Part shown: piece after piece, positions 1-64,000 of the stretch | How positions within the stretch are numbered: position 1 is the stretch's first letter | Layout: each line of letters opens with the position of its first letter | Assembly (NCBI GenBank): GCA_038728965.1 | Contig: JAVYSX010000001.1 | Span: forward strand, 30,586 to 94,585 | Reading direction: 5' to 3' | Origin: Thermoplasmatales archaeon | GTDB lineage: Archaea > Thermoplasmatota > Thermoplasmata > Thermoplasmatales > GCA-001856825 | DNA length: 64,000 bases | Notes under the pieces: generated by a model | The model's database searches: none | What the model saw: only the letters and a program-made list of their open reading frames with translations | Told to the model about the DNA's origin: nothing | Position numbers and translations under genes: made by a program

Positions 1-1
1 T

Positions 2-2281
2 GGGGACTTTAATGACTGTCTAAAGCTCGACAGCGAGGGTTTACTTATTAAAAGTGTAATGGCAGATGGAAAAGATGTAAATTACAAGGTGAGCGGCAAC
101 ACGCTCGAGATACCGTCTATAAAATCAGGTTCAGCTGTGATTTCATTTTCTGGAGTGGTCTCAAGCATTTCCCTGATGGGAATTCATGAGAGCAGGTACG
201 AAACAGGAAGAATTATTACAACTCAGATGGAGCCCACTGGAGCCAGGTCCGTTTTCCCCTGCATAGACAGACCTGATGCAAAGGCAAGGTTTCGGATAGA
301 GGTGGAGGTTGATTCTAGAGCTGAGGTTATAAGCAACACAAAACCATCTGTGAGAGAGCTAGGCGAAAACAGATCGCACTTCGTCTTTGAGGAGACCCCT
401 CCGATGTCTACCTACCTTGTTTACATTGGTATAGGAGATTTCGATACGATATCGAAGACAAAACAAGGCAGGACGATTACGGTAGCTACTTCTCCTGGTA
501 AGGCCAAAGAAGGCCGCTTCTCTCTCAACCTCCTACAACACCTCCTTCCAAGATATGAACGATATTACAAAATAAAATATCCATTCGACAAAGTGCATCT
601 AATAGCACTACCTCAGTTTGGTGCGGGTGCTATGGAAAATTGGGGTGCAATAACGTTTAGGGAGCTAGCCCTACTCTACAACGATTCTGTAAGTTTTAGC
701 CAGAAGAAAGGAATAGCCTACACAGTTTCCCATGAGTTCGCTCATCAGTGGTTTGGAGACCTAGTCACTATGAAATGGTGGGACGATCTTTGGTTGAACG
801 AGTCTTTCGCGACTTTTGTTGGGTACAAGATTCTTTCCAAAATATATCCGGAATGGGGACTCTGGCAGGATTTCTTGAGGCAGGAGACCTTGCCTTCAAT
901 GTCCAAGGATAGTCTCCTCAGCACTCATCCAGTAAGGGCGACAGTCAAGAGCCCAGACGAGATATCTGAGATATTCGACGAGATAAGCTACGGAAAGGGT
1001 GCCTCGGTGCTGCGAATGATAGAGGAGTTCATCGGTGAGGAAAGATTCAAGGAGGGAGTTTACAGATACCTAAAGCGCTTTGAGTATTCGAATGCAACAT
1101 CAGAGGATCTCTGGAATTCTCTCTCTCAGGTTAGCGGAAAAGACATCTCTTCACTGATGAAATCCTGGCTAAACAGGGAAGGACTTCCCGTGGTTACAGT
1201 ATCTCCGGAAAACGGCTTCATAAAGGTATCACAAAAAAGATTCACCTACAGAGAGAATGATGATGGATACCTTTGGGAGGTTCCACTGTTCATAAAAAGC
1301 AATAAAAGAATGCGCAAACTGCTCTTAAAGGAGAAGGAAAGAAAAATCAGAGTCGGTTCTGATGTGATGTTTGATCCGAGGGCATCCGGTTACTACAGGC
1401 TTCTGTTTAAGGGCGACCTTCTTGGTAAGATGGTAGCCTCAGATCCCTCCCCCGAATTCCTTGGAAAACTTATAGATGATTATTATGCGTTTCTCCTTTC
1501 TGGGGAGATAGATCTCAGCGATCTTTCCGCTTTAGTTTCTTCCCTTAGGAACAGAGATGAGTATACACTCGTCCTGAGACTAGGAGATGTTTTAGAACAA
1601 CTCGCTCAAATTGTACCGACGGAAGATATCATCTCGACTGCATCTTCCTATCATAGGGAGAAATTGGAACGATTCAGCAAGAACGAGGATGAGAATTCGA
1701 AAGTTGTAGTTGACAACTTCTCAACAGCTCTCGCAATCATCGATCCCAAATTTAGAGAGAGCGAAAAGGTGAAGTTGGATGATTTCAAGAATGTTCCTGC
1801 AGAGAAGAGAATGTCCGTATTGATATCTGCAGCGATGAGCAACTACCAGAAAGACAGGTTGTGGGATATGCTGAGGTCTCCGGAAAATGACGTGGAGTCT
1901 TCAAGGGTCATGTTTGCTATGGGTATGTTTCCGGATCCATCGGCGGTAACTGAATTCCTGAATTTTGCTGTATCAAGAACAGAGATGAGGGGTAACCTGA
2001 TATATGCGTTAGGGGGTTCCGTAATTAACAGAAATTTCCGTGCTGAAATTTGGAAATGGCTCCCGCAAAACCTCAACACGATACGGGAAATATACAAAGG
2101 AAGCAGTTCTATTTCTCGTCTAATGGAGCTAGCAATATCTATTGACGGTATTGGTCACGAACAGGAAGTTGATGCCTTTCTCAGATCAAACAGTATTCCG
2201 GAGGCATCGGCAGGCATAAAAAATGGTCTAGAGAAATTAGAAATAAATGAAAAACTCATTGCAAGGATCACAAGAAAATGA
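2..2281 (+). CDS. M1-family zinc aminopeptidase (tricorn-interacting factor F2/F3-like), 5' end probably cut by the window edge
   Basis: The frame is open from nt 2 up to the tracked ATG at 59 (GDFNDCLKLDSEGLLIKSV precedes MADGK). GAMEN motif (GAGAMENWG). HEXXH-X18-E zinc site (HEFAHQWFGD...WLNESFATF). Confidence 0.9.
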   Translation, partial: GDFNDCLKLDSEGLLIKSVMADGKDVNYKVSGNTLEIPSIKSGSAVISFSGVVSSISLMGIHESRYETGRIITTQMEPTGARSVFPCIDRPDAKARFRIEVEVDSRAEVISNTKPSVRELGENRSHFVFEETPPMSTYLVYIGIGDFDTISKTKQGRTITVATSPGKAKEGRFSLNLLQHLLPRYERYYKIKYPFDKVHLIALPQFGAGAMENWGAITFRELALLYNDSVSFSQKKGIAYTVSHEFAHQWFGDLVTMKWWDDLWLNESFATFVGYKILSKIYPEWGLWQDFLRQETLPSMSKDSLLSTHPVRATVKSPDEISEIFDEISYGKGASVLRMIEEFIGEERFKEGVYRYLKRFEYSNATSEDLWNSLSQVSGKDISSLMKSWLNREGLPVVTVSPENGFIKVSQKRFTYRENDDGYLWEVPLFIKSNKRMRKLLLKEKERKIRVGSDVMFDPRASGYYRLLFKGDLLGKMVASDPSPEFLGKLIDDYYAFLLSGEIDLSDLSALVSSLRNRDEYTLVLRLGDVLEQLAQIVPTEDIISTASSYHREKLERFSKNEDENSKVVVDNFSTALAIIDPKFRESEKVKLDDFKNVPAEKRMSVLISAAMSNYQKDRLWDMLRSPENDVESSRVMFAMGMFPDPSAVTEFLNFAVSRTEMRGNLIYALGGSVINRNFRAEIWKWLPQNLNTIREIYKGSSSISRLMELAISIDGIGHEQEVDAFLRSNSIPEASAGIKNGLEKLEINEKLIARITRK

Positions 2282-2316
2282 ATTTATAATTTCCCTTAAT
2301 ACTGGGTAGATGAATA

Positions 2317-3417
2317 ATGAACCTCTACGAATATCAGGCAAAAGATCTGTTTAGAAAATTTGGAATTCCTGTCCCTGAGGGTTCTTATTTTGAATCCGCA
2401 GAGCAGCTCAGGTGGAGTAAATTTCCTGTAGTTATAAAGGCCCAGGTACTCACTGGCGGAAGGGGAAAGGCAGGTGGCATAAAATTCGCATCAGATGGGA
2501 GCGAACTAGTCCAGAAGGGGAAGGAGATACTAGGAATGACTATAAAAGGGTTCAAGGTCAAGGGTATTTTGCTTGAAGAAAAACTGGACATAGCAAGGGA
2601 ATTATATGTTTCCATAACCCTTGACAGAAGCAGGAAAGAACCCTTGATAATGGCCTCGAGGTCTGGCGGTGTAGAAATAGAAGAAGTTCCCGATTCTGAA
2701 ATAGTGAAATACTGGATTGACCCTGTTCTGGGTTACTCCAGTTTCATCGGCAGGGGAATGGCCGCAAAACTGAAACTCGACCAGAATGAGGGGAAGCAGT
2801 TTCAGGATATTTTACAGAAAATGTATTCACTATACAACCGGTATGATTGTGAACTTGTTGAAATCAACCCACTAACTGTCTTGAAAGATGGGAGGATTGT
2901 TGCGGGCGATGCGAAGGTCATAGTTGATTCAGACTCCCTATTCAGACACGGTGATATACCTGATAATCCCGCAGATATGACAAAATTAGAGCAACTGGCC
3001 CACTCCAGGGGCTATTCCCTTGTAGAGCTTGATGGTCACATTGGAGTAATAGCAAATGGAGCTGGGCTGACAATGGCTACCCTAGACGGTCTTACCCTCA
3101 AGGGGTTAAAACCGCGGAATTTCTTAGATCTTGGCGGGACAGATGATGTCGAGAAGGTAGTGGGAGCATTCGAAATTCTTAAGGAAGCTGATATAGTTGC
3201 ATTATTCATAAACATATTTGGCGGTGTTACCAGATGCGACACTGTTGCCAAAGGGATAGTGGAAGCGAAGAAGAGAGTAGGATTTTCAGCGCCAATAGTG
3301 GTAAGGTTATCAGGAGTCAACGAGGATATTGGAAGGCAGATACTTAAGGAAAACGGGATTGCAGCGTTTTCGAACATGATGCAGGCGATCGAAGATATTG
3401 GAAGGGTGGTGAAATAG
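2317..3417 (+). CDS. sucC: succinyl-CoA synthetase beta subunit (ATP-grasp)
   Basis: N-terminus MNLYEYQAKDLFRKFGIPVP is typical of SucC. 366 aa. Directly followed by sucD. Confidence 0.92.
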   Translation: MNLYEYQAKDLFRKFGIPVPEGSYFESAEQLRWSKFPVVIKAQVLTGGRGKAGGIKFASDGSELVQKGKEILGMTIKGFKVKGILLEEKLDIARELYVSITLDRSRKEPLIMASRSGGVEIEEVPDSEIVKYWIDPVLGYSSFIGRGMAAKLKLDQNEGKQFQDILQKMYSLYNRYDCELVEINPLTVLKDGRIVAGDAKVIVDSDSLFRHGDIPDNPADMTKLEQLAHSRGYSLVELDGHIGVIANGAGLTMATLDGLTLKGLKPRNFLDLGGTDDVEKVVGAFEILKEADIVALFINIFGGVTRCDTVAKGIVEAKKRVGFSAPIVVRLSGVNEDIGRQILKENGIAAFSNMMQAIEDIGRVVK

Positions 3418-4284
3418 TTGGGAATTATAGTCGGCGAGGACACAAGGATAATTGTACAAGGAATAACGGGACATCAGGGTTCGTTTAATTCCGTACAGAT
3501 GCAGAAATTCGGCTCGAAAGTCGTTGCCGGTACATCTCCAGGAAAGGGTGGAACGGAGGTCAACGGAATAAAGGTATACAACTCTGTTGAAGAAGCGATG
3601 GTCGAGGAGCCTAACGCGACCTTCATATCCGTCGCGGCGCCTTACGTTCTCGACGCCGCCATGGAAGCGCTTTATAGCGGCCTGAATTTAATTTACATAC
3701 TTACAGAAAAGGTGCCTTATCAGGATACAATGAAGATCGTTAGTCTTGCAAAAAAGATGGGAAGAATAGTTCTTGGACCCAACGGACCTGGGGCTACAAC
3801 TCCCTTCACATGCAAGCTGGGTATCATGCCTAACCAAATATTTAGGGAGGGGGAGATAGGCGTCATTTCGAGGAGCGGAACTCTGACGTACGAAATAGTG
3901 AACCTTATTACGGAAAGCGGGCTAGGTGAAAGTACTGTCGTTGGCCTAGGCGGGGATCCGGTAACTGGGCTGAGCTTCATAGATGTCCTCGAAAGATTCA
4001 AGAGCGACGAAGACACAAGAGCCGTGGTACTGGTAGGAGAGATAGGTGGGACAGCAGAGGAGGAGGCTGCGGACTATATAAAGAATAATTTCAACAAGCC
4101 CGTGGTCGCATATATTACCGGAAGGAGCGCGCCACCTGGGAAGAGGATGGGTCACGCAGGAGCCATAATAACGAGGGGTAGGGGTACGGCCGAATCGAAA
4201 GTTAGGGCGCTTGAAGACGCCGGGGTACTGGTTGGCTCTTACCCCTATGAGATCCCAAAGCTTCTGAAGGAGGTGCTGAAATGA
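3418..4284 (+). CDS. sucD: succinyl-CoA synthetase alpha subunit
   Basis: TTG start abuts the sucC stop. Motifs IIVQGITGHQGSF, SRSGTLTYE and phosphohistidine loop MGHAGAII. Confidence 0.92.
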   Translation: MGIIVGEDTRIIVQGITGHQGSFNSVQMQKFGSKVVAGTSPGKGGTEVNGIKVYNSVEEAMVEEPNATFISVAAPYVLDAAMEALYSGLNLIYILTEKVPYQDTMKIVSLAKKMGRIVLGPNGPGATTPFTCKLGIMPNQIFREGEIGVISRSGTLTYEIVNLITESGLGESTVVGLGGDPVTGLSFIDVLERFKSDEDTRAVVLVGEIGGTAEEEAADYIKNNFNKPVVAYITGRSAPPGKRMGHAGAIITRGRGTAESKVRALEDAGVLVGSYPYEIPKLLKEVLK

Positions 4285-5204
4285 AGAGGGATATCATTTC
4301 CGTCCTTGACATGAAGGACGATTTCAAGGATTTTATCGACGAGGGTCTGAGACTAAAACAGTCCTTCAAATCCGGAAAAAAGGATTCCTCACTTGAGGGG
4401 AAAACGCTTGCGATGATATTCGAGAAACCGTCAACGAGGACAAGGGTCAGCTTCGAAACAGCCATGACACAACTTGGAGGCCACGCGATATACCTTTCCC
4501 CGCGGGACATGCAGATGGGTCGGGGAGAAACTATAGCAGATACGGCAAGGGTACTTTCGAGGATGGTTGACTCCATCCTCTACAGGGCTTTCAAGCACGA
4601 GAATGTCGTTGAGCTGGCCGAGAATTCAACTGTTTCCGTCATTAACGGGCTGGACGATGTTGAGCATCCCACACAGATCGTGGCTGACTTCATGACTATT
4701 AAGGAGAAGAGGAAGAAACTTGAGGGACTCAAAATAGCTTTTGTGGGGGACGGAAATAACACAGCAAACTCTTTAATGCTCGCGTCTTCGATCGTCGGGG
4801 CCGACTTCTGGATCGCAACGCCAGAAGGTTACGAACCAAGCAGGAAATTCGTTGATCAGGCTGTCGCAATAGCTAGGGCTCATAAGTCTGAGGTAGTCGT
4901 GACTAATAATTTCAAGGAGGCAGTTGCAGGAGCAGACGTTGTCTATACTGATGTCTGGATTTCCATGGGGGAGGAGAAGGAGGAAAAGGAGAGGATCAAA
5001 GCATTCAAACCTTATCAAGTGAATAAAAAGATGGTTTCGATCGCCAAGAAGGACTACATTTTCATGCATTGCCTTCCGGCCCATCGTGGACTTGAGGTCA
5101 CAAGTGACGTGGCAGATTCTCCTAACAGTGTGATATTCGATGAGGCCGAAAATAGGCTTCACGCGGAGAAAATAATACTGAAGAAAGTCATGGAGGGCTC
5201 TTGA
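4281..5204 (+). CDS. argF: ornithine carbamoyltransferase
   Basis: STRTRVSFE carbamoyl-phosphate motif, HPTQ, DVWISMG and HCLPAHRG. ATGA overlap with the sucD stop. Confidence 0.88.
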   Translation: MKRDIISVLDMKDDFKDFIDEGLRLKQSFKSGKKDSSLEGKTLAMIFEKPSTRTRVSFETAMTQLGGHAIYLSPRDMQMGRGETIADTARVLSRMVDSILYRAFKHENVVELAENSTVSVINGLDDVEHPTQIVADFMTIKEKRKKLEGLKIAFVGDGNNTANSLMLASSIVGADFWIATPEGYEPSRKFVDQAVAIARAHKSEVVVTNNFKEAVAGADVVYTDVWISMGEEKEEKERIKAFKPYQVNKKMVSIAKKDYIFMHCLPAHRGLEVTSDVADSPNSVIFDEAENRLHAEKIILKKVMEGS

Positions 5205-5249
5205 TTTTTGTTCCACAACATATTTAAATGATGATATACTCAAAAAACA

Positions 5250-5522
5250 ATGACAAACGGGATATACCAAAGACTAAGAAGGGAAGGGGATTATGTTCCC
5301 CGTTTCCTTATAAAGCTTTGGCAAATTAGGATCAAGGAAAAATTCGGACTCGAAGTTGACAGTGACGTAGCTGAGGTGATAGTAAAGATCGTTCACGAAA
5401 GGAGCACCTGGAAGGTGACAAGGGCAGAGAAATACATAACCACGTTACTCAAGATGAAGGGCGAATCCAAGGAGGAAGCCGAGAAGGAAGCCCGCGAACT
5501 GGTGAAGACAGTTTTGGAATGA
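5250..5522 (+). CDS. hypothetical small basic/acidic protein (90 aa)
   Basis: Only an ORF in an intergenic-free context. No motif recognised. Confidence 0.4.
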   Translation: MTNGIYQRLRREGDYVPRFLIKLWQIRIKEKFGLEVDSDVAEVIVKIVHERSTWKVTRAEKYITTLLKMKGESKEEAEKEARELVKTVLE

Positions 5523-5541
5523 AGCTGAATAGCCTGAAAGA

Positions 5542-6156
5542 ATGAACTTAGTGCACAATATAAAAAAAAGCAATCTAGAATTGCTTCTATCCAACCTGAA
5601 AACACCTGAAAACTATAACATTGAACTTGAACAGTACAACACACCACCACTAGTCGCATCAACGATCCTTTTCAGGGCGGCTCAGGAGGGAAACATCGTA
5701 GAGATGGAAGTGGCAGATCTCGGCTGCGGGAACGGAATATTCTCAATCGGTGCAGCTATCCTAGGTGCAGCAAAAGTGTATGCAATTGACAGAGATCAAA
5801 GAATGATCGACCTGGCCAAGAGGAACGCAGAAATGATGGATGTGAAGATTGAATTCGTTAATTCCGATGTTTCAGACTTCAGTACTGGAGTAGATACCAT
5901 GATATTAAATCCACCATTCGGAAGCCACAGGAGAGGGCTGGATATACCATTCATTGAATCTGCTATTAAATTGTCTAAACATTTTTATATTATCCTTGAT
6001 TACAACTCAGGTGATTTTTTGAGTAAATTTATCAAGAACAGGGGAACTGTAGTGTGGGAGGAAAAGAGCTTTATCGAGATTCCAAAGATCTACAGATTTC
6101 ACAGGAAGGAAAAAACCCTAATTCCAGTAAGGATTTCACGGGTTGATACAAGGTGA
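5542..6156 (+). CDS. SAM-dependent methyltransferase, N6-adenine/METTL5-like (NPPF type)
   Basis: SAM-binding DLGCGNGIFSIGA and catalytic NPPFG motif. Coupled to csl4 by a GTGA overlap. Confidence 0.75.
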   Translation: MNLVHNIKKSNLELLLSNLKTPENYNIELEQYNTPPLVASTILFRAAQEGNIVEMEVADLGCGNGIFSIGAAILGAAKVYAIDRDQRMIDLAKRNAEMMDVKIEFVNSDVSDFSTGVDTMILNPPFGSHRRGLDIPFIESAIKLSKHFYIILDYNSGDFLSKFIKNRGTVVWEEKSFIEIPKIYRFHRKEKTLIPVRISRVDTR

Positions 6157-6734
6157 ACAAATTAGTATTTCCAGGAGAGTACCTCGGAACAGAGGAGGAA
6201 TACATACCAGGATCAGGAACATATCTCGACGAGGGGCGCATATACTCAGCGTCTGCTGGCAGAGTGAGTATTGGAGCTGACTTTAGAATTACGGTTGTAA
6301 CCGGAAATGAAGACATGACACCGCAGCAGGGTGACGAGATAATAGGTGTCGTAACTGAGATCAATGACCCCCTGGTGGTTGTTTCTGGTGAATACATTAT
6401 AAGAAAGGGACTTGTATATGAAACCAAGAGTAGGGTTCTTGTTCACGCAAGCAGAATCGTTGGACAGTACCTAGACACTTGCTCCAAGGTCATCAAGGTG
6501 AGAGATGTAATAATGGGAAAAGTTATTTCCACTAGAGGAAAGATAGACCTGACTTTGGAAAATCCAGACTACGGGGTAATATACGCATACTGCTCGAAGT
6601 GCAGAAGGCCTCTAGAAAGAATTAATAGCGAACTTTACTGTACCTACTGTCAGAAGAGCGAACTGAGAAAGGTCTCCAGAAGATACGGTGAGATCCCCAA
6701 GGGGTGTGTGGTAAATGAAAATAGACGAAAATGA
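6153..6734 (+). CDS. csl4: exosome complex RNA-binding subunit Csl4
   Basis: S1-like central region plus C-terminal zinc ribbon (CSKCRRPL...YCTYCQ). Size and the neighbouring methyltransferase are typical of archaeal Csl4 loci. Confidence 0.7.
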   Translation: MNKLVFPGEYLGTEEEYIPGSGTYLDEGRIYSASAGRVSIGADFRITVVTGNEDMTPQQGDEIIGVVTEINDPLVVVSGEYIIRKGLVYETKSRVLVHASRIVGQYLDTCSKVIKVRDVIMGKVISTRGKIDLTLENPDYGVIYAYCSKCRRPLERINSELYCTYCQKSELRKVSRRYGEIPKGCVVNENRRK

Positions 6735-6876
6735 TGATAGGATGAGGGTAGAAAAGCTGGACCTGGAAGTGCGTAACCTGAGAAAGGAAGTGGAGAACAT
6801 GAAGACGATTCTCAGGGGTCTGCTCCAGGTAGTGATGGAGAATGAGGAAGAGGACGATTACTATGAGTACACTTAG
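6715..6876 (+). CDS. candidate 53-aa coiled-coil micro-protein (below the ORF-track size cutoff)
   Basis: ATG at 6715 is preceded by GGGGTG about 9 nt upstream. Translation is MKIDENDDRMRVEKLDLEVRNLRKEVENMKTILRGLLQVVMENEEEDDYYEYT. It fills the csl4-lsm gap and overlaps the csl4 3' end by 20 nt. Confidence 0.3.
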   Translation: MKIDENDDRMRVEKLDLEVRNLRKEVENMKTILRGLLQVVMENEEEDDYYEYT

Positions 6877-6886
6877 GTGAACAAAT

Positions 6887-7102
6887 ATGGCAGTTCCGAT
6901 GGCTGTTATGCAATCGATGATCCAGAAACAGGTATCCTTGCTGCTAAAGGATAACACTGTGCTGGAGGGTGTTTTAGAAAGCTATGACGATTATATGAAT
7001 ATGGTGATATCAAGCACTGAAGAGATCAGTGAAAATAACAGGAGGAAACTCGGTACGGTAATATTAAGGGGAAGTAATGTTGTGAGGATTTCCCAGAAGT
7101 AA
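6887..7102 (+). CDS. archaeal Sm-like (LSm/SmAP) protein
   Basis: Sm1 (LLLKDNTVLEGVLESYDDYMNMVI) and Sm2 (LGTVILRGSNVVRI) motifs. 71 aa. Confidence 0.88.
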   Translation: MAVPMAVMQSMIQKQVSLLLKDNTVLEGVLESYDDYMNMVISSTEEISENNRRKLGTVILRGSNVVRISQK

Positions 7103-7113
7103 AAAAGTAAAGA

Positions 7114-8685
7114 ATGATAGTTTTAGGCATTGAAAGTACTGCACATACTGCGTCAGTCGGGATTGTAGAAGGAGGTAAAATAATCGATTTCAAATCTGAC
7201 TCGTACAGGCCAGAAAAAGGTGGGATAAACCCGAGAGAGGCAGCAACACATCACATGAGGTCATTCCCGAAAATCCTGACATCACTGCTGGAAAAGAATA
7301 AGATGGACATCAGGGATATCGATAGGGTGGCGGTTGCAACTGGTCCGGGTCTAGGCCCTGCTCTCAAGACTGGCGTGGAACTGGCAAGGTACATTTCGAT
7401 AAGGTATGGCAAGGGTATTGTCCCTGTTAACCACGGTGTCGCTCACCTCGAAGTTGCCAGAAGCATGTCAGGCTTCAGGAACCCTCTCTTTCTATATGTA
7501 TCGGGGGGCAACACGCAGATCGAAATTATAGGGAACGGGAAGTATTCAATCCTCGGAGAGACACTCGACATAGGAGTGGGGAATTTCCTTGACAAACTCG
7601 CAAGGGACATGGGGATTCCGTTCCCAGGTGCTCCAAAGCTTGAACACCTAGCTTTAAAGGGCAGAGAGATCTTCGATTCTCCATATACAATAAGGGGGAT
7701 GGATGTCGCATACTCCGGTCTGTACACTCACCTAAGAAATTTGATCGGCAGGAAGGACGAAGGTGATATAGCCTTCAACGCGCAGGAATATGCGTTCACA
7801 GCACTGGCTGAGATAGTGGAAAGAGGAATGGCTCATTTTGGACTTGAAGAATTCACAATAACAGGTGGAGTTGCGAGGAACAGAAGGCTAAGGCAGATTC
7901 TCCAAGAAATGGCTCAGCATAGAGGTTATTCCTACTTTTTCCCAGAAGATAAATTTCTTTCCGATAATGGTGGCATGATTGCACTTGCAGGTTTTTTTTC
8001 TTCTAGTACGGTCAAGGCAGATAGGATAACAGCGGACCAATACGAGAGGGTCGACTCCTACAAAGCAAACTGGATTGGTAAGAGAAATGTTACCCCTAAG
8101 TCTATGAAAGGGGGAGAAAGTGTCGTCAAAAGGATCAGATTCCAAGGATTCGACTGCATCCTAAAGATTAGAAGGGGCAGGGATTACAGAAATCCAGATT
8201 TGGACAGAATGATTAACAGATCGAGGGTCAGGAGGGAGGTGAAAATTCTCCATGCGATCAGGGAAGCAGGAATAAATGCGCCTGTTGTTCTTTATGTGAA
8301 CCTTCAGGAGGCAACCCTTATTATGACAAGAATCAAGGGAATCCCCTTGAGTCTGCTTCTTAACACGTCGGAATTTGATGGCCTTGTGGAAGAGTCAGGA
8401 AGGGTTGTAGCAAGAATGCACCTTGCTGGGATCAGCCACGGCGACCTGAATGCAGGAAATATCTTAGTCAATGGGGGGATAAATATAATAGACCCGTCCA
8501 TGGGAAGCACGTCCCCAACGATGGAGGATTTTGGGGTCGACGTTCATCTGATGAAGGAATCGTTAACTTCCCTTGGGATGAGTAAATCTTTTAACAGGTT
8601 CCTTTCCGGATACAAAGAATTTTCTAAATACGATGAGGTCCTTGACAAGGTTAGAGAGATTGAAGGGAGGAGGAGGTACGTATGA
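7114..8685 (+). CDS. kae1: Kae1-Bud32 fusion protein (tRNA t6A threonylcarbamoyl transferase fused to Bud32 kinase)
   Basis: N-terminal half has GIESTAHTASVGIV and VNHGVAHLE (ASKHA/Kae1). C-terminal half has the kinase catalytic loop HGDLNAGNILV and REVKIL. Confidence 0.88.
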   Translation: MIVLGIESTAHTASVGIVEGGKIIDFKSDSYRPEKGGINPREAATHHMRSFPKILTSLLEKNKMDIRDIDRVAVATGPGLGPALKTGVELARYISIRYGKGIVPVNHGVAHLEVARSMSGFRNPLFLYVSGGNTQIEIIGNGKYSILGETLDIGVGNFLDKLARDMGIPFPGAPKLEHLALKGREIFDSPYTIRGMDVAYSGLYTHLRNLIGRKDEGDIAFNAQEYAFTALAEIVERGMAHFGLEEFTITGGVARNRRLRQILQEMAQHRGYSYFFPEDKFLSDNGGMIALAGFFSSSTVKADRITADQYERVDSYKANWIGKRNVTPKSMKGGESVVKRIRFQGFDCILKIRRGRDYRNPDLDRMINRSRVRREVKILHAIREAGINAPVVLYVNLQEATLIMTRIKGIPLSLLLNTSEFDGLVEESGRVVARMHLAGISHGDLNAGNILVNGGINIIDPSMGSTSPTMEDFGVDVHLMKESLTSLGMSKSFNRFLSGYKEFSKYDEVLDKVREIEGRRRYV

Positions 8686-9230
8686 TTTTGATAACTTCAA
8701 ATATGGGAAAATATGAAGAGTACAAATCCATATTCAGGGAAAACGATATCGACCTGGAATTGAAGCTAATGAGTTATCCAGAAGAACAGCTGAGCTCAAT
8801 AGAAGAGGTCGCCAGGAGGTCTTTGTGCTACTTAACCGGCATAATAAAAGACGATTTCTTTATAGACGATTCAGGAATATTCATAAATGCTACGAATGGG
8901 TTTCCAGGTGTATATTCATCCTACGTCTCGAAGACGATCGGAAATGAAGGTATATTAAAATTACTGCATGGAATGAAAGATAGGTCAGCTCAGTTCATGA
9001 CCTGTATAGCGTACTATGATGGAGATGCGCACACATTCCTGGGGATCAGGAATGGACGCATATCAGAGTCTATAAGAGGAAGTAATGGATTCGGCTTTGA
9101 TCCGATATTTATACCTGAAGGCAGCAAGAAAACATACGCTGAGATGTCCCTTAAAGAAAAGAACCTCATCTCTCATAGATCCGCAGCAGTTTCTCTCTTT
9201 ATCGATTTTATCAAGAAAAAGGACAAATAG
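8682..9230 (+). CDS. non-canonical purine NTP pyrophosphatase (HAM1/RdgB ITPase)
   Basis: DDSGIF, FGFDPIF and ISHRS motifs. ATGA-type overlap with kae1-bud32. Confidence 0.85.
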   Translation: MILITSNMGKYEEYKSIFRENDIDLELKLMSYPEEQLSSIEEVARRSLCYLTGIIKDDFFIDDSGIFINATNGFPGVYSSYVSKTIGNEGILKLLHGMKDRSAQFMTCIAYYDGDAHTFLGIRNGRISESIRGSNGFGFDPIFIPEGSKKTYAEMSLKEKNLISHRSAAVSLFIDFIKKKDK

Positions 9231-9250
9231 GAATTCAAAATCCCGTATCT

Positions 9251-9628
9251 GTGGAAAAAGGTAAATACAAGGAATTCAAAATACCCATCTCTCTAGTTTT
9301 CATAGCAGTATCATTATTCTTCTTCGTCCTAACCGTGATCTATTTTTTTGATCTCGCGATCCTTCCACTCGGGTTCCAAACACTCCTCGATTCTGCAGGG
9401 GGATGGTCATATTACATATTTGCAATTTCCCTAATCGTTCTGGTCTATTTCCTCTACCTATTTGTCTCAACTGTATGGCACAGGAGGAAATTCGAGGAAC
9501 TCATCGCCTCTGATAGCAAATCTGTTATAGTTAAGAATTTAAGGGATCTGGAATACATCGCTGGAAAATTGGGCCCCGGCTTTGTAAAAAGGTTGCAGGA
9601 GAAGAAGGAACAACTCAGGATAAAGTAG
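9251..9628 (+). CDS. hypothetical membrane protein (2 TM, GTG start)
   Basis: Two long hydrophobic segments followed by a basic tail. No motif recognised. Confidence 0.45.
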   Translation: MEKGKYKEFKIPISLVFIAVSLFFFVLTVIYFFDLAILPLGFQTLLDSAGGWSYYIFAISLIVLVYFLYLFVSTVWHRRKFEELIASDSKSVIVKNLRDLEYIAGKLGPGFVKRLQEKKEQLRIK

Positions 9629-10448
9629 TTTCCTCTTTCTCGTGCACTATTTTCTTCACGAATTCGGGAATATTGAACAGGGATGCGTAGACCTCTTCAT
9701 TCATGTACTGACCTGTGAATTTTCTATGCATCGATATCTCATAGTCTGACGCAATTACATACGACCACATTCCTGAGGGATAGGATGGAACGAATGAAAG
9801 ATACGGCTTCACGAACTTGAAATACTGGGAGAGACCCTTGTATGCTTTTTGCACGTAGCCGGGATTCATGAAAGGTGATCCACTCTGTGTAACTATGATC
9901 CCATCCTCTCTAAGGATTTTTCTTGCTTTCATATAGAACACCGACGAAAACAGGGACGCGGCAAAACCTATGGGATCCGTGGAGTCAACGATTATGACAT
10001 CGTATTTCCCAGCAGTATCAACAAACTCAAAGGCATCTTGGTTGAAGATTCTTACCCTATCGTCACCGAAGGATGAGGCAATAGCTGGGAGATGAGATTT
10101 TGAAACGGAGATTACATCCTCGTCTATCTCGACAACGTGAACATTTTTAACTGGGTGTTTCAAAACTTCCCTTGCAACGCCGCCATCCCCCCCACCGATG
10201 ATTAGGACATCCTTTGGGTCCCTGTGAGACATCATCGCCGGATGTGCAATCATCTCTTGGTACATGAATTCGTCCTTTTCCGTTATCATGAAGCACCCGT
10301 CAAGTGCTAGGACTTTGCCATAAAAGTCTGACTCGAATATATCTATCCTCTGGTACTTTGATTCCCCGGAAAAAAGATGCGACTTAATCCTCACACTGAA
10401 CTTAGTGTCTTCATTCTGCAGTTCCGAAAACCACAGCTCGGGCTTCAT
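9615..10448 (-). CDS. speE: spermidine synthase / polyamine aminopropyltransferase
   Basis: VLIIGGGDGG, VEID and IVDSTDP motifs. 277 aa. Confidence 0.9.
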   Translation of the reverse strand: MKPELWFSELQNEDTKFSVRIKSHLFSGESKYQRIDIFESDFYGKVLALDGCFMITEKDEFMYQEMIAHPAMMSHRDPKDVLIIGGGDGGVAREVLKHPVKNVHVVEIDEDVISVSKSHLPAIASSFGDDRVRIFNQDAFEFVDTAGKYDVIIVDSTDPIGFAASLFSSVFYMKARKILREDGIIVTQSGSPFMNPGYVQKAYKGLSQYFKFVKPYLSFVPSYPSGMWSYVIASDYEISMHRKFTGQYMNEEVYASLFNIPEFVKKIVHEKEETTLS

Positions 10449-10569
10449 AGTTCTTTATGTTGAAGTGTGAAATAACTTTTGTGAATCCCAATAACCCATT
10501 TAGAATGACGATTTATAGACAATATTTATGAATTACGAGGTGATATCGAACCGCATTCTGGGTGAAATC

Positions 10570-11847
10570 ATGATGCAACAACCCAAAAATGAAAATAAGA
10601 ATGAAGAGTTGGACCCATTTAAGATTGCACAGAAACAATTGGATGAAGCTGCCAAAATTATGAACCTAGACCCGCAGGCCCATGCGATTCTGAGGGAACC
10701 CCAAAGCATACTGCAGGTTCAGATTCCGATAAGGATGGACAATGGAACTACAAAGGTCTTTACCGGATTCAGGGTACATTATAACTGGGCTAGAGGGCCA
10801 GTCAAAGGGGGAATCAGGTTCCATCCCCAGGAAAGTCTGTCGACGGTAAAAGCTTTAGCTGCCTGGATGACGTGGAAAACATCTCTGGCAGACATCCCCT
10901 ATGGTGGTGCAAAGGGAGGCATAATTTGCGATCCAAAGTCTATGAGCGCCGGCGAGCTAGAGAGGCTCTCAAGGGGATATGTTAGGGCGATAGGTGAATA
11001 CATCGGACCGGAAATAGATATTCCAGCACCTGATGTTTACACAACGCCTCAGATAATGGCGTGGATGATGGATGAGTACTCTACTATGGTTGGTCACAAT
11101 GCTCCCGGAGTTATAACTGGGAAGCCTCTAGAAATAGGAGGCTCACTCGGCAGGGGAGATGCAACAGCAAAGGGAGGCATGTTCGTTCTCAGAGAGGCGG
11201 CAAAACACCTCAAGATAGACCTTTCCAACGCGACCGTGGCTATACAGGGCTTTGGCAACGCTGGCGAGTTTGCCCACAAGCTTGTTACGGAAATGTTCCA
11301 CTCTAAGGTGGTAGCAGTTTCAGACAGTAAAGGAGGAATCTATAAAAAAGATGGTCTGAACTTTGAGGAAGTAAAGCAGCACAAGATGAAAACAGGCAGC
11401 GTTGTGGGATTCAAGGGTGCGAAGGACATCTCTAACGAGGACCTCCTGAAGCTTGATGTTGATGTCCTTATTCCGGCTGCGCTCGAAAATCAGATAACTT
11501 CCAAGAATGCTTCCAGCATTAAGGCGAAGATAGTTCTTGAATTGGCAAATGGCCCGACTACGCCTGACGCAGACGAAATCCTTGCCAAGAACAAAGTTTT
11601 CGACGTCCCAGACTTCCTTGCGAATTCTGGCGGAGTAATAGTCTCGTACTTCGAGTGGGTTCAGAATATTGGTGGGTACTACTGGGACCTTGACGAGGTT
11701 TATCAGAGGCTTGACAAGAAAATATCCAAGAGTTTCAAGGATACTTTGGAGACGATGCAGAAATATAACACAAATCCTAGGATGGCCGCGTATATCCTTG
11801 CTGTGGACAGAGTTGCAAGGGCTATGAGGACTAGAGGCTGGTATTAG
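10570..11847 (+). CDS. gdhA: glutamate dehydrogenase
   Basis: KGGIRFHP, catalytic GGAKGG and dinucleotide fold QGFGNAG. The tracked ORF starts at 10528, but ATG 10570 has GGTGA 4 nt upstream and a TTTATA box at about 10512, so 10570 is preferred. Confidence 0.9.
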
Positions 11848-11858
11848 AATATACCGCC

Positions 11859-11880
11859 TTCTTCCTTTTTCTATTTTTTC
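11859..11880 (+). terminator. oligo-T tract, candidate archaeal terminator after gdhA
   Basis: The sequence cttcttcctttttctattttttc lies 12 nt after the gdhA stop and contains two T5-T6 runs. Confidence 0.35.
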
Positions 11881-11951
11881 GATCTTTCCATTCTATTTAT
11901 CATTGAGCTTAAAAGTCGCGCAGAAGCTACCGAAAATGTTTAATTAAAATC

Positions 11952-12353
11952 TTGCTTCTTATTAAAATGGTTGCAGAAAAGAGTATAAGATTCCAGGGAA
12001 AGAACAGAGAAATAAACGAAATAGGATCTGCATTCGCGAGAATGCTCGAAGAGGAGGGCTACAACGTCCAGACAAAGCAGATACCGGGTAGTTTCGTTAT
12101 CCAGGCAAAAAAGGCAGGAATATTGAGGGATATAATTACGGCAGAGAGGGCGTTCACAATAATGATATCTGGTGAGCCAAACGATTTCACCCTGAGGATA
12201 GGTATAGGGAAGCTAATCCAGAATCTTGCAGTTATGGCGGCTGAGGCCATATTGCTCTCGGAACTCTTTCTCGCTGTGGATGTGCCAGAGACTCTCTGGT
12301 CAATTCACGTTGAAAAGGAACTTGTTCGCAAATTTTCTCAGCTGGTTTCCTGA
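11952..12353 (+). CDS. hypothetical protein (133 aa)
   Basis: ORF only. No motif recognised. Confidence 0.4.
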   Translation: MLLIKMVAEKSIRFQGKNREINEIGSAFARMLEEEGYNVQTKQIPGSFVIQAKKAGILRDIITAERAFTIMISGEPNDFTLRIGIGKLIQNLAVMAAEAILLSELFLAVDVPETLWSIHVEKELVRKFSQLVS

Positions 12354-12500
12354 ATTTTGCACCCGCACTCGGCACCTTTACTTTAACATTTTTTCCCTTA
12401 CTTATTAGGTCTAAGGTATTTAATGGCAACGACCATTGAAATCGACATACCCGCTTCGAACTAACGAGGACACAGGCGGGTTGTTTGCATTAACATAGAG

Positions 12501-13073
12501 GTGAGCGGTACGAAAGTTGTAATAGGAGGAATTCCGGGTGTTGGAAAGACAACAGTATTACAGTATCTTACAGATTCGGGAATCGATGTGGAAAACTTTG
12601 GAGATATTATGCTGAAAGAGGCGCTATCCAGGGGCTATGTTGATAACAGAGATCAGATGAGGAAAATGCCGCTGGAACTGCAGCTTGAAATCCAGAAAAA
12701 GGCAGCCGAGTATTTCTCTGAAAAGGAATCTGTAGTTATAGATACGCACCTTTCTGTAAGGACTAAGATCGGGTTCCTCCCCGGCCTTCCCCGGAACATC
12801 CTGGAAATAATCAGACCCGACCTTATAATTTCTCTGGAAGCTGATCCGCACGAAATATTCCTTAGGCGTAGCAATGATAGCACCAGGGCCAGGGACAGCG
12901 AAACAGAAGCTGACATAAAAGCGCATATTGATATGAACAGGATGTATGGAACAGTATATTCTGCTATAGCCGGCTGCGCGCTGATGACCGTAAAAAATGA
13001 AACGAATAAAGCAGAAGATGCCGCGAGGGAAATAATTCTTGCAATAAAAGGAAATGATAATAAAAAATTTTAG
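12501..13073 (+). CDS. adkA: archaeal-type adenylate kinase
   Basis: P-loop GIPGVGKTT at the N-terminus. 190 aa, the size and layout of archaeal AdkA. GTG start preceded by AGAGGTGA. Confidence 0.8.
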   Translation: MSGTKVVIGGIPGVGKTTVLQYLTDSGIDVENFGDIMLKEALSRGYVDNRDQMRKMPLELQLEIQKKAAEYFSEKESVVIDTHLSVRTKIGFLPGLPRNILEIIRPDLIISLEADPHEIFLRRSNDSTRARDSETEADIKAHIDMNRMYGTVYSAIAGCALMTVKNETNKAEDAAREIILAIKGNDNKKF

Positions 13074-14194
13074 ACTAGGGTTTCAGAGGGGGTTCTGCCT
13101 ATCGAAGTGAGATACGTCAGGGCAAGGAACCTGTAGAATACGTGAGCAAACTTAGAGTAAGGCGCATATGCAATGAGCATGAACACAAGTATTAGGTGAG
13201 ATGCATAAACGTAGTATGCACTGATAGTGTTCATCAGTCTCAGTATTTCCAAGGAAAAACCGGTGATTACGATGAGAGAAAGCAATATGATAAAGTACCA
13301 ATCGAAGTATGTTTCAGCCTTCGGAATTTTTTTCGAAATCCTACTTTCGATTGCGATGACTATGCCGGGGAAGATGACTACTAAACCTATGTTTCCTATT
13401 ATATTCTGGGGTTCCCCTATTAGAAGGTGAGAAAATCCTAACAAATGAATTTCAAGGGCTCCTACGAATGTTGCCAAAAGGAGGGCTATGAAACCGTAGA
13501 ACACCAAGATATGAGAGTAGTACCTTGTGTGATTTGATCCGCATCTGTTAAAGTTTGAATGTAAAAGAAAGATCTTCAGGGTAATCAGCGCTGATTTTAA
13601 AAACGGTATTTCACCCTTCTTATCCTCTTTTAATGCTCTATAATATCTCCAAGACCCATAACCCAGGGAAAATATAGCAAATAACCCGACTGCAATTCCC
13701 GCATAGTCCACAAGATTAAACGGTATGAAAGAAGAGTAGTATATTGGCCCCGAATTGGGTATAGAAAGGTGGAAGATATAGTATACAAGGAAGAAAAGGG
13801 CAATCGGGATTATAGTAAATATAGGAATAAACCACTTTTCTCTGAATGCTTTCCCCAGAAAACTTGGCCAAGAGTAATGTGTTATCACAACATTCCTAAG
13901 GGCTGTCATTACGCTGCCTGGTTTCGCATTTCTTGGACACTCCTTGGAGCAATCACCGCACTCATGGCACATCCAGATGTCTGCGTCTTTGAGAAGCCGG
14001 TCCTTTAACCCCCACTGTGACCATATCATCTCCTTCCTCGGAAACGGATTTACATCCGGGCTAAGTGGGCAGGCAACAGTGCATACTGAGCATTGCATGC
14101 AGATCTTTAAATCAGATCCTCCAAATTTGATAACATCCCTTACAAAGGAGCTGTCAAATTTCCCTTCACTTCTGATGACATTTCCGGTAGACAT
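13070..14194 (-). CDS. qmoC: QmoC: HdrC-like 2x[4Fe-4S] domain fused to HdrE/NarI-like haem-b membrane domain
   Basis: CMQCSVCTVACP and CHECGDCSKECP motifs, followed by about 6 TM helices containing His residues. Last gene of the apr-qmo operon. Its stop overlaps the adkA stop tail-to-tail. Confidence 0.85.
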   Translation of the reverse strand: MSTGNVIRSEGKFDSSFVRDVIKFGGSDLKICMQCSVCTVACPLSPDVNPFPRKEMIWSQWGLKDRLLKDADIWMCHECGDCSKECPRNAKPGSVMTALRNVVITHYSWPSFLGKAFREKWFIPIFTIIPIALFFLVYYIFHLSIPNSGPIYYSSFIPFNLVDYAGIAVGLFAIFSLGYGSWRYYRALKEDKKGEIPFLKSALITLKIFLLHSNFNRCGSNHTRYYSHILVFYGFIALLLATFVGALEIHLLGFSHLLIGEPQNIIGNIGLVVIFPGIVIAIESRISKKIPKAETYFDWYFIILLSLIVITGFSLEILRLMNTISAYYVYASHLILVFMLIAYAPYSKFAHVFYRFLALTYLTSIGRTPSETLV

Positions 14195-14196
14195 TG

Positions 14197-16425
14197 CTAG
14201 AGCCCCCTATAAGGATTCGGGCCGAAGGCCTTCACAGTTTTGACAAATTCATTCACTACATTCGATATCCTATTCCAGTCAGATAGTTCCACCTGTTGAA
14301 TCCTAAGACGTTCGGGTTCCAGTGCAAGGTTCTCGAATGTACCTTTGAGACCCTCTAGCCTCAGACTGGCAAGCTCGGATCCCCTTATAAAGTGACATTG
14401 ATAGTCCTTGCCATATTTGCATCCAAGCATTAGAATTCCATCAATCCCGGCAGAGAGCGCATCCGCTATCAAGACTGAATTAACGGAGCCTAGACACCTA
14501 ACTGGGATCACCCTGACTTCGTCAGAGTACTTTAGACCGTTCTGAGCGGCTATGTCAAGTGCAGGGTAAGCATCATTCTCGCATGCAAAGACAAGTATCC
14601 TGAGTTTGTCATCGCTGTCCGGAGCTTTGATAGTTTTTAGCATACTGTGTATTTGCTCAACGGAATATAGGTTGAATGATATTGCCTGAACTGGGCAGGC
14701 GCCCATACATATTCCGCAATCTCGGCATCTAAGCGGATTGTATAGGGGATACGTCTTTTCATCTTCATCAAGAGCCCCAAATGGACACTCCTCCGTGCAT
14801 CTCCTGCATTGAGTGCATCTCTGAAGTGATATCGATATATGATCATTTTCCAGGATACGGGGCGGTTCTACGATCTCCCCCCGTGATGCAAGTTCTACTG
14901 CTTTTATAGCTTTCATCGCTGCTCCCCGCGCATCTTCCATGCATTCGATAATTGTGGATGGTGACTTCACGCTACCCGCTGGGAAAATACCTGTTCTCCG
15001 AGATTCGTAGGGGAAGCAAATATAATGAGATTCTGGGAATCCATCGCTAAGCGTTGGCAATTCTGGACCCTGCCTGTATTTGAGGTTCAAAATCCTCTCT
15101 CCACCGCTGGCGCTGTTTCCCTCTTTGAGTGGCACTGGATTCAGGTGCTCGTAAATGAGGGGGCCAGATTCAGGATGCTCTTCCTTAACATTATAGAGGC
15201 CGTACATGCTAGAGAGCATCCCAACAGCCAGTACAACTCTATTGACGACGAGATCGAAATCCGTGTTCAGTGTTGTGTCCTTGAGCCGCAAAGATACTGC
15301 CCTGCCTTCCGTATCAAACACTATATCTTCTACATCTGCCTTCGCCAGAAAAATTTCGGGATCCCTTTGTACCTTTTTATAGAATTCCTCATATATACCA
15401 AGTGCCCTAATATCTTTGTAAAAAATATATACCTTAGATCCCTTTATTCTTTCCCTTATCACGAGTGCCTCTTTAAGCGAGGTAAGACAGCACACCGTAG
15501 AACAGTAAGGTACATTTTCTGGGTCCCTCTGACCGGCGCATAGGATGAAAGCAAATGACTTCGGCGAATCCTGTGAGTTCAGTTCGCCTTTTTTTCTGCG
15601 GAGGTAAGATTCAAGTTCCAAGTTTGTCATAATTAGAGGGCTCTGCCCGTACTTCATTTTAGTAATTTTTCGGGCATCATATAAATTCCAGCCCGTAGCT
15701 ACTACAATTGACCCTACGTTAAGATTTAACTCCCCGTCATCGCTTCTAACATTTACACTGAACGCTCCGGGCTGACCAGATATGCTCGTAACGGTGCTGG
15801 ATGTCATAACTTTTAAATTTACCATTTTCGACAATTCATCTATCTTTTCAGTCAAGAATTTTTTGGCGTCAATGAGATTTGAATAGGGCGATTGCATGGG
15901 AAGGACCTTACCGTAGAGGTTCAGCTTTCCGCCAAGCTTCTCTTCCCTCTCCACCAAAAACGCATTGTATCCTGCCTTTGAGATTTCAAGCGATGCGGTT
16001 ATACCTGTGATTCCTCCTCCTATGACCAAGATATCCTTCGACCGGCTTAGATCTAGATGAACGGGGAAGGACTTATTTTTTAGAGAAGCAAGCCCCATTC
16101 TGAAATAGTCCTCTGCAATTCCCTGCAAGTCATCGTTGACATCGTGGGACCAGACAACACCCTCCCGCAGATTGACCCTCTCTACTATGGCGTTTTCGAA
16201 CTGAAAATTCTGAATTTTCTCGCGCTGTGTGCAGGCGGCCAGCAGGATCTTGTCCGCCCCATCGGACAGGCACTCTCTGATGATGCCTGTCTCATTGCAG
16301 AGCTGATCGCAGATGTGAGCGGTGACCGAATATTCTTTCTCCGCTATTTCCTTCAGTTTCTGTAGGTCCAATTTTCCTCCAATACCGCATCCTCTGCATA
16401 TGAATGCCCTCATTTTATCGTTCAT
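14197..16425 (-). CDS. qmoB: QmoB: HdrA-like flavoprotein with ferredoxin insert and C-terminal MvhD-like domain
   Basis: FAD fold VIGGGITGITASLE. CTQCRRCTEECP and CRDCGICMGACP. MvhD-like tail (LVFACENDAYPALD...RCLGSV). Start reassigned to the ATG at 16425, which forms an ATGA overlap with the qmoA stop. The tracked extension to 16566 runs inside qmoA. Confidence 0.85.
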   Translation of the reverse strand: MNDKMRAFICRGCGIGGKLDLQKLKEIAEKEYSVTAHICDQLCNETGIIRECLSDGADKILLAACTQREKIQNFQFENAIVERVNLREGVVWSHDVNDDLQGIAEDYFRMGLASLKNKSFPVHLDLSRSKDILVIGGGITGITASLEISKAGYNAFLVEREEKLGGKLNLYGKVLPMQSPYSNLIDAKKFLTEKIDELSKMVNLKVMTSSTVTSISGQPGAFSVNVRSDDGELNLNVGSIVVATGWNLYDARKITKMKYGQSPLIMTNLELESYLRRKKGELNSQDSPKSFAFILCAGQRDPENVPYCSTVCCLTSLKEALVIRERIKGSKVYIFYKDIRALGIYEEFYKKVQRDPEIFLAKADVEDIVFDTEGRAVSLRLKDTTLNTDFDLVVNRVVLAVGMLSSMYGLYNVKEEHPESGPLIYEHLNPVPLKEGNSASGGERILNLKYRQGPELPTLSDGFPESHYICFPYESRRTGIFPAGSVKSPSTIIECMEDARGAAMKAIKAVELASRGEIVEPPRILENDHISISLQRCTQCRRCTEECPFGALDEDEKTYPLYNPLRCRDCGICMGACPVQAISFNLYSVEQIHSMLKTIKAPDSDDKLRILVFACENDAYPALDIAAQNGLKYSDEVRVIPVRCLGSVNSVLIADALSAGIDGILMLGCKYGKDYQCHFIRGSELASLRLEGLKGTFENLALEPERLRIQQVELSDWNRISNVVNEFVKTVKAFGPNPYRGL

Positions 16426-17669
16426 TTGCCACCCCTCACACTCACAACCTTTTGAAGCGCCTTCAAAACGGCCCCTGCCGCTGTCTCGTTCGACTGTCTC
16501 ACGTCCATAGGCCTGACAGCTACACCAGAACCGTAGATACCGTCCTGATCCACAACAAACCCCCATTCATCGTATAGAACTCCCTCTATCCTCTCTTCCT
16601 TGCCTTCAGGCTGCATCCCCGTCGCGAGAACAACAAGGTCAAATTCCTTCGTCACTTTTCTACCAGCTACTGTGTCTTCCACACGAACAAGAAGATTCCC
16701 TTTCTCGTTGCCGACAACCCTTGTTACCCTCCCCCTTGTAAACTTTACTGCACTATCCCCCCTGATCCTTCTCAGGAAATTTTCATTTAGGCCGTATGCC
16801 CGGATGTCAATGTAAAATATCTCTATCTCAGAATCAGGGCACTGTTCACGTATGTAGAGAGCCTCCTTCATTGAAGAGAGACAGCATATCTGAGAGCAGT
16901 AGGGCAGGTTATTTTCATCCCTCGATCCGGCGCATTGCACAAATGCGACTTTCTTCGGTCTCCTTCCATCGGACAATCTTATTATTTTGCCCTTGGTGGG
17001 TCCGTTGGGGGACGCCATCCTCTCAAGAATTATGTTGGTGATAACGTCTTTGTATTTCCCATAGCCAAGACCATATATATTTGCTGCGTCGTACGGCTTC
17101 CATCCCGTTGCTATTATAACTGACTTAGATACAACTTTAATTGCATCTTCCTTTTGGTCAAGATCTATGGCACCATATGGGCAGGCTTCAACACATTTTG
17201 AGCACTCCTTCCCCTTGCAGTATTCTCCGTCTATTGCGTACATTGATGGGTACGCGTATGGGCTTGGAAGATAGACGGCTTTAGTGCTCCCTAGCGACAG
17301 ATTAAAAGTATCAGGCCTCTCTACCGGACATACAGATACGCACTCTCCGCATGCGGTACACCTGTTGTTCACATATCTCGGCTTTATCAATATTCTGGAA
17401 TCGAAATAATCCCCGTCCCTAACTATGTTTTGAACGTGAGCATTCGTAAGGAGAACTATATTACCGAGCGTTTTCATCGTTTTTGTATATATCTCGAGGC
17501 CGCACTGAGGAGGGCACATCTTTGGAAAATATTTGAAAAGCTGGACTACGCGTCCTCCTATGTAAGGATTCTTCTCTGCCAATGCAACAGTAAGACCGAA
17601 TTCAGCAGCTTCAAGGGATGCAGTGATTCCTGAAGGACCCCCGCCTACAACGAGCAGATCAACATTCAA
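16422..17669 (-). CDS. qmoA: QmoA: HdrA-like FAD/FeS flavoprotein
   Basis: LLVVGGGPSGITASLEAA at residue 5. CTACGECVSVCP and CSKCVEACP. TTG start with GGTGA 6 nt upstream. Confidence 0.85.
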   Translation of the reverse strand: MNVDLLVVGGGPSGITASLEAAEFGLTVALAEKNPYIGGRVVQLFKYFPKMCPPQCGLEIYTKTMKTLGNIVLLTNAHVQNIVRDGDYFDSRILIKPRYVNNRCTACGECVSVCPVERPDTFNLSLGSTKAVYLPSPYAYPSMYAIDGEYCKGKECSKCVEACPYGAIDLDQKEDAIKVVSKSVIIATGWKPYDAANIYGLGYGKYKDVITNIILERMASPNGPTKGKIIRLSDGRRPKKVAFVQCAGSRDENNLPYCSQICCLSSMKEALYIREQCPDSEIEIFYIDIRAYGLNENFLRRIRGDSAVKFTRGRVTRVVGNEKGNLLVRVEDTVAGRKVTKEFDLVVLATGMQPEGKEERIEGVLYDEWGFVVDQDGIYGSGVAVRPMDVRQSNETAAGAVLKALQKVVSVRGGK

Positions 17670-17696
17670 AACATGTCACCGAAGGGGAAAAAATGA

Positions 17697-19637
17697 TCAG
17701 ATGGTGTAATCCGCCACCTGAACGAAAGGCACTTTCTGGATTTCCCAGATTCCGCTCTGTGGATCTTTCCTACCCACCGTGAAACACTTCCATTCGCTGT
17801 CATTAATGTCCGGATAATCTGTCCTGTAATAGTATCCCGGCCACCTCGTTTCCTTCCTAAATTTAAGGTGTTCCATGTGGGCTTCAGCAACGATCACCCT
17901 GTGATGCATTTCCCAGGCCCTCATGAGTTCGTGTAAATTTCTCGCTGCAATTTTCTCCATATCTTCCTTCAGGAAAAAGAGCTTCTTTAGACCCTCATTA
18001 AGCATGTGCTCGTTAGTTCTGAACCAAGTGGATGCTCCTCCCGCGTATTCATCCATTAATTTCTGAAGTCTCCAGAGAGCCTGCTTCGGAAATAGATAAT
18101 TTGGATTCACTTCTTCAGCCGTGGTGGCATTCTTGAACTGATCGTAGATCTCCATAGGGCTATAAATTTTCTTTTTAAGGTCTTCTATCTTAGAATCGTC
18201 AATTTCGACGTCACCCTGTTCAACTGCATACCTTATGGCTTCCTTTCCCGCGATCCTCCCTTCTGTGAATGAACCACTTGAAAATTTATGCGGACTGGCT
18301 CCTGCGTTATCGCCTACGGCGAACAGCCCCTTCACGGTTGTCATCCTGTTGTAGGCGAGAGGAAACAACTTTTTGTATTCATCTGGCATAAGATCCTCTG
18401 GTCCACGAACCCACAAACCTGCGCACCCTGAATGCGACCCCATGAGATATGGTTCAGCAGCAACAATTTCAGATGGTGCTTTTTCAGGCTCTGTGTTCGT
18501 AGCAGCCCAAAGGAGGGCTTGGTCTATCGTCATATCCAAGAAGTCCTCCCACGCATCCTCAAGTAGCTTTTTAGTGTTCTTAGGGTCCCCTGCAGAGAGT
18601 TTCTGCAGAGCTTCCTCGGTTCTCATATATATGGGTCCCCTGCCCTGAACCATTTCCTCTATCATCTGGTGATTTCTGAGCGGTGTAGGAACTGGAGATG
18701 CGTTGGCGTACGGTTTGTATTTCTCTATCGCTGCTGTATTTTCAGTGTAGTCCATTCCATAGGCGTTTGTGGCTCTGCTCTTGAACAGAAGGAACCAGGC
18801 ACCAACTGGGCCGTAGCCATCTTTGAAACGTGTTGGTATGAATCTATGCTCCATCTGAGTTGTGTGCGCTCCCACCTCTATGGCAGCTGCATAACCCGAA
18901 CCCGTGTTGAAAACCGCATACCATATCCTGCCCATGCCCTCCCCTGTGCTTTTTGGTCTGAACAGACCTGTTGCACCCCCAGTTGCTATGATGACAGCCT
19001 TGGACTTGAAGACGTAAAATACAGGATCCCTCACGCTGAAACCTACTGCGCCTGCAACCTTACCTGCATCATTCTTGTCAAGGAGGAGATGCGTTATGAA
19101 GACCCTTTCGAATATGTTATCCTCGCCAATCGCCTTTTTAGCTGCTTCCGCTACTATTGGCTTGTATGATTCTCCGTTTATCATTATCTGCCATCTTCCT
19201 TCCCTTACGTACTTCCCATTTTCGTCTTTCCAGATGGGAAGCCCCCACTTTTCGAACAGGTGAACTGAGTCGTCCACATTTCTAGCATAGTCAATAACGA
19301 GGTCTTCCCTTGACACTCCCATCATATCCAAGGTGACATACCTTGCAAACTCCTCTAGCGTGATTGGTTTATTGTTAGTGAACTGAGATCTTCCAGATAG
19401 CCCTAGGTAACAATTTATTGCGGAAAGACCGTGGGCAACGGCGCCGCTCCTTTCAATTGCAGCTTTTTCAACCAGTGTAACCTTTTTGCCGGCTGCTTTA
19501 GCCCAATAAGCAGCTTCATAAGCCGCACCGCAGCCAGACATACCCCCTCCAATTATAAGTACGTCTGTAGAAATGACCTTCGTTTGGACATCAGAAGCTT
19601 TATAAATTTCTGTTTTTTTATACGACTCTACCGCCAC
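17697..19637 (-). CDS. aprA: adenylylsulfate (APS) reductase alpha subunit
   Basis: 646 aa flavoprotein. DVLIIGGGMSGCGAAYEAAYWAK...SGAVAHGLSAINCYLG is typical of AprA. Immediately downstream of aprB. Confidence 0.9.
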   Translation of the reverse strand: MAVESYKKTEIYKASDVQTKVISTDVLIIGGGMSGCGAAYEAAYWAKAAGKKVTLVEKAAIERSGAVAHGLSAINCYLGLSGRSQFTNNKPITLEEFARYVTLDMMGVSREDLVIDYARNVDDSVHLFEKWGLPIWKDENGKYVREGRWQIMINGESYKPIVAEAAKKAIGEDNIFERVFITHLLLDKNDAGKVAGAVGFSVRDPVFYVFKSKAVIIATGGATGLFRPKSTGEGMGRIWYAVFNTGSGYAAAIEVGAHTTQMEHRFIPTRFKDGYGPVGAWFLLFKSRATNAYGMDYTENTAAIEKYKPYANASPVPTPLRNHQMIEEMVQGRGPIYMRTEEALQKLSAGDPKNTKKLLEDAWEDFLDMTIDQALLWAATNTEPEKAPSEIVAAEPYLMGSHSGCAGLWVRGPEDLMPDEYKKLFPLAYNRMTTVKGLFAVGDNAGASPHKFSSGSFTEGRIAGKEAIRYAVEQGDVEIDDSKIEDLKKKIYSPMEIYDQFKNATTAEEVNPNYLFPKQALWRLQKLMDEYAGGASTWFRTNEHMLNEGLKKLFFLKEDMEKIAARNLHELMRAWEMHHRVIVAEAHMEHLKFRKETRWPGYYYRTDYPDINDSEWKCFTVGRKDPQSGIWEIQKVPFVQVADYTI

Positions 19638-19642
19638 TTAGC

Positions 19643-20110
19643 TCACCTCGATACTGCCCTCTTCTTTACATTAATCTTTTCCGGATCCTTGCACTCGTGC
19701 CCCCCTGCAAGCCCAGGTCCCTTCAGCCCGTCAAAAGAAGGTTGCTCAAACCCCTCGAACGGATTGACAGAATCCCATGGAGTTGTTCTTATCGGGAACT
19801 TGAACCTCAGAATTTTCCCATTCCTGAAGCGCACTGTCCAGAGTATGGAGTCTGTTCCCCTCTTTGGTGTCACTTTCGCGCCCAGAGGGACGAAGTCCGC
19901 GTAACCTCTTGCTTCTATTGCATCTTTTGGACACGTTTTTATGCAGGAGAAGCACTCCCAACACATGTCTGGCTCCTGATTGTAGGCTTTCATCTTGACC
20001 ATGTCGAGCACCATCAGGTCGTTTGGACATATGTATTGGCATGCTGTCCTGGCAAGCGCTTTACAACCATCACATTTCTCCGGATTTACATAAGTCGGCA
20101 TTATCATCAC
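19643..20110 (-). CDS. aprB: adenylylsulfate (APS) reductase beta subunit
   Basis: MPTYVNPEKCDGCK...CQYICPNDLM...CWECFSCIKTCP gives two [4Fe-4S] motifs plus the AprB tail. The start may be the ATG at 20101 rather than 20110. Confidence 0.9.
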   Translation of the reverse strand: MMIMPTYVNPEKCDGCKALARTACQYICPNDLMVLDMVKMKAYNQEPDMCWECFSCIKTCPKDAIEARGYADFVPLGAKVTPKRGTDSILWTVRFRNGKILRFKFPIRTTPWDSVNPFEGFEQPSFDGLKGPGLAGGHECKDPEKINVKKRAVSR

Positions 20111-20405
20111 GATTCCTATAGTCTAGCCTCCCCCTGTTTTTGTGTATTTACTAGACACGAGCAGGCCAGTCTATGCAGTTTGATTCGTGGAAATTATAAA
20201 AGACTATACCTTTATCGGTAAGGCACTCTTACGAACGTGGAATAAAAAAAGACGGGGATTTTACCCTAGACTTGCCGTTTGCTTAGGGGGGCAAATCATT
20301 TATTGATTTCAAAATAGGCGTTTAGCTAAAATTATCGGGTTAATTAACCTTAACTAACTGCTGAAAGTTTTATGAATAAAATACAAATAAAGGTTTGAAA
20401 AGGAT

Positions 20406-21011
20406 ATGCCGACTAAAACTGCCCTTGAGGTCGTAGTGGAAATCGAGAGAGAAGATTGTGTTATAACAAATGCTCTTGCAGACGTCAATTGCACCATCGT
20501 TAGACTTCTCATGAGGCCAGACTATACATTGCATCGTGTTAAACCGACTGAATCCTGTGACCCCATTGACGTTTCCAGGCTGAAGAATCTCAAGCTACGC
20601 CGGGTCGGGAACGGTGCATTTTGGATAGAAAGTCCGAGCTGTTCTGTATGTAACTTGCTTTCAAGGATTCACTTCATAAACCCTATCGGAACTCACTCTG
20701 TTGGCAAAAATCACGTCCAGGTTAGGTTTTTAGTGGCATCTAGAGGGGATCTGAAACTTTTCAAAAAGGAACTGGATAATAGTGGATTAAAGTACACAAT
20801 ACTGAGCATCTCTCCATTCATGCATCAGGAGCTAACACAAAAAGAAAGATTTGCATTGGAGGAGGCCCTGAAGAGGGGTTACTTTGATATTGAGGGTAGG
20901 ATATCGCTCACAGAACTATCCCACTTCCTTGGAGTAACGCCGGCATCGCTTTCTGAGCTTCTCCGAAGGGGGCTCAAGAAGACAGTATCCAACTACCTTT
21001 ACGAATATTAA
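20406..21011 (+). CDS. HTH_10 (bacterio-opsin-activator type) transcriptional regulator with Cys-containing N-terminal domain
   Basis: C-terminus LTQKERFALEEALKRGYFDIEGRISLTELSHFLGVTPASLSELLRRGLKK matches the Bat-type HTH pattern. N-terminal domain has Cys 18, 29, 51 and a CSVC pair. Divergent from aprB. Confidence 0.7.
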   Translation: MPTKTALEVVVEIEREDCVITNALADVNCTIVRLLMRPDYTLHRVKPTESCDPIDVSRLKNLKLRRVGNGAFWIESPSCSVCNLLSRIHFINPIGTHSVGKNHVQVRFLVASRGDLKLFKKELDNSGLKYTILSISPFMHQELTQKERFALEEALKRGYFDIEGRISLTELSHFLGVTPASLSELLRRGLKKTVSNYLYEY

Positions 21012-21045
21012 ACAGATGGCGTACGTTATATTTTGAGTACCCCAA

Positions 21046-21420
21046 TCAACTCCATGATAGCAGTATATCAACGTCCTCCGCGTAGGCGAAGAAGTATGCA
21101 ATGCCCACAATTTCAAAACCTGCAACTAGGTTGCTTTTGTCAATACCGAATGTCTGCGCAGCGAGAGAACACATGCGCAACATAACACCATTATCAATTG
21201 CCTCCCTAACCCTGTTTTTTATCTTTTGATCCAGTCTCTCAAAGACCTGTTGTTTCCCGATAAGGACACCATCCAAATAAAAAAATACTAAAGTCTCGTA
21301 ATCCATTACTGCGGCTGCATTGGCATAGCCAAGCATTGTCTCGATCCTCGTGTTGTCGCTCGGAGGAACCATAGAAAAAAATGCGATTTTTTTTCTTCTT
21401 GAACTTTCTTGATTACTCAT
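21046..21420 (-). CDS. DsrE/DsrF-family sulfur-relay-like protein (stand-alone)
   Basis: 124 aa. The beta-alpha-beta pattern KKIAFFSMV...VFFYLDGV...LRMCSLAAQTFGI parallels the DsrE/TusD layout, including the conserved Cys position. A TTAAATTT box about 27 nt before the ATG suggests a leaderless mRNA. Confidence 0.55.
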   Translation of the reverse strand: MSNQESSRRKKIAFFSMVPPSDNTRIETMLGYANAAAVMDYETLVFFYLDGVLIGKQQVFERLDQKIKNRVREAIDNGVMLRMCSLAAQTFGIDKSNLVAGFEIVGIAYFFAYAEDVDILLSWS

Positions 21421-21919
21421 TGCTAAATATGACGAGGGGGAAATTTAATTCAAACCCTTAAACGTTCGGGATTTAAGGTAAAGTAGGATAATGGTATAGA
21501 AAGCAAAAGAATCTTTTTTCCATCCTAAAGGTCCACCCGTTAACAAGTGTTCTTTACACTGCCGCGCTCTGCTGACCGGTGGGGTAATTTATTCCTCTAG
21601 CTATCTGGGGACAAGCTCCGCAATCTTAGGAAACCGTTAACATGAAACCCTGAATGAACTGCTACGTTATCAAATTTAGGATTTTCCGCATAAACGAATT
21701 ATTAGATCTTAGAAAATCGGAGGTGAATCCTAAGAATTTTGGAAATTTGATTGGCAATAGGCCACTTGAATCCGTGTCGCGGCAATCCTCTTTTTTACCG
21801 TTATATTTTGTGCGTGTCTTATGCACGCTTTAAGAGGAAAGATGCGATTTAATTCTTATAGTCATTTAAACCTAAACCTATAATTCCCAAGTATTGAGCA
21901 CAACCTTGACCAGACAGAT

Positions 21920-21939
21920 GTCGAAATTTGTCGAATTTT
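21920..21939 (+). promoter_or_regulatory. tandem 10-bp direct repeat GTCGAAATTT/GTCGAATTTT upstream of dsrC (candidate operator/promoter element)
   Basis: Read directly. The two adjacent copies differ at one position. They lie 62-81 nt upstream of the dsrC ATG and overlap an A/T-rich TATA-like stretch. Confidence 0.35.
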
Positions 21940-22000
21940 ACCTAATCTGTAAGGTGTCCAATTCATAATTAATCTTACAATTCAAAATAAGGTGCTATCT

Positions 22001-22351
22001 ATGGCCGAACAAACAAAGAATAGGATTGTCGAGGTCAGGATGTCAGACGGATCTACCAAAGAAATAAATATTGACGAGGACGGTTTTATATTAAATCCAT
22101 CTGAATGGTGCCCCGAATTTGTATCTGCAATATCTGCAGAAGAAGGAATCTCAAATCTGACCGAAGATCACTGGAAGGTGATAAATTATCTTAGGCAATA
22201 CTATCTCACCTACGATAGTTGCCCTCCTATAAGGATGCTAACTAAGAGTACAGGTTTCGATCTTAAAAAGATATACGAATTGTTCCCAACAGGTCCCGCT
22301 AAGGGAGCTTGCAGGATGGCAGGGGCTCCGAAACCAACGGGGTGCGTCTGA
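22001..22351 (+). CDS. dsrC: DsrC (dissimilatory sulfite reductase gamma / trisulfide carrier)
   Basis: C-terminal arm ...GACRMAGAPKPTGCV carries both conserved Cys residues, 10 residues apart, with the penultimate Cys present. ATG 22001 has AAGGTG 6 nt upstream. The tracked GTG at 21992 is less likely. Confidence 0.9.
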   Translation: MAEQTKNRIVEVRMSDGSTKEINIDEDGFILNPSEWCPEFVSAISAEEGISNLTEDHWKVINYLRQYYLTYDSCPPIRMLTKSTGFDLKKIYELFPTGPAKGACRMAGAPKPTGCV

Positions 22352-22654
22352 ATGATATACCTAGTATGTCCCATATGCGGATACGCCATCGACATTTTTA
22401 CGGAGGAAGAGGCTTCAAATCCAATAAGATCGAAAAGAATGAAATATCTCCTGACCAGGGATCAGGTTTGTCCGAATTGCATTAATGCCATACCAAAATG
22501 TGAAAAAGTAGAGGCAGCGGAAAATGATATCCCGATTTTGAGGGTAAATATAGATAAGGTGGAATTAGAACAATTTTCTCGATACCTTAAAGAAAAGGGT
22601 TACGTCGTTGGCACTGAGTTTGCGCTTAATGAATTCAGAGGTGGTAAGAAATGA
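22352..22654 (+). CDS. uncharacterised 100-aa zinc-ribbon protein embedded between dsrC and dsrA
   Basis: CPICG (res 6-9) and CPNC (res 40-43) form a 4-Cys ribbon. The C-terminal ~45 aa look like a small folded domain. The ATG abuts the dsrC TGA, with GGGGTG 7 nt upstream. The stop forms an ATGA overlap with dsrA. Confidence 0.7.
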   Translation: MIYLVCPICGYAIDIFTEEEASNPIRSKRMKYLLTRDQVCPNCINAIPKCEKVEAAENDIPILRVNIDKVELEQFSRYLKEKGYVVGTEFALNEFRGGKK

Positions 22655-23835
22655 CCGAATTACCGGAAGAAGTAGTAAAAGGAAGGAAGATCCTCGAAGA
22701 TCTAAAGAGAGGTTCATGGCCAAATTTTGTAAAGGAAGCGCAGAAAACAAGGTATCCAGTAGATCTTTACGGGGCATCGCTGGCTCTAAAGCGCGATCTA
22801 TTCACTACCGGCGGGTACGTTTCTGTCCCTGGAGCCCCTACTGGAATATTGATGAGAGTTACAAGTAGACCTGATATAGGAGAGAGCGCGAACATAGTAA
22901 GAGTTCTGATTCCTTCAGGCAACTTCGTAACCTCCGATATGCTAGACAAGCTCTGTGAACTTGCTGATAAGTATGGAGTTGGTCTGATACATGCTATAAG
23001 TACTGGAGAGGATATAGAAATACCGGGGATACCTAAGGAAAGAATAAGAGATTTCATAGCAGAGCTCAGGCAGAATGGCTACGAATGTGGCTCCACCGGG
23101 GATGCCTTCAGAGCAACAACAACTTGCGTTGGAAGTGCCCTCTGCGAGTATTCAAATCTGAATACCGAGGAATTCAGAGACAAGTTCTATGACATTTATA
23201 ACGACTTTGCCAAGTATCCGACGTTCCCGCATAAGGTGAAGGTCAAGGTATCTGGTTGCCCAATAGATTGCGGAAGGGCAACTCAGAAGGCCGATATTGG
23301 AATAATAGGATCGTGGAAAGGTGCCCCAGAGATAGACGAGAATTTGGTGAAGAATTTGACTGAGGCAGAAATTAATGAAATTGTGAGCGGATGCCCTACC
23401 AGTGCAATATCCAAGGAAGGTAGCACAATCAGGATAAAGGGGGAAGACTGCAACCAGTGCATGCTCTGTGTGAGAAAAAGCAAAGGCGCTATAATGCCTG
23501 GGAAGGAGAAACAATATCTAATTTACATTGGAGGAAAACTGAGGGGCAAAAAAGGCCCACTAACTGGTAAATTATTAACGAGACTAAATACACCTGAGGA
23601 AGCACTGAATATTATCAACAGGATCGTGGAGGTCTATATTGATCAGGCAGCCAGAAAGGAGAGAATCGGTGATATGCTATTACGGGTCGGAATGAAAGGC
23701 TTCATTGACATGCTAAAGGAGAAACCAAAGGCAATGAATTCTAAGGATCTGCGAACGAATGTTTTCTACGCTGTCGACGAGAAAGGTCGAGAAGAAATTC
23801 CTAAGGAAGTAAGTAAGGCTGTGGGGGGTGATTGA
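22651..23835 (+). CDS. dsrA: dissimilatory sulfite reductase alpha subunit
   Basis: GSWPNFVKE N-terminal motif. Sirohaem-[4Fe-4S] motifs CX5C (TCVGSALCE) and CX3C (SGCPIDC). Ferredoxin insert CPTSAI...CNQCMLCV. Confidence 0.92.
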   Translation: MTELPEEVVKGRKILEDLKRGSWPNFVKEAQKTRYPVDLYGASLALKRDLFTTGGYVSVPGAPTGILMRVTSRPDIGESANIVRVLIPSGNFVTSDMLDKLCELADKYGVGLIHAISTGEDIEIPGIPKERIRDFIAELRQNGYECGSTGDAFRATTTCVGSALCEYSNLNTEEFRDKFYDIYNDFAKYPTFPHKVKVKVSGCPIDCGRATQKADIGIIGSWKGAPEIDENLVKNLTEAEINEIVSGCPTSAISKEGSTIRIKGEDCNQCMLCVRKSKGAIMPGKEKQYLIYIGGKLRGKKGPLTGKLLTRLNTPEEALNIINRIVEVYIDQAARKERIGDMLLRVGMKGFIDMLKEKPKAMNSKDLRTNVFYAVDEKGREEIPKEVSKAVGGD

Positions 23836-23836
23836 A

Positions 23837-24898
23837 ATGCAGGAAGGGCCACCAAGACCTTACACGAAATTCATCCCTGCTTATTTGAAGGATTCAGTAG
23901 GAAAATGGAGGACACATAGGATTGTAGAGCCAGGAATAATGGAGCACACTGATATTAGCGGAAAGAAAATATATACGGTTCGAGCTGGTTCCACACCGAA
24001 TGGCAGATACAGTACGGAAACTATGAGGAAGATATCGGCCCTCGCACGCAAATACTCCGGGGGAAGTATGAGATTTACGGGCGCCATTAACATGGAGTTC
24101 ATTACCAAGGATCTCAAAGATGCTATATCTCTCAAAACGGACCTCGAAGATTTGGGCTTTCCCATCGGTGGATGGGATGGCCATCTCTGGAGCTTAACAT
24201 CGTGCGCTGGTTACTTCCACTGCGCTTTGGCCGCGACGGATGCTCCATCCATCATTCAAAACATCGCAAATGCGATTGGCAAGTACTTTGACAAGGAGGA
24301 ACTTCCAGCAAAACTGACTGTGGCCGCATCCGGGTGTCCCAGCTCCTGTGGGAACAGCTTCCTTACGGATATATCGATAAGTGGCATCCATACAGAGATC
24401 CCTATCATAACTAAAGACGTAGCGAAATGCGATCTTCAGGGTACCGCTTATACCTGTCCCGTGGGCGCCATCCAGATCAAGCAGAACCCCGATGGTTCAA
24501 AGAGTCTGGAAATCAGAGGTAATCTGTGTATAGGATGCGGTCTCTGCGTAGGTGCCTGTGGCGGCATTATTTTTGAAACCCCTGAGAAAACCGACGGTCA
24601 CGCAATAGCAATAGGCGGAAAGGCAGTTCCGTCGAGGGTGGGTACGACACTTTCCAGAATAATAATTCCATATCTGCCTAATGAACCGCCGTATTACCCA
24701 AAGACAGTTGCTGCCGTACTGAGAATAGTTGATACATGGCGAAAGGATGCAAAAAAAGGAGAGAGGATCGCTGATTGGGTCGATAGAATTGGCTGGGAGA
24801 AGTTCTTTGAGAAAACAGGTCTTCCGTATTTCGAGCAGAGTATGGAATATCTCGATATCAGGGGTATAACGACGCTGAGGGACGGGGGCACAAGATAG
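23837..24898 (+). CDS. dsrB: dissimilatory sulfite reductase beta subunit
   Basis: CX5C (SCAGYFHC) and CX3C (GCPSSC). Ferredoxin insert CPVGAI...CIGCGLCVGAC. ATG 23837 has GGGGGTG 7 nt upstream. The tracked GTG at 23828 is the alternative start. Confidence 0.92.
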   Translation: MQEGPPRPYTKFIPAYLKDSVGKWRTHRIVEPGIMEHTDISGKKIYTVRAGSTPNGRYSTETMRKISALARKYSGGSMRFTGAINMEFITKDLKDAISLKTDLEDLGFPIGGWDGHLWSLTSCAGYFHCALAATDAPSIIQNIANAIGKYFDKEELPAKLTVAASGCPSSCGNSFLTDISISGIHTEIPIITKDVAKCDLQGTAYTCPVGAIQIKQNPDGSKSLEIRGNLCIGCGLCVGACGGIIFETPEKTDGHAIAIGGKAVPSRVGTTLSRIIIPYLPNEPPYYPKTVAAVLRIVDTWRKDAKKGERIADWVDRIGWEKFFEKTGLPYFEQSMEYLDIRGITTLRDGGTR

Positions 24899-24925
24899 GC
24901 AGGCTGGTCGGCAGTGTGAGGTGTT

Positions 24926-25678
24926 ATGAGCATAGGGGACTGGGCTATTATTGCGTATGCGTACGTCGCTGTAGCCGTATTCTTAGTTGGTACGGTGGTA
25001 ACCCTTGTGAGGTGGATATTCCTGCCAAAGGGTCCCTCAAAGACGTTCCTGGGGTATCCCTACCTTTTTACGTATCCGGGGATTGATTCAAGGCTTCGTG
25101 CGTTCAAGAATATACTATCCAGAATTTTCCTTTTTTCCAGCATGAAGAATGACCCAATTCTCAGAATTTCATCGGCGATTTTCCACTGGACCCTGTGGAT
25201 TGTGATAGCCGCACATCTAGACATTGTTCTCATGCCATATTTTTCAGCTACAGGCATAAGCGAGAAAACCATGTCTATGATAGGCGATTATCTCGGAACT
25301 TCATTGGCCATTGTCATGGTAGCTTTCGGGACGTACCTGCTGATCAGAAGGTTCACCAACATCTACGTGAGAAAAACGAGCTATATGTCAGATTATTTTT
25401 CTATAATCCTCATAATCGCCCTGGGTGTATCAGGAATAGTCATGAGGTTCACGCTTCCCCCTCTATTTGCCTATAACTATGTCACGCCCTTCATATATTC
25501 CCTTATACATTTTTCTCCCATTCAGGTTCCTATCTTTACCCAGTTCCTGGTGCATTTTCTCATCGCATCAACCCTTTTGATCTACTTTCCGTTCAGCAAG
25601 TTCATGCACCCGTATTCTTTCTTTACCAACCCCACCATGTATTCAATTTTCCATCCCGGTGAAGTAAATGAAACCTAA
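24926..25678 (+). CDS. dsrM: DsrM (NarI/HdrE-like dihaem-b membrane quinol oxidoreductase subunit)
   Basis: 250 aa, about 5-6 TM helices with conserved His residues. GAGGTG Shine-Dalgarno sequence. Located between dsrB and dsrK. Confidence 0.8.
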   Translation: MSIGDWAIIAYAYVAVAVFLVGTVVTLVRWIFLPKGPSKTFLGYPYLFTYPGIDSRLRAFKNILSRIFLFSSMKNDPILRISSAIFHWTLWIVIAAHLDIVLMPYFSATGISEKTMSMIGDYLGTSLAIVMVAFGTYLLIRRFTNIYVRKTSYMSDYFSIILIIALGVSGIVMRFTLPPLFAYNYVTPFIYSLIHFSPIQVPIFTQFLVHFLIASTLLIYFPFSKFMHPYSFFTNPTMYSIFHPGEVNET

Positions 25679-27053
25679 GATTAGGGACATAATCCTTGAG
25701 AGCCCGAGCGGAAAGGCCGAGGAATGGTTACGGAAGCAAAAGAACCTCGAATGGGCAAAAACCACCTCCGAAAGGAGGGCCAAGGATCCTCTGCTGCAGG
25801 AGATAAAAGTAGCGAGGAACGAGGACGTGGATTACTTTTTAAATAGATTTGAGGAACTAAGAAAGAGCAAAGCTTTTGTTGCATTTATGGAAAGCTGCAC
25901 ACGTTGCGGTGAGTGCATTGATAAATGCCAGATGTTCATCGCTACAGGTGACCTCAACAATTCTCCCGTGGGTCGCGCTAATCTCGTGAGAGACATATAT
26001 AGAGCCAGAGGGAAAATAAAAAAAGAAGATATAAACCTGAATAGTCTTTATTCTTACTATTACCAGTGTACAGAATGCAGAAGATGTTCCGTCTTCTGTC
26101 CCGCAGGTATCGATCAATCAGAGATCACTAGGAACATTAGGAACATTCTGACTGATATGGGCCTAATACCCGAGTACGTGGCAGCTACCATGGCCCAGGT
26201 TTATAAAACAGGCAACAACATGGGCCTCAAGGACAAATTCATAAAGAATGTTACAGGTTTTCTAGAGGAGGAAATGCTTTCAGAAACAGGAAAGGAAATC
26301 AAGATCCCAGTTGATATGCAGCGTGCAGAGGTTCTTGTTGTCCCTTCTTCGGCTGACATAGCGGTCAACAACGATACCCTGAAGGGATACGCCAAAACCT
26401 TGTTTGCGCTGGGGAAAGACTGGACACTCTCATCGTCAGCGACTGAAGCTGCTAATTTCGGGACTTTCGCGAGCGAACGGCATATGAAAGAATTTGGAGA
26501 TATTGTCGTGAACGAGGCGCTCAGTAGGGGAGTAAAGCTCGTTGTTTGGGGAGAATGCGGTCACGGTTGGAGAACAGCGAATAACTATGTCAGATATGAA
26601 CTCGCAAAACACGGGATCCAGCTAAGGCATATACACCAGATAACGTGGAAAGCCATAGAGAGGGGTCAAATAAAGGTTGATAAAAATAAGAATGACGACC
26701 TGTACAACTATCACGATCCGTGTAATCTCGCCAGGGGGGGCAATCTTGTCAATGAGCCAAGATATGTCCTGAATGCTGTTGTGAGGGAGACAGTTGAATC
26801 GAAATTCACGAAAGAGAAGACGTTCTGTTGCGGTGCTGGCGGTGGACTTCTGGCTGATGAAAAAGAATGGAACGAGTACCGGGCTTGGGCGGGTTGGCCT
26901 GCGGTTTACTATTCCTGGAAAACAGGCTCCCACCATATGGTTTCCCCGTGTGCAATAGACAAAGCACAGTTTCCATACGTGATGAATTTTCACAAGGTCG
27001 ATATGCAGAATCACGGGCTCATGGACCTTGTAGGATATGCCATAGAGCTGTGA
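25668..27053 (+). CDS. dsrK: DsrK (HdrD-like catalytic FeS subunit with CCG domains)
   Basis: CTRCGECIDKCQ and CTECRRCSVFCP motifs. CCG-domain signatures (DPCNLARGG, FCCGAGGG). 11-nt overlap with dsrM. Confidence 0.88.
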   Translation: MKPKIRDIILESPSGKAEEWLRKQKNLEWAKTTSERRAKDPLLQEIKVARNEDVDYFLNRFEELRKSKAFVAFMESCTRCGECIDKCQMFIATGDLNNSPVGRANLVRDIYRARGKIKKEDINLNSLYSYYYQCTECRRCSVFCPAGIDQSEITRNIRNILTDMGLIPEYVAATMAQVYKTGNNMGLKDKFIKNVTGFLEEEMLSETGKEIKIPVDMQRAEVLVVPSSADIAVNNDTLKGYAKTLFALGKDWTLSSSATEAANFGTFASERHMKEFGDIVVNEALSRGVKLVVWGECGHGWRTANNYVRYELAKHGIQLRHIHQITWKAIERGQIKVDKNKNDDLYNYHDPCNLARGGNLVNEPRYVLNAVVRETVESKFTKEKTFCCGAGGGLLADEKEWNEYRAWAGWPAVYYSWKTGSHHMVSPCAIDKAQFPYVMNFHKVDMQNHGLMDLVGYAIEL

Positions 27054-27054
27054 G

Positions 27055-27915
27055 GTGAAAATGCAACCTAATTATGGTGAGAACACGGAAAATAATAGGA
27101 AAGTATATTTGGTCGGTGCAGGGCCAGGGAATCCCGACTACCTCACAGTCAAAGCTCTAAGACTTTTAAAGAGATGCGATGTCCTTCTCTATGATATACT
27201 GGTTGACCGTTCTATTGTGGAGCTATCACCACCATCCTGTCAGAGGATATGCGTCGGAGCCGAACACGGCACAGATCCGTTATACAAACAGGATAAGATA
27301 GACGCCCTCATGCTTTCCTACTATAAGATGGGAAAGATTGTGGTACGTTTGAAATCAGGTGACCCGTTCATATTCGGCAGGGGCGGGGAGGAGATAGAAT
27401 TTTTACGGGAAAATAACATTCCATATGAGATCATCCCCGGCCTTACATCTGCCATATCTGTTCCGAGTTCAGCGGGAATCCCTCTGACGCACAGGGACTA
27501 CTCTTCATCCGTACTGATAATCTCTGGTCACAGAAAATCCAACGGAATGGGAAACGACTGGAAAGAAATTGCGAAATTCAAAGGAACGATCGTCGTTTTG
27601 ATGGGCGTGGCAACTGCAGCAGAAATGGTTTCAAATCTAATATACAATGGGATGGATCGAACCACAGGGGTCGCTATCGTGGAGAATGGAACGAAGGATA
27701 ATCAGCGCACTTTCTTCTGTCATTTGCAGGAATTGCCTGCTCTCGTATCGAGGTGCGAAATCAAGGCGCCAAGTATCATAGTTATCGGAAAGGTGATCAA
27801 TGCGCTCCTTGACCGCGGAATTTTCCAAGTTAGTGATTTTCACAAGTCTAATTTGCAGCTCGCTGATCTGATATTTTCCCAATGCGAAGAGCAGGAGTTC
27901 GTGCGGGGGAGGTAA
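27055..27915 (+). CDS. cobA: uroporphyrinogen-III C-methyltransferase (SUMT, sirohaem branch)
   Basis: VYLVGAGPGNPDYLTVKA, DVLLYD and GDPFIFGRGGEE motifs. The start may be the ATG at 27061. Confidence 0.88.
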   Translation: MKMQPNYGENTENNRKVYLVGAGPGNPDYLTVKALRLLKRCDVLLYDILVDRSIVELSPPSCQRICVGAEHGTDPLYKQDKIDALMLSYYKMGKIVVRLKSGDPFIFGRGGEEIEFLRENNIPYEIIPGLTSAISVPSSAGIPLTHRDYSSSVLIISGHRKSNGMGNDWKEIAKFKGTIVVLMGVATAAEMVSNLIYNGMDRTTGVAIVENGTKDNQRTFFCHLQELPALVSRCEIKAPSIIVIGKVINALLDRGIFQVSDFHKSNLQLADLIFSQCEEQEFVRGR

Positions 27916-27916
27916 T

Positions 27917-28594
27917 ATGAAATTTGTACCTATAATGCTAAATACCGCTGGCAGAAAGCTCCTCATTATTGGAGGCGGAAAGGCCGCTGCACTGAAACTG
28001 AAATACTTAGTTTCGAGGTTTGATAAGATAACCGTTATATCGGACACCTTCAATGATATTGCCCCCACAGGTAACGTTGAAATGATAAAGCTTCACATCG
28101 CAGATACCGACATTCTCAATGAATTCGTAGATAGTGATACAATCGTGATCATTGCCAGCGACGATGATGAACTGAACGCTAGGATCAGGGAATACTGCGA
28201 AAAAAAGGGAATACTTTACAACAGCGTGGACAGGAAGGATAGCCCCTTTATTTTCCCCGCCGTACTTTATTCAAACAATGTTGTTGTGAGCGTTTCGACG
28301 GAGGGGAGATCTCCCTCGCTATCTAGGTTTCTGAAGAAGAAGATTGCCCAGACTGTTGAACAGTATTCCAGTGCTCTACCGGTAGTAGAGAAATTAAGAA
28401 GCGATATGCGTAACATGGAACACGGTAAGAGAGCAATTTACTTTGAGAATTTATTTAGGCATGATAATTTTTGGGAGCTCGTTAATAAAGGAGATTACGA
28501 TGGTGCTCTGAAATTGGCACGTAGTCTTTTGTTACTTGAAAATCCATCAAAGAGCAGCTATGAACCTATTAAAAATAAAAATAAATTAATTTAA
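27917..28594 (+). CDS. sirC: precorrin-2 dehydrogenase / sirohydrochlorin ferrochelatase (SirC/Met8/CysG-N-like)
   Basis: N-terminal Rossmann fold LLIIGGGKAAALKLKYL. 225 aa. Starts 1 nt after the cobA stop. Confidence 0.75.
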   Translation: MKFVPIMLNTAGRKLLIIGGGKAAALKLKYLVSRFDKITVISDTFNDIAPTGNVEMIKLHIADTDILNEFVDSDTIVIIASDDDELNARIREYCEKKGILYNSVDRKDSPFIFPAVLYSNNVVVSVSTEGRSPSLSRFLKKKIAQTVEQYSSALPVVEKLRSDMRNMEHGKRAIYFENLFRHDNFWELVNKGDYDGALKLARSLLLLENPSKSSYEPIKNKNKLI

Positions 28595-29217
28595 TCTTTC
28601 TTGCCCAAGGGAAACAACGGGAGCGGAGGTTTTAACCCTGCGTTAACCCACCTATCATTTATTACAACAGCGCCTGCTAGGTAAGTTGTAAAGATCACGT
28701 CAATTATGCCTGCTACGCCTGCCGGAAAGACAGCCTTGGGCATTCCACCGAAAACAGAGCCAGTAGAAGTCATGCTCAGAAGAGGTATCGCCCAAAGTAT
28801 AAAGGTCACAAGAAGGAAGAAGAGCATCAGGTTATGCATCAGTGTCATCTTGAAGCTGCCGATCCAGAAGAAGAACGTCATGAAGGTAAACGCAAGAGCC
28901 ATCATCCCTACCAGATGTGTGTGTGCCAATCCTGTCATCCACCCTAACTTCATCGCAAAAGTTGCAACGGAGAATGTCAGAAAGAACCCGGCATAGGTAC
29001 CAAAGGCAGTCGCACCGAAAGTATTTCCGTTGTTGTATTCCCAGTTCGCAGCTACAAGCAACAGCAAACCGCTGAAGACTAGCGCCGGAGCCATGAGGGC
29101 TGTGCTCTCGCCCCAGCTAAATACTCCGAGCGCATAGAGAGACAAGATCATCAGACCGAAGCCATATGCAAAGATTCCTAATGATGTAGGGTCACCTTTT
29201 TTCATTTCACCTGCCAT
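28591..29217 (-). CDS. GPR1/FUN34/YaaH (SatP)-family small-anion channel
   Basis: Six TM helices. The N-terminal GDPTSLGIFAYGF resembles the family NPxPLG signature. 208 aa. Its stop overlaps the sirC stop tail-to-tail. Confidence 0.55.
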   Translation of the reverse strand: MAGEMKKGDPTSLGIFAYGFGLMILSLYALGVFSWGESTALMAPALVFSGLLLLVAANWEYNNGNTFGATAFGTYAGFFLTFSVATFAMKLGWMTGLAHTHLVGMMALAFTFMTFFFWIGSFKMTLMHNLMLFFLLVTFILWAIPLLSMTSTGSVFGGMPKAVFPAGVAGIIDVIFTTYLAGAVVINDRWVNAGLKPPLPLFPLGKKD

Positions 29218-29367
29218 TTTAGATTCCTCCTAAACGGCAAAATATACTGCAGTCAATATTAATGAGGTACCCTTACCTGTTAGACCTGACCGTCCCATCT
29301 CCTTGGATACTTCTTAGGAATCGAAATTCATTGGTTCAAAAGTCCACCGATATGTTCCCCTTGAGGC

Positions 29368-31794
29368 TTACCTTTTTATTTCCTTCACCTGTTCCTTCGA
29401 TTCCAGCTGTGCCACCCGGTTTTTAAGGTCAGATATTTCCTCCTTTATCATCAGGAATTCTGACGGCAGCGGGATCTCCTTCATCTCAAATGCCTCCCTC
29501 ATAGCTCTCCTAACAAATCCGTTCTTCTCACGTTCATATGAATTTCTAAGCTCACCCAGGAGTTTCGTATCAGCCGTCGCTCTTATGGATTCGACTGACG
29601 CGGACCTCACTGCAGGGAAATCATCCCTCAGTGTGTCTAAGAAATAACTCCCGATCGATCTGTCCTGCCAATAAAATTTAGATAACGCTGAAACCGCAGC
29701 TGCCCGGGTTTGCCAGTCGTAATCCTTCTTCAGGTATTCTTTTAACGTTGCCACAACTGACAAATCATTTAATTCTCCCAACGCGTTAAGAGCCGCTGTT
29801 CTGATCCAACTGTCGTAGGACTGTACCCCAAGACCTTTTAGTAAAAGTTCCTTCGACCCTTCCTTTCCAACCTTTACTGCGGATGTTAGTGCAAGGGACC
29901 TTATCCTGTACCCCTTTTCGGACTCAAAAATTTCGGCCAGTTTTTTGAGGAATCTTGGATCGCGGGTGTTTGCAACAGAAGACACCACCTCTCTCCTCGC
30001 ATTATAGTCGCTGTCATCGATCATCTTGAGGAGCGCCTCAAAAGCTTTATCACCGCCAATTAACGAAATACTTTCAGCTATTTTTGACTTGACGTACCAG
30101 GATTTCTCTTCCCAGAATGCACTTTCCAGGAAAGCAATTTCAGAGAATCCATAGTCACGAAGCTCCGAAGCTGCCCTAGCCCTTTCAATCACACTTCCGC
30201 CATTTCTAAGAATGTATCGAAGCGCGTCTCTAGAAATACCGATCTTGTAGGTAGCCAGAACGCTGTCGTCGGGATCGATTGAAAATGCTCTGAAATCCTT
30301 ACCTTCAAATTCTAATTGCGTTACCTTTTCATTTATGGAGACATCAAAATCTAATTTTCTGTCCTCGTAGTATAACCTAACGGGAATACGAAGGGTGAAT
30401 ACCCTTCCGCTTTGGTTAATGGTTATTATGACCTTCCCGGCTCTGAATGACTCCTGAACCTCAATCTCAGGATGCCCTGGGAGTTCTAGAAACTGATGAA
30501 ATGTCTGCTCCAGAGATAAGCCAGAAACACTCGAGAGTGCAGCTCTGAGGTCCTCCGTCGATACGCTTCTCATCCTGTTCGTCTCAAGGTACGTCCTTAC
30601 TCCGGCCCAGAAGACCCGATCACCCAGAAGGTAATTTAGATATCTAAGAAACAGGCTAGCCTTCTGGTAAAGGTGCCTGTCAAACAGCTCTTCTGGCTCC
30701 TTATAGTTCCTTTCTACTATAGCCCTTCCGTACCTATTCCTGAATTCCTTCAAGTAAGTTTCGCGTATACCTTCGACCTCGGCAAGAAAATCGTCATGAC
30801 CCTTGAACCTTTCCACGTACAGCATTGCCATGTATGTTGCAAACCCCTCGTTGAGCCACGCATGTGACCAGTCCTTGCACGTAACGAAGTCCCCGAACCA
30901 TTGATGAGCCAGCTCGTGGCATAGGAGACGCTCCGATTGATAGTCTAGGTGGGCTATCTCGTCGTGAAAGATCCTGTCCGTCAACGTAGTTGCAGTTATA
31001 TTTTCCATTCCGCCCATTATGAAGTTTGTTACGCACGTCTGATCGTACTTTGAGTAGGGATACCGAACTCCGGTCTTCTCGCTTATAAACTGCATCATAT
31101 CCGGCGTATTTCTGAATGCTCTATCCGCATACTCTGCGAATTTTGGGAGAAAGTTTGAGCTGATCCTTATGCCGTTCCATTCCTGCTCGTAACTCACAAA
31201 TTTCCCGGCTACTATACTGACCAGGTATGACGGGAATTTAAAATCTTCCTTAAAGGTGTATGTTGTAAATTCACCCTCCACCTTTGACAGCATTTTCCCA
31301 TTGCTGATGACCTTGAATTCGGGTGGAACAGTCACCCTTATCTCATATTCGCTCCTGTCATTTGGGTAATCAAAGCAGGGAAACCAAGAATGATTATCCT
31401 CGCTCTCCCCGTGTGTCCAGAATTGTGGGCCGCTCTCATCTTCAAGGAAATAGGCACCCTTAGTCGGATACGCCTTGTAGGTAATTGTGACCGTGTATTC
31501 GGAGAACGGGTTAAAATCTCCTAGTACAACTATCCGATTTTTCCTAGTCTCAAATCTAGCAGGAACACCCCTCACTGACACATTAAATACTTCCATGTCC
31601 TGAGCATCTATATCGAGATGATCCTGCTTTAATCCGTTGACTTTGAGATGCAGTTCTACCTTCCCTTCGACTGCCTTTTCCTCAAAATTTATCTTAACGT
31701 CTATTACGGTCTTTTTGACCTCAAATTGCTTTTCTCTCTCTAGCGTGGAAGAATAGCCTTGAAGTGCGAATGGTTTGAACTCCTGATCGAGCAT
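29368..31794 (-). CDS. M1-family aminopeptidase with C-terminal HEAT/ARM-repeat extension
   Basis: GGMENITATT and HELAHQWFGD...WLNEGFATY motifs. The C-terminal ~250 aa contain repeated helical units (DSDYNARREVV..., DSWIRTAALNALG..., DWQTRAAAVSAL..., FPAVRSASVESI). Start placed at the Met at 31794 because the tracked 31881 start overlaps hemH by 52 nt. Confidence 0.85.
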   Translation of the reverse strand: MLDQEFKPFALQGYSSTLEREKQFEVKKTVIDVKINFEEKAVEGKVELHLKVNGLKQDHLDIDAQDMEVFNVSVRGVPARFETRKNRIVVLGDFNPFSEYTVTITYKAYPTKGAYFLEDESGPQFWTHGESEDNHSWFPCFDYPNDRSEYEIRVTVPPEFKVISNGKMLSKVEGEFTTYTFKEDFKFPSYLVSIVAGKFVSYEQEWNGIRISSNFLPKFAEYADRAFRNTPDMMQFISEKTGVRYPYSKYDQTCVTNFIMGGMENITATTLTDRIFHDEIAHLDYQSERLLCHELAHQWFGDFVTCKDWSHAWLNEGFATYMAMLYVERFKGHDDFLAEVEGIRETYLKEFRNRYGRAIVERNYKEPEELFDRHLYQKASLFLRYLNYLLGDRVFWAGVRTYLETNRMRSVSTEDLRAALSSVSGLSLEQTFHQFLELPGHPEIEVQESFRAGKVIITINQSGRVFTLRIPVRLYYEDRKLDFDVSINEKVTQLEFEGKDFRAFSIDPDDSVLATYKIGISRDALRYILRNGGSVIERARAASELRDYGFSEIAFLESAFWEEKSWYVKSKIAESISLIGGDKAFEALLKMIDDSDYNARREVVSSVANTRDPRFLKKLAEIFESEKGYRIRSLALTSAVKVGKEGSKELLLKGLGVQSYDSWIRTAALNALGELNDLSVVATLKEYLKKDYDWQTRAAAVSALSKFYWQDRSIGSYFLDTLRDDFPAVRSASVESIRATADTKLLGELRNSYEREKNGFVRRAMREAFEMKEIPLPSEFLMIKEEISDLKNRVAQLESKEQVKEIKR

Positions 31795-31829
31795 AGTCTG
31801 ATATAGAAATGAATACTTTATTGTTTCCC

Positions 31830-32678
31830 TCAAATTTTGCGATTCCTGAGAATAGCTGAAGCGATGGAATTTATCACGCACGATGAATCATTGGGTAGCG
31901 GCACCCTCAGGTAATCCAGGCCTGCATCGATGGCCTGGTTCCGCAACCTGTAGTCCAGGTCATAGAGAACCTCCAAATGATCGTAAATGAATCCAATCGG
32001 AACGATCTTTATGCCTGAATATCCCTTCTCCTTCGCGTATTTTATGGAGAATTCTGGATACGGGGACAACCACTTGCTGTGGAACGGCCCCTGGCTGTGA
32101 TAGATGTTTATATATTCCCTCCCTCCGGATATTGATTTGGACATTCTGTCTATAAGAACCGGGTACTCGTCCGGCCTCTCAATCGGTATGCTATGCGCAG
32201 AAAAAACAAGGAGGTATTCTTCATTACCCTGTACCAGATCAGCGAAATAGCCGAGTAACTCCCCCTCAAATCCGATGTTAGATATTCTCACAAATTTCCT
32301 CTCTCCCAGCGAGGATTCAAAGGGTCCGTAATAGCCTTCGAATATATAGTTAGAGTAAATGGGAAAAAGAGGAACTTCGTATATGATGTTCTCACCAACT
32401 ATCGACGCAGCCTCGTTTATAGAGGGTTTGTAATGTTTTGAAAGAAGGTATACGGAATACCCTTGGTCCCTCAATTTCGCGGCGACCTTATCTCTTATAC
32501 TCCTGACTATGCTGGTTGACGGAGTTGCCCCCCCGATGATCTCCAACTTTGAAAGATTCTCCCTGAGCAGGTATTCCGGCGGTTCTTTCCCGTGTAGTAT
32601 ATCCCTGAGATAATCTGCCATCTCTTCCTTCCTCTCAGGGAATCCGTAGTACATCAGGACCACAGCCTTATCCGTCAA
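31830..32678 (-). CDS. hemH: ferrochelatase family (HemH / coproporphyrin ferrochelatase CpfC-like)
   Basis: FSAHSIP and GFIYDHLEVLYDLD motifs. 282 aa. 11-nt overlap with hemE. Confidence 0.8.
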   Translation of the reverse strand: MTDKAVVLMYYGFPERKEEMADYLRDILHGKEPPEYLLRENLSKLEIIGGATPSTSIVRSIRDKVAAKLRDQGYSVYLLSKHYKPSINEAASIVGENIIYEVPLFPIYSNYIFEGYYGPFESSLGERKFVRISNIGFEGELLGYFADLVQGNEEYLLVFSAHSIPIERPDEYPVLIDRMSKSISGGREYINIYHSQGPFHSKWLSPYPEFSIKYAKEKGYSGIKIVPIGFIYDHLEVLYDLDYRLRNQAIDAGLDYLRVPLPNDSSCVINSIASAILRNRKI

Positions 32679-33666
32679 AATTATGCACCTCGTCAGCTAC
32701 AAACGAGAGTTTACTCCAGTTTGCCCATTTAGGCACGCCGTGCCCAAGATTGAAAACATGTCCCTTGAATGATTTTCCTTCCGTCATGATCCTTCTTACC
32801 TCCTTTCTCAGGTAAATGTCCGGGGAGTCCAGAAGATCCGGATCAAGATTACCCTGAACAACGCGATCTCCGTATACTTCGAGGTATCTGTTTAGACTCT
32901 GCCTCCAGTCCACAGAGAACACATCTGCTTCCAAACGCGATAATGCTCTGGATAAATGGGATGTCCCCTCGCTGAAGAAGATCACGGGTTTCCCGAGTTC
33001 CCTGACCTTTTCAACAAAATATTCTTCCCATTGTTTAACGTGCATCTCGTAAAATGTTTCCGAAAGGCTCCCCAACCAACTCTCGAAGATCTGTATCACA
33101 TCCACTCCGGAATCTGCCTGCAACTTCCCGAAGTTTAAGGTGTTCTCAATGACCTGTGACATCAGTACTTCTCCTCTCTCCAGCACCTCCCTCTTCGCCA
33201 AATGGTAGCCCGCCTTCCCCTTCTCATAAATGTAGGAGAGCGTCGTATACGGGCCCCCCAGCACTCCAATTATGGTAAGGTCTCCATAGTCCCTAGATAC
33301 CATCTTGATTGCCTGTGAAAGTCCTTGAGGCAATTCCTTATAATCTGTATCTCCGGACGTTACATTAATTCCGTTTTCATAGCTCACCTTATAACCCATC
33401 AGTCCCAAAGGGATCAAGATGTCCGTAAATATAACAATGGCATCCGTTTTAATGTACTTCGTAGGAAGAACAGAGAGGTGGTATATGGCATCGGGATCTG
33501 CCAGAAGGTCGTTGAACGTTCTCCCACGTTTTATCTCCTGATATTCCTTGAGGTACCTGCCGGCCTGCCTCATGAACCAGACAGCGTTTTCACGAGCTTC
33601 ACCCCTAGAAATTTTCAATACTGTTTTTCGGGGCATTTTCTTATAGCTTTTATGAATATTTATCAT
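32668..33666 (-). CDS. hemE: uroporphyrinogen decarboxylase
   Basis: The VWFMRQAGRYL signature lies near the N-terminus. 332 aa. The Met at 33636 (MPRKTVL) is an alternative start. Confidence 0.85.
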   Translation of the reverse strand: MINIHKSYKKMPRKTVLKISRGEARENAVWFMRQAGRYLKEYQEIKRGRTFNDLLADPDAIYHLSVLPTKYIKTDAIVIFTDILIPLGLMGYKVSYENGINVTSGDTDYKELPQGLSQAIKMVSRDYGDLTIIGVLGGPYTTLSYIYEKGKAGYHLAKREVLERGEVLMSQVIENTLNFGKLQADSGVDVIQIFESWLGSLSETFYEMHVKQWEEYFVEKVRELGKPVIFFSEGTSHLSRALSRLEADVFSVDWRQSLNRYLEVYGDRVVQGNLDPDLLDSPDIYLRKEVRRIMTEGKSFKGHVFNLGHGVPKWANWSKLSFVADEVHNFDG

Positions 33667-33722
33667 TTACATTTATCCCCGACCAACATCTCTTTTAAAT
33701 ATAATTGTGGAATCCAAGCAAA

Positions 33723-34850
33723 ATGAATAGAGCTAGCGTTGATTTCAACTCAAAACCTATACTCATATTCTGGGAAACGACGAAAGCGTGCGATCTCGCT
33801 TGCAAGCACTGTCGCGCTTCGGCTCTCACGGATCCTCTTCCAGATGAACTGACGCTCGGTGAAGCGTTAACATTTTTAGATCAGATCACAGATTTCGGCA
33901 AACCGTATCCTGTTGTCATATTGACTGGAGGGGACATAATGAAGAGAGTGGGACTTGAGCAGATACTTCACCACGCTAATGAATTGGGGCTACCAGTATC
34001 GATGGCACCAAGTGCAACGCCCCTGCTGAACGAATCTGCATTTTCAATGATGAAAAAGTTCAACGTGAGATCGCTTTCACTGAGCCTAGATGGAGCCTCA
34101 AAAACAACCCATGACTGGCTCAGGGGTCTCAATGGTACTTTTGACTTCACGATATCTCTTATGAAAAAAGTAATCCGGGAGGGATTCACGCTACAGATTA
34201 ATACCACAGTTTTCAAAAGAAACGTAGAAGAACTACCTGAACTGCTTAAAATTCTAATTGACAACGGTGTTAAAACCTGGGAGGTCTTCTCCCTGATAAG
34301 AACAGGCAGGGGGATAGATAGGGAAGATCTTGATCCCAGAGAATACGAGGATGTTTTTAACTACCTCGAATTTGCTTCAAGATACTCTGTGACAGTGAGA
34401 ACTGTCGAGGCACCGTTTTTTAGAAGAATACTGAAGGAACGGGAAAATTCAGATTATGCAGGTGGCAGCCTGTACAGAGAATTAGTAGAAAAGACAGTAA
34501 AATTGCTGGGGGAACCTACAGGAATATCAAGAGGACACACTACTTTTACTAGGGATGGGAAGGGTGTCATATTTGTTGGTCAGAACGGGGAGGTAAATCC
34601 ATCTGGATTCCTCCCGGTAAACCTGGGCAATGTAAAAGAAAAAAGCATAGTTGAGATATATCGCAAAAATGAAACGCTTATCATGCTAAGAGACCCGAAA
34701 AACTTGAAGGGGAGGTGCGGTGTGTGCGAGTATGCGGACATATGCGGTGGATCAAGGGCAAGAGCGTTCAGCTATTTCAACGATATATTTCAGGAAGACC
34801 CCAGATGTATCTACATTCCCAAGGAAATACAAAGCTTGAATACCACTTAG
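33723..34850 (+). CDS. radical SAM/SPASM enzyme of the AhbC/AhbD/NirJ family (candidate coprohaem decarboxylase, AhbD-like)
   Basis: WETTKACDLACKHCRA (CX3CX2C) followed by LTLGEALTFLDQITDFGKPYPVVILTGGD, typical of AhbD/NirJ. C-terminal Cys cluster CGVCEYADICGG. TTTAAATATAA box at 33693-33703 suggests a leaderless ATG at 33723. The tracked TTG at 33705 is the alternative start. Confidence 0.65.
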   Translation: MNRASVDFNSKPILIFWETTKACDLACKHCRASALTDPLPDELTLGEALTFLDQITDFGKPYPVVILTGGDIMKRVGLEQILHHANELGLPVSMAPSATPLLNESAFSMMKKFNVRSLSLSLDGASKTTHDWLRGLNGTFDFTISLMKKVIREGFTLQINTTVFKRNVEELPELLKILIDNGVKTWEVFSLIRTGRGIDREDLDPREYEDVFNYLEFASRYSVTVRTVEAPFFRRILKERENSDYAGGSLYRELVEKTVKLLGEPTGISRGHTTFTRDGKGVIFVGQNGEVNPSGFLPVNLGNVKEKSIVEIYRKNETLIMLRDPKNLKGRCGVCEYADICGGSRARAFSYFNDIFQEDPRCIYIPKEIQSLNTT

Positions 34851-34865
34851 GCAATTACGACAGTC

Positions 34866-35369
34866 ATGACCCCGCTAATAATATTCTTGCTGTTTATCCA
34901 TGTTATCTCGGCCGTGTTTCTCGTGGGATCCTCGATATTTGTATGGATAGTTATATGGCCTGCAAGCTCCGATGCTATAAAGGATGAAAAGCTCAGAACC
35001 AAATTCATGAGTGTCATGGGGAAACGTTATGCACTCTACACAAACATAACTGTAGTTCTCCTGACAGTTACTGGTCTTCTTCTCGTAGCACTGTATTATC
35101 CTGTATACTTTTACGATTTAGGGTATGCCATAAGGACGAGGTGGGGCTACATACTGACAATCAAGATAATAACAGTTATAGCTATGTATTCAATCATGTA
35201 CGGAAACAACCTTTGGCATGGGAAACTAATACCCAAGCTTGCAGAAGCAGGTAATTTTGATGAGCTTAAAAGGATAAGAAAGATTTCGCACATGCTTTCA
35301 TTCATCACTGTCGCTCTTATGGTAGTAATAATCTTAATAGCTGAAATATTGGCCGGGGTGTTCTTCTGA
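34866..35369 (+). CDS. 4-TM membrane protein, HemJ/CopD-superfamily-like
   Basis: 167 aa. His in TM1 (FIHVISAVF). Spacing of the four helices and a charged loop resemble HemJ (UPF0093). Sandwiched between the AhbD-like gene and hemL, with a TGATG overlap. Confidence 0.35.
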   Translation: MTPLIIFLLFIHVISAVFLVGSSIFVWIVIWPASSDAIKDEKLRTKFMSVMGKRYALYTNITVVLLTVTGLLLVALYYPVYFYDLGYAIRTRWGYILTIKIITVIAMYSIMYGNNLWHGKLIPKLAEAGNFDELKRIRKISHMLSFITVALMVVIILIAEILAGVFF

Positions 35370-36553
35370 TGAGGAGCGGTGAACTTTACCGGCGGGCGGT
35401 CAGGCTTTATCCCCGTGGAGTGAATAGCCCCGTAAGATACTATGAACCCTACCCTGTATTCTTCAAAAGGGGAGCCGGAGGGAAACTTGAGGACGTTGAC
35501 GGGAAATATTACAACGATTTTGTCCTTGGATACGGCCCATTGATCCTGGGGCACTCTAACCCGGAGGTAATTAAAAGAGTCAGGGACAGGATTGATAATG
35601 GTACTCTCTTCGGAGCTCCAACCGAGGAGGAAGTTGAATTCGGCGAATTATTCAAAAGGGCAACAGGGATCGAAATGATGAGAGTGGTTAACTCAGGAAC
35701 TGAGGCCACGATGCACGCGATTCGCTTGGCACTTTACGTTAGCAAGAGGAAAAAGGTCCTAAAAATAAGAGGTGGATACCACGGTACACACCCCTATAAT
35801 TATTTGTCTGAATACGTTGAGGAAGTTGAATTCAACGATATCAATTCTGCCAAATCAAGGCTTTCATCGAGGGAGATAGGCGCCTTCATTCTAGAACCGG
35901 TCATGGGAAATGCAGGTGTGGTTCTTCCCGAGGACGGATATTTAGAGGAGATCCAAGATGCCTGTAGGAATTATGAGACTCCATTAATATTGGACGAAGT
36001 GATCACCGGTTTCAGGACAGGTTTTTACCCCTATTACAGAAGCAAGCATATAGAACCTGATCTTGCAACATTTGGAAAGATAATCGGGGGAGGATTCCCA
36101 CTGGCTGCTTATGGAGGGCGAGAATCTTTTATGAGGGCTGTTCGTCCCATGGGGGATTTCCCACAGGCAGGCACCTATTCTGGAAATCCTGTATCCATAA
36201 CTGCGGGATTAGAAACACTAAAAATTCTAGAAAAAATGGATTACAGCAGGCTAAAAAATCTCACTGAAATCGCATGGAATAAGTTATCAGGATCCGGACT
36301 GACTGTAAACGCCTTAACCGGCATGCTTTCCGTATTTTTTAATGATAATCCTGTAAAGAGCTACAGAGACGTTTCCGATTCTCGGAGGGACCTTTACATG
36401 AAACTTTTCAGGTCTGCCATTGAAAATGGAATATACATTCCACCCTCATTTGACGAAACAATGTTCATCTCATTCGCCCACAGGGAGGAGGATGTGAAAG
36501 AGAGCTTTTCGTTTTTGTCAGAAGAGGCAGGAAGGATATGGAGAGGACGATGA
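35369..36553 (+). CDS. hemL: glutamate-1-semialdehyde 2,1-aminomutase
   Basis: GVNSPVR motif. PLP-lysine context TFGKIIGGG. 394 aa. Confidence 0.9.
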   Translation: MRSGELYRRAVRLYPRGVNSPVRYYEPYPVFFKRGAGGKLEDVDGKYYNDFVLGYGPLILGHSNPEVIKRVRDRIDNGTLFGAPTEEEVEFGELFKRATGIEMMRVVNSGTEATMHAIRLALYVSKRKKVLKIRGGYHGTHPYNYLSEYVEEVEFNDINSAKSRLSSREIGAFILEPVMGNAGVVLPEDGYLEEIQDACRNYETPLILDEVITGFRTGFYPYYRSKHIEPDLATFGKIIGGGFPLAAYGGRESFMRAVRPMGDFPQAGTYSGNPVSITAGLETLKILEKMDYSRLKNLTEIAWNKLSGSGLTVNALTGMLSVFFNDNPVKSYRDVSDSRRDLYMKLFRSAIENGIYIPPSFDETMFISFAHREEDVKESFSFLSEEAGRIWRGR

Positions 36554-37383
36554 AGCTCGCAACGAGGGGTTCCGAGCTTGCTATAGCGCAGTTCAATATA
36601 ATCTCTGATTCCTTGATGGCAAAAAGCGTGAAGGGTGAACCAGTTATCGTCAGATCCCATGGGGAAATTGATCTCTCGACACCTCTGTACAGGATGGAGG
36701 AGAGGGGTATCTTTGTAAAAAGACTCAATGAACTAGTTCTGGAGGGAGCTGTGGACGGGGCAGTTCATTCCGCCAAGGATATCCCGACAGAAATAGATGA
36801 CAGCCTGGAGATCTCCTACTACTCTAAAAGAGGCGATCCGAGAGATTTTTTCGTTTCGAAGTACGATTTAACTCAATTTGAGGGAACCGTGGGATCGTCC
36901 TCAATGAGAAGGAGAACATTCCTTAGGCTTTTCAATAAAAAACTGCAGTTCCGTGATATACGCGGCAACATAAACACGAGGATTGAGAAGTGGAGAGGAG
37001 GGGAGGTAGATTCACTCGTTGTAGCCAAGGTTGCACTTGACAGGTTGGGCCTGTCTATCCCGGGGAACCCCATCCCCACCGACATATGCCCTCCCGACCC
37101 CAATCAGGGTTTCGTGGCGGTAGTATCCCGAAAGGGAAGTGCCACCTCCAAAATTCTGTCTTCGATGCAGGATCCGCTGGCCAGATGGGAGGCAGAAACT
37201 GAGCGGGAAATAATGAAGAAACTGGGACTTGGATGCGATGTTGCTGTGAGCGTTTTTGCTAACTACGATTTGAAAAAAATATACTTTTCGTACGCGAATG
37301 AAGATGCTAGGTTCGACTTAACCTTCAATGAGACTATAGAAACTAAGGATATTTTGAAGATGAGGGATATAATTGGCAAATAA
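36538..37383 (+). CDS. hemC: porphobilinogen deaminase (hydroxymethylbilane synthase)
   Basis: LATRGSELAIAQ and RGNINTR motifs. 281 aa. Confidence 0.85.
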   Translation: MERTMKLATRGSELAIAQFNIISDSLMAKSVKGEPVIVRSHGEIDLSTPLYRMEERGIFVKRLNELVLEGAVDGAVHSAKDIPTEIDDSLEISYYSKRGDPRDFFVSKYDLTQFEGTVGSSSMRRRTFLRLFNKKLQFRDIRGNINTRIEKWRGGEVDSLVVAKVALDRLGLSIPGNPIPTDICPPDPNQGFVAVVSRKGSATSKILSSMQDPLARWEAETEREIMKKLGLGCDVAVSVFANYDLKKIYFSYANEDARFDLTFNETIETKDILKMRDIIGK

Positions 37384-38050
37384 TGTAGCCTATGTCGGTA
37401 CCGCACTGGGTAAGTCTTTAGCAGGCGTAATCGAGATCCCTGTGCTTAAAATTTCATACAGGGACATCTCTTATTTGGGTAAGATAATAACGCCCATTGC
37501 TCTCATGTCAAAGAGGGCTGTGACCTCTCTTAAGATGTCTGACGTTTCTATAGGGACAGCACGAATTTACTGTATCGGAGAGGAGACTGCCAAATATCTG
37601 AATTGCTTGTATTCGTTGGACTGCATGATTCCGGAACTCCAAAATACTGAGGGCCTAGCAAGCCTCATAGTCTCAAAAGAGAAGAGAATTACAGTAATAG
37701 GGAGCAACAGGACATCTGCCAAATTCATAACAAATCTTGAAAATAAAGGGGTTGAGGTCAGGCATATCCCAGGCTATAACATAGAGGAAAATGAGGGTGT
37801 CAGGTACGAAGATCTGGAAAAAGCTAATAAGATACTAGTTGGTTCTTCGTTCTCTTTTGAGATCCTGTACCGGAGAGCAAAAAACTTCATCGCCGACAAG
37901 TTACTTTATGCTATAGGTAAACCCACGTATCTCACTATGATAAATAAATCAGTTACTCCCAGAGGATACTTTGAAAGACCTTCGATATACGAAATCCTTG
38001 ACATCCTTCTCAATGATCTGGAAGATAGGTTCATTTTGAAGGGCACGTAG
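37373..38050 (+). CDS. hemD: probable uroporphyrinogen-III synthase
   Basis: 225 aa ORF with a TTG start overlapping hemC. The call rests on size and position between hemC and hemA; the family is poorly conserved, so sequence motifs are weak. Confidence 0.5.
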   Translation: MANNVAYVGTALGKSLAGVIEIPVLKISYRDISYLGKIITPIALMSKRAVTSLKMSDVSIGTARIYCIGEETAKYLNCLYSLDCMIPELQNTEGLASLIVSKEKRITVIGSNRTSAKFITNLENKGVEVRHIPGYNIEENEGVRYEDLEKANKILVGSSFSFEILYRRAKNFIADKLLYAIGKPTYLTMINKSVTPRGYFERPSIYEILDILLNDLEDRFILKGT

Positions 38051-38150
38051 TATTGCTTTCGGAAAGATGTGTCAGGATGCCTGAAAGGTCATTTCCCAAT
38101 TACGTAAAGGTAAATAATGCAGTTGTACTAAGGTTTAAGGGTGTTAAAAC

Positions 38151-39374
38151 TTGGATAAAGGGGGCCTATTCCTGGTAAAGGTTACGTACAGCGATCTTGG
38201 TTCACTTTACTTTTCCAGCGTTCCGAGATTTGAGATAGAGGAAGTTTATGATTACATAAAGAGGAATGAAAGAATCCAGGAAGCCATGGTTCTGTGGACT
38301 TGTAACAGGTTTGAGATCTATTTTTACCCCGGTGACAAAGAAACTGTGGAATTCGTGGAAGACTACCTGAACAAGAAAGCAGGACAGCATTCCGTTGTCC
38401 ACGGATTGGATGCAATAAGGCACCTGTTTCTCGTTGCATCAGGACTAGATTCGATGGTAGTTGGGGAGAACGAAATATTATCTCAGATTAGAGATGCATT
38501 TAAAATTTCTGAAGAAAAAGGACTTGCCGGTAGAAACTTGAACCCCGTAATTAACAAGGCTTTACAAGTGGGGAAGAAAGTTAGGAGTGTTTCTGGAAAC
38601 GGACGGCACAATAAGAGCCTGGCAAGCATTGCGATAGATGAGATGAACTTGAATGGTAACGAAAAAATACTAGTAGTCGGGGCAGGGCATATAGGGAAGC
38701 AGGCCTCCTACATTCTCAAAAGGAGAGGACTAGAATTTTCCATCACAAACAGGACAGGGGAAAAGGCGAAACAAATCGCGCAGTTACTAGGGGGTACGGT
38801 GGAGGATTTTGACAGGAAGAAATGGAAAAACTATGATGTCCTAATAATGGCCACGAAAGCAGACTCCTCGATCCTTAGCTACAGCGATATTCAAAATTCT
38901 CGGGTTAAGAAAATCCTGGACCTTGGAGTTCCTCCGAATGTAGAGGAAAACGTTCCAGAGGGGGTCCACCTTGTTAATATGAAGGATCTATCGACAAAAG
39001 TCAGAGGAAAGGAGGAGGAAAGAGAAGAATTCACGAGAAAGGCGTTGAAGACTGTGGAAGAGGAATTTGAAAAGTTTTCAACGAGGATGATGAACAGGGA
39101 GAAGGAAGACATCCTGAGAAGGATAATTGATTTCTCCCAAAGGGTTATCGAAGAGGAGTTAGGTTATATGGAGAAAAAGGTTACCTCTGATGAGGATCTA
39201 TACCTTATGAAGAAAGGCCTGGAATCAACCAGAAACAAACTCCTAGGCTTCGTAATAAACGGGATCAAGAGATCGAACGATGTCAGGTCTTCTGAAACCG
39301 TTACCAATATGGAGGCGATTCTTGATGAGAACTTATCCAGATATGAGGATGAGAAGGCTAAGAAAATCGGCTGA
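38151..39374 (+). CDS. hemA: glutamyl-tRNA reductase
   Basis: Catalytic Cys context WTCNRFEIY. GLDSMVVGENEILSQI. NADPH fold VVGAGHIGK. Confidence 0.88.
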   Translation: MDKGGLFLVKVTYSDLGSLYFSSVPRFEIEEVYDYIKRNERIQEAMVLWTCNRFEIYFYPGDKETVEFVEDYLNKKAGQHSVVHGLDAIRHLFLVASGLDSMVVGENEILSQIRDAFKISEEKGLAGRNLNPVINKALQVGKKVRSVSGNGRHNKSLASIAIDEMNLNGNEKILVVGAGHIGKQASYILKRRGLEFSITNRTGEKAKQIAQLLGGTVEDFDRKKWKNYDVLIMATKADSSILSYSDIQNSRVKKILDLGVPPNVEENVPEGVHLVNMKDLSTKVRGKEEEREEFTRKALKTVEEEFEKFSTRMMNREKEDILRRIIDFSQRVIEEELGYMEKKVTSDEDLYLMKKGLESTRNKLLGFVINGIKRSNDVRSSETVTNMEAILDENLSRYEDEKAKKIG

Positions 39375-40296
39375 ACTCAGGGAAGCATTTTCCGAGACTA
39401 GGGTTTATCTCGCGAAGATGGTAATGCCACTGTTTGTCGATGAAAACATTGTGGCGCCGGTTGAAGTAGAAAATATGCCTGGAATTTATAGATATCCTGT
39501 TGAGACCGCAATTGAAAGGGCCAAGGAATATGAAGGTTTAGGGATTAAGGCGATCCTGCTATTCGGTGTCCCGAAATATAAAGATTCGGTTGGTTCTTCG
39601 TCTTACGATCCAAATGGAGTTGTGCAGAGGGCAATAAAAGGAATAAAGAATGAAACAGACCTCATAATATGGGCAGATCTCTGCCTATGCGAATACACTG
39701 ATCATGGACACTGCGGCCTGATAAAGGATGGAAGAATAGATAACGATTCAACACTGGATATTTACGCGAAGATAGCTACAAGCTACGCGAGCGCCGGGGT
39801 GGACGGTGTGGCACCCTCGGGGATGATGGATGGCCAGGTCGCAAGGATCAGGAAGGAACTAGATATTAACGGATACGCTGATACCTTAATAATGGCATAC
39901 AGTTCAAAATTTGCAAGTTCATTGTACGCCCCGTTCAGAGGTGCTGTCAACTCCGCCCCATCATTCGGCGATAGAAAGACATACCAGATGAACTTCAGGA
40001 ATAGGAGGGAAGCCCTGAGGGAGATAGAGGAGGACATAGAGGAGGGCGCGGACATAGTTATGGTAAAACCTGCACTGTTCTACCTCGACCTGGTAAGAGA
40101 GGCAAGAGATAACTTTAATATCCCAATTGCTGCATACAGCGTAAGCGCTGAATATTCTATGATCAAGAATGCGGGCGACAATGGTATAATCGACTTGAAA
40201 TCTGTAGTAGATGAGTCTCTCACTGCAATATTTAGGGCAGGCGCCGACATCGTGATAAGTTATTTCACGGAATACTATGCGAGAACTTGGAAGTAG
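39325..40296 (+). CDS. hemB: porphobilinogen synthase (ALA dehydratase), Zn-type
   Basis: RMRRLRKS N-terminus. Cys-rich metal site DLCLCEYTDHGHCG. Schiff-base Lys in IVMVKPA. AYSVSAEYSM motif. ATG 39325 has GGAGG 9 nt upstream. The tracked 39280 start lies deep inside hemA. Confidence 0.88.
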   Translation: MRTYPDMRMRRLRKSAELREAFSETRVYLAKMVMPLFVDENIVAPVEVENMPGIYRYPVETAIERAKEYEGLGIKAILLFGVPKYKDSVGSSSYDPNGVVQRAIKGIKNETDLIIWADLCLCEYTDHGHCGLIKDGRIDNDSTLDIYAKIATSYASAGVDGVAPSGMMDGQVARIRKELDINGYADTLIMAYSSKFASSLYAPFRGAVNSAPSFGDRKTYQMNFRNRREALREIEEDIEEGADIVMVKPALFYLDLVREARDNFNIPIAAYSVSAEYSMIKNAGDNGIIDLKSVVDESLTAIFRAGADIVISYFTEYYARTWK

Positions 40297-40344
40297 TTGC
40301 TTTGCAAGCTTAATTTTATTTAAATAGGAAGAATTTCTCGCTTA

Positions 40345-41298
40345 TTGGTGAAAACGGTAATCTGGAACATTGATTTCAAGTGTAATCTGCTCTGCAAAGG
40401 ATGCAACGCCTTTGAAGGTAATGTACTTTTTCCTAAAGATAAAATTGATGATTTCATAGATGAGATGAAATATAACAAAGTCAAAATTGTATCCGTTACA
40501 GGGGGGGAACCTACTCTGCATCCTGATCTCCCGAGAATATTAAAGACACTCAAGGAGAAGGGATTTATAACGCATATAGCAACAAACGGAACGAACAAAT
40601 ATGTTCTAAGCAAGATTTATCCCTATCTGGACGCGGCAACGATTAGCCTTGATAGCCACGTTCCCGAACTTCACAATGAGTACCGGGGGAGGAAAATTTT
40701 TGATATAGTAGTAGAGAGCATGAAGTATCTTAAACCACGGGTTAAGGTTCTCACGTCAAATATTCTCGTGACGGATTTCAATTACAACAGGATAGGCGAA
40801 TACGCTAAATTTGTAAATGAGGAGATAGGTGTTCCCGCATCTATGTGCTTCCCTGACAACAGTTCCTACTACTACGAGAGGGTGCCGGTGGAAAATTCGC
40901 AGATAAAGGAGGCATTTGAATTTGCTTTCAAGAATTATAAAAAGTTCGAATTTGGTAACACGAGAACCTACTACAAAGAAGCTGTAGACTGGCTAGAAAA
41001 GAAAGATGTTCAGAGATGCAGGGCTGGTGAGGAAGTCTTCTATGCGGACTACAGGGGGGACGTTTACCCCTGCTTCTACAAAACTACTAAGAAGCTTAAC
41101 GCGAGCAGGAAATGGGAAAAGTATCAGAATTCCTGCAATGACTGCTTCATACAGTGCTTCAGGGAACCCTCAATGAAGAACTTATTTGAGCAGGGGGCTC
41201 TTGTGACACGGATATATCTTTATAATAAAAGACATAATGGGCATACGAACCTAAATGAGAATCGCCCTGTGCAGCGATACGTACCACCCGATAGCTGA
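40345..41298 (+). CDS. radical SAM protein (function unknown)
   Basis: CNLLCKGC (CX3CX2C) at residues 13-20. GGEPTLHPD motif. 317 aa. Confidence 0.7.
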   Translation: MVKTVIWNIDFKCNLLCKGCNAFEGNVLFPKDKIDDFIDEMKYNKVKIVSVTGGEPTLHPDLPRILKTLKEKGFITHIATNGTNKYVLSKIYPYLDAATISLDSHVPELHNEYRGRKIFDIVVESMKYLKPRVKVLTSNILVTDFNYNRIGEYAKFVNEEIGVPASMCFPDNSSYYYERVPVENSQIKEAFEFAFKNYKKFEFGNTRTYYKEAVDWLEKKDVQRCRAGEEVFYADYRGDVYPCFYKTTKKLNASRKWEKYQNSCNDCFIQCFREPSMKNLFEQGALVTRIYLYNKRHNGHTNLNENRPVQRYVPPDS

Positions 41299-42328
41299 TG
41301 GAGTCTCAAAACATCTCGTGGATTTCAAGGCTGAGCTGGAAAGAAGGGGCCATAACGTAAGGGTTTATACGGTATTCTCGTCCAACGACGACGTATTTGG
41401 ACTTCCATCATACCGTTTTCCTCTTTACAAAGAATACAAGGTCGGTTTACCTGTTTACGAACTCTACAGAGACATGCAGAGGTTCAGGCCAGATGTGGTT
41501 CACGTTCACACGCCGTTCGTGCTCGGCACCATGGGGTACAGATTTGCCCATAAAAGAGGAATTCCAACTGTGGGCACGTACCACACGGATTTCGTGAACA
41601 TGGACGGGACGATTAAGTTTCCCTTCGTCAAGAGCTTGCTCAACATTGGATTTCAGTACAACATGCACCTCTATGCAAAGATGGACGTAACGGTAACGCC
41701 TTCCAAGGTCGCAGAGGAGTACATCTCAAGGTTCATCGACAGAACCGTGACAATACCAGTGGGAATAAACCTCAGTAAATTCAGGTACAGAGAGAATAAG
41801 GAGAATTTCTATCTATTCTTAGGTAGATTGACAAATGACAAGGGGGTTACGGAGCTTCTGAAGGTATCTTCGATCCTCAGCGACAGGAGATTTAAGGTAG
41901 CGGGCGTCGGACCTTTAAAATCCATCGTCGAAGAATATGCAAGGAAGAACAGGAACCTTGAGTACCTTGGATATGTTTCGGAGGAAGAGAAGATAGAGCT
42001 TCTAAGCAAAGCTAAACTACTCATAGTTCCTTCAAGGGCGGAAACGTTTGGAGTCGTGTACGTTGAAGCTATGGCATCCGGTACGCCCGTCGTTGGTTCA
42101 CACGAAAGCAGGGAGATCGGAATACTCCGCAATGGATTCAACGGGTGGTCTGTCGCCTTCGGAAATGAACGCGATCTTGCAAGGAAGATAGCTGAAATAG
42201 ATGGTATGGATCTAAAGACAATAAATAGAAATGCCTTTAATTCCAGCAGGGAGTATTCAATAGAGAGAACAACGGATGCCTTGGAAAAACTGTATGGTGA
42301 ACTAATTGAATCTAAAAGGAAAGGGTAA
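41255..42328 (+). CDS. GT4-family (GT-B) glycosyltransferase
   Basis: MRIALCSDTYHPIADGVSKH N-terminus. EX7E region ETFGVVYVEAMASGTPVV. Confidence 0.85.
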   Translation: MRIALCSDTYHPIADGVSKHLVDFKAELERRGHNVRVYTVFSSNDDVFGLPSYRFPLYKEYKVGLPVYELYRDMQRFRPDVVHVHTPFVLGTMGYRFAHKRGIPTVGTYHTDFVNMDGTIKFPFVKSLLNIGFQYNMHLYAKMDVTVTPSKVAEEYISRFIDRTVTIPVGINLSKFRYRENKENFYLFLGRLTNDKGVTELLKVSSILSDRRFKVAGVGPLKSIVEEYARKNRNLEYLGYVSEEEKIELLSKAKLLIVPSRAETFGVVYVEAMASGTPVVGSHESREIGILRNGFNGWSVAFGNERDLARKIAEIDGMDLKTINRNAFNSSREYSIERTTDALEKLYGELIESKRKG

Positions 42329-43307
42329 ATACATCGGCATCGGAATATCGGCTATAACGATCTTTATATTCGCCTTCATATACGGCCCATCGAATCTGCT
42401 CAGGACCTTTTTATCTCTTCCCCAGGGTTTCGTCGTTTTCTTTCTGGCCGCGATGTGTCTTCACATCCTCTCATTCGTGTTCTGGGGGGCCAGAATTTCT
42501 ATACTTTCCAGAGCTAATGGGATCAGGGTTCGTTTCTCGAAAGCTCTGGACGTTGTAGTGACCTCATTATTCGCTGCATCCCTTACGCCAGGATACGTTG
42601 GTGGGGAACCGGTCAGGGTCAAGAAACTCATAGATTGCGGTGCGAGTGCTGGAACCTCAACAGCAATTGTACTAGGAGAAAGGGGACTGGACTCTATTTT
42701 CTTTACGTCCGTATTCTTTGTCGTCGTAATTACCGGCCTAGAGGTTATCTCAGGGCAGCTTAGATTATATGCTACCATCGGAATCCTGGTGCTGATTTTT
42801 TTTATAATCTTCCTTATCCTTTCCATCAGGATGCACAGAATCGCCGGGCGGATCGGCGCTGCGATTGAGTGGCTCATGTCCAAGCTAAGAACAAGAGGAA
42901 GGTTCCTTAAAATCGACGGATTGAACTTTGCTGGGGAGGTACAGTCTTACTCTTCATCGACCAGGCGGATATTTATTGGTAAACCGGGATACCTCGCTGC
43001 GGGAATAACGGTCACAGCACTGATATGGCTTTCTGATTTTTCGGTCCCCTTAATGCTTCTAATCGGGTTCGGGGTTTTCCCGTCATTCCTCTACGTGATC
43101 TTTATCCAGATTATCCTTGTTCTCATCTCTCTTATACCTCTTACCCCGGGTTCTGCTGGGCTGATGGAAATACTGATGATTGCAACATTCTCCATATTCC
43201 TATCACACAGCCATCTGGTTGCATTTGTCATAATGTGGAGATTCATAACATTTTATTTCAACATAATCCTCGGTTCATTTGCACTGCACAAGGTAGTTAC
43301 AGAATAG
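42306..43307 (+). CDS. lysylphosphatidylglycerol-synthase-TM-region-like (UPF0104, flippase-like) membrane protein
   Basis: About 8 TM helices. 333 aa. TTG start overlapping the glycosyltransferase. Pairing with a GT4 enzyme is typical of this family. Confidence 0.55.
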   Translation: MNLKGKGKYIGIGISAITIFIFAFIYGPSNLLRTFLSLPQGFVVFFLAAMCLHILSFVFWGARISILSRANGIRVRFSKALDVVVTSLFAASLTPGYVGGEPVRVKKLIDCGASAGTSTAIVLGERGLDSIFFTSVFFVVVITGLEVISGQLRLYATIGILVLIFFIIFLILSIRMHRIAGRIGAAIEWLMSKLRTRGRFLKIDGLNFAGEVQSYSSSTRRIFIGKPGYLAAGITVTALIWLSDFSVPLMLLIGFGVFPSFLYVIFIQIILVLISLIPLTPGSAGLMEILMIATFSIFLSHSHLVAFVIMWRFITFYFNIILGSFALHKVVTE

Positions 43308-44614
43308 GAAATTTAAGACGCCCCCCCTGGCCATTAATGTTGGCTGTGGGGTACCCCTTTGAATGCGGTAAATTTTAGCTGTATAGCTAAATTGTGACAA
43401 TTGTTCCCGAAAGCATGTTAACGGTAGTATATTTCCAGAAAGCTGATCCCACTTTCCAGGATTCCAAAATATAACGAAAATGGGAGGAGCTAGATTACAT
43501 AGAGCCTTTAATAATTAAGCGTATTGGAAAAAGGGAGAATTACAGGGTCATCAAATTTCAATTCAGAGGATATCTTTGTATCTTTACTCTCGGACATCGA
43601 ATTGATCCTTGCTCTCAGACATTTACTAACGCGCGAAACTGATTCTTCATCTGCAAATATGGGTTTTATCTACGCTGCCGAAGTAGAAAATACAAGTCTC
43701 GCCCAGCGGATTTTTTTAAGGTAGCTGAATTACTAGTTCTATGGACTGGTTAAATACCTGCTCAACATTTGCTCTGGTTTTACACCTGGAACACGTGACA
43801 AAAGCTGGCCGGTGCCGAATTCTAAAATTCTCTCTATTCTGTCAATAGTTCTGGATTACTACTTCAGAGCGATCGCCTGGATACCGGAATTTCTAGCGCT
43901 CATAACAAATTTCTTCCTTATATTCCGGTTAATTTTTGAAGGCCCCCCGTGACTACATTTATGCTCAAACATTTCCTTTGGTTTTAGACCTAACCGAGTT
44001 CTAAATGAGATACCATTAAATTCTTGAGTTGTGACTTTTGGAAGGGAACACGTTTAATACAGCGGTTTATCAACGACTAAATAAAACGAGATTCCTTATT
44101 TACCTGGTTGGGGTACAGGATCCACTGACACTCATTTTTTTCATATTCCTGGAATTAAAACGAGATATATCTCTGGAACCCGCGTAATTTTATCAGGCGG
44201 GTTCATCCCAGCCAACCTTGTTGATACGGGTATCCACAATAATGTTTCAAACTCAAGTAGATCTAAAATATTTCTATTTAATCTTTTGAATTAAAATTTC
44301 CTTGGTTTCCCGCTTGTTTATTTCAGGCATCTAGGAAATCTGCTCTTTTTCCAGATTGTGAAGATAGGAGGGGAGTTTCCGTAGGGTAACACAGGGTAGA
44401 AAAATTATAGTGAATTTTTTATAATTTCCTAAGCATTTCACGCTATCCTTTAATATGTCTTTGCATTATTTCGAATAGGGTCGATGCATCCACAATTTAA
44501 GCTCTTACCTACCTTGGGCCTGGTTTAAGGATGTTACGTGCCTAAAACCTTCAAAATAATTCCTTTTTCAAACGACAAAATAAATAATAACGGATTATTA
44601 ACCTCTGATTCGGA
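43308..44614. other. 1.3 kb gene-poor A/T-rich stretch with internal imperfect repeats and hairpins (possible decayed gene or unannotated RNA/regulatory region)
   Basis: Only one 66-aa ORF in six frames. A 25/29 direct repeat at 43761-43788 and 43964-43992. The 9-mer GGAACACGT at 43789 and 44046. An 8-bp stem hairpin at 44177-44205. Confidence 0.5.
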
Positions 44615-46285
44615 TTGAATGAGAGTCAGAGACTTAGGAGGTTTGCATTCCGATCTCCAAGATATTATTTGGTTATACCGTTGATTGCCATATTGCCCCT
44701 ATTAGTATATGTTTTCTCTAGGAACATTTACATTTCTTTGATCTATTCATTGGCAATTGTATCTACGATAACTTGGGATTACGCATCTGCAAAGATCTTC
44801 AAATTCAGGTTCCCTATAAACAGGGTTTTTTTTCTTAACGCCGTAAGTCTCTATGCTGCTACCGTGTTCTATCTGATAGTAGTAGGAATCAGGTTCCTCG
44901 GACCTACTCTTGGACTCCTCCTTTCTGTCACAACGATCCCCTTCATAAGGACGATGGTTTTTTTGACGTTTACAGGCAGGAGAGTTGCCTTAACTCACAG
45001 CATAAGTATAGCTTTTCCACTGTTCTTATCCCTTTATATTTTCATTTTATATGGGAGATTTGATATTTTCATAGCGCCTATAATCATATCGAGCGTAATC
45101 TATTCAATTTCTGCACACCTTTTCGTTAAATTTTCGGTGTCCAACTTCGCTCGTGAATTCAGCACTGACCCGATCCGCATACTAAACGAAATCGTCAATT
45201 CAGTTACGTCAGAAATCTCATACAATGCGGTACTCAAGAAATTCTTCGAAGATATATACACGACCCTAGCTCCGAGGGAGGTTTCTGTCCTGAAGCTAAG
45301 CACCGATTCTTCCAAAGTTACGCTTGTTTTCCCGTACGTCCACCCCGGTCCGCTGGGGGAGCTTGGGTCATCTAACATAACGGGAAAACTTCAGAGGGCC
45401 TATCCTAGTGATAACCTTATGGTGTTCCACACAACTACCACCCACGACGACAACTGTGCCGGTGATTCAGAGGTCGAGAAGATTTCAAAGGTGCTCGCCC
45501 TCGATGGGGAGCAATTCGATTATTGCTACGAACCGTATTTTGGCGACCATCTGACCTTCCTTCCCCTGGGCGAAGGCGGCATATTTTTCCTATCCCCCGA
45601 TAATCCCCGGTTTGACGACGTAAAGATTTCGGAGGGAAGAAAGATTGTCAAAAGGGCTAAATCTCTCGGGTTAAAGTGGGCAATTACTGTAGACCAGCAT
45701 AACAACAACATGGAAAAACCAGAGGAACTGACAGATATATCCTATCTTCTCAAAGAGGCGGATGACGCCGTCAAGAGGAGAAAAGTTAAGAGAACGTTAA
45801 AATCATCATTTTCCTGGTCCGTTCCGAAGTTGATGGATATCGGTCCAGGCGGTATTGCGTTTCTGTCGCTGATAATGGGTATCAAGAAGGTGGCAGTGAT
45901 CCTTTTTGATGGAAACAATATGCAGTACGAGCTCAGGAGGAGTATAGAGTCGAAGCTGCTCGGATTTGATAAGATCCTTATATGTACGACGGACAACCAC
46001 ATTGTGAACACCAATGGTCTCAACGTTAATCCAGTTGGAGCATCTTCAAACCACGACGAGATAGTAAACCTTGTTCTCAAACTGGCAGAATCTTCTAGGG
46101 ATCCAAAGGACACAATCGTGGAACGCGTAAAAAGAGATCTGTGGCTAAAAATAGCTGGGGAGAACCAGTGGGAAAAATTGAACAAAACGATAAGGAGATC
46201 AGCTAATAAAGCAAAAGTACTCAGTGCTCTTGCTGTCCTACTCTCACTTGCCCTGTCGCTAACTATTTTCAAGATCCTTAATTAA
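44615..46285 (+). CDS. large polytopic membrane protein with cytoplasmic C-terminal domain (archaeal DUF2070-like)
   Basis: About 7 N-terminal TM helices, a ~330-aa soluble region and a terminal TM anchor. TTG start. The family name is recalled from architecture only. Confidence 0.5.
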   Translation: MNESQRLRRFAFRSPRYYLVIPLIAILPLLVYVFSRNIYISLIYSLAIVSTITWDYASAKIFKFRFPINRVFFLNAVSLYAATVFYLIVVGIRFLGPTLGLLLSVTTIPFIRTMVFLTFTGRRVALTHSISIAFPLFLSLYIFILYGRFDIFIAPIIISSVIYSISAHLFVKFSVSNFAREFSTDPIRILNEIVNSVTSEISYNAVLKKFFEDIYTTLAPREVSVLKLSTDSSKVTLVFPYVHPGPLGELGSSNITGKLQRAYPSDNLMVFHTTTTHDDNCAGDSEVEKISKVLALDGEQFDYCYEPYFGDHLTFLPLGEGGIFFLSPDNPRFDDVKISEGRKIVKRAKSLGLKWAITVDQHNNNMEKPEELTDISYLLKEADDAVKRRKVKRTLKSSFSWSVPKLMDIGPGGIAFLSLIMGIKKVAVILFDGNNMQYELRRSIESKLLGFDKILICTTDNHIVNTNGLNVNPVGASSNHDEIVNLVLKLAESSRDPKDTIVERVKRDLWLKIAGENQWEKLNKTIRRSANKAKVLSALAVLLSLALSLTIFKILN

Positions 46286-46377
46286 TTAGGTGATTTTGAG
46301 ATTTTTTAGAAAAGTTCCTATTTCATAAAATAACATGGGCCAAGATTTTTTTATACGTACGTTACATTCCGTAAGCG

Positions 46378-48624
46378 GTGGCTAATCTAGTAATAGCAGA
46401 AAAGTCAAATGTGGCGATGAGGATTGCTTATTCGCTATCCTCTGGGAAGGTGGAGAGGGTAAAGGTCGGGCCGATTATAGTTTTCAAGTTTAAAGGGGGC
46501 GGGGAAGATTACTCCGTGGTTTCTCTAAGGGGGCACATAGTAGAACTGGACTTTCCGTCGAGGTACGCAGACTGGAGACTTGAGAAGCTAGAGGAATTGG
46601 TATATGCTTCCCCAGAGGAACGCATAAAGATAAAGGGCATTGAGGAGGCACTAACTAGACTAACCAGGGAAGCGAGGGAGATCATTGTCGCCACGGATTA
46701 CGATAGGGAGGGGGAACTGATAGGTGTTGAAACGCTGCGTCTTGTGAAGTGGGACGGAACCACGAAGAGAGCCAAATTTAGTGCCCTTACAAAACAGGAC
46801 CTGATCTCTTCCTTTAGCAATCTCACTGAAGTTGATTATAACCTAGCCAGTTCAGCTGAATCAAGGGAAATTATAGACCTCCTGTGGGGTGCCGCACTTA
46901 CTCGCTTTTTCAGCATCGTCACGGGAAGACTCGGCAACGATTTCGTCTCTGTAGGGAGGGTGCAGAGCCCTACTCTTACGATGCTTGTCCAGCGGGAACT
47001 ACAGATCAGGGAATTCGTTCCAGAAACTTATCATGAGATAAGCGTTAAAATAGGGGACGTGACATTCAAGTACGATGGAAACCCGATACATAAGAGAGAG
47101 GACGCGGAAATGATTCTAGAAAAGCTAAAGAATTCGTCGAAGGCTGTCGTGACACGTAGAAACGAAGTAGAGAAGAGGATTCGTAGGCCGTCGCCTTTTT
47201 CGACCACAGAATTCCTTAGAGAGGCGAACAAATTGGGAATCTCCGTTGACAAAGCCATGAACATAGCTGAAACGCTCTATCAACACGGGCTCGTATCATA
47301 TCCTAGAACGGATAACACGGTCTATCCTAAAACACTAAGTCTTAAAAGCATTCTAGCAAATCTCGAGGACTCGTACCTCAAATCAGAGATCTCCCAGCTT
47401 AAAAAGGAGAGTAGGCTTATCCCATCCAGGGGTAAGACGGAAGCAACGGATCATCCGCCAATATACCCCACTGCTTCGATCAAGAAAACTGAGATGAAGG
47501 GAGATTACTTCAAGATTTACGATTTAATTGCGAGAAGATTCATATCTACCATGGCCGAAGATGCAGAGGTTCTGGATGTGGAATACAAAGTTAAAATCGG
47601 CGATCTTGGTTTCAGCTATACCGCATCCAGGGCAGTAAACCCTGGTTGGATGCACTACTACAACTTGGTTTACTATCAAGAAAAACAAGATCCAATGCTA
47701 AATGTTGGTGAGGAGAGGGATTTTTACGGACAGGCCATAGAAGAAAGGAAGACCTCGCCGCCACCAAGGTACACCCAGGGAAGTCTTATAGAAGAGATGG
47801 AGAAGAAGATGCTGGGGACTAAGAGCACGCGTCACGAAATAGTACAGAAGCTTTATGACAGGAGCTTCATAGAAGGTAACCCAATAAGGGTTAAACCTCT
47901 TGGCATGGCAATGGGGGAATCACTCCTCCTGAACTCAATAGAAGTTGCTATGCCAAATATGACGGCGCAACTAGAGAAGGAAATGGATCTTATAGCTGGC
48001 GGGGAGAAGAAAAAGGAAGAAGTTGTGGAAGATAGCAGGAAGCTCCTGTTATCATTGCTTCAAAATCTCATAAATAATTCAGCCAACATAAAAGCTAAGT
48101 TTTACGAGACTCTGAACAAAGAGAAGGTCGTGGGAAAGTGCCCTAAATGCGGGTCTGATCTAATAATCGACTCAACCCGGAATGCTAGATTTATAAAGTG
48201 TATCGGGCCGTCTGCTGATTTCTTCCAATTTGTGCCGAAAGTTGGAAAGATAGAGATCACCGATCAGAAATGCCCTGTTTGCGGCCTCTTCTTGATCAAG
48301 GTCATAAGAAAAAATGAGCGGCCGGAATTGAGATGCGTGGACAACGGTTGCCAGTACAATACGCGCAGGGAGATTCTTGGAAAGTGTCCGGAGGATGGCG
48401 GGGATCTGGTTATCAGGAGGAACAGGAAGGGGCAGAAATTCATAGGGTGTTCAAATTATCCCAAGTGCAAGCTAACACTGCCAGTGCCATACAATGCTCA
48501 GATAGAACCGACAGGCAAATACTGCAAGGAAGATAATTTTCCGATAGCTATATTTAATTACGGTAAAAAGCAGATAGAACAGTGCATAAATCCAAAGTGC
48601 AAAACCCGAGTGAAACATCTATGA
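46378..48624 (+). CDS. topA: type IA DNA topoisomerase (TopA/Topo III-like) with C-terminal zinc ribbons
   Basis: TOPRIM motifs (LVIAEK, ATDYDREGE). Active-site Tyr in GLVSYPRTDN. At least three Cys4 ribbons (CPKCGS..., CPVCG..., GCSNYPKC). GTG start. Confidence 0.9.
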   Translation: MANLVIAEKSNVAMRIAYSLSSGKVERVKVGPIIVFKFKGGGEDYSVVSLRGHIVELDFPSRYADWRLEKLEELVYASPEERIKIKGIEEALTRLTREAREIIVATDYDREGELIGVETLRLVKWDGTTKRAKFSALTKQDLISSFSNLTEVDYNLASSAESREIIDLLWGAALTRFFSIVTGRLGNDFVSVGRVQSPTLTMLVQRELQIREFVPETYHEISVKIGDVTFKYDGNPIHKREDAEMILEKLKNSSKAVVTRRNEVEKRIRRPSPFSTTEFLREANKLGISVDKAMNIAETLYQHGLVSYPRTDNTVYPKTLSLKSILANLEDSYLKSEISQLKKESRLIPSRGKTEATDHPPIYPTASIKKTEMKGDYFKIYDLIARRFISTMAEDAEVLDVEYKVKIGDLGFSYTASRAVNPGWMHYYNLVYYQEKQDPMLNVGEERDFYGQAIEERKTSPPPRYTQGSLIEEMEKKMLGTKSTRHEIVQKLYDRSFIEGNPIRVKPLGMAMGESLLLNSIEVAMPNMTAQLEKEMDLIAGGEKKKEEVVEDSRKLLLSLLQNLINNSANIKAKFYETLNKEKVVGKCPKCGSDLIIDSTRNARFIKCIGPSADFFQFVPKVGKIEITDQKCPVCGLFLIKVIRKNERPELRCVDNGCQYNTRREILGKCPEDGGDLVIRRNRKGQKFIGCSNYPKCKLTLPVPYNAQIEPTGKYCKEDNFPIAIFNYGKKQIEQCINPKCKTRVKHL

Positions 48625-49763
48625 TAAGGAACAAATTTTCCTGAGCGCTTGTATCACGCATAAAAAATCTAATTGGAATGTCCGTTTCAAATTGCACACC
48701 AGCGTTCAACTAAGAAGCAAACTTGCACTTATGCCTCCTCTTGGATAGACGTTATCCACCTGAATCGCAGGCCTTTATTGTCCGTGCAGAGCTATTCTCA
48801 TATCATTTTCTGAGCGTGGGGAATCTCTATTCAATTGGAGAACAGCAGGAATGGGGAAGATTTCATCCTCAATAGATGCTTTCGTGCAGAATCTTAACAA
48901 TTGCACTTTCTTGTCATTGTTTTAGAGAAGTTGGGACGACATATAATTGAAAAATCCACTAAAAACCCATTGGAAACTAGGTACAGATTAATTTTCTTGA
49001 GCCGCAGCATTTAACCTCCACCGTCAAAAAATTTTTGCAAGTGTGTTTTCATCTTTTTCATCTCTTTCTGTATGCGAATTACGGGAGGCTGAACATTTTG
49101 ATGTTGTTTTCTTACTTCCTTGGGGTAAGAGCCTCCGAAATAGTTCAAACTTTTGAAATCGTTGCCTTCCGTCCCCAAGAATCACAACGTTCTTCCTTAT
49201 GTACTTATTATCTCCCTCTTTTCTGAGATTTTTAAAAATAAGAACTGATTTACGTGCAGACGGGAGGGAATGTGATTGAGAAAGTAATACTATTTGCATT
49301 TGAAAGGGCTATCCTAAACCTGAAGAAGGGCTGTTTTAACGTAGCTACGGCACCGCTTGGCCAATATAAAGATCCAACCTGACATTACGCCGGGATGTCC
49401 CGATACGAATTTAAACCATCTGGACTGAATTATTTTCTTATCCTTGCAATATTTTCTTGCAGGGAGACAGGCGGCGCTAAGTTTCACGTGAATGCCTTTG
49501 TTGATTGGTATTGCAATTGTCACTTTGAATTTTTACCCTGCAGCTGCACAGTCCCAAAAATAGATCATCATGCTACACGCATGTTTATCTTCCACGTCAT
49601 TTGCTGATCCGACGGTTCTCCCTTAGGGTCAAAATTGATCAGATTTCGCTCCCGGAAATCAGGATTTATTCAATTTTAATAGACCTCCCCGTCACCCTTA
49701 CAGGAATTCACACCAGGAGCAAGACAAAATCGCTGGCCGGCCGACGGAAAACTATTTATATTC

Positions 49764-49807
49764 AGTATGACATATTGATGCTATATAACAGACACATGTC
49801 ATACTGG
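49764..49807. promoter_or_regulatory. perfect 11-bp inverted repeat (CAGTATGACAT / ATGTCATACTG) bracketing a TATATAA-like element at the smc 5' end
   Basis: Read directly. The arms are 49764-49774 and 49797-49807. The 22-nt spacer attgatgctatataacagacac contains a TATA-like box about 27-30 nt before the smc ATG at 49816. Confidence 0.45.
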
Positions 49808-49815
49808 TGAAAAAC

Positions 49816-52800
49816 ATGTTCCTAAAACGTATAGAAATGGAAAATTTCAAATCATTCGGAAAAAGAACAGTAATTGAGTTTAAGCCAGGTTATACTTCAG
49901 TTACCGGTCCCAACGCGTCAGGAAAGAGCAACATTGGAGATGCCCTTTTATTCGTTCTCGGGACGAAAAGCAACAAATCAATTAGGGCACAGAAGCTAAT
50001 CGACCTTATCCACAAGAATCCGTCAGGTAGGCCTTCCCCCTTCCTCAAGGCAAGCGTTACGTTTGATAATACGGACAGGATGATCCCTATTGATTCAAAC
50101 GAGGTCACCTTTACAAGAGTAGTCAAGCTATCCGAGAACAATGATCAAGAATTCTCATCGTACTACTACATAAATGACGACAAGGCAAGACTCCAGGACT
50201 TCGAATATTTGCTGGAGAAGGTGAAAATATTCGCAGATGGTTATAATTTTGTCAGACAGGGTGACATAACGAACATCGTGGAGATGACACCGACCGAGAG
50301 GAGGGGGATCCTGGAAGAAGTTGGCGGGATATCCCAGTACAATGAGGAGATTGAGAAGGCAAACAAGGAAAAAGAAAAGACGAGTGAGAATATGGTCACC
50401 GTTCAAGCACTTTTAACAGAACTATCAGGAAGGGTATCCCTCTTAAAGCACGAGAAGGAGCTCGCAGAAGCTTATATTTCAAAGAAGAAGAATGTTGAAA
50501 GAGATCAGACGATTCTTCTCATCAGGAAAAAGAGAGAGACGGAGAAGGAGATAGAAGCCATAAAGGAGCAGATGGATAAGATAAATTTGGATATGAAATA
50601 TCTTGATGATGAGATCAAGCAACTTGCCTCCCGGGGGGATGAGCTGGATAGGAAAATAGCTGAAATAAACGGAAATGAGGAGGGTCTAGAAGAACTCAAC
50701 AGGATAAAGAATGATTTAGATTCAAAGAAGATCGAATTTGCGAGACACGAAATGGGGAGAGATGGCCTTGAAGAGAAAATAACAAGTCTTAAGAGGGACA
50801 TATCTGACCTACTTTCAAGAAAGAAAAAACTCGAAGAGGAGGAGCGCAAAAATGAGGATGAGGTTAAGAGGCTTCTGTCCACCGTTGAGAAGGAAGAGGA
50901 CGAAGCCAAAGAGCTTGAACTCACGATCCTTGACATGGAAAATAAATCTTCATCGTCCCTGGAGAAGTTTGATTCCCTTGTAAAAGCGTCCAAGGAGCTT
51001 TCAGAAAAGAAAGAAAAACTTCTCGAAAAAATTTCGGAAATAAATTCCATGATATCATCCAGTGGAACACGGAATTCCGGATTGATAGAGGAGATATCTA
51101 GGATAGAGGAGGAAATATCGAACTTGGAATTTTCAGTAAAGGATCTGGAATGGCGCACCAAGAATCTAAGAAAGGGAGAACCTGAGGTTGAAAACCTGAA
51201 CAAATCGTACATTCAGACTAAGAAAAAGATAGAGGAACTCCGGGAGGAGGAGGAAAGGCTGACATCGGAGATCGAAAAAGTGGAGGGGGAGTTAGGAAAA
51301 ATGCAGGGTGTAAAGCTTTCCGGAATCTGGGACAGCATAAATTTCATATCATCGGAGGCCTCGAAAGGTAACCTTGAGGGAATCAAGGGAACCGTAGACT
51401 CTCTCATCAGCTATGATCCTGAGTTTGACAAGGCGGTAAGAGCAGCTGGGGGGAACAGATTATTCAGCATAGTTGTCAGCGACGATGAAAATGCCCAAAT
51501 TGCCATAGAGCTCCTAAAAAAGAACGGCAAAGGAAGATTGACATTCTTGCCATTAAACAAGATCATACCCGTAAGACCCCGGGGGAAGGCGGTGATGCTT
51601 TCGCAGGATGGGAGTACATTGGGTTTTCTTGCAGACAAAATCAGATCTGACCCCGCGCTGAGAGATGTCATTAGTTATGTATTTTCCGATACGCTCGTTG
51701 TCAAGGACCTGAATGTTGCAAGAAGCGTAATGGGTGGAGTAAGATTGGTTACTCTTGACGGGGATATTATAGATCCAAGTAATGCGATGACGGGGGGGCT
51801 CCTTCCTAAAAGGGAAATAAACCGGGACATCGAAGGTCTATCATCGAAGCTCTCGTCTCTGAAAGAGAAGAGGAAGGAGGTTAGGCAAGATCTAGCTAAA
51901 CTGGACAAAGAACTCCGGGGTATTGCGGAGGAGCTTAACAGAATAAACGTGCAGGCTGGAAAGAGCCAGGGGGAGTTGGAGCAAATACTTGCTAGGAAAA
52001 AAGAGATGGAAGATGAAATCAAAAAGAAAAAAATCTTCTTGGATGAAAGGAAAAGAATTCTTCGCACAAGCCAGGATGAACTTGAAAGGGCAAAAGCTGA
52101 CTTGACTGAGATGGAATCCGAAGTAAGGAAGATATCTGAAGAGATAAGCAAAAACGAACTCGAGAAAGAAAAAACTTTGGACAAAAAGACGAGAGAGGAA
52201 ATTAGGGCTCTTAAGGTGAAACTTGAGGAGGTGAAACGCAAGCTGGAGGAAGATAAAATTAGGCTTTCAGATCTCAGGACCAATGCCATCGTCCTAAAAA
52301 GTAACATAGGGTCTGTGCAAGAAAATATCGAGAAGAAACAGGAATCTCTGTCGGATACCAAAGTCAAGTTGGAGGAATCAATATCACTGATAAATAGAAC
52401 GAAAGTGGAGATAGATGCGATATTGTCTATATACAAATCAAAGGAAGAGAAATTGAAAGAAAGAGGTGCCGAGATAGAGAAGCTCACTGGCGAAAGGTAT
52501 AAGATCAATTCGGGACTAGAATCTAAGGGTGCAATTAAGAAGGCAAAATCCGACTTCTTAATCTCACTGCAGACCAAGATGGAAGATGCGTTCTCCAGAA
52601 TGGAAGAGATATCGAGGGAAATTGAAGAGAAGAATGCAGAGAATACCGATGACCAACGTACTTACGATGAGATAAAGAAGGAAATTTCAACTCTCGAGGC
52701 AGAGCTGAAACAAATGGAACCGGTTAACCTTAAGAGCATTTCAGACTATGAAGCCGAGAGCGCGAGACTTGAAGAACTCACCTCCAAGAAGTCGAAGCTG

Positions 52801-53322
52801 GAAGCTGAGATGAAGAACTTGGCAGATCTGGAAGGAAAACTTGAAGAGCAGAAGAAGGTTGTATTCCTGCAGGTTTTTGAAGCAGTAAATAGGAACTTTA
52901 CCCAGGTATACGGGGAACTAACCAACGGCAACGAAGGGTACCTAGAACTAGAAAATGTTACAAATCCTTTCCAGGGTGGACTGATCATAAAAGCTTCGTC
53001 GAGGGCAAAGAAGGCCGACAATCTGGCATCACTTAGCGGTGGTGAAAAAAGCATAGCTGCACTCTCCTTCATAATAGCGATCCAGAACTATGAACCTTCC
53101 CCAATATATTTCATGGATGAGGTAGATATGTTCCTCGACGGGGTAAATGCGGAAAACGTTGGCAGCCTCTTCAGGAAAAATTCCGAGAACGCACAGATAA
53201 TAGCAGTCACGCTCAGGAAAGCAACGATGAAGTATGCGCACCAGATAATAGGTGTAACATTTCAGGACAAAAACAGCACCGTAATCGTTAAGGATCTGGA
53301 GGGAGGGGTTGCAGCGACATGA
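49816..53322 (+). CDS. smc: SMC chromosome segregation ATPase
   Basis: MFLKRIEMENFKSFG. Walker A GPNASGKSN. Long Glu/Lys coiled coils. Signature LSGGEKS. Walker B IYFMDEVD. The tracked GTG at 49807 is an alternative start. Confidence 0.93.
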   Translation: MFLKRIEMENFKSFGKRTVIEFKPGYTSVTGPNASGKSNIGDALLFVLGTKSNKSIRAQKLIDLIHKNPSGRPSPFLKASVTFDNTDRMIPIDSNEVTFTRVVKLSENNDQEFSSYYYINDDKARLQDFEYLLEKVKIFADGYNFVRQGDITNIVEMTPTERRGILEEVGGISQYNEEIEKANKEKEKTSENMVTVQALLTELSGRVSLLKHEKELAEAYISKKKNVERDQTILLIRKKRETEKEIEAIKEQMDKINLDMKYLDDEIKQLASRGDELDRKIAEINGNEEGLEELNRIKNDLDSKKIEFARHEMGRDGLEEKITSLKRDISDLLSRKKKLEEEERKNEDEVKRLLSTVEKEEDEAKELELTILDMENKSSSSLEKFDSLVKASKELSEKKEKLLEKISEINSMISSSGTRNSGLIEEISRIEEEISNLEFSVKDLEWRTKNLRKGEPEVENLNKSYIQTKKKIEELREEEERLTSEIEKVEGELGKMQGVKLSGIWDSINFISSEASKGNLEGIKGTVDSLISYDPEFDKAVRAAGGNRLFSIVVSDDENAQIAIELLKKNGKGRLTFLPLNKIIPVRPRGKAVMLSQDGSTLGFLADKIRSDPALRDVISYVFSDTLVVKDLNVARSVMGGVRLVTLDGDIIDPSNAMTGGLLPKREINRDIEGLSSKLSSLKEKRKEVRQDLAKLDKELRGIAEELNRINVQAGKSQGELEQILARKKEMEDEIKKKKIFLDERKRILRTSQDELERAKADLTEMESEVRKISEEISKNELEKEKTLDKKTREEIRALKVKLEEVKRKLEEDKIRLSDLRTNAIVLKSNIGSVQENIEKKQESLSDTKVKLEESISLINRTKVEIDAILSIYKSKEEKLKERGAEIEKLTGERYKINSGLESKGAIKKAKSDFLISLQTKMEDAFSRMEEISREIEEKNAENTDDQRTYDEIKKEISTLEAELKQMEPVNLKSISDYEAESARLEELTSKKSKLEAEMKNLADLEGKLEEQKKVVFLQVFEAVNRNFTQVYGELTNGNEGYLELENVTNPFQGGLIIKASSRAKKADNLASLSGGEKSIAALSFIIAIQNYEPSPIYFMDEVDMFLDGVNAENVGSLFRKNSENAQIIAVTLRKATMKYAHQIIGVTFQDKNSTVIVKDLEGGVAAT

Positions 53323-54095
53323 CAGACCTGATAGCACAGATCGTTGATAGCGACAAGGACCAGGCAGTAATTGAGAAGATAATTGAAAGTGAGGCCTCTT
53401 TAGATCTGGAAAAGAGAAAATCTGAACTTGTACTGAAAGTATTTGAGGTTGTGGAGAAATTCAACCTCGACCCCTGGAATATAGACCTTGAAAAATTTAC
53501 ATCCATATTCGTAAATGAAATAAACAAGGATTTCAGAGATCTACCGGTAGCCGGGAAAATAGTATATCTTGCTTGGGTTAACATTAGAAGCAAGAGCGAT
53601 CTCCTTATACCACGCCCCGAGGTTCTGGACGATTTTGTTGAAGAACCTGAAGTCCAGGTTGAGCAGATACCGGAGCAGGAGAACTTTTCTATTGATTACC
53701 TGCCCTTTGAAAAGAAGAGCGTAACCGTAGATGATATAGTTAACGCAATCAAGAACACGCCCCTGAACCTTATCAAAAACTCGGTCAGGAAAGTAAAGAA
53801 AATTATATTTGAAGAGACTGCTCATCCTGAAGACCTCCATAGTATAATATCGGAAATATGGAAGAGGATGATGGTAATGAGGGGGGATCATTTTACTATG
53901 GAATCACTGGTTAAAGGGGGTTTGGACGACTTCATAGATGTCTTTCAATCCTCTCTGTTTCTTTCATACTACGGTAGGGTGTATTTAAATCAGGAGATAC
54001 CTTACGGCGATGTGTGGATAAGTATAATTTCAAGGGACAGTAGCACGTTGCCTATTCCCGAGATAAAGCCAGACCAGGACGAATTCATGATCTAG
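53319..54095 (+). CDS. scpA: segregation and condensation protein A (kleisin ScpA)
   Basis: ATGA overlap with smc. FNLDPWNIDLEKFTSIFVNEI matches the ScpA N-terminal motif. 258 aa. Confidence 0.75.
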   Translation: MTDLIAQIVDSDKDQAVIEKIIESEASLDLEKRKSELVLKVFEVVEKFNLDPWNIDLEKFTSIFVNEINKDFRDLPVAGKIVYLAWVNIRSKSDLLIPRPEVLDDFVEEPEVQVEQIPEQENFSIDYLPFEKKSVTVDDIVNAIKNTPLNLIKNSVRKVKKIIFEETAHPEDLHSIISEIWKRMMVMRGDHFTMESLVKGGLDDFIDVFQSSLFLSYYGRVYLNQEIPYGDVWISIISRDSSTLPIPEIKPDQDEFMI

Positions 54096-54205
54096 TTGGA
54101 AATATTGAAATACTGCCCTACTATCCTTGTTTGGAGATGGGATCCTCCTGAGCTCCAAAAGAGCCGAACACCCTACGGGGATGATGATTCCTAGTAAAAG
54201 GTGTG

Positions 54206-54352
54206 ATGATGGATAATGCAGAGGTAAAGAGGCTGGAGCAAGAGATCCATATTCTAGAAGAAAAGATAAGGACGGCGAGGAGTGATAGGCTGATTCTATC
54301 GAAGAAGCTGGAGGAGCTTGAAAGATGTCAGGCGCAGAGCAAGGAAGGATAA
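54206..54352 (+). CDS. candidate 48-aa coiled-coil micro-protein
   Basis: ATG is preceded by AAGGTG 3 nt upstream. Translation is MMDNAEVKRLEQEIHILEEKIRTARSDRLILSKKLEELERCQAQSKEG. Below the ORF-track cutoff. Confidence 0.3.
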   Translation: MMDNAEVKRLEQEIHILEEKIRTARSDRLILSKKLEELERCQAQSKEG

Positions 54353-54519
54353 TCGCGCTAGAGGGAAGACTGGCTTCGCTCAGGTTCAAGTACTATGAGA
54401 TTCTCACGGAGAACAGAACGATAGCCATAGCGCTTGCAGGTTACAGGGGGCAGTACCCACAGAAGTTCGATAGCGAGATCTCTGAAAAAATGGACAGGTA
54501 CATATTCCTGAAGTTCTGA
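54325..54519 (+). CDS. candidate 64-aa small protein overlapping the previous micro-ORF
   Basis: ATG is preceded by GGAGGAG 8 nt upstream. 28-nt overlap with the 48-aa ORF. No motif recognised. Confidence 0.35.
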   Translation: MSGAEQGRIIALEGRLASLRFKYYEILTENRTIAIALAGYRGQYPQKFDSEISEKMDRYIFLKF

Positions 54520-54521
54520 AT

Positions 54522-54971
54522 TCAATCTTTCGCGATCGTCTTTTCCATTGTGAAGGCGTCAGTACCGTCGTTGTAATAGGATGGCAGAAGACCGCTGATG
54601 GAATAGCCGTGCATCCTGTAAAAAGCAATCGCCTCATTATTGTCCGTTCTCACTTCTAACCTTATTTTCCTGACCCTCACCTTTATTGCCTCCTGTTCAA
54701 ATAGAGATATCAGTGCAGAACCTATGCCCTTCCTCCTGTATGGTAAATCGACAGCAAGCATCAGAATTCGTGCTTCCCTGTCCCCCGAAAGACCTCCACA
54801 TATGAAACCCGCTATCGTATTGTCCGCCATAGCTACTATAAAACCAGAGGGCCACGCCCTCTGTATGTCAAGGAATACAAAATCGCTGTACCTTTCCGTG
54901 AGATTTTTCCGGGAAAGTTCTACGACCTCATCCAGCTGTGCCGTCTTGAATGGGTGAAACTGGACGAACAT
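54522..54971 (-). CDS. GNAT N-acetyltransferase (RimI-like)
   Basis: Acetyl-CoA motif YRRKGIGSALI. 149 aa. Confidence 0.8.
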   Translation of the reverse strand: MFVQFHPFKTAQLDEVVELSRKNLTERYSDFVFLDIQRAWPSGFIVAMADNTIAGFICGGLSGDREARILMLAVDLPYRRKGIGSALISLFEQEAIKVRVRKIRLEVRTDNNEAIAFYRMHGYSISGLLPSYYNDGTDAFTMEKTIAKD

Positions 54972-54976
54972 ACGGG

Positions 54977-56173
54977 TCAGAATGTGCTTATCTCCCCCGC
55001 TACTAAACCCTTAGTTATGCGATCGAGGTTTGAAAGCCAGTCTTCCGCAATTGAAGTGAATCCGACAGAATACCTCTTGGCCACAGACTCAGATGCGCCG
55101 ACTATCTGGATGTTAGCAACGTGGGGGTCGTCTATTGGCCTCCCTATCTGTGATACTATCCTAACGTGAATTTCCGGGATGTCACCACCCGATTCCTTAA
55201 TTGCCTGCTCTGCGATCCTCATGGCTGCAATATTGTAAAGTTTACCCACGTGAGTCACCGGGTTTTTACCTGCCGCGGCCTCCATACTCATGGGACGATA
55301 GGGAGTGATCAGACCCGTTACCCTATTTCCCCTTCCGACGGAGCCATCGTCGCCGTTCTCCATCGAAAGTCCGGTGACGGTAAGATAGTATATGTTTTCA
55401 TTTGGATTGTCTGCTGTATTAACAAATACCTTAATTTTCCTCTTTACTTTGCTCTGGACATATTTCTCTATCAGCTCTCTTGCTTTCTCCTTTTTGTCCA
55501 GGTAGTCCTCTTTGTCCTTAAGATACTTCCCAATCATTGCAGCAGCTATCGTAAGATTTATCGTGTCTCTATTCCTGAATCCCATAACCTTGACATCATA
55601 TCCGAGAGATGGGATAAGTTTCTTTAATTCCCCGTTTATGTATTTCTCTGCAGTAAGCACAGCGTTTTCTGTTTCCGAAAATGGAGCAAATCCGACACCA
55701 AAGGATGTATCGTTCGAAAGCAGCTTCCTAGTATCGTAAAGTGACCTTAGATCGACTGAACCGTGACCTATTCTGCAGTCGATCATGACATCGCTTTCTA
55801 TGTTAAGAGTATCAAATCTCTCTTTGAGGTAATCTGACGCTGCCTTGATAGCGATGCTCCTGTACGGTATCCTTTTCCCGTTAACCTGTGTCGTGGCCCT
55901 CCCTGAGAGGAGAATGTAAACTGGTTCCAGTATTATACCGCCACTAAATTCGGGCTGAGATTGGCCGCCTACTACCTCCACCTGATCCGTATTGTGATGG
56001 AGAATGCGCCCGTAATTTTCCAGGTAATATCTGGAAAGGGATCTGCTGACAGCCTCTGCGATTCCGTCAGATACCGAATCTGGATGACCGATACCTTTTC
56101 GTTCAACTATCTCCACTTCTCTCTGCTCTACAGGTGCCTGTGGCAAAGATTCAACGATTATATTTTTAGCCAT
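54977..56173 (-). CDS. metK: archaeal-type S-adenosylmethionine synthetase
   Basis: ERKGIGHPDSVSDGIAE N-terminal signature of archaeal MAT. 398 aa. Confidence 0.9.
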   Translation of the reverse strand: MAKNIIVESLPQAPVEQREVEIVERKGIGHPDSVSDGIAEAVSRSLSRYYLENYGRILHHNTDQVEVVGGQSQPEFSGGIILEPVYILLSGRATTQVNGKRIPYRSIAIKAASDYLKERFDTLNIESDVMIDCRIGHGSVDLRSLYDTRKLLSNDTSFGVGFAPFSETENAVLTAEKYINGELKKLIPSLGYDVKVMGFRNRDTINLTIAAAMIGKYLKDKEDYLDKKEKARELIEKYVQSKVKRKIKVFVNTADNPNENIYYLTVTGLSMENGDDGSVGRGNRVTGLITPYRPMSMEAAAGKNPVTHVGKLYNIAAMRIAEQAIKESGGDIPEIHVRIVSQIGRPIDDPHVANIQIVGASESVAKRYSVGFTSIAEDWLSNLDRITKGLVAGEISTF

Positions 56174-56302
56174 TTGAGGATTCCCCCATTATTTTCTAAA
56201 ATTTCTCATATGATTAAAATTTTTGTGACTCTCGCAGTAATTTTTTGGAAAACAGTCTGTAAATTATTTTAATAGTTAATGGATATCGCACTGTGATTTA
56301 GC

Positions 56303-57772
56303 TTGCAAAAGAATGCGGTTATATCCACCTCCGATAAATCTGGTCTGGAAAGAGTATCTTCCTTTCTGATCGACCAGGGATACGATCTGTTCTGCACAAG
56401 CGGGACCCACGCCTATCTAAATGAGAGGGGCGTAAGATGTGAACCAATCGAGAAAATCGCTCGAACGCCTGAAATCCTGGGTGGTAGGGTGAAGACGCTC
56501 TCGTTCAATCTACTGGCCGGGGTTCTTGCAAAGAACAGGGACGACGAGGAAATAAAACAATTAGGGATAACGCCGGTAGACCTGGTGTACGTTGAACCTT
56601 ACGATTTCAAGAGCAGGTTCATCAGAGGAGATACGGATCTGGTGGAATTTATAGATATAGGGGGGATCACAATTCTTAGATCTGCTGCCAAAAATTTTTA
56701 CAGGGTAATTCCTGTGGTAGGCAAGAAAAATATGGAAAAAGTCTTGGAAGAGATGAGGGACGGCCAGGTCCCCCTGGAGCTCAGGAAGTATCTTGCATCA
56801 GAAGTTTTTAGGTTCACATCGTGGTATGATTACGTTGTTTCCGAATGGTTCAGGGGGGAGGGTGATATCTTTTCACTTGCCGGACAGTCAATTCTGAGAT
56901 TAAGATACGGTGAGAATCCGCACCAGCGCGCATACGCCTATTCAACCTACAACCCGTTCTTCGAAACGGTTAAGGAAGGTAAGGAGATGAGCTTTAACAA
57001 TGTCATGGATGCGTGGTCTGCCTGGGATCTTGTTCTTCGGCTTGGCGCTAATTCTTGCTCAATAGTTAAGCACGGTTCACCCTGTGGCGCTGCGGTTGGT
57101 GCAGATAGTCCAGTGAGGGCCTACGAATCCGATCCTGTCTCTGCGTACGGGGGAGTTATGGCCATTAACGGAGAAGTCGGGGAGTCGGAGGCAGAATTTT
57201 TCCGGGACAAGTACCTTGAAGTGATTATAGCAAAAGATTTTTCGCAAAAAGGACTCCAAATCCTCCAGCGCAAGAAGAATCTCAGAGTTCTCAAAGGCAA
57301 TGAGGATGCGTATCTGGTTCCTGAAGTGAGATCGGTAGGAAATGTGATCTTGGTGCAAGACTGGAACAGAAGATCCGACCTGAAAATGACAGTTAGGACA
57401 GGAGATGTTTCAAAGCAGATGATTGAAGACATAAGATTTGGGTGGGAAGTCGTAAAATCAATAAAGAGCAATGCAATCGTAATAGTTAAGAACTGCTGGA
57501 TGGTTTCTTCCTGCGGTGGTCAACCCAACAGGGTTGATGCTGTGAGGATCGCAGTTGACAGAGCGGAAGAAAACAACAGGATCTCTGATGATGCAATCCT
57601 GATATCAGATGGGTTCTTTCCATTTCCTGACTCCTTAGAATACATGTGGTCAAAAGGTATTAGGAATGTTGCTGCGCCAACCGGTTCAGTAAGGGACAGT
57701 GAGGTTATCTCTCTCGCGAAAGGGTACGGCATGAATTTCGTAGACCTAGGCGAGAGGGCTTTCCGCCACTGA
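56303..57772 (+). CDS. purH: bifunctional AICAR transformylase / IMP cyclohydrolase
   Basis: MGS-like N-terminus (AVISTSDKSGLE...CTSGTHAYL). C-terminal AICARFT region (KHGSPCGAAVG). TTG start. Confidence 0.85.
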   Translation: MQKNAVISTSDKSGLERVSSFLIDQGYDLFCTSGTHAYLNERGVRCEPIEKIARTPEILGGRVKTLSFNLLAGVLAKNRDDEEIKQLGITPVDLVYVEPYDFKSRFIRGDTDLVEFIDIGGITILRSAAKNFYRVIPVVGKKNMEKVLEEMRDGQVPLELRKYLASEVFRFTSWYDYVVSEWFRGEGDIFSLAGQSILRLRYGENPHQRAYAYSTYNPFFETVKEGKEMSFNNVMDAWSAWDLVLRLGANSCSIVKHGSPCGAAVGADSPVRAYESDPVSAYGGVMAINGEVGESEAEFFRDKYLEVIIAKDFSQKGLQILQRKKNLRVLKGNEDAYLVPEVRSVGNVILVQDWNRRSDLKMTVRTGDVSKQMIEDIRFGWEVVKSIKSNAIVIVKNCWMVSSCGGQPNRVDAVRIAVDRAEENNRISDDAILISDGFFPFPDSLEYMWSKGIRNVAAPTGSVRDSEVISLAKGYGMNFVDLGERAFRH

Positions 57773-57773
57773 A

Positions 57774-58547
57774 TCAGGAAATGTACCTGTAAACTCCGGT
57801 TCTAACTTCCATCAGTTCTCCATCATTTAGGAGGTTTCCCAGTTCTTCCTCGATGTTCTCCCTACTCATCTTGCCCTCCAGTCTGTGGACTAATTCCTCA
57901 AGGGAAATCTCCTTGCTTTCTTTAATCTCATCGAGAACTATCTGCCTGTTTTTTCTCGAGAGCCTTTCTGTAAACGAGCTCACCAGGTTCAAGAATTTCT
58001 CCACATCTATTGATCCTTTTAGCTCAAACCTCTTAGAGAGGCCAAACCCGAGTCTATAAGAGCCCATTAATGCGGAAAGCTCCTGCCTGTCCCTCATGCC
58101 GGAGGAAATTACCTTTGCTATCTTTTCTATTCTTTCCTTTAGAAAGGCAACTGCCAGCGCCTGGAAATATCTCATCTCTGTTTCCGAGGCCTTCCTGATT
58201 TCCTCTAAGTAGAATCTTTTAGATATCTGATTCTGCGCTGTTGATAGTGAAATTTTTCCGACTATTACCACAGGATCCTCTACACTGATTTCCTCGAAAA
58301 TCTCAAGACTTTCGGAGAAATAATTCCCCACAACAAGCGTCATATCATTGAAATAATCAGAGACCCTGATCAGAATCCTTTCATTCTCGTCAGACCTTCC
58401 CCCGTATTTTCCGGCTAAGAGGAACCTGCTCAAAGGCAATCCAAGTTCAGTTAACGCCAATGACTGGCCGCTTTCATCAACTACGACCTCATCGGCTCCA
58501 AGCAGTTCGGTGGTAGTTATCCTTATAGCGGGTTCTCTCTGCTTCAT
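57774..58547 (-). CDS. RPA-associated protein (putative small RPA subunit with C-terminal winged helix)
   Basis: ATGA-type overlap with the upstream RPA gene. The C-terminal LLNDGELMEVRTGVYRYIS is winged-helix-like. The call is largely positional. Confidence 0.45.
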   Translation of the reverse strand: MKQREPAIRITTTELLGADEVVVDESGQSLALTELGLPLSRFLLAGKYGGRSDENERILIRVSDYFNDMTLVVGNYFSESLEIFEEISVEDPVVIVGKISLSTAQNQISKRFYLEEIRKASETEMRYFQALAVAFLKERIEKIAKVISSGMRDRQELSALMGSYRLGFGLSKRFELKGSIDVEKFLNLVSSFTERLSRKNRQIVLDEIKESKEISLEELVHRLEGKMSRENIEEELGNLLNDGELMEVRTGVYRYIS

Positions 58548-59788
58548 TTCAACGCCTCCAGCAGCTCGTTATATTGGGACTCGAGCGCGTTATCATCCAG
58601 AAGCTCAAGATCCTGAAATTCAAGGTAGTTACCCCTCTCTCCCTTAAACCCGTAGACAGAAACGTTGGCAACTTTCATTACTATCAACTTCTTTAGCTCT
58701 GGAAGCAGCTCGTTTACCTTATTGCTTTCTATGTACTGTCTTATACTTTCCTTCCCTCCATTTACATATTTCTCAAGGACACGCTGGTATGCGTAAACAA
58801 ACGGTGCGGCATAACCGTCATCTAGAACCAGAGAAAGGCGTAGTATATTTTCCACGGGGGAATCGGGATGGTTAGGACATTTGCCGTCTTTAATTACCTT
58901 CTGACAGGTCGCGCACACACTTACGGTAAGATTTTTTTCAGATATCCTAATTATAATTCCTTTTCCTTTGAACGTCCCCCTCGATGCACCCATCAGAAGT
59001 TCGAGGTTCTTGAATTCCCCGGCACCCTCTAGGGAATTAAATTTAATCTGCGTACCATTACCAATATTGAGGTATAGCCTGTTATTGAACTGCTTTATGG
59101 ATGCACCAGCAATCTCAGCATCACCATCCTTCAACTCAATTCCCCAGCTCTCCACAGGTATACTCCCTGTTTCATCCCTTAATATCCCCTTAAAAAGGGT
59201 TGTTTGTGTTTTCCCCACACCGTCCACCTTGCCTATATAAGTAAGCTTACCGGAGACCTTGATATCGTACATATCAGGATGCAAGTCCTTGATCTTTAGG
59301 CTTTCGTTTCTCAAACTAGGTGCGGAGCGTTCAATGATATTTAACTCGATTCTTGATGAGATAGTTAAATACGGTCTATTGTTGAAATTTCCTACGTACG
59401 CATTAACTATTAGAACAAGGTCATCCCTGGATAACCTGCTTGAACCATCCGGGAACTCAGTAAAGGGTAGGCGGCCGGATCTGTCTTCTATTGACCCTAT
59501 GCACCTGATCTTTTTTATCCCTTCTTTTTCATATTCTGAGCATTTTATGGACGAAACAACACCTAGTATATTCCCCCTGTAACCTGAGGAGATAGTGTTT
59601 ATGAGAGGTGCCCTGAAAAACTTATTCAGATCTCCAGAATATTTCCTGATGAGATCAACGGCAACCTTGACAGGGGGGCGACCTTGGATGGTCGTCTCTT
59701 TCCTGAACTCATCTATGGCCTGGGCATTGCCCTGCACAGCCTCTGAAAGCCTTTTCACGTATTCCTCAATTATTTCGTTTCTAGCCAC
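58544..59788 (-). CDS. rpa: replication protein A (ssDNA-binding, OB folds plus zinc ribbon)
   Basis: Multiple OB-fold-like segments and CATCQKVIKDGKCPNHP zinc motif. 414 aa. Confidence 0.75.
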   Translation of the reverse strand: MARNEIIEEYVKRLSEAVQGNAQAIDEFRKETTIQGRPPVKVAVDLIRKYSGDLNKFFRAPLINTISSGYRGNILGVVSSIKCSEYEKEGIKKIRCIGSIEDRSGRLPFTEFPDGSSRLSRDDLVLIVNAYVGNFNNRPYLTISSRIELNIIERSAPSLRNESLKIKDLHPDMYDIKVSGKLTYIGKVDGVGKTQTTLFKGILRDETGSIPVESWGIELKDGDAEIAGASIKQFNNRLYLNIGNGTQIKFNSLEGAGEFKNLELLMGASRGTFKGKGIIIRISEKNLTVSVCATCQKVIKDGKCPNHPDSPVENILRLSLVLDDGYAAPFVYAYQRVLEKYVNGGKESIRQYIESNKVNELLPELKKLIVMKVANVSVYGFKGERGNYLEFQDLELLDDNALESQYNELLEALK

Positions 59789-59802
59789 CCTGCATCCCCC
59801 TC

Positions 59803-60849
59803 CTATCTCCAGTCTTTCATTGGAAAAAAATTTATCCTCCCCGAACTGCGTGTTATTATATACCTGTGGTAAACGTGGGGCCTTGTAAGGATCTGGTAAG
59901 AGGACAGTTCTTCATCGAAGAACAAGTACTTTTCATCTCTCGTTTCGATACCTAGTTTCCTCATTACCCTTCTCGGTGATTCTGTTATTGCAGAAATTAT
60001 AGAATCCGGTTCTATCCTTGAGAAATTGTGCTGATACTGGTAGAGAAATGAGGCCTCCTCAATAATGTCCGGCTCCACTATGAAAGCGTTATCAGTGCCT
60101 AGAAGAACCTCAATACCCGCATCAAATATTCTCTTGTAATCAGGCCTTTTACCGTGAAAAATATTTGATCTGGGGGTCAAAATAATGGGTATCCCGTTTT
60201 CCCTGATCAGCTCAAGATCGTCCTTCCTCGTCTCTATGCAATGGACTATAAGATCTGGCTTTAGCTTTATGAGCGTTTGAATGTCCTCGCGTTTGTTTTC
60301 ACTGAAATGAATTGCAAAAATCTTACCAAGGCCATGGGCTAGGCCTGCCAGCCTCTCTAGCTCAGGTTCTCCATAGTCAGAAATTGAACTCAGACCGAAT
60401 CCCGCCGATAAGTCTAAAAGTTGCTTTACTTCAGACTTATCAGAGGGTCTTGTCAGGAAGAACCCGTGTATACCATCGAACCTGGGAACAGATCTTATAC
60501 CCTTGATACCGGATTCTCTGAAGTCAAAAAATGCGGAAGTCCCGAGGTTCTTCATATACTCTATCACCTTCTTCATGCTTTTTTTTATATCCCGGACGCC
60601 AGCCTCATTGAGTTTTCTCATCTTGAATCCGGCCGGACCTACAATTGCCGGGATATTACCCACCGGTTCTTCCGAGATAAACGAATCGCCGAGATGGGTG
60701 TGAAAGTTTACAGGACCCTTTAGGAGCGTTCCCCTTACCGAGGTTTTGTACGAATCTGGGACGAAGGAATCCTTCAATACGCTGTATTTGCCGTATGTCA
60801 TATGACCGCTATAGAATATTTTTCCTTCTACAATTAAATCATTCACCAA
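59803..60849 (-). CDS. metal-dependent amidohydrolase (chlorohydrolase/deaminase-like)
   Basis: VNFHTHLGDS metal-binding motif. HCIE and GTDN motifs downstream. Confidence 0.7.
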   Translation of the reverse strand: MVNDLIVEGKIFYSGHMTYGKYSVLKDSFVPDSYKTSVRGTLLKGPVNFHTHLGDSFISEEPVGNIPAIVGPAGFKMRKLNEAGVRDIKKSMKKVIEYMKNLGTSAFFDFRESGIKGIRSVPRFDGIHGFFLTRPSDKSEVKQLLDLSAGFGLSSISDYGEPELERLAGLAHGLGKIFAIHFSENKREDIQTLIKLKPDLIVHCIETRKDDLELIRENGIPIILTPRSNIFHGKRPDYKRIFDAGIEVLLGTDNAFIVEPDIIEEASFLYQYQHNFSRIEPDSIISAITESPRRVMRKLGIETRDEKYLFFDEELSSYQILTRPHVYHRYIITRSSGRINFFPMKDWR

Positions 60850-60902
60850 CTTAAATGATCTCAGTGGTTAAATATTTTTGATTGTTTTTCATATTTCATA
60901 TA

Positions 60903-62162
60903 ATGCATCTATTTTCTAACATCAAGGAGTTCAGGGTTTCGCCAATTAGAGAGAACATTCTTAAGGCTCTAGATTTTTCGTTTACGGTAAATTCCCCTCG
61001 TGAAAAGGTTATGAACTTTCTCCGCGGATTGGATGATATTGGGACGGGGAGGGTTACAATAATCGGGTTTGGAAAGGCAGCAGTAGAGATGTTCAAGGGT
61101 GCCAAGGAATATTTTGGGAACAGAGTTTGGCGTTCTGTATTAATAGCGCCAGGGTATGAAATCAATGAGCCTGAGAGTAGCGTATTACCTGGCGGGCATC
61201 CCCTTCCAACGGCGGAGAGTATCAGGAGCTCTCTAAAGCTATTAGAATCGCTGAAAGGTCTCAGCGAGGATGATCTCGTTGTCGCCCTTATCTCCGGGGG
61301 AGGCTCATCGCTGTTCGAAGCCCTGAGGAGCGGCTGTAATCTTGATTATTTTAACAGTCTCGTAAGCTGTTTGATGAGGAACGGTGCTAGCATATCTGAA
61401 ATTAATGCCATCCGCTACATCTGCTCAGAGGTGAAGGGGGGAGGGCTCCTAAAGTATACGTTCCCAGCAAGGGTCTTGGGGCTAATAATATCAGATGTAC
61501 CGGGAGATGATGTAAACACTGTGGCTTCCGGACCAACCGGTGCACCCCCTTCCATAGATTCAATAAATGCTGTTATTGAAAAATATGACAGGGTTTGTAG
61601 ATTCCCGAATATTCCTTATTCCAGGGATTTTGCACGATCACCATGCAGAAATCATATCATCCTGAGGAATGCTGACTTTGTAGATGCCGTTGTAACATAT
61701 TTGATGAACAAGGGGGAAATAGCAGTGAACGTTGGGTCTGGAATACAGGACTCAACACAGGCGGTGGCACAAGTGATCTTGAAACGTGCTAGGAATGAGT
61801 TTAGAAAGTGGAAGCGAGGCCTATATATGGTGGGTGGTGGAGAAACGTCTACAGTAAGGGTAGGAAATGCGAAAGGGGGGAGGAACCTCGAACTCTGCCT
61901 GAGGGTACTGACCCTTATAGAGGATGGGGAGAAAATTTATTTCGGAAGTTTCGGGACTGACGGCATCGATGGATCCAGCGGTGCCATGGGTGCGTTGGTG
62001 GATAATCAGACCCTATCTATTCTTGGCCGGGAGAAAATAGAGGATTTTCTCTCTAGGAGCGAAAGCTTATCGCCACTGCTGGAAACGCACGATGTCCTTT
62101 ACACAGGCCCTACAGGAACAAATGTATCAGACATTTTCATAATTTATTACTCAAGAGAATAG
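60903..62162 (+). CDS. MOFRL-family glycerate 2-kinase
   Basis: GFGKAA, ISGGGSSLFE and VGGGETSTV motifs. TTAAATATTTTT box about 25-30 nt before ATG 60903 suggests a leaderless start. The tracked TTG at 60882 is the alternative. Confidence 0.75.
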   Translation: MHLFSNIKEFRVSPIRENILKALDFSFTVNSPREKVMNFLRGLDDIGTGRVTIIGFGKAAVEMFKGAKEYFGNRVWRSVLIAPGYEINEPESSVLPGGHPLPTAESIRSSLKLLESLKGLSEDDLVVALISGGGSSLFEALRSGCNLDYFNSLVSCLMRNGASISEINAIRYICSEVKGGGLLKYTFPARVLGLIISDVPGDDVNTVASGPTGAPPSIDSINAVIEKYDRVCRFPNIPYSRDFARSPCRNHIILRNADFVDAVVTYLMNKGEIAVNVGSGIQDSTQAVAQVILKRARNEFRKWKRGLYMVGGGETSTVRVGNAKGGRNLELCLRVLTLIEDGEKIYFGSFGTDGIDGSSGAMGALVDNQTLSILGREKIEDFLSRSESLSPLLETHDVLYTGPTGTNVSDIFIIYYSRE

Positions 62163-62271
62163 CTATAACGTCTGACCCTGCTTTTTGTTAAGAGAGATAT
62201 TTTCAGGAGCTCAGGAATGCGTTCTATAGGATTTTGGTAAAAGCTTAGATTGATCATGTTATACTGTATTT

Positions 62272-63423
62272 ATGGAAAAAATCTTGATGATACCGGGTCC
62301 GATAGAGTATGAAAGCGACGTTCTTAATATTATGTCCTTACCAACGATATCGCATAACTCGAAGGAGTTCATTTCGGAATATCGGAGTTCGCTTAAAAAC
62401 CTATTGTCCATTTTTGGTGCCTCGCCCGACTCGCTGCCCTTCATAATATCTGGCTCCGGAACGCTCTCAATGGAGATCTCCACAGTAAATTTCATCTCGA
62501 GAAACTCCAAGGTACTTGTCATAAGCACTGGCTACTTCGGGGAGCGGTTTGCAAATCTCCTTTCGCGGTTCACAAAGAATGTTGAAATTTTGAGGTTGCC
62601 TCTGGGATCGGCCGCAGAACCAAAAGAGCTGTACGAGATGGTGACAAAGAATGGATATGACATCGTGACTGTCACACACGTAGATACCAGTACTGGGGTT
62701 AGGAATGATATCAAGGAAATTGCAAATCTTATCAGAGAAACCAGTTCATTGCTTGTAGTCGATGCGGTTTGCTCTGCCGGCGGGGAACACCTCAGGATGG
62801 ATTGGGGTATTGACGTTGCCTTTTCCGCATCGCAGAAGGCGCTAGGGGCCCCGCCAGGACTAGCTGTAGGTGTGGTTGGGGAAAGGGCCCTGAGAGTAAT
62901 GGAAAGTAAGGAGCCTCTAACATATTACTCCGATCTAAGGAATTGGGCACCTACAATAAGGAATACCTTGGACGCAAAACCTTCATATTTCGCTACCCCT
63001 AATGTAAACCTTGTAAGGGGTTTAAGAGTAAGTCTGGATTCTATAATACGGGAGGGTCTGGATTCTAGGATTAGGAGGCACGGGATCATCGGAGAAGCAT
63101 TCAGGACTGCCTTTAACGAAATGGGGCTTAAGTTAATTGCTGATAAATCATTTGCAAACACCGTTTCCGCGATATACCTACCTGGAGGTGTGGAATTGCC
63201 GAAATTCCTAAGTTCAGCTGAGAACAGAGGCTTTGTCTTTGCTGGAGGGCTGATCGAGGGGATTTCTGCTAGGTACTTTAGGATCGGTCATATGGGTATA
63301 ATAGGTTCAACTGAAGTACTCGGAGCGATAGATGCGATTGAATATTCCCTAAAAAGTAACGGGTATAAAGTGGAGGGCGGTACTGCAATATCCGCAGCAC
63401 AGGAGGTACTGGCCAAATTATGA
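62272..63423 (+). CDS. class V aminotransferase (serine/alanine-glyoxylate or serine-pyruvate type)
   Basis: PGP N-terminus, HVDTSTG and PLP lysine in SASQKALG. 383 aa. Confidence 0.8.
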   Translation: MEKILMIPGPIEYESDVLNIMSLPTISHNSKEFISEYRSSLKNLLSIFGASPDSLPFIISGSGTLSMEISTVNFISRNSKVLVISTGYFGERFANLLSRFTKNVEILRLPLGSAAEPKELYEMVTKNGYDIVTVTHVDTSTGVRNDIKEIANLIRETSSLLVVDAVCSAGGEHLRMDWGIDVAFSASQKALGAPPGLAVGVVGERALRVMESKEPLTYYSDLRNWAPTIRNTLDAKPSYFATPNVNLVRGLRVSLDSIIREGLDSRIRRHGIIGEAFRTAFNEMGLKLIADKSFANTVSAIYLPGGVELPKFLSSAENRGFVFAGGLIEGISARYFRIGHMGIIGSTEVLGAIDAIEYSLKSNGYKVEGGTAISAAQEVLAKL

Positions 63424-63475
63424 ACTGAACCCCCCAACTCTTAAATAGAAGCCTGAAGATCACGATTAGATTTGT

Positions 63476-63691
63476 ATGACGGAGGGGACATTGAATAAAG
63501 AGTATGTTTCCGGGAGGAGAGACCAGTTTGATCTTGATCTCACGACGTTCTGGGAATGCGTGCGTGAGACGAAGACGCGGGACGAACTGATAACCCTTTT
63601 CAAAGATAGGATGTCGATGATAATATCAAGACTCGCTTATGAGAGGGCTAAAAATTTGAAGGACGAGATAGAGCTGGCAGATAATTATTGA
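63476..63691 (+). CDS. hypothetical small protein (71 aa)
   Basis: ORF only. Confidence 0.35.
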   Translation: MTEGTLNKEYVSGRRDQFDLDLTTFWECVRETKTRDELITLFKDRMSMIISRLAYERAKNLKDEIELADNY

Positions 63692-63978
63692 CGGTATCGA
63701 TCATCACCATTCAAGAGATCCTCTATTTCTTGCACCTTTAGCGCGACTGCCCTTCCCTTTTCCGTGAGTGATATTATATTCCTTTTTGGATATGTTGAAA
63801 CGTCCACCCTCTTCTGAATAAGTTTTAATTTCTCTAGAAGGTCAATGGATCTCAGGAGCTGGATGTTTGGTATATCCGTCTCGTCCAGTATTAGAGTGAC
63901 GTATGACGGACCCTTTAATAGATGAAGCAGCAGTCTCATTGCGCCAGATTGTGTTTCCAGCGCCTTGATCTTTGGCAT
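63685..63978 (-). CDS. small winged-helix DNA-binding protein
   Basis: 97 aa. LLHLLKGPSYVTLILDETDIPNIQLLRSIDLLEKLKLIQKR...ISLTEKG fits a wHTH pattern. Confidence 0.55.
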   Translation of the reverse strand: MPKIKALETQSGAMRLLLHLLKGPSYVTLILDETDIPNIQLLRSIDLLEKLKLIQKRVDVSTYPKRNIISLTEKGRAVALKVQEIEDLLNGDDRYRQ

Positions 63979-64000
63979 AACCTGAATTCAATCGTTCGTA

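Follow-up and report, generated by a model that had tools for sequence, protein, structure and literature searches.

The five genes aprB-aprA-qmoA-qmoB-qmoC of an uncultured member of the Thermoplasmatales (GTDB family GCA-001856825; source, Tengchong acidic springs) constitute a real, intact, and actively conserved operon for the reduction of activated sulfate (APS) to sulfite. We consider it probable that this single transcription unit supplies a dissimilatory APS reductase together with its dedicated membrane electron-input complex, run reductively. Members that reduce only sulfite are known from the class Thermoplasmata (Colman 2020, PMC7174415), and MAG surveys have reported aprAB with dsrABC, as well as sat, in family GCA-001856825 (PMC10439147, PMC11094006). 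Sets of this kind were already known in Thermoplasmata from surveys, and the genome described here adds a further case.

The apr-qmo operon

Within the window, i.e. the whole 64-kb stretch of DNA that was analysed, five co-directional ORFs occupy the minus strand from 13070 to 20110:

19643..20101, minus strand: aprB, APS reductase beta subunit (TIGR02060 and PF12139 APS-reductase_C)
17697..19637, minus strand: aprA, APS reductase alpha subunit, FAD flavoprotein (TIGR02061)
16422..17669, minus strand: qmoA, HdrA-like flavoprotein with a TTG start and GGTGA 6 nt upstream
14197..16425, minus strand: qmoB, HdrA-like flavoprotein with a C-terminal MvhD/FlpD domain (PF02662)
13070..14194, minus strand: qmoC, membrane subunit with an HdrC-like N-terminus fused to an HdrE/NarI-like domain (NF038018)

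Base-by-base reading of the junctions bore out the gaps in the original prediction, namely 5 nt between aprB and aprA (stop TGA at 19645-19643, GTG at 19637), 27 nt between aprA and qmoA (TGA at 17699-17697, TTG at 17669), a 4-nt ATGA overlap of qmoA and qmoB (TGA at 16424-16422 over ATG at 16425-16423), and 2 nt between qmoB and qmoC (TAG at 14199-14197, ATG at 14194). GGTGA/GAGG Shine-Dalgarno-like motifs precede aprA, qmoA, qmoB, and qmoC. The predicted extent of aprB to 20110 holds for the ORF, which reaches a GTG there, but the true start is likely the ATG at 20101 (yielding 152 aa), because A. fulgidus AprB (1JNR_B, 230 bits) aligns end to end from M1 and the GTG/ATG codons upstream of 20101 are unconserved among relatives. 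Likewise, the qmoB ORF runs to 16566, yet the start used is the ATG at 16425.

Profile matches fully upheld every predicted gene assignment, both for AprBA and the three-subunit Qmo and for the adjoining DsrAB, DsrC, and DsrMK. AprB scored 214 bits against TIGR02060 (equivalog cut-off 136) and carries two [4Fe-4S] clusters, a C-terminal tail, and a CWECFSC motif with the conserved Trp. AprA scored 1012 bits against TIGR02061 (equivalog cut-off 642) and 1006 bits against the sequence of the A. fulgidus AprA crystal structure (2FJA/1JNR), and it keeps the equivalents of the active-site residues N74, Y95, E141, W234, R265, R317, and H398, numbers that we take to be those of the A. fulgidus structure papers. 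In the proposed check of its grouping, AprA falls squarely among genuine dissimilatory APS reductases, and the A. fulgidus match and conserved active site argue against a non-APS flavoprotein. Another member of this flavoprotein fold family, the AprA-like PAPS reductase of Methanothermococcus thermolithotrophicus (PDB 8A8O), matches AprA far more weakly (339 bits); it serves assimilation and has no Qmo partner.

The QmoA gene directly follows aprA, and its product has one CxxCxxCxxxC motif. It matches the HdrA2/HdrA models over the FAD domain (1e-109/1e-92) with scores well under the cut-offs of those models; therefore, we rejected its identification as a true HdrA. QmoB has two such [4Fe-4S] motifs, its residues 610-735 match FlpD/MvhD (PF02662, 2e-40), and its PDB matches are HdrA and MvhD chains. 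QmoC matches NF038018 over its full length (349 bits, equivalog cut-off 300), with two CxxCxxCxxxC motifs in a di-cluster N-terminus, ~6 hydrophobic helices bearing His142/228/250/333, and residues 5-105 matching HdrC in the PDB. Bacterial QmoABC (Desulfovibrio, Gram-positive sulfate reducers) likewise lies downstream of aprBA and has the same three-subunit layout of an HdrA-like QmoA, an HdrA-like QmoB with MvhD, and an HdrC/HdrE-fusion QmoC, at ~45-52% identity for QmoA/B and ~40% for QmoC. Bacterial Qmo reportedly interacts directly with AprBA, an observation attributed to Ramos et al. in 2012.

As the PDB copy searched contained no Qmo structure, the electron path through the complex is argued by analogy with work on bacterial Qmo. 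QmoC would draw electrons from the membrane quinol pool via its haem-b helices and Fe-S clusters and hand them to the HdrA-like flavoproteins QmoB and QmoA. AprB may then receive them at its two [4Fe-4S] clusters and relay them to the FAD of AprA, where APS would be converted to sulfite and AMP.

The dsr neighbourhood and the origin of the modules

The operon is bordered by a regulator, sulfur genes, and adenylate kinase:

12501..13073, plus strand: adkA, archaeal adenylate kinase (NF003122, 205 bits, cut-off 155)
20406..21011, plus strand: HTH_10 (bacterio-opsin-activator-type) regulator (PF04967, 2.5e-11)
21046..21420, minus strand: DsrE/DsrF-family small protein (PF02635, 1.4e-16)
21992..22351, plus strand: dsrC (TIGR03342, 118 bits, cut-off 53.5; PF04358)
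22352..22654, plus strand: 100-aa ORF with CPxC...CPxC, between dsrC and dsrA
22651..24898, plus strand: dsrA (22651-23835) and dsrB (23828-24898), dissimilatory sulfite reductase
24926..25678, plus strand: dsrM-like, NarI-type cytochrome b (NF038037, 4.6e-19; PF02665)
25668..27053, plus strand: dsrK, CCG-domain Fe-S protein (NF045796, 326 bits, below the cut-off of 400)
27055..28594, plus strand: uroporphyrinogen-III methyltransferase (TIGR01469, 282 bits, cut-off 185) and precorrin-2 dehydrogenase (TIGR01470, 83 bits, cut-off 62), siroheme synthesis for DsrAB

DsrA and DsrB both fall below their equivalog cut-offs (280 bits against 393 for TIGR02064 and 320 bits against 341.5 for TIGR02066, respectively), and each has the siroheme/[4Fe-4S] motifs C-X5-C and C-X3-C. 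The homologs of DsrA are Thermoplasmata MAGs throughout at 53-97% identity, with the next match at 34%. By sequence, DsrAB is of the reductive archaeal type, early-branching and only distantly akin to Archaeoglobus DsrAB; the Thermoplasmatota DsrAB clade has been classed as such (PMC12948486). DsrC possesses both C-terminal cysteines (C-X10-C-V end; C-terminus ...GACRMAGAPKPTGCV), and DsrK has two Fe-S motifs plus the CCG motif. The 100-aa ORF begins immediately after the dsrC stop and shares 4 nt with the start of dsrA; its orthologs occupy the same position in loci L001-L005 (49-100% identical), it had no Pfam match, and its AF2 model was uninformative (pLDDT 60). The DsrE/DsrF-family protein has a single Cys (LRMCSLAAQ), and its gene is kept in L001-L004 only. 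The adkA gene is convergent with qmoC, overlapping it by 4 nt, and this adjacency is retained in the three closest relatives (L002-L004) and in L006. In the reductive scheme, adenylate kinase may recycle the AMP from AprBA, DsrAB with DsrC would reduce the sulfite, DsrMK would re-reduce the DsrC trisulfide to release sulfide, and siroheme would come from the genes directly downstream of dsr.

The flanks on either side are archaeal housekeeping genes (Kae1-Bud32, Csl4, archaeal MAT, TopA), and the predicted archaeal host type was correct, the host being a member of the Thermoplasmatales. The order dsrKMBA-orf-dsrC / dsrE / HTH_10 / aprBA-qmoABC / adkA / gdhA is identical in three independent MAGs (Tengchong plus a KM-series MAG). 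All five apr-qmo genes are under strong purifying selection, with dN/dS of 0.03-0.09 against L002 (0.04 for aprA), similar to gdhA (0.02). In the 202207_DRTY-16 metatranscriptome, orthologs from rMAG DRTY-16_202007_bins_2 (AprA 92% identical) reached in situ TPM values of 50 for aprA, 26 for aprB, 51 for dsrA, and 96 for dsrB (Qi et al. 2024, PMC11094006, Suppl. Data 8). These results bear upon the idea that the block is a decaying remnant or an assembly/binning artefact, i.e. Archaeoglobi DNA on a Thermoplasmatales contig. Its AprA is 75% identical to that of A. profundus and its GC content (0.46-0.48) is slightly above the window mean, but the HTH_10/dsr and adkA/gdhA junctions recur in MAGs assembled independently from different samples and sites, while the intact ORFs, low dN/dS, and transcribed orthologs speak against decay. 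We regard this explanation as effectively refuted.

In a quick NJ tree of 30 sequences (not model-based), the Thermoplasmata AprA clade (bootstrap 100) was sister to the A. profundus-type Archaeoglobaceae (98), inside the Archaeoglobus radiation, and outside the Thermoplasmata each of the five genes matched Archaeoglobaceae-like loci best. The sat-aprBA-qmoABC loci of Archaeoglobaceae (A. profundus type) have the same aprB-aprA-qmoA-qmoB-qmoC order, catalytic residues, and cofactor motifs, with identities to the window of 74-76% for AprA, 69-73% for AprB, 53-57% for QmoA, 53-55% for QmoB, and 37-46% for QmoC. They differ in having sat upstream of aprB, with a small gene between the two, where the window has the HTH_10 regulator and DsrE-like gene, and the window further differs in its Thermoplasmatales host, acidic-spring habitat, and physical linkage to dsr. 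The DsrAB that accompanies it is archaeal in type, with DsrA scoring 166 bits against its A. fulgidus counterpart, whereas Archaeoglobus carries the bacterial type. Judged by sequence, the locus is a mosaic of apr-qmo nested in Archaeoglobaceae and native Thermoplasmatota DsrAB, and relatives of Archaeoglobus were probably the donors of the apr-qmo genes; a donor lineage common to both modules, for which the original prediction had suggested a phylogeny, is contradicted.

Other Thermoplasmata provide further comparisons. The YNP-TEG / ARK-15 'Diaforarchaea' also inhabit moderately acidic hot springs and encode early-branching DsrAB, DsrC, and DsrMK, but their MAGs, in which Sat and true AprAB are missing, were interpreted as sulfite-only reducers (PMC7174415), whereas the window has a genuine AprBA with QmoABC and its host belongs to a different order-level group (Thermoplasmatales, family GCA-001856825). 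The AprA clade of the window (bootstrap 100) includes KM4364-13 (L005), FK_Sedi_A_Bin.125 (L006), the ARK-15 MAG TVZ.SD19.226, and Thermoplasmataceae UBA509, all 81-82% identical and with dsr on the same contig where the retrieved sequence reaches. QmoABC genes were found in L005 and L006; the qmoC of L005 is located upstream of sat and does not follow qmoB.

Sulfate activation and direction of the pathway

The last four loci retain an Archaeoglobus-type sat (ATP sulfurylase) adjoining aprB, as does every Archaeoglobaceae locus extending upstream of aprB, whereas the window and L002-L004 do not. A motif scan and tblastn (E > 0.7) of the window and L001-L004 found no sat either in the 64 kb of the window or in the 10 kb on each side of aprA in L002-L004; therefore, sulfate activation in the source genome is unproven. 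Neither a pyrophosphatase nor a sulfate permease was recognised within the window. The original prediction is thus partly supported, with AprBA, Qmo, and Dsr upheld and full dissimilatory sulfate metabolism still putative.

It is conceivable that the sub-clade lost its Archaeoglobus-type sat, has no sulfate-activating enzyme, and put AprBA-Qmo to a non-classical use, such as accepting APS supplied from elsewhere or interconverting sulfite and APS without Sat. The absence of sat beside aprB fits this, as does a search seeded with the L005 Sat, in which none of the best 120 relatives listed was traceable to the sub-clade (the source genome, JAVYOD, JAVYRX, and JBMFTY). However, the sequence covered was 22-64 kb of ~1.2-1.3 Mb genomes, the 120 relatives represent one Sat type, an I-plasma/Methanocaldococcus-like Sat (~385 aa) is recorded in a MAG of family GCA-001856825, that family is described as commonly having sat (PMC10439147), and purifying selection and aprBA transcription argue for a supplied substrate. 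We find such a loss quite improbable, and a sulfate-activating enzyme is presumably encoded elsewhere in the source genome.

The pathway could also operate oxidatively, with sulfite from DsrAB/DsrC (fed by a DsrE-like carrier) or another source joined to AMP by AprBA, electrons passing via Qmo to the quinone pool, and the APS cleaved by Sat or ADP-sulfurylase, adenylate kinase completing a substrate-level ATP gain. AprBA-QmoABC is common to sulfate reducers and sulfur oxidisers (PMC10591310), precisely this sub-clade has a DsrE-family gene, its Cys conserved, between apr and dsr, the adenylate kinase adjacency suits APS-dependent sulfite oxidation as well as reduction, and a microaerophilic, sulfide-oxidising lifestyle has been inferred for Thermoplasmatales of acidic systems (PMC9326234). 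Because AprBA-QmoABC runs in reverse in sulfur oxidisers and a DsrE-family gene is present, sequence does not settle the direction. Nevertheless, the locus contains neither the DsrEFH trio nor DsrL, its DsrAB falls in a clade regarded as reductive, its DsrC has both cysteines, all Dsr-pathway archaea characterised to date are reductive (PMC10591310), the apr-qmo module probably derives from that of sulfate-reducing Archaeoglobaceae, and oxidation would equally require Sat or an equivalent. Oxidation therefore seems unlikely to us, and the pathway appears to run reductively.

Candidate transcription signals

Three conserved or distinctive elements flank the operon:

20191..20223, minus strand: promoter-like block CCTTACCGATAAAGGTATAGTCTTTTATAATTT, ~90 nt upstream of aprB
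20114..20129, minus strand: leader motif AGGCTAGACTATAGGA, just 5' of the aprB start
13040..13069, minus strand: T-rich tract AATTTTTTATTATCATTTCCTTTTATT, directly after the qmoC stop and within the convergent adkA

The promoter-like block holds a TATA-like core, TTTATAAT, at 20200-20193 and is near-invariant in the window and L002-L004, while the surrounding intergenic DNA has diverged; a conserved TATA-containing block was found upstream of aprB only, making this a candidate promoter. The leader motif is invariant in 4/4 aligned loci, with TAGACT repeated at 20173-20168, and might be a ribosome-binding or regulator site, while the T-rich tract is a candidate archaeal terminator. The HTH_10 gene is divergent from aprB, a position kept in L001-L004 only, and its product is a candidate regulator of the locus.

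The apr-qmo operon and its products

The original prediction named a canonical aprB-aprA-qmoA-qmoB-qmoC operon, which lies on the minus strand. We read every junction, and the spacings (5 nt between aprA and the aprB gene immediately upstream of it, 27 nt before qmoA, an ATGA overlap of qmoA and qmoB, and 2 nt before qmoC) match the predicted figures exactly. The five ORFs are genuine, and their annotation is correct.

Genes and leader elements of the apr-qmo operon (window coordinates)
20223-20191, minus strand: conserved 33-nt block with a TATA-like core (alignment upstream of aprB)
just ahead of the aprB start codon, minus strand: conserved 16-nt motif (alignment upstream of aprB)
19643-20110, minus strand: aprB, probable true start ATG at 20101 (ORF and NCBIfam)
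17697-19637, minus strand: aprA (ORF and NCBIfam)
16422-17669, minus strand: qmoA, HdrA-like
14197-16425, minus strand: qmoB, HdrA-like plus MvhD
13070-14194, minus strand: qmoC (ORF and NCBIfam)

A GGTGA/GAGG-type motif precedes each downstream start codon by 5-8 nt, and the position of qmoABC directly 3' of aprBA is shared with the loci of the three closest relatives (L002-L004), with L006 (a more distant Thermoplasmatota MAG), and with Archaeoglobaceae loci. When the intergenic region was aligned, the DNA 5' of aprB was found to have diverged among relatives except for the two blocks listed, which fits a putative archaeal promoter and leader for a single transcript. The hexamer TAGACT also occurs twice in conserved blocks of the aprB leader, at 20168-20173 (ATAGACTGGCC) and 20120-20125 (GCTAGACTATAGGA) of the minus strand, and the two copies may be binding sites of the divergently encoded HTH_10 regulator.

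AprA passed the equivalog threshold of TIGR02061 (1012 bits, cut-off 642), while the best non-Apr model, PRK08275 (Frd/Sdh), gave 224 bits against a cut-off of 587. The protein aligns end to end with the A. fulgidus enzyme (structures 1JNR/2FJA; 1006 bits), and seven residues of the latter that we take to line the FAD/APS site (N74, Y95, E141, W234, R265, R317, and H398) are all identical in AprA when mapped by hand on the alignment to 2FJA_A. The predicted assignment as APS reductase was thus borne out, with no grouping with fumarate reductase-like enzymes, and a non-APS paralog was rejected on the TIGR02061 score and the A. fulgidus AprA alignment. Its partner AprB scored 214 bits against TIGR02060 (cut-off 136) and 7e-29 against PF12139, aligns over its full length to 1JNR_B starting from residue 1, and has two [4Fe-4S] binding motifs, the sequence CWECFSCIKTC with the conserved Trp of CWEC, and the C-terminal tail that clasps AprA. 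By these sequence criteria, AprBA is a dissimilatory APS reductase.

Both QmoA and QmoB match HdrA models strongly, yet far below the HdrA cut-offs. The FlpD/MvhD domain PF02662 is present in QmoB (2e-40) and absent from QmoA, and QmoB carries two CxxCxxCxxxC motifs (a ferredoxin-like di-cluster) to the single one of QmoA. QmoC scored 349 bits against NF038018 (cut-off 300) over model positions 2-360 of 360, and contains two CxxCxxCxxxC motifs followed by ~6 hydrophobic helices with four intramembrane His. Judged from its sequence, it is an HdrC-like Fe-S domain fused to a predicted heme-b membrane domain. The PDB copy searched holds no Qmo structure.

Conservation of the locus and its dsr neighborhood

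An identical AprA, already deposited and annotated, comes from an 8.7-kb contig in MAG GCA_038729345.1 (JAVYSE), which corresponds to DRTY-16_202007_bins_48 from a Tengchong spring (Thermoplasmata; Thermoplasmatales; GCA-001856825) (Qi et al. 2024, PMC11094006, Suppl. Data 3). A scan of species-representative genomes placed the nearest AprA relatives in two Thermoplasmatales MAGs, both from the same spring system (L002 and L003; 96% and 93% identity), followed by two 'KM' Thermoplasmata MAGs (L004 and L005; 91% and 82%), the Thermoplasmatota MAG L006 (81%), Archaeoglobaceae (74-76%), and Bacteria (≤60%). The L002-L004 loci correspond gene for gene to the order dsrK-M-B-A / orf / dsrC / dsrE / HTH_10 / aprBA-qmoABC / adkA / gdhA.

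Features flanking the apr-qmo operon (window coordinates)
12501-13073, plus strand: archaeal adenylate kinase (adkA), tail to tail with qmoC
20406-21011, divergent from aprB and upstream of it: HTH_10 regulator
21046-21420, minus strand: DsrE-family gene
21992-22351, plus strand: dsrC, C-terminal end C-X10-C-V (both Cys)
22352-22654, plus strand: 100-aa ORF with CPxC...CPxC, between dsrC and dsrA
22651-27053, plus strand: dsrA, dsrB, NarI-type dsrM, dsrK
27055-28594, after dsrK: uroporphyrinogen methyltransferase (cobA) and precorrin-2 dehydrogenase (sirC)
28591-29217, minus strand: GPR1/FUN34/YaaH (AceTr/SatP) anion-channel gene, at the end of the dsr-siroheme cluster
31830-40296: heme/siroheme biosynthesis cluster

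The dN/dS values against L002 (Nei-Gojobori) were 0.03 for aprB, 0.04 for aprA, 0.09 for qmoA, 0.07 for qmoB, and 0.05 for qmoC, compared with 0.02-0.03 for dsrAB and 0.02 for gdhA. Against L003 and L004, synonymous sites were saturated and AprBA was still 86-92% identical. The orthologs in L003, which is rMAG DRTY-16_202007_bins_2, are expressed in the DRTY-16 spring metatranscriptome, with TPM values of 50 for aprA, 26 for aprB, 51 for dsrA, and 96 for dsrB (Qi et al., PMC11094006); we checked the gene numbering of that dataset against the L003 gene order.

The DsrAB, DsrC, and DsrMK of the original prediction are all present beside apr-qmo; DsrAB carry siroheme/[4Fe-4S] motifs, and DsrC has its two C-terminal Cys. 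DsrA, DsrB, and DsrK score below their NCBIfam equivalog cut-offs (280/393, 320/341.5, and 326/400, respectively) because they are members of a divergent archaeal clade. Since orthologous DsrA proteins in public MAGs also carry the NCBI label 'hypothetical protein', archaeal-type DsrAB is systematically under-annotated. The 100-aa ORF directly follows the stop codon of dsrC and runs into the start of dsrA, and its position is kept in L001-L005 of the compared apr-qmo loci with 49-100% identity. It matched no Pfam family, and its AF2 model (pLDDT 60) was too poor to be compared with the DsrD fold; the product may be an accessory protein of Dsr loci of the archaeal type that has so far gone undescribed. 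On the other flank, adkA converges on qmoC with a 4-nt overlap of the gene ends. The two genes are also neighbors in L002-L004 and, with the orientation changed, in L006, which suggests a functional coupling in which AMP released by APS reductase is recycled.

Origin, sulfate activation, and direction of the pathway

Whether apr-qmo and dsr share a donor was a question raised with the original prediction. In a neighbor-joining tree of AprA (100 distance bootstraps), the Thermoplasmata clade (n = 7 sequences; bootstrap 100) is sister to A. profundus-type Archaeoglobaceae (98), and sequences of the A. veneficus type (88) and the A. fulgidus type (100) fall outside this pair. The best non-Thermoplasmata match was an Archaeoglobaceae-like locus for all five apr-qmo proteins. 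DsrA scored only 166 bits against A. fulgidus DsrA, and its database relatives are exclusively Thermoplasmata or 'Euryarchaeota' MAG proteins (53-97%), after which identity drops to 34%; DsrAB of the GCA-001856825 family have been placed in 'reductive archaeal type' clades (2026 study, PMC12948486). Thus, the donor lineages of apr-qmo and dsr differ, and the nesting of AprA suggests that apr-qmo moved from Archaeoglobaceae to Thermoplasmata.

Sat, the ATP sulfurylase that activates sulfate, is easily recognized adjoining aprB in L005, in L006, and in the Archaeoglobaceae loci that reach upstream of aprB, and in all of these a ~100-aa gene accompanies sat on the same side. Scans for the motifs QxRNxxHxxH and GRDH[AS]G, and tblastn searches with Sat queries (n = 3), revealed no sat in the 64-kb window or in L001-L004. 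Within the sub-clade formed by the window and L002-L004, the side of aprB on which sat is found in L005 (5567-9357) and L006 (7131-8716) is filled by the HTH_10 regulator and the DsrE-like gene (20406-21420 in the window). The L005 locus has its qmoC upstream of sat instead of behind qmoB, and in L006 sat and aprB are divergently oriented. Starting from the L005 Sat, a homolog search yielded no protein attributable to the sub-clade among the 120 best-matching relatives of a single Sat type, and this search was blind to the shorter I-plasma-type Sat. Its 68-74% matches, together with cluster names, led only to lineages outside the sub-clade: sat-DUF6955-aprBA loci, AMD Thermoplasmatota, Thermoplasmataceae, and bacteria. 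A different Sat of ~385 aa, with best matches in I-plasma and Methanocaldococcus, is on record for a GCA-001856825 family MAG (Sriaporn et al. 2023, PMC10439147, supplement), and among the Thermoplasmata studied there, sat was 'almost exclusive' to the families GCA-001856825 and Thermoplasmataceae. Because sat is on record in this family and the seeded search was blind to that type, a Sat elsewhere in the host genome is likely, but unproven. The annotated ORFs of the window likewise include no sulfate permease or pyrophosphatase; these genes may also be located elsewhere in the genome.

We consider it reasonably probable that the role of the apr-qmo operon is to convert APS to sulfite during anaerobic sulfate respiration. 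By analogy with bacterial sulfate reducers, from which we borrow the Qmo electron path, electrons would pass from quinol to QmoC (hemes, Fe-S), on to QmoB/QmoA (FAD, Fe-S), and then via the AprB clusters to the AprA FAD, where APS would be reduced to sulfite. The neighboring DsrAB/DsrC/DsrMK would use up this sulfite, while the adjoining adenylate kinase would recycle the AMP. The main rival is that AprBA-Qmo and Dsr run in the oxidative direction, as the enzymes themselves allow and as the DsrE-like gene hints, but there is a single DsrE-family gene, DsrF/H and DsrL are absent from the window, the DsrAB belongs to a type considered reductive and not to the oxidative bacterial one, and the archaeal Dsr pathways characterized to date all run in the reductive direction (PMC10591310); we therefore regard an oxidative pathway as rather unlikely. 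A lifestyle lacking Sat is more doubtful still. A chimeric contig was ruled out by the junctions kept in L002-L004, where the full gene order is preserved, and it is vanishingly improbable that the apr-qmo block is an artefact.

How such a sulfate-respiring pathway might have been assembled can be addressed more tentatively. One possible reading, to which we give somewhat less than even weight, is that sulfite respiration was upgraded step by step to sulfate respiration through gene capture: Archaeoglobaceae aprBA-qmoABC would have joined an ancient, native archaeal-type DsrABC-MK core, and the Archaeoglobus-type sat, which accompanies the module everywhere except in the sub-clade, would have been lost and replaced by a different, native I-plasma-type Sat. 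The parts of the pathway would then have come from three different sources and share a single, divergently encoded HTH_10 regulator. In the extreme variant there would be no Sat at all, and AprBA-Qmo would use APS from another source.

On account of their missing Sat and AprAB, the related YNP-TEG Thermoplasmata (order ARK-15) were described as reducers of sulfite only (Colman et al. 2020, PMC7174415). However, a single 53-kb contig of TVZ.SD19.226, an ARK-15 MAG, combines dsrB and dsrA with aprA and an Archaeoglobus-type sat (PMC10439147 supplementary file 2), so this order also has full-set members. For TVZ.SD19.231, the apr/sat contig has 4x coverage, whereas the one bearing the I-plasma-type sat has 17x (PMC10439147), which hints at a binning problem. 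As the first Thermoplasmata genomes were without Sat and AprAB, the early-branching DsrAB of this group had been put forward as evidence that sulfite reduction is older than sulfate reduction on early Earth. The window represents a sister lineage, also from acidic springs of this kind, and has the ancient Dsr core directly beside a complete AprBA-QmoABC that is under selection, transcribed, and of apparent Archaeoglobaceae ancestry. It provides a concrete, datable example of how lateral transfer can build sulfate respiration on a sulfite-reducing background, and it makes these abundant archaea of acid springs candidates for acidophilic sulfate reduction, a trait with few cultured representatives. 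In the searchable literature we found no report of a complete QmoABC in the GCA-001856825 family, of Archaeoglobaceae ancestry of the whole module beside an archaeal-type Dsr core, or of a sub-clade-specific loss of the adjoining sat. We consider the evolutionary twist of the locus modestly interesting.

Further features of the window

The tetrapyrrole genes at 27055-28594 and 31830-40296 comprise cobA, sirC, hemH, hemE, hemL, hemC, hemD, hemA, and hemB, together with a TIGR04053 radical-SAM gene (AhbD-related), such that classical (hemE/hemH) and siroheme-dependent-type genes are mixed. The AceTr/SatP gene closes the dsr-siroheme cluster in L002, L003, and L006 as well, and could serve acetate handling or the transport of another small anion. 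The remainder of the window is archaeal housekeeping (succinyl-CoA ligase, Kae1-Bud32 fusion, Csl4, archaeal MAT, TopA, SMC, and RPA). Rfam and tRNA scans of the whole window returned nothing, including for two stretches of ~1.2-1.3 kb each (43308-44614 and 48625-49806) that have no ORF of at least 100 aa and a lower GC content (0.35-0.41). An imperfect palindrome of 22 nt (49763-49806), immediately 5' of the SMC gene, is the sole feature noted in these two stretches.

Follow-up and report, generated by a model that had tools for sequence, protein, structure and literature searches.

The question raised by this locus is whether the small open reading frame between dsrC and dsrA, here called X, encodes a genuine protein, and what such a protein might do for the dissimilatory sulfite reductase DsrAB. 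DsrAB is among the oldest and best-studied energy enzymes, and the Dsr accessory proteins (DsrC, D, L, N, T, EFH and MKJOP) serve as genomic markers of sulfur metabolism. The window analyzed is the whole stretch of 64,000 nucleotides from a Thermoplasmatales archaeon, and all features described below are located on its forward (+) strand. X extends from 22352 to 22654 and codes for 100 amino acids plus stop. It is preceded by dsrC (22001..22351; PF04358, E 5e-35), the true start of which is the ATG at 22001, resulting in a product of 116 amino acids with both C-terminal cysteines present. It is followed by dsrA (22651..23835; TIGR02064, E 3e-83) and dsrB (23828..24898; TIGR02066, E 1e-95). The conserved block is continued 3' of dsrB by dsrM (24926-25678) and 3' of dsrM by dsrK (25668-27053), and dsrA, dsrB, dsrM and dsrK are arranged in series with small overlaps or gaps. 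Siroheme-synthesis genes adjoin this cluster at 27055-28594, as they do another X-bearing dsr cluster (L006). A separate HTH_10 regulator is encoded upstream in the window. Rfam and tRNA scans of the window gave no matches, and no second copy or paralogue of X was detected in it by a six-frame HMM search.

The initial annotation of this DNA had placed the start of X on the nucleotide directly after the dsrC stop, a GGGGTG 7 nt ahead of that start, and an ATGA overlap between X and dsrA. All three were reproduced. The dsrC stop codon (TGA, 22349-22351) and the X start codon (ATG, 22352-22354) form a TGA-ATG stop-start junction at 22349..22354, and the stop codon of X (TGA, 22652-22654) lies on the start codon of dsrA (ATG, 22651-22653), giving the ATGA overlap at 22651..22654. 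The Shine-Dalgarno-like GGGGTG is located at 22339..22344, inside the Gly-Cys codons of dsrC. It is partly forced by coding, since it falls on the codons (ACG GGG TGC GTC) for Thr-Gly-Cys-Val, the invariant C-terminus of DsrC. X orthologues carry GGATG or GGGATG at this position. For dsrA, a Shine-Dalgarno-like GAGGTG (22638..22643) is present within the X coding sequence, 7 nt ahead of the dsrA start. The stop-start junction between dsrC and X, with a spacing of 0-2 nt, was kept in all four orthologous loci read at the nucleotide level. The four-base overlap of X with dsrA was kept in three of these four; in the remaining one (L005), the stop codon and the next ATG abut. As far as can be inferred from the stop-start and ATGA junctions, the view that X is co-translated with the core Dsr genes holds.

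X is a real gene. This was judged from conservation, selection and fold confidence, by which a spurious ORF was excluded, and not from ORF length: shadow ORFs of at least 100 amino acids are numerous on the non-coding frames of the window, so that the length of the X ORF alone is no evidence for a gene. Among 5.8 billion proteins searched, 13 homologues with 56-93% identity were found; all of them come from MAGs of Thermoplasmata or Thermoplasmatales and are either unannotated or provided with generic zinc-finger labels. With further archaeal homologues of 43-58% identity, archaeal X amounts to about 25 sequence clusters (43-93% identity). An alignment of 14 sequences contains 25 invariant positions. 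Orthologue pairs gave pN values of 0.18-0.29 versus pS values of 0.72-0.97, and dN/dS was 0.14 for the sole unsaturated pair. The AlphaFold2 (AF2) model of X, based on the 14-sequence alignment, had a pLDDT of 94 and a pTM of 0.82, and that of a bacterial two-domain homologue a pLDDT of 91.4 and a pTM of 0.81. In the model of X, strands are placed at 2-5, 11-16 and 51-54 and helices at 24-35, 69-82 and 89-95, and X is predicted from this model to be a compact protein of two domains. C6 is lacking in three database entries of 92-93 amino acids. For one of them (P0008), re-reading of locus L004 restored MIYLICPMCGY upstream of the called start, which had been mis-called. The other two C6-less entries have the same MCGY start and are probably mis-called too.

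The N-terminal Cys4 knuckle domain (22352..22516, amino acids 1-55) is composed of strand, knuckle, strand, helix 24-35, knuckle and strand. Knuckle 1, C6-P-I-C9, is encoded at 22367..22378 and is followed by G10-Y11; C9-G10-Y11 is invariant in the 14-sequence archaeal alignment. The basic helix K28-R29-M-K-Y32-L33 is encoded at 22433..22450, with K28, R29 and L33 invariant across the whole family. Knuckle 2, C40-P-N-C43, is encoded at 22469..22480 and, unlike that of rubredoxin, has no Gly after it. The four cysteines C6, C9, C40 and C43 are invariant or nearly so in archaeal and mixed alignments. Cys50 (22499..22501) is invariant in the archaeal clade only and is replaced by Arg or Leu in the bacterial relatives. 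The Cys4 ribbon and the additional Cys50 had been pointed out before, and all five residues are present in the 100-aa product. In the AF2 model, the knuckles lie beside or between strands 2-5, 11-16 and 51-54 and are separated by helix 24-35, an arrangement that meets the structural class of zinc ribbons. Weak Foldseek matches of the N-domain were obtained with ribosomal and MCM zinc ribbons.

Searches of X against Pfam and NCBIfam gave no family match, all scores being 11-15 bits versus cut-offs of 25-62. Generic archaeal zinc ribbons (Zn_ribbon_3, DUF2116, UPF0148, and the Spt4/RPABC4 labels) share the two CPxC knuckles, and some records of X are so labelled. They differ in that X scores only 13-15 bits versus cut-offs of 25-27, and in that the KR..YL helix, the C-terminal domain and the dsr context are missing from them. 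Assignment of X to DsrD, rubredoxin, UPF0148, Spt4 or MqsA was rejected in the absence of significant matches. No solved relative was found. The N-domain is best called a Cys4 zinc ribbon with rubredoxin-like spacing, distinguished by the KR..YL helix between the knuckles.

The C-terminal domain (22517..22651, amino acids 56-100), in which G83-Y84 is invariant, is not without relatives, which corrects the initial picture: it is homologous to the PCP_red-like domain of the bacterial two-domain relatives. The archaeal and bacterial two-domain alignments matched over 99 columns (hhalign 98.7%, E 2.7e-16), i.e. by full-length homology. In the bacterial proteins, the C-domain has the PCP_red (PF08369) fold. 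It matched Pfam PF08369 with an E value of 7e-5 and 23 bits, below the cut-off of 32.5, and PCP_red by hhalign (90%, E 1.6e-6). PDB profile matches of a bacterial homologue were ChlB 457-509 and 2KRU, and Foldseek aligned the bacterial model with 2KRU (prob 1.0, TM 0.69, rmsd 1.6 A, 32% identity) and also with 2L09. The likeness to PCP_red, the C-terminus of BchB/ChlB (PDB 2KRU, 2XDQ_B; Nostoc asr4154, 2L09), thus applies to the bacterial X C-domain in both sequence and fold. The window protein differs in that the first helix of its C-domain is replaced by a strand, and the genomic context of X is a sulfite reductase, not a nitrogenase-like enzyme. Compared directly with PCP_red, the window protein gave an hhalign value of only 3.6% and no Foldseek match. 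Its last ~30 residues (F..y.r..GY..T) align to the PCP_red-like domain via the family alignment. The archaeal C-domain is treated as a divergent PCP_red derivative, a putative link that is transitive and runs through the archaeal-bacterial hhalign comparison. Nothing relevant was found in the literature on PCP_red or PF08369, and a DPOR structure paper contained nothing on the role of the PCP_red domain.

A profile search of all 1.84 billion cluster representatives resulted in 14 matches at E<=0.001. X occurs in four arrangements, all inside dsr clusters. The archaeal order dsrC-X-dsrA was found in 15 loci of Thermoplasmata (the window, L001-L005 and L028-L036), with identities of X to the window protein down to 43%. 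In all 15, dsrC immediately precedes X. The L030 contig stops shortly after X, so that only dsrC-X is visible; in the other archaeal loci dsrA is directly 3', and untruncated loci run on into dsrB-dsrM-dsrK. No DsrD (PF08679) gene was present in the annotated flanks of L001-L005.

The bacterial two-domain relatives, from uncultured bacteria, have 109-128 amino acids and are 21-36% identical. Their loci read tusA-X-dsrA-dsrB-dsrC-dsrM-dsrK or X-dsrA-dsrB-dsrC, and DsrA of this group is only 59% identical to an NC10-labelled DsrA. A standalone X of 56 amino acids that comprises only the N-domain is encoded in the order dsrA-dsrB-X-dsrC-dsrE-tusA (L022/L023), where it occupies, between dsrB and dsrC, the dsrD slot of sulfate reducers. 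In the remaining arrangement, first seen here in a 470-aa protein among the profile matches, the X N-domain is fused to DsrA. The N-domain is the only part of X kept in all four architectures. Six-frame HMM searches revealed exactly one X copy per homologue-bearing locus and none beside three related Hydrothermarchaeota-like dsrAB pairs (L025-L027), from which it follows that DsrAB can do without X. A survey for conservation of X homologues in dsr neighbourhoods, as had been proposed with the initial annotation, came out in its favour: they are neighbours of dsrA, part of it, or placed between dsrB and dsrC, the exception being the orphan fragment L021, the sole member not adjoining dsrA. The suggestion that X is lineage-specific was not borne out, as members of the family occur in Thermoplasmata and in no fewer than four bacterial phyla. 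The window protein has the traits proposed for this family, namely four cysteines and a K-R-x2-Y-L helix, and its gene overlaps dsrA.

The fusions were followed in two ways. One genome per GTDB species was scanned with the bacterial alignment, and 11 loci were obtained, which belong to Verrucomicrobiota, Planctomycetota and a single Acidobacteriota MAG. N-domain, linker and DsrA form a single uninterrupted ORF in 10 of the 11. The eleventh has a premature stop, after which DsrA homology resumes in another frame; this is probably an assembly frameshift. A search with one fused protein gave 64 clusters (90% identity) of 465-513 amino acids that carry the N-domain fused to DsrA. Named sources include Verrucomicrobia, Planctomycetota and Chloroflexi/Anaerolineae, and the only labels are 'sulfite reductase alpha subunit' or 'hypothetical'. 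A variable, Ala/Glu/Pro-rich linker of 26-36 amino acids joins the N-domain in frame to the N-terminus of DsrA. Mean pairwise identities were 0.69 (N-domain), 0.73 (DsrA core) and 0.31 (linker). All four cysteines as well as K31, R32, Y35, L36 and K39 (numbering of the fusions) are conserved in 64 of 64 clusters, and pN/pS of the fused N-domain was 0.19.

Adjacency, translational coupling and repeated fusion via a non-conserved flexible linker indicate, by the Rosetta-stone argument, that X is a physical partner of DsrA, which is its binding partner by inference. Direct evidence for binding is not available. The earlier proposal of X as a partner of DsrAB or DsrC can be kept for DsrA, where synteny and the 64 fusion clusters support an association from which binding is inferred; the fusions point to DsrA rather than to DsrC. 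X is here interpreted as a DsrA-bound accessory module with a DsrD-like, non-catalytic role in modulation or stabilisation. Both the binding and the role are inferred, and the interpretation as a whole could as easily prove wrong as right. Within it, physical binding to DsrA is far better supported than the modulatory role, which rests on the analogy with DsrD alone. Whatever is said here on function, the activator and chaperone roles suggested initially included, has the rank of a prediction.

According to this interpretation, X would be translated from a dsrC-X-dsrA-dsrB message by stop-start coupling, and would be made in step with DsrA and bind it as a permanent extra subunit. The Cys4 domain would be the working part, tethered in bacteria to the DsrA N-terminus by the flexible linker, and the C-domain may be a non-covalent anchor or docking aid that was made dispensable by fusion. 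This division of labour is suggested by the occurrence of the Cys4 domain in all four architectures and of the C-domain only in free-standing proteins. The N-domain-only standalone X of L022/L023 has neither anchor nor tether and weakens a strict split of this kind. Most likely, X would modulate or stabilise DsrAB, or the handling of DsrC by DsrAB, in early-branching clades without DsrD.

DsrD is a small allosteric activator that binds DsrAB, was pulled down with DsrAB and is encoded beside dsrAB; Bilophila has it as a fusion with DsrB, and organisms with the earliest dsrAB lineages lack it (PMC8794893). X shares the pattern of a protein of ~80-100 amino acids that is encoded directly beside dsrAB and sometimes fused to a DsrAB subunit. 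It is found in lineages without DsrD, and the N-domain-only gene of L022/L023 takes the dsrD position after dsrB. There is no homology between the two proteins: DsrD has a winged-helix fold and lacks a metal site, whereas X consists of a Cys4 ribbon and a helical domain. X associates with or is fused to DsrA, whereas the DsrD fusion is to DsrB, and the activator function has been shown for DsrD but is inferred for X from analogy only. The initial annotation had already set X apart from DsrD and from the other named Dsr proteins. This agrees with the lack of any DsrD match at E<=1 in Pfam and NCBIfam, with an AF2 model that has strands and Cys knuckles and no winged helix, and with the lack of any other Pfam or NCBIfam family.

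The combination of a Cys4 site, whose first knuckle is of the CxxCG-aromatic type, with a flexible Ala/Pro-rich tether is just as compatible with a mobile redox carrier. X could be a tethered or docked rubredoxin-like electron carrier that holds Fe at the Cys4 site and delivers electrons into the ferredoxin-domain clusters of DsrA/DsrB. It would then belong to the physiological electron input of DsrAB. In most organisms, the first-electron donor to DsrAB has not been resolved, which was counted for this explanation. DsrL-2 is a known donor in some (PMC8794893). Rubredoxins (PF00301) resemble the X N-domain in their length of ~50 amino acids, four cysteines at near-identical positions, the CxxCG-aromatic first knuckle and three short strands. 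PDB rubredoxins align to residues 4-53 of X, including CPICGY versus CxxCGY, and the strand-knuckle-strand ... knuckle-strand topology of X and the variable fusion linker, which is reminiscent of a swinging-arm tether, are in favour as well. The alignments were, however, not significant (E 0.17-3), and Foldseek searches with the archaeal and bacterial models returned no rubredoxin. The second knuckle is without the rubredoxin Gly (CPNC-I, CPxC-L), the conserved KR..YL helix takes the place of the loop and aromatic core of rubredoxin, and zinc cannot be distinguished from iron by sequence. An electron carrier is the chief competing interpretation and is considered possible but unlikely.

In protochlorophyllide reductase-type enzymes (DPOR), the PCP_red fold is the C-terminal part of BchB/ChlB and lies near the protochlorophyllide site. 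X may alternatively be an assembly or maturation factor of DsrA, acting in siroheme or Fe-S insertion or capping the structural tetrapyrrole pocket on the DsrA side by means of its PCP_red-derived domain. The PCP_red fold of the bacterial C-domain, as documented above by the match to 2KRU and by hhalign, its location near the protochlorophyllide site in DPOR, and the siroheme-synthesis genes that adjoin X-bearing dsr clusters all point this way. So does a modelling study in which DsrB of a related Diaforarchaeon (MV2-Eury) is reported to be without the insert by which access to the structural heme is blocked in A. fulgidus (bioRxiv 10.1101/2021.12.28.474277). The fusions, on the other hand, keep Cys4 and drop PCP_red, so that the domain linked to tetrapyrroles is the one that can be spared. 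A transient chaperone accords less well with stoichiometric coupling and permanent fusion than a subunit does, and the archaeal C-domain has no direct PCP_red match. A role in assembly is judged improbable.

A nucleic-acid-binding zinc-ribbon regulator of the dsr operon, at the level of transcription or translation, is scarcely tenable: zinc ribbons with basic helices often bind nucleic acids, weak generic matches to TFIIB-type and MqsA-type ribbons were obtained and JGI labels for some members are Spt4/RPABC4-like, but all family matches are far below the cut-offs, X contains neither an HTH nor any known RNA-binding domain, the window encodes a different regulator (HTH_10) upstream, and the covalent fusion to an enzyme subunit in 64 clusters, for which a transcriptional regulator was rejected, makes the 'small regulator' considered initially unlikely in the transcriptional sense.

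In the literature searched, dsrA is nowhere linked to a zinc ribbon or zinc finger, a rubredoxin-like domain or an N-terminal extension. A survey for extra dsr-adjacent genes reported only dsrT (PMC6018805). Searched by terms, the synteny (PMC10504309) and diversity studies and the Diaforarchaeal Dsr paper gave no mention of X. For MV2-Eury, the published Dsr model comprised the A, B and C subunits alone, and X was left out (bioRxiv 10.1101/2021.12.28.474277). The description of X as uncharacterised can be maintained, as neither a Pfam or NCBIfam family nor a literature match was found. X is apparently an undescribed, conserved accessory protein or domain of DsrAB that is not homologous to the known ones, and early-branching sulfite reductases probably carry an extra part that is omitted from published enzyme models. 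If X binds DsrAB, structural and evolutionary reconstructions of a 'minimal' ancestral Dsr system are incomplete, and the 64 fused entries labelled 'sulfite reductase alpha subunit' carry an incorrect description. A further question would be whether the early enzyme was equipped with an activator like DsrD or with an electron-input module of its own.

X falls in clades that are placed at the base of functional sulfite reduction (PMC12948486). In the same 2026 phylogeny, 'basal type II' DsrAB (Verrucomicrobiota, Planctomycetota, Chloroflexota, Methylomirabilota) is sister to the archaeal reductive type (Thermoplasmatota, Thermoproteota), and the split between the two is dated to ~3.5 Ga (PMC12948486). 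X might be ancestral, a third component of the earliest functional dissimilatory sulfite reductases that predates this split, i.e. a built-in module for electron entry or DsrC handling that was later lost or replaced by DsrD and DsrL in classical sulfate reducers. This is a speculation that is quite unlikely to be correct. X was found on both sides of the split, the archaeal side being represented by Thermoplasmata. Between the groups, identity was 34-43% for the X N-domain versus 36-41% for DsrA, and the similar divergence of the two sequences fits an old association without proving one.

At the end of dsrC (window 22339-22351), the Shine-Dalgarno-like GGGGTG of the 100-aa zinc-ribbon gene (X) that follows consists of the codons for the invariant C-terminal Gly-Cys of DsrC. 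The same bases thus encode part of the functional arm of DsrC and serve as the ribosome-binding site of X. Start codons appear to be wrongly called in several X orthologues (P0008, P0009, P0013 and P0005). Cys6 was missing from three calls of 92-93 aa, and one call of 115 aa overlapped dsrC. Re-reading of starts was limited to P0008 (locus L004) and P0005 (L005). Such mis-called starts would mask the Cys4 motif in automated surveys. The fifth cysteine of X, Cys50 (window 22499-22501), lies seven residues past the second knuckle (C40-P-N-C43); it was invariant across the archaeal members and was replaced by Arg or Leu in every bacterial member.

The history of bacterial fused DsrAs, in which the Cys4 knuckle domain of X (aa 1-55) is joined by a linker to the DsrA N-terminus, was assessed by pairwise identity. 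DsrA encoded beside a free-standing two-domain X (P0110, L024) was 74% identical to the core of a fused Verrucomicrobia DsrA (P0059, L013), a value above the 52-63% mutual identity of fused DsrAs from different phyla. Judged from these identities, X and DsrA probably became joined or split apart on more than one occasion, the C-terminal domain of X being lost in the process.

A 56-aa homologue comprising only the knuckle domain was found between dsrB and dsrC (L022 2462-2632; L023 511-681), the same slot as that of dsrD in sulfate reducers, and its cluster also contains dsrE, tusA and dsrEFH. The sole family member away from dsrA was a 165-aa ORF (L021 5001-5498), in which the Cys4 domain is followed by a stretch resembling the DsrK C-terminus. 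This ORF adjoins a Pyr_redox_2-rhodanese gene; it could be a remnant, or else a product of misassembly. Irregular genes were also present in a close relative, on two contigs from metagenomes. DsrB residues 69-356 directly continue DsrA residues 1-292 in L029 (6300-8040), and three frames are needed for the split dsrB of L028 (3313-4378); both are likely assembly or sequencing errors.

Divergently from the dsr operon, the minus strand of the window carries an apr cluster (13070-20110) of aprB, aprA, a qmoA-like HdrA, a qmoB-like HdrA+MvhD and a qmoC/HdrC-like gene. Sat and AprAB were reported absent from the Diaforarchaea of PMC7174415. In view of this cluster, the present Thermoplasmatales lineage may be capable of sulfate or APS reduction, beyond sulfite alone; no sat was seen among the tested ORFs of the window. 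Between the apr and dsr clusters are an HTH_10 regulator (20406-21011, plus strand) and a DsrE-like gene (21046-21420, minus strand), a pair also located 5' of dsrC in L005. No tRNA or Rfam matches were found in the 64 kb (window 1-64000). The Kae1-Bud32 fusion (window 7114-8685) and other housekeeping genes are consistent with an archaeal chromosome.
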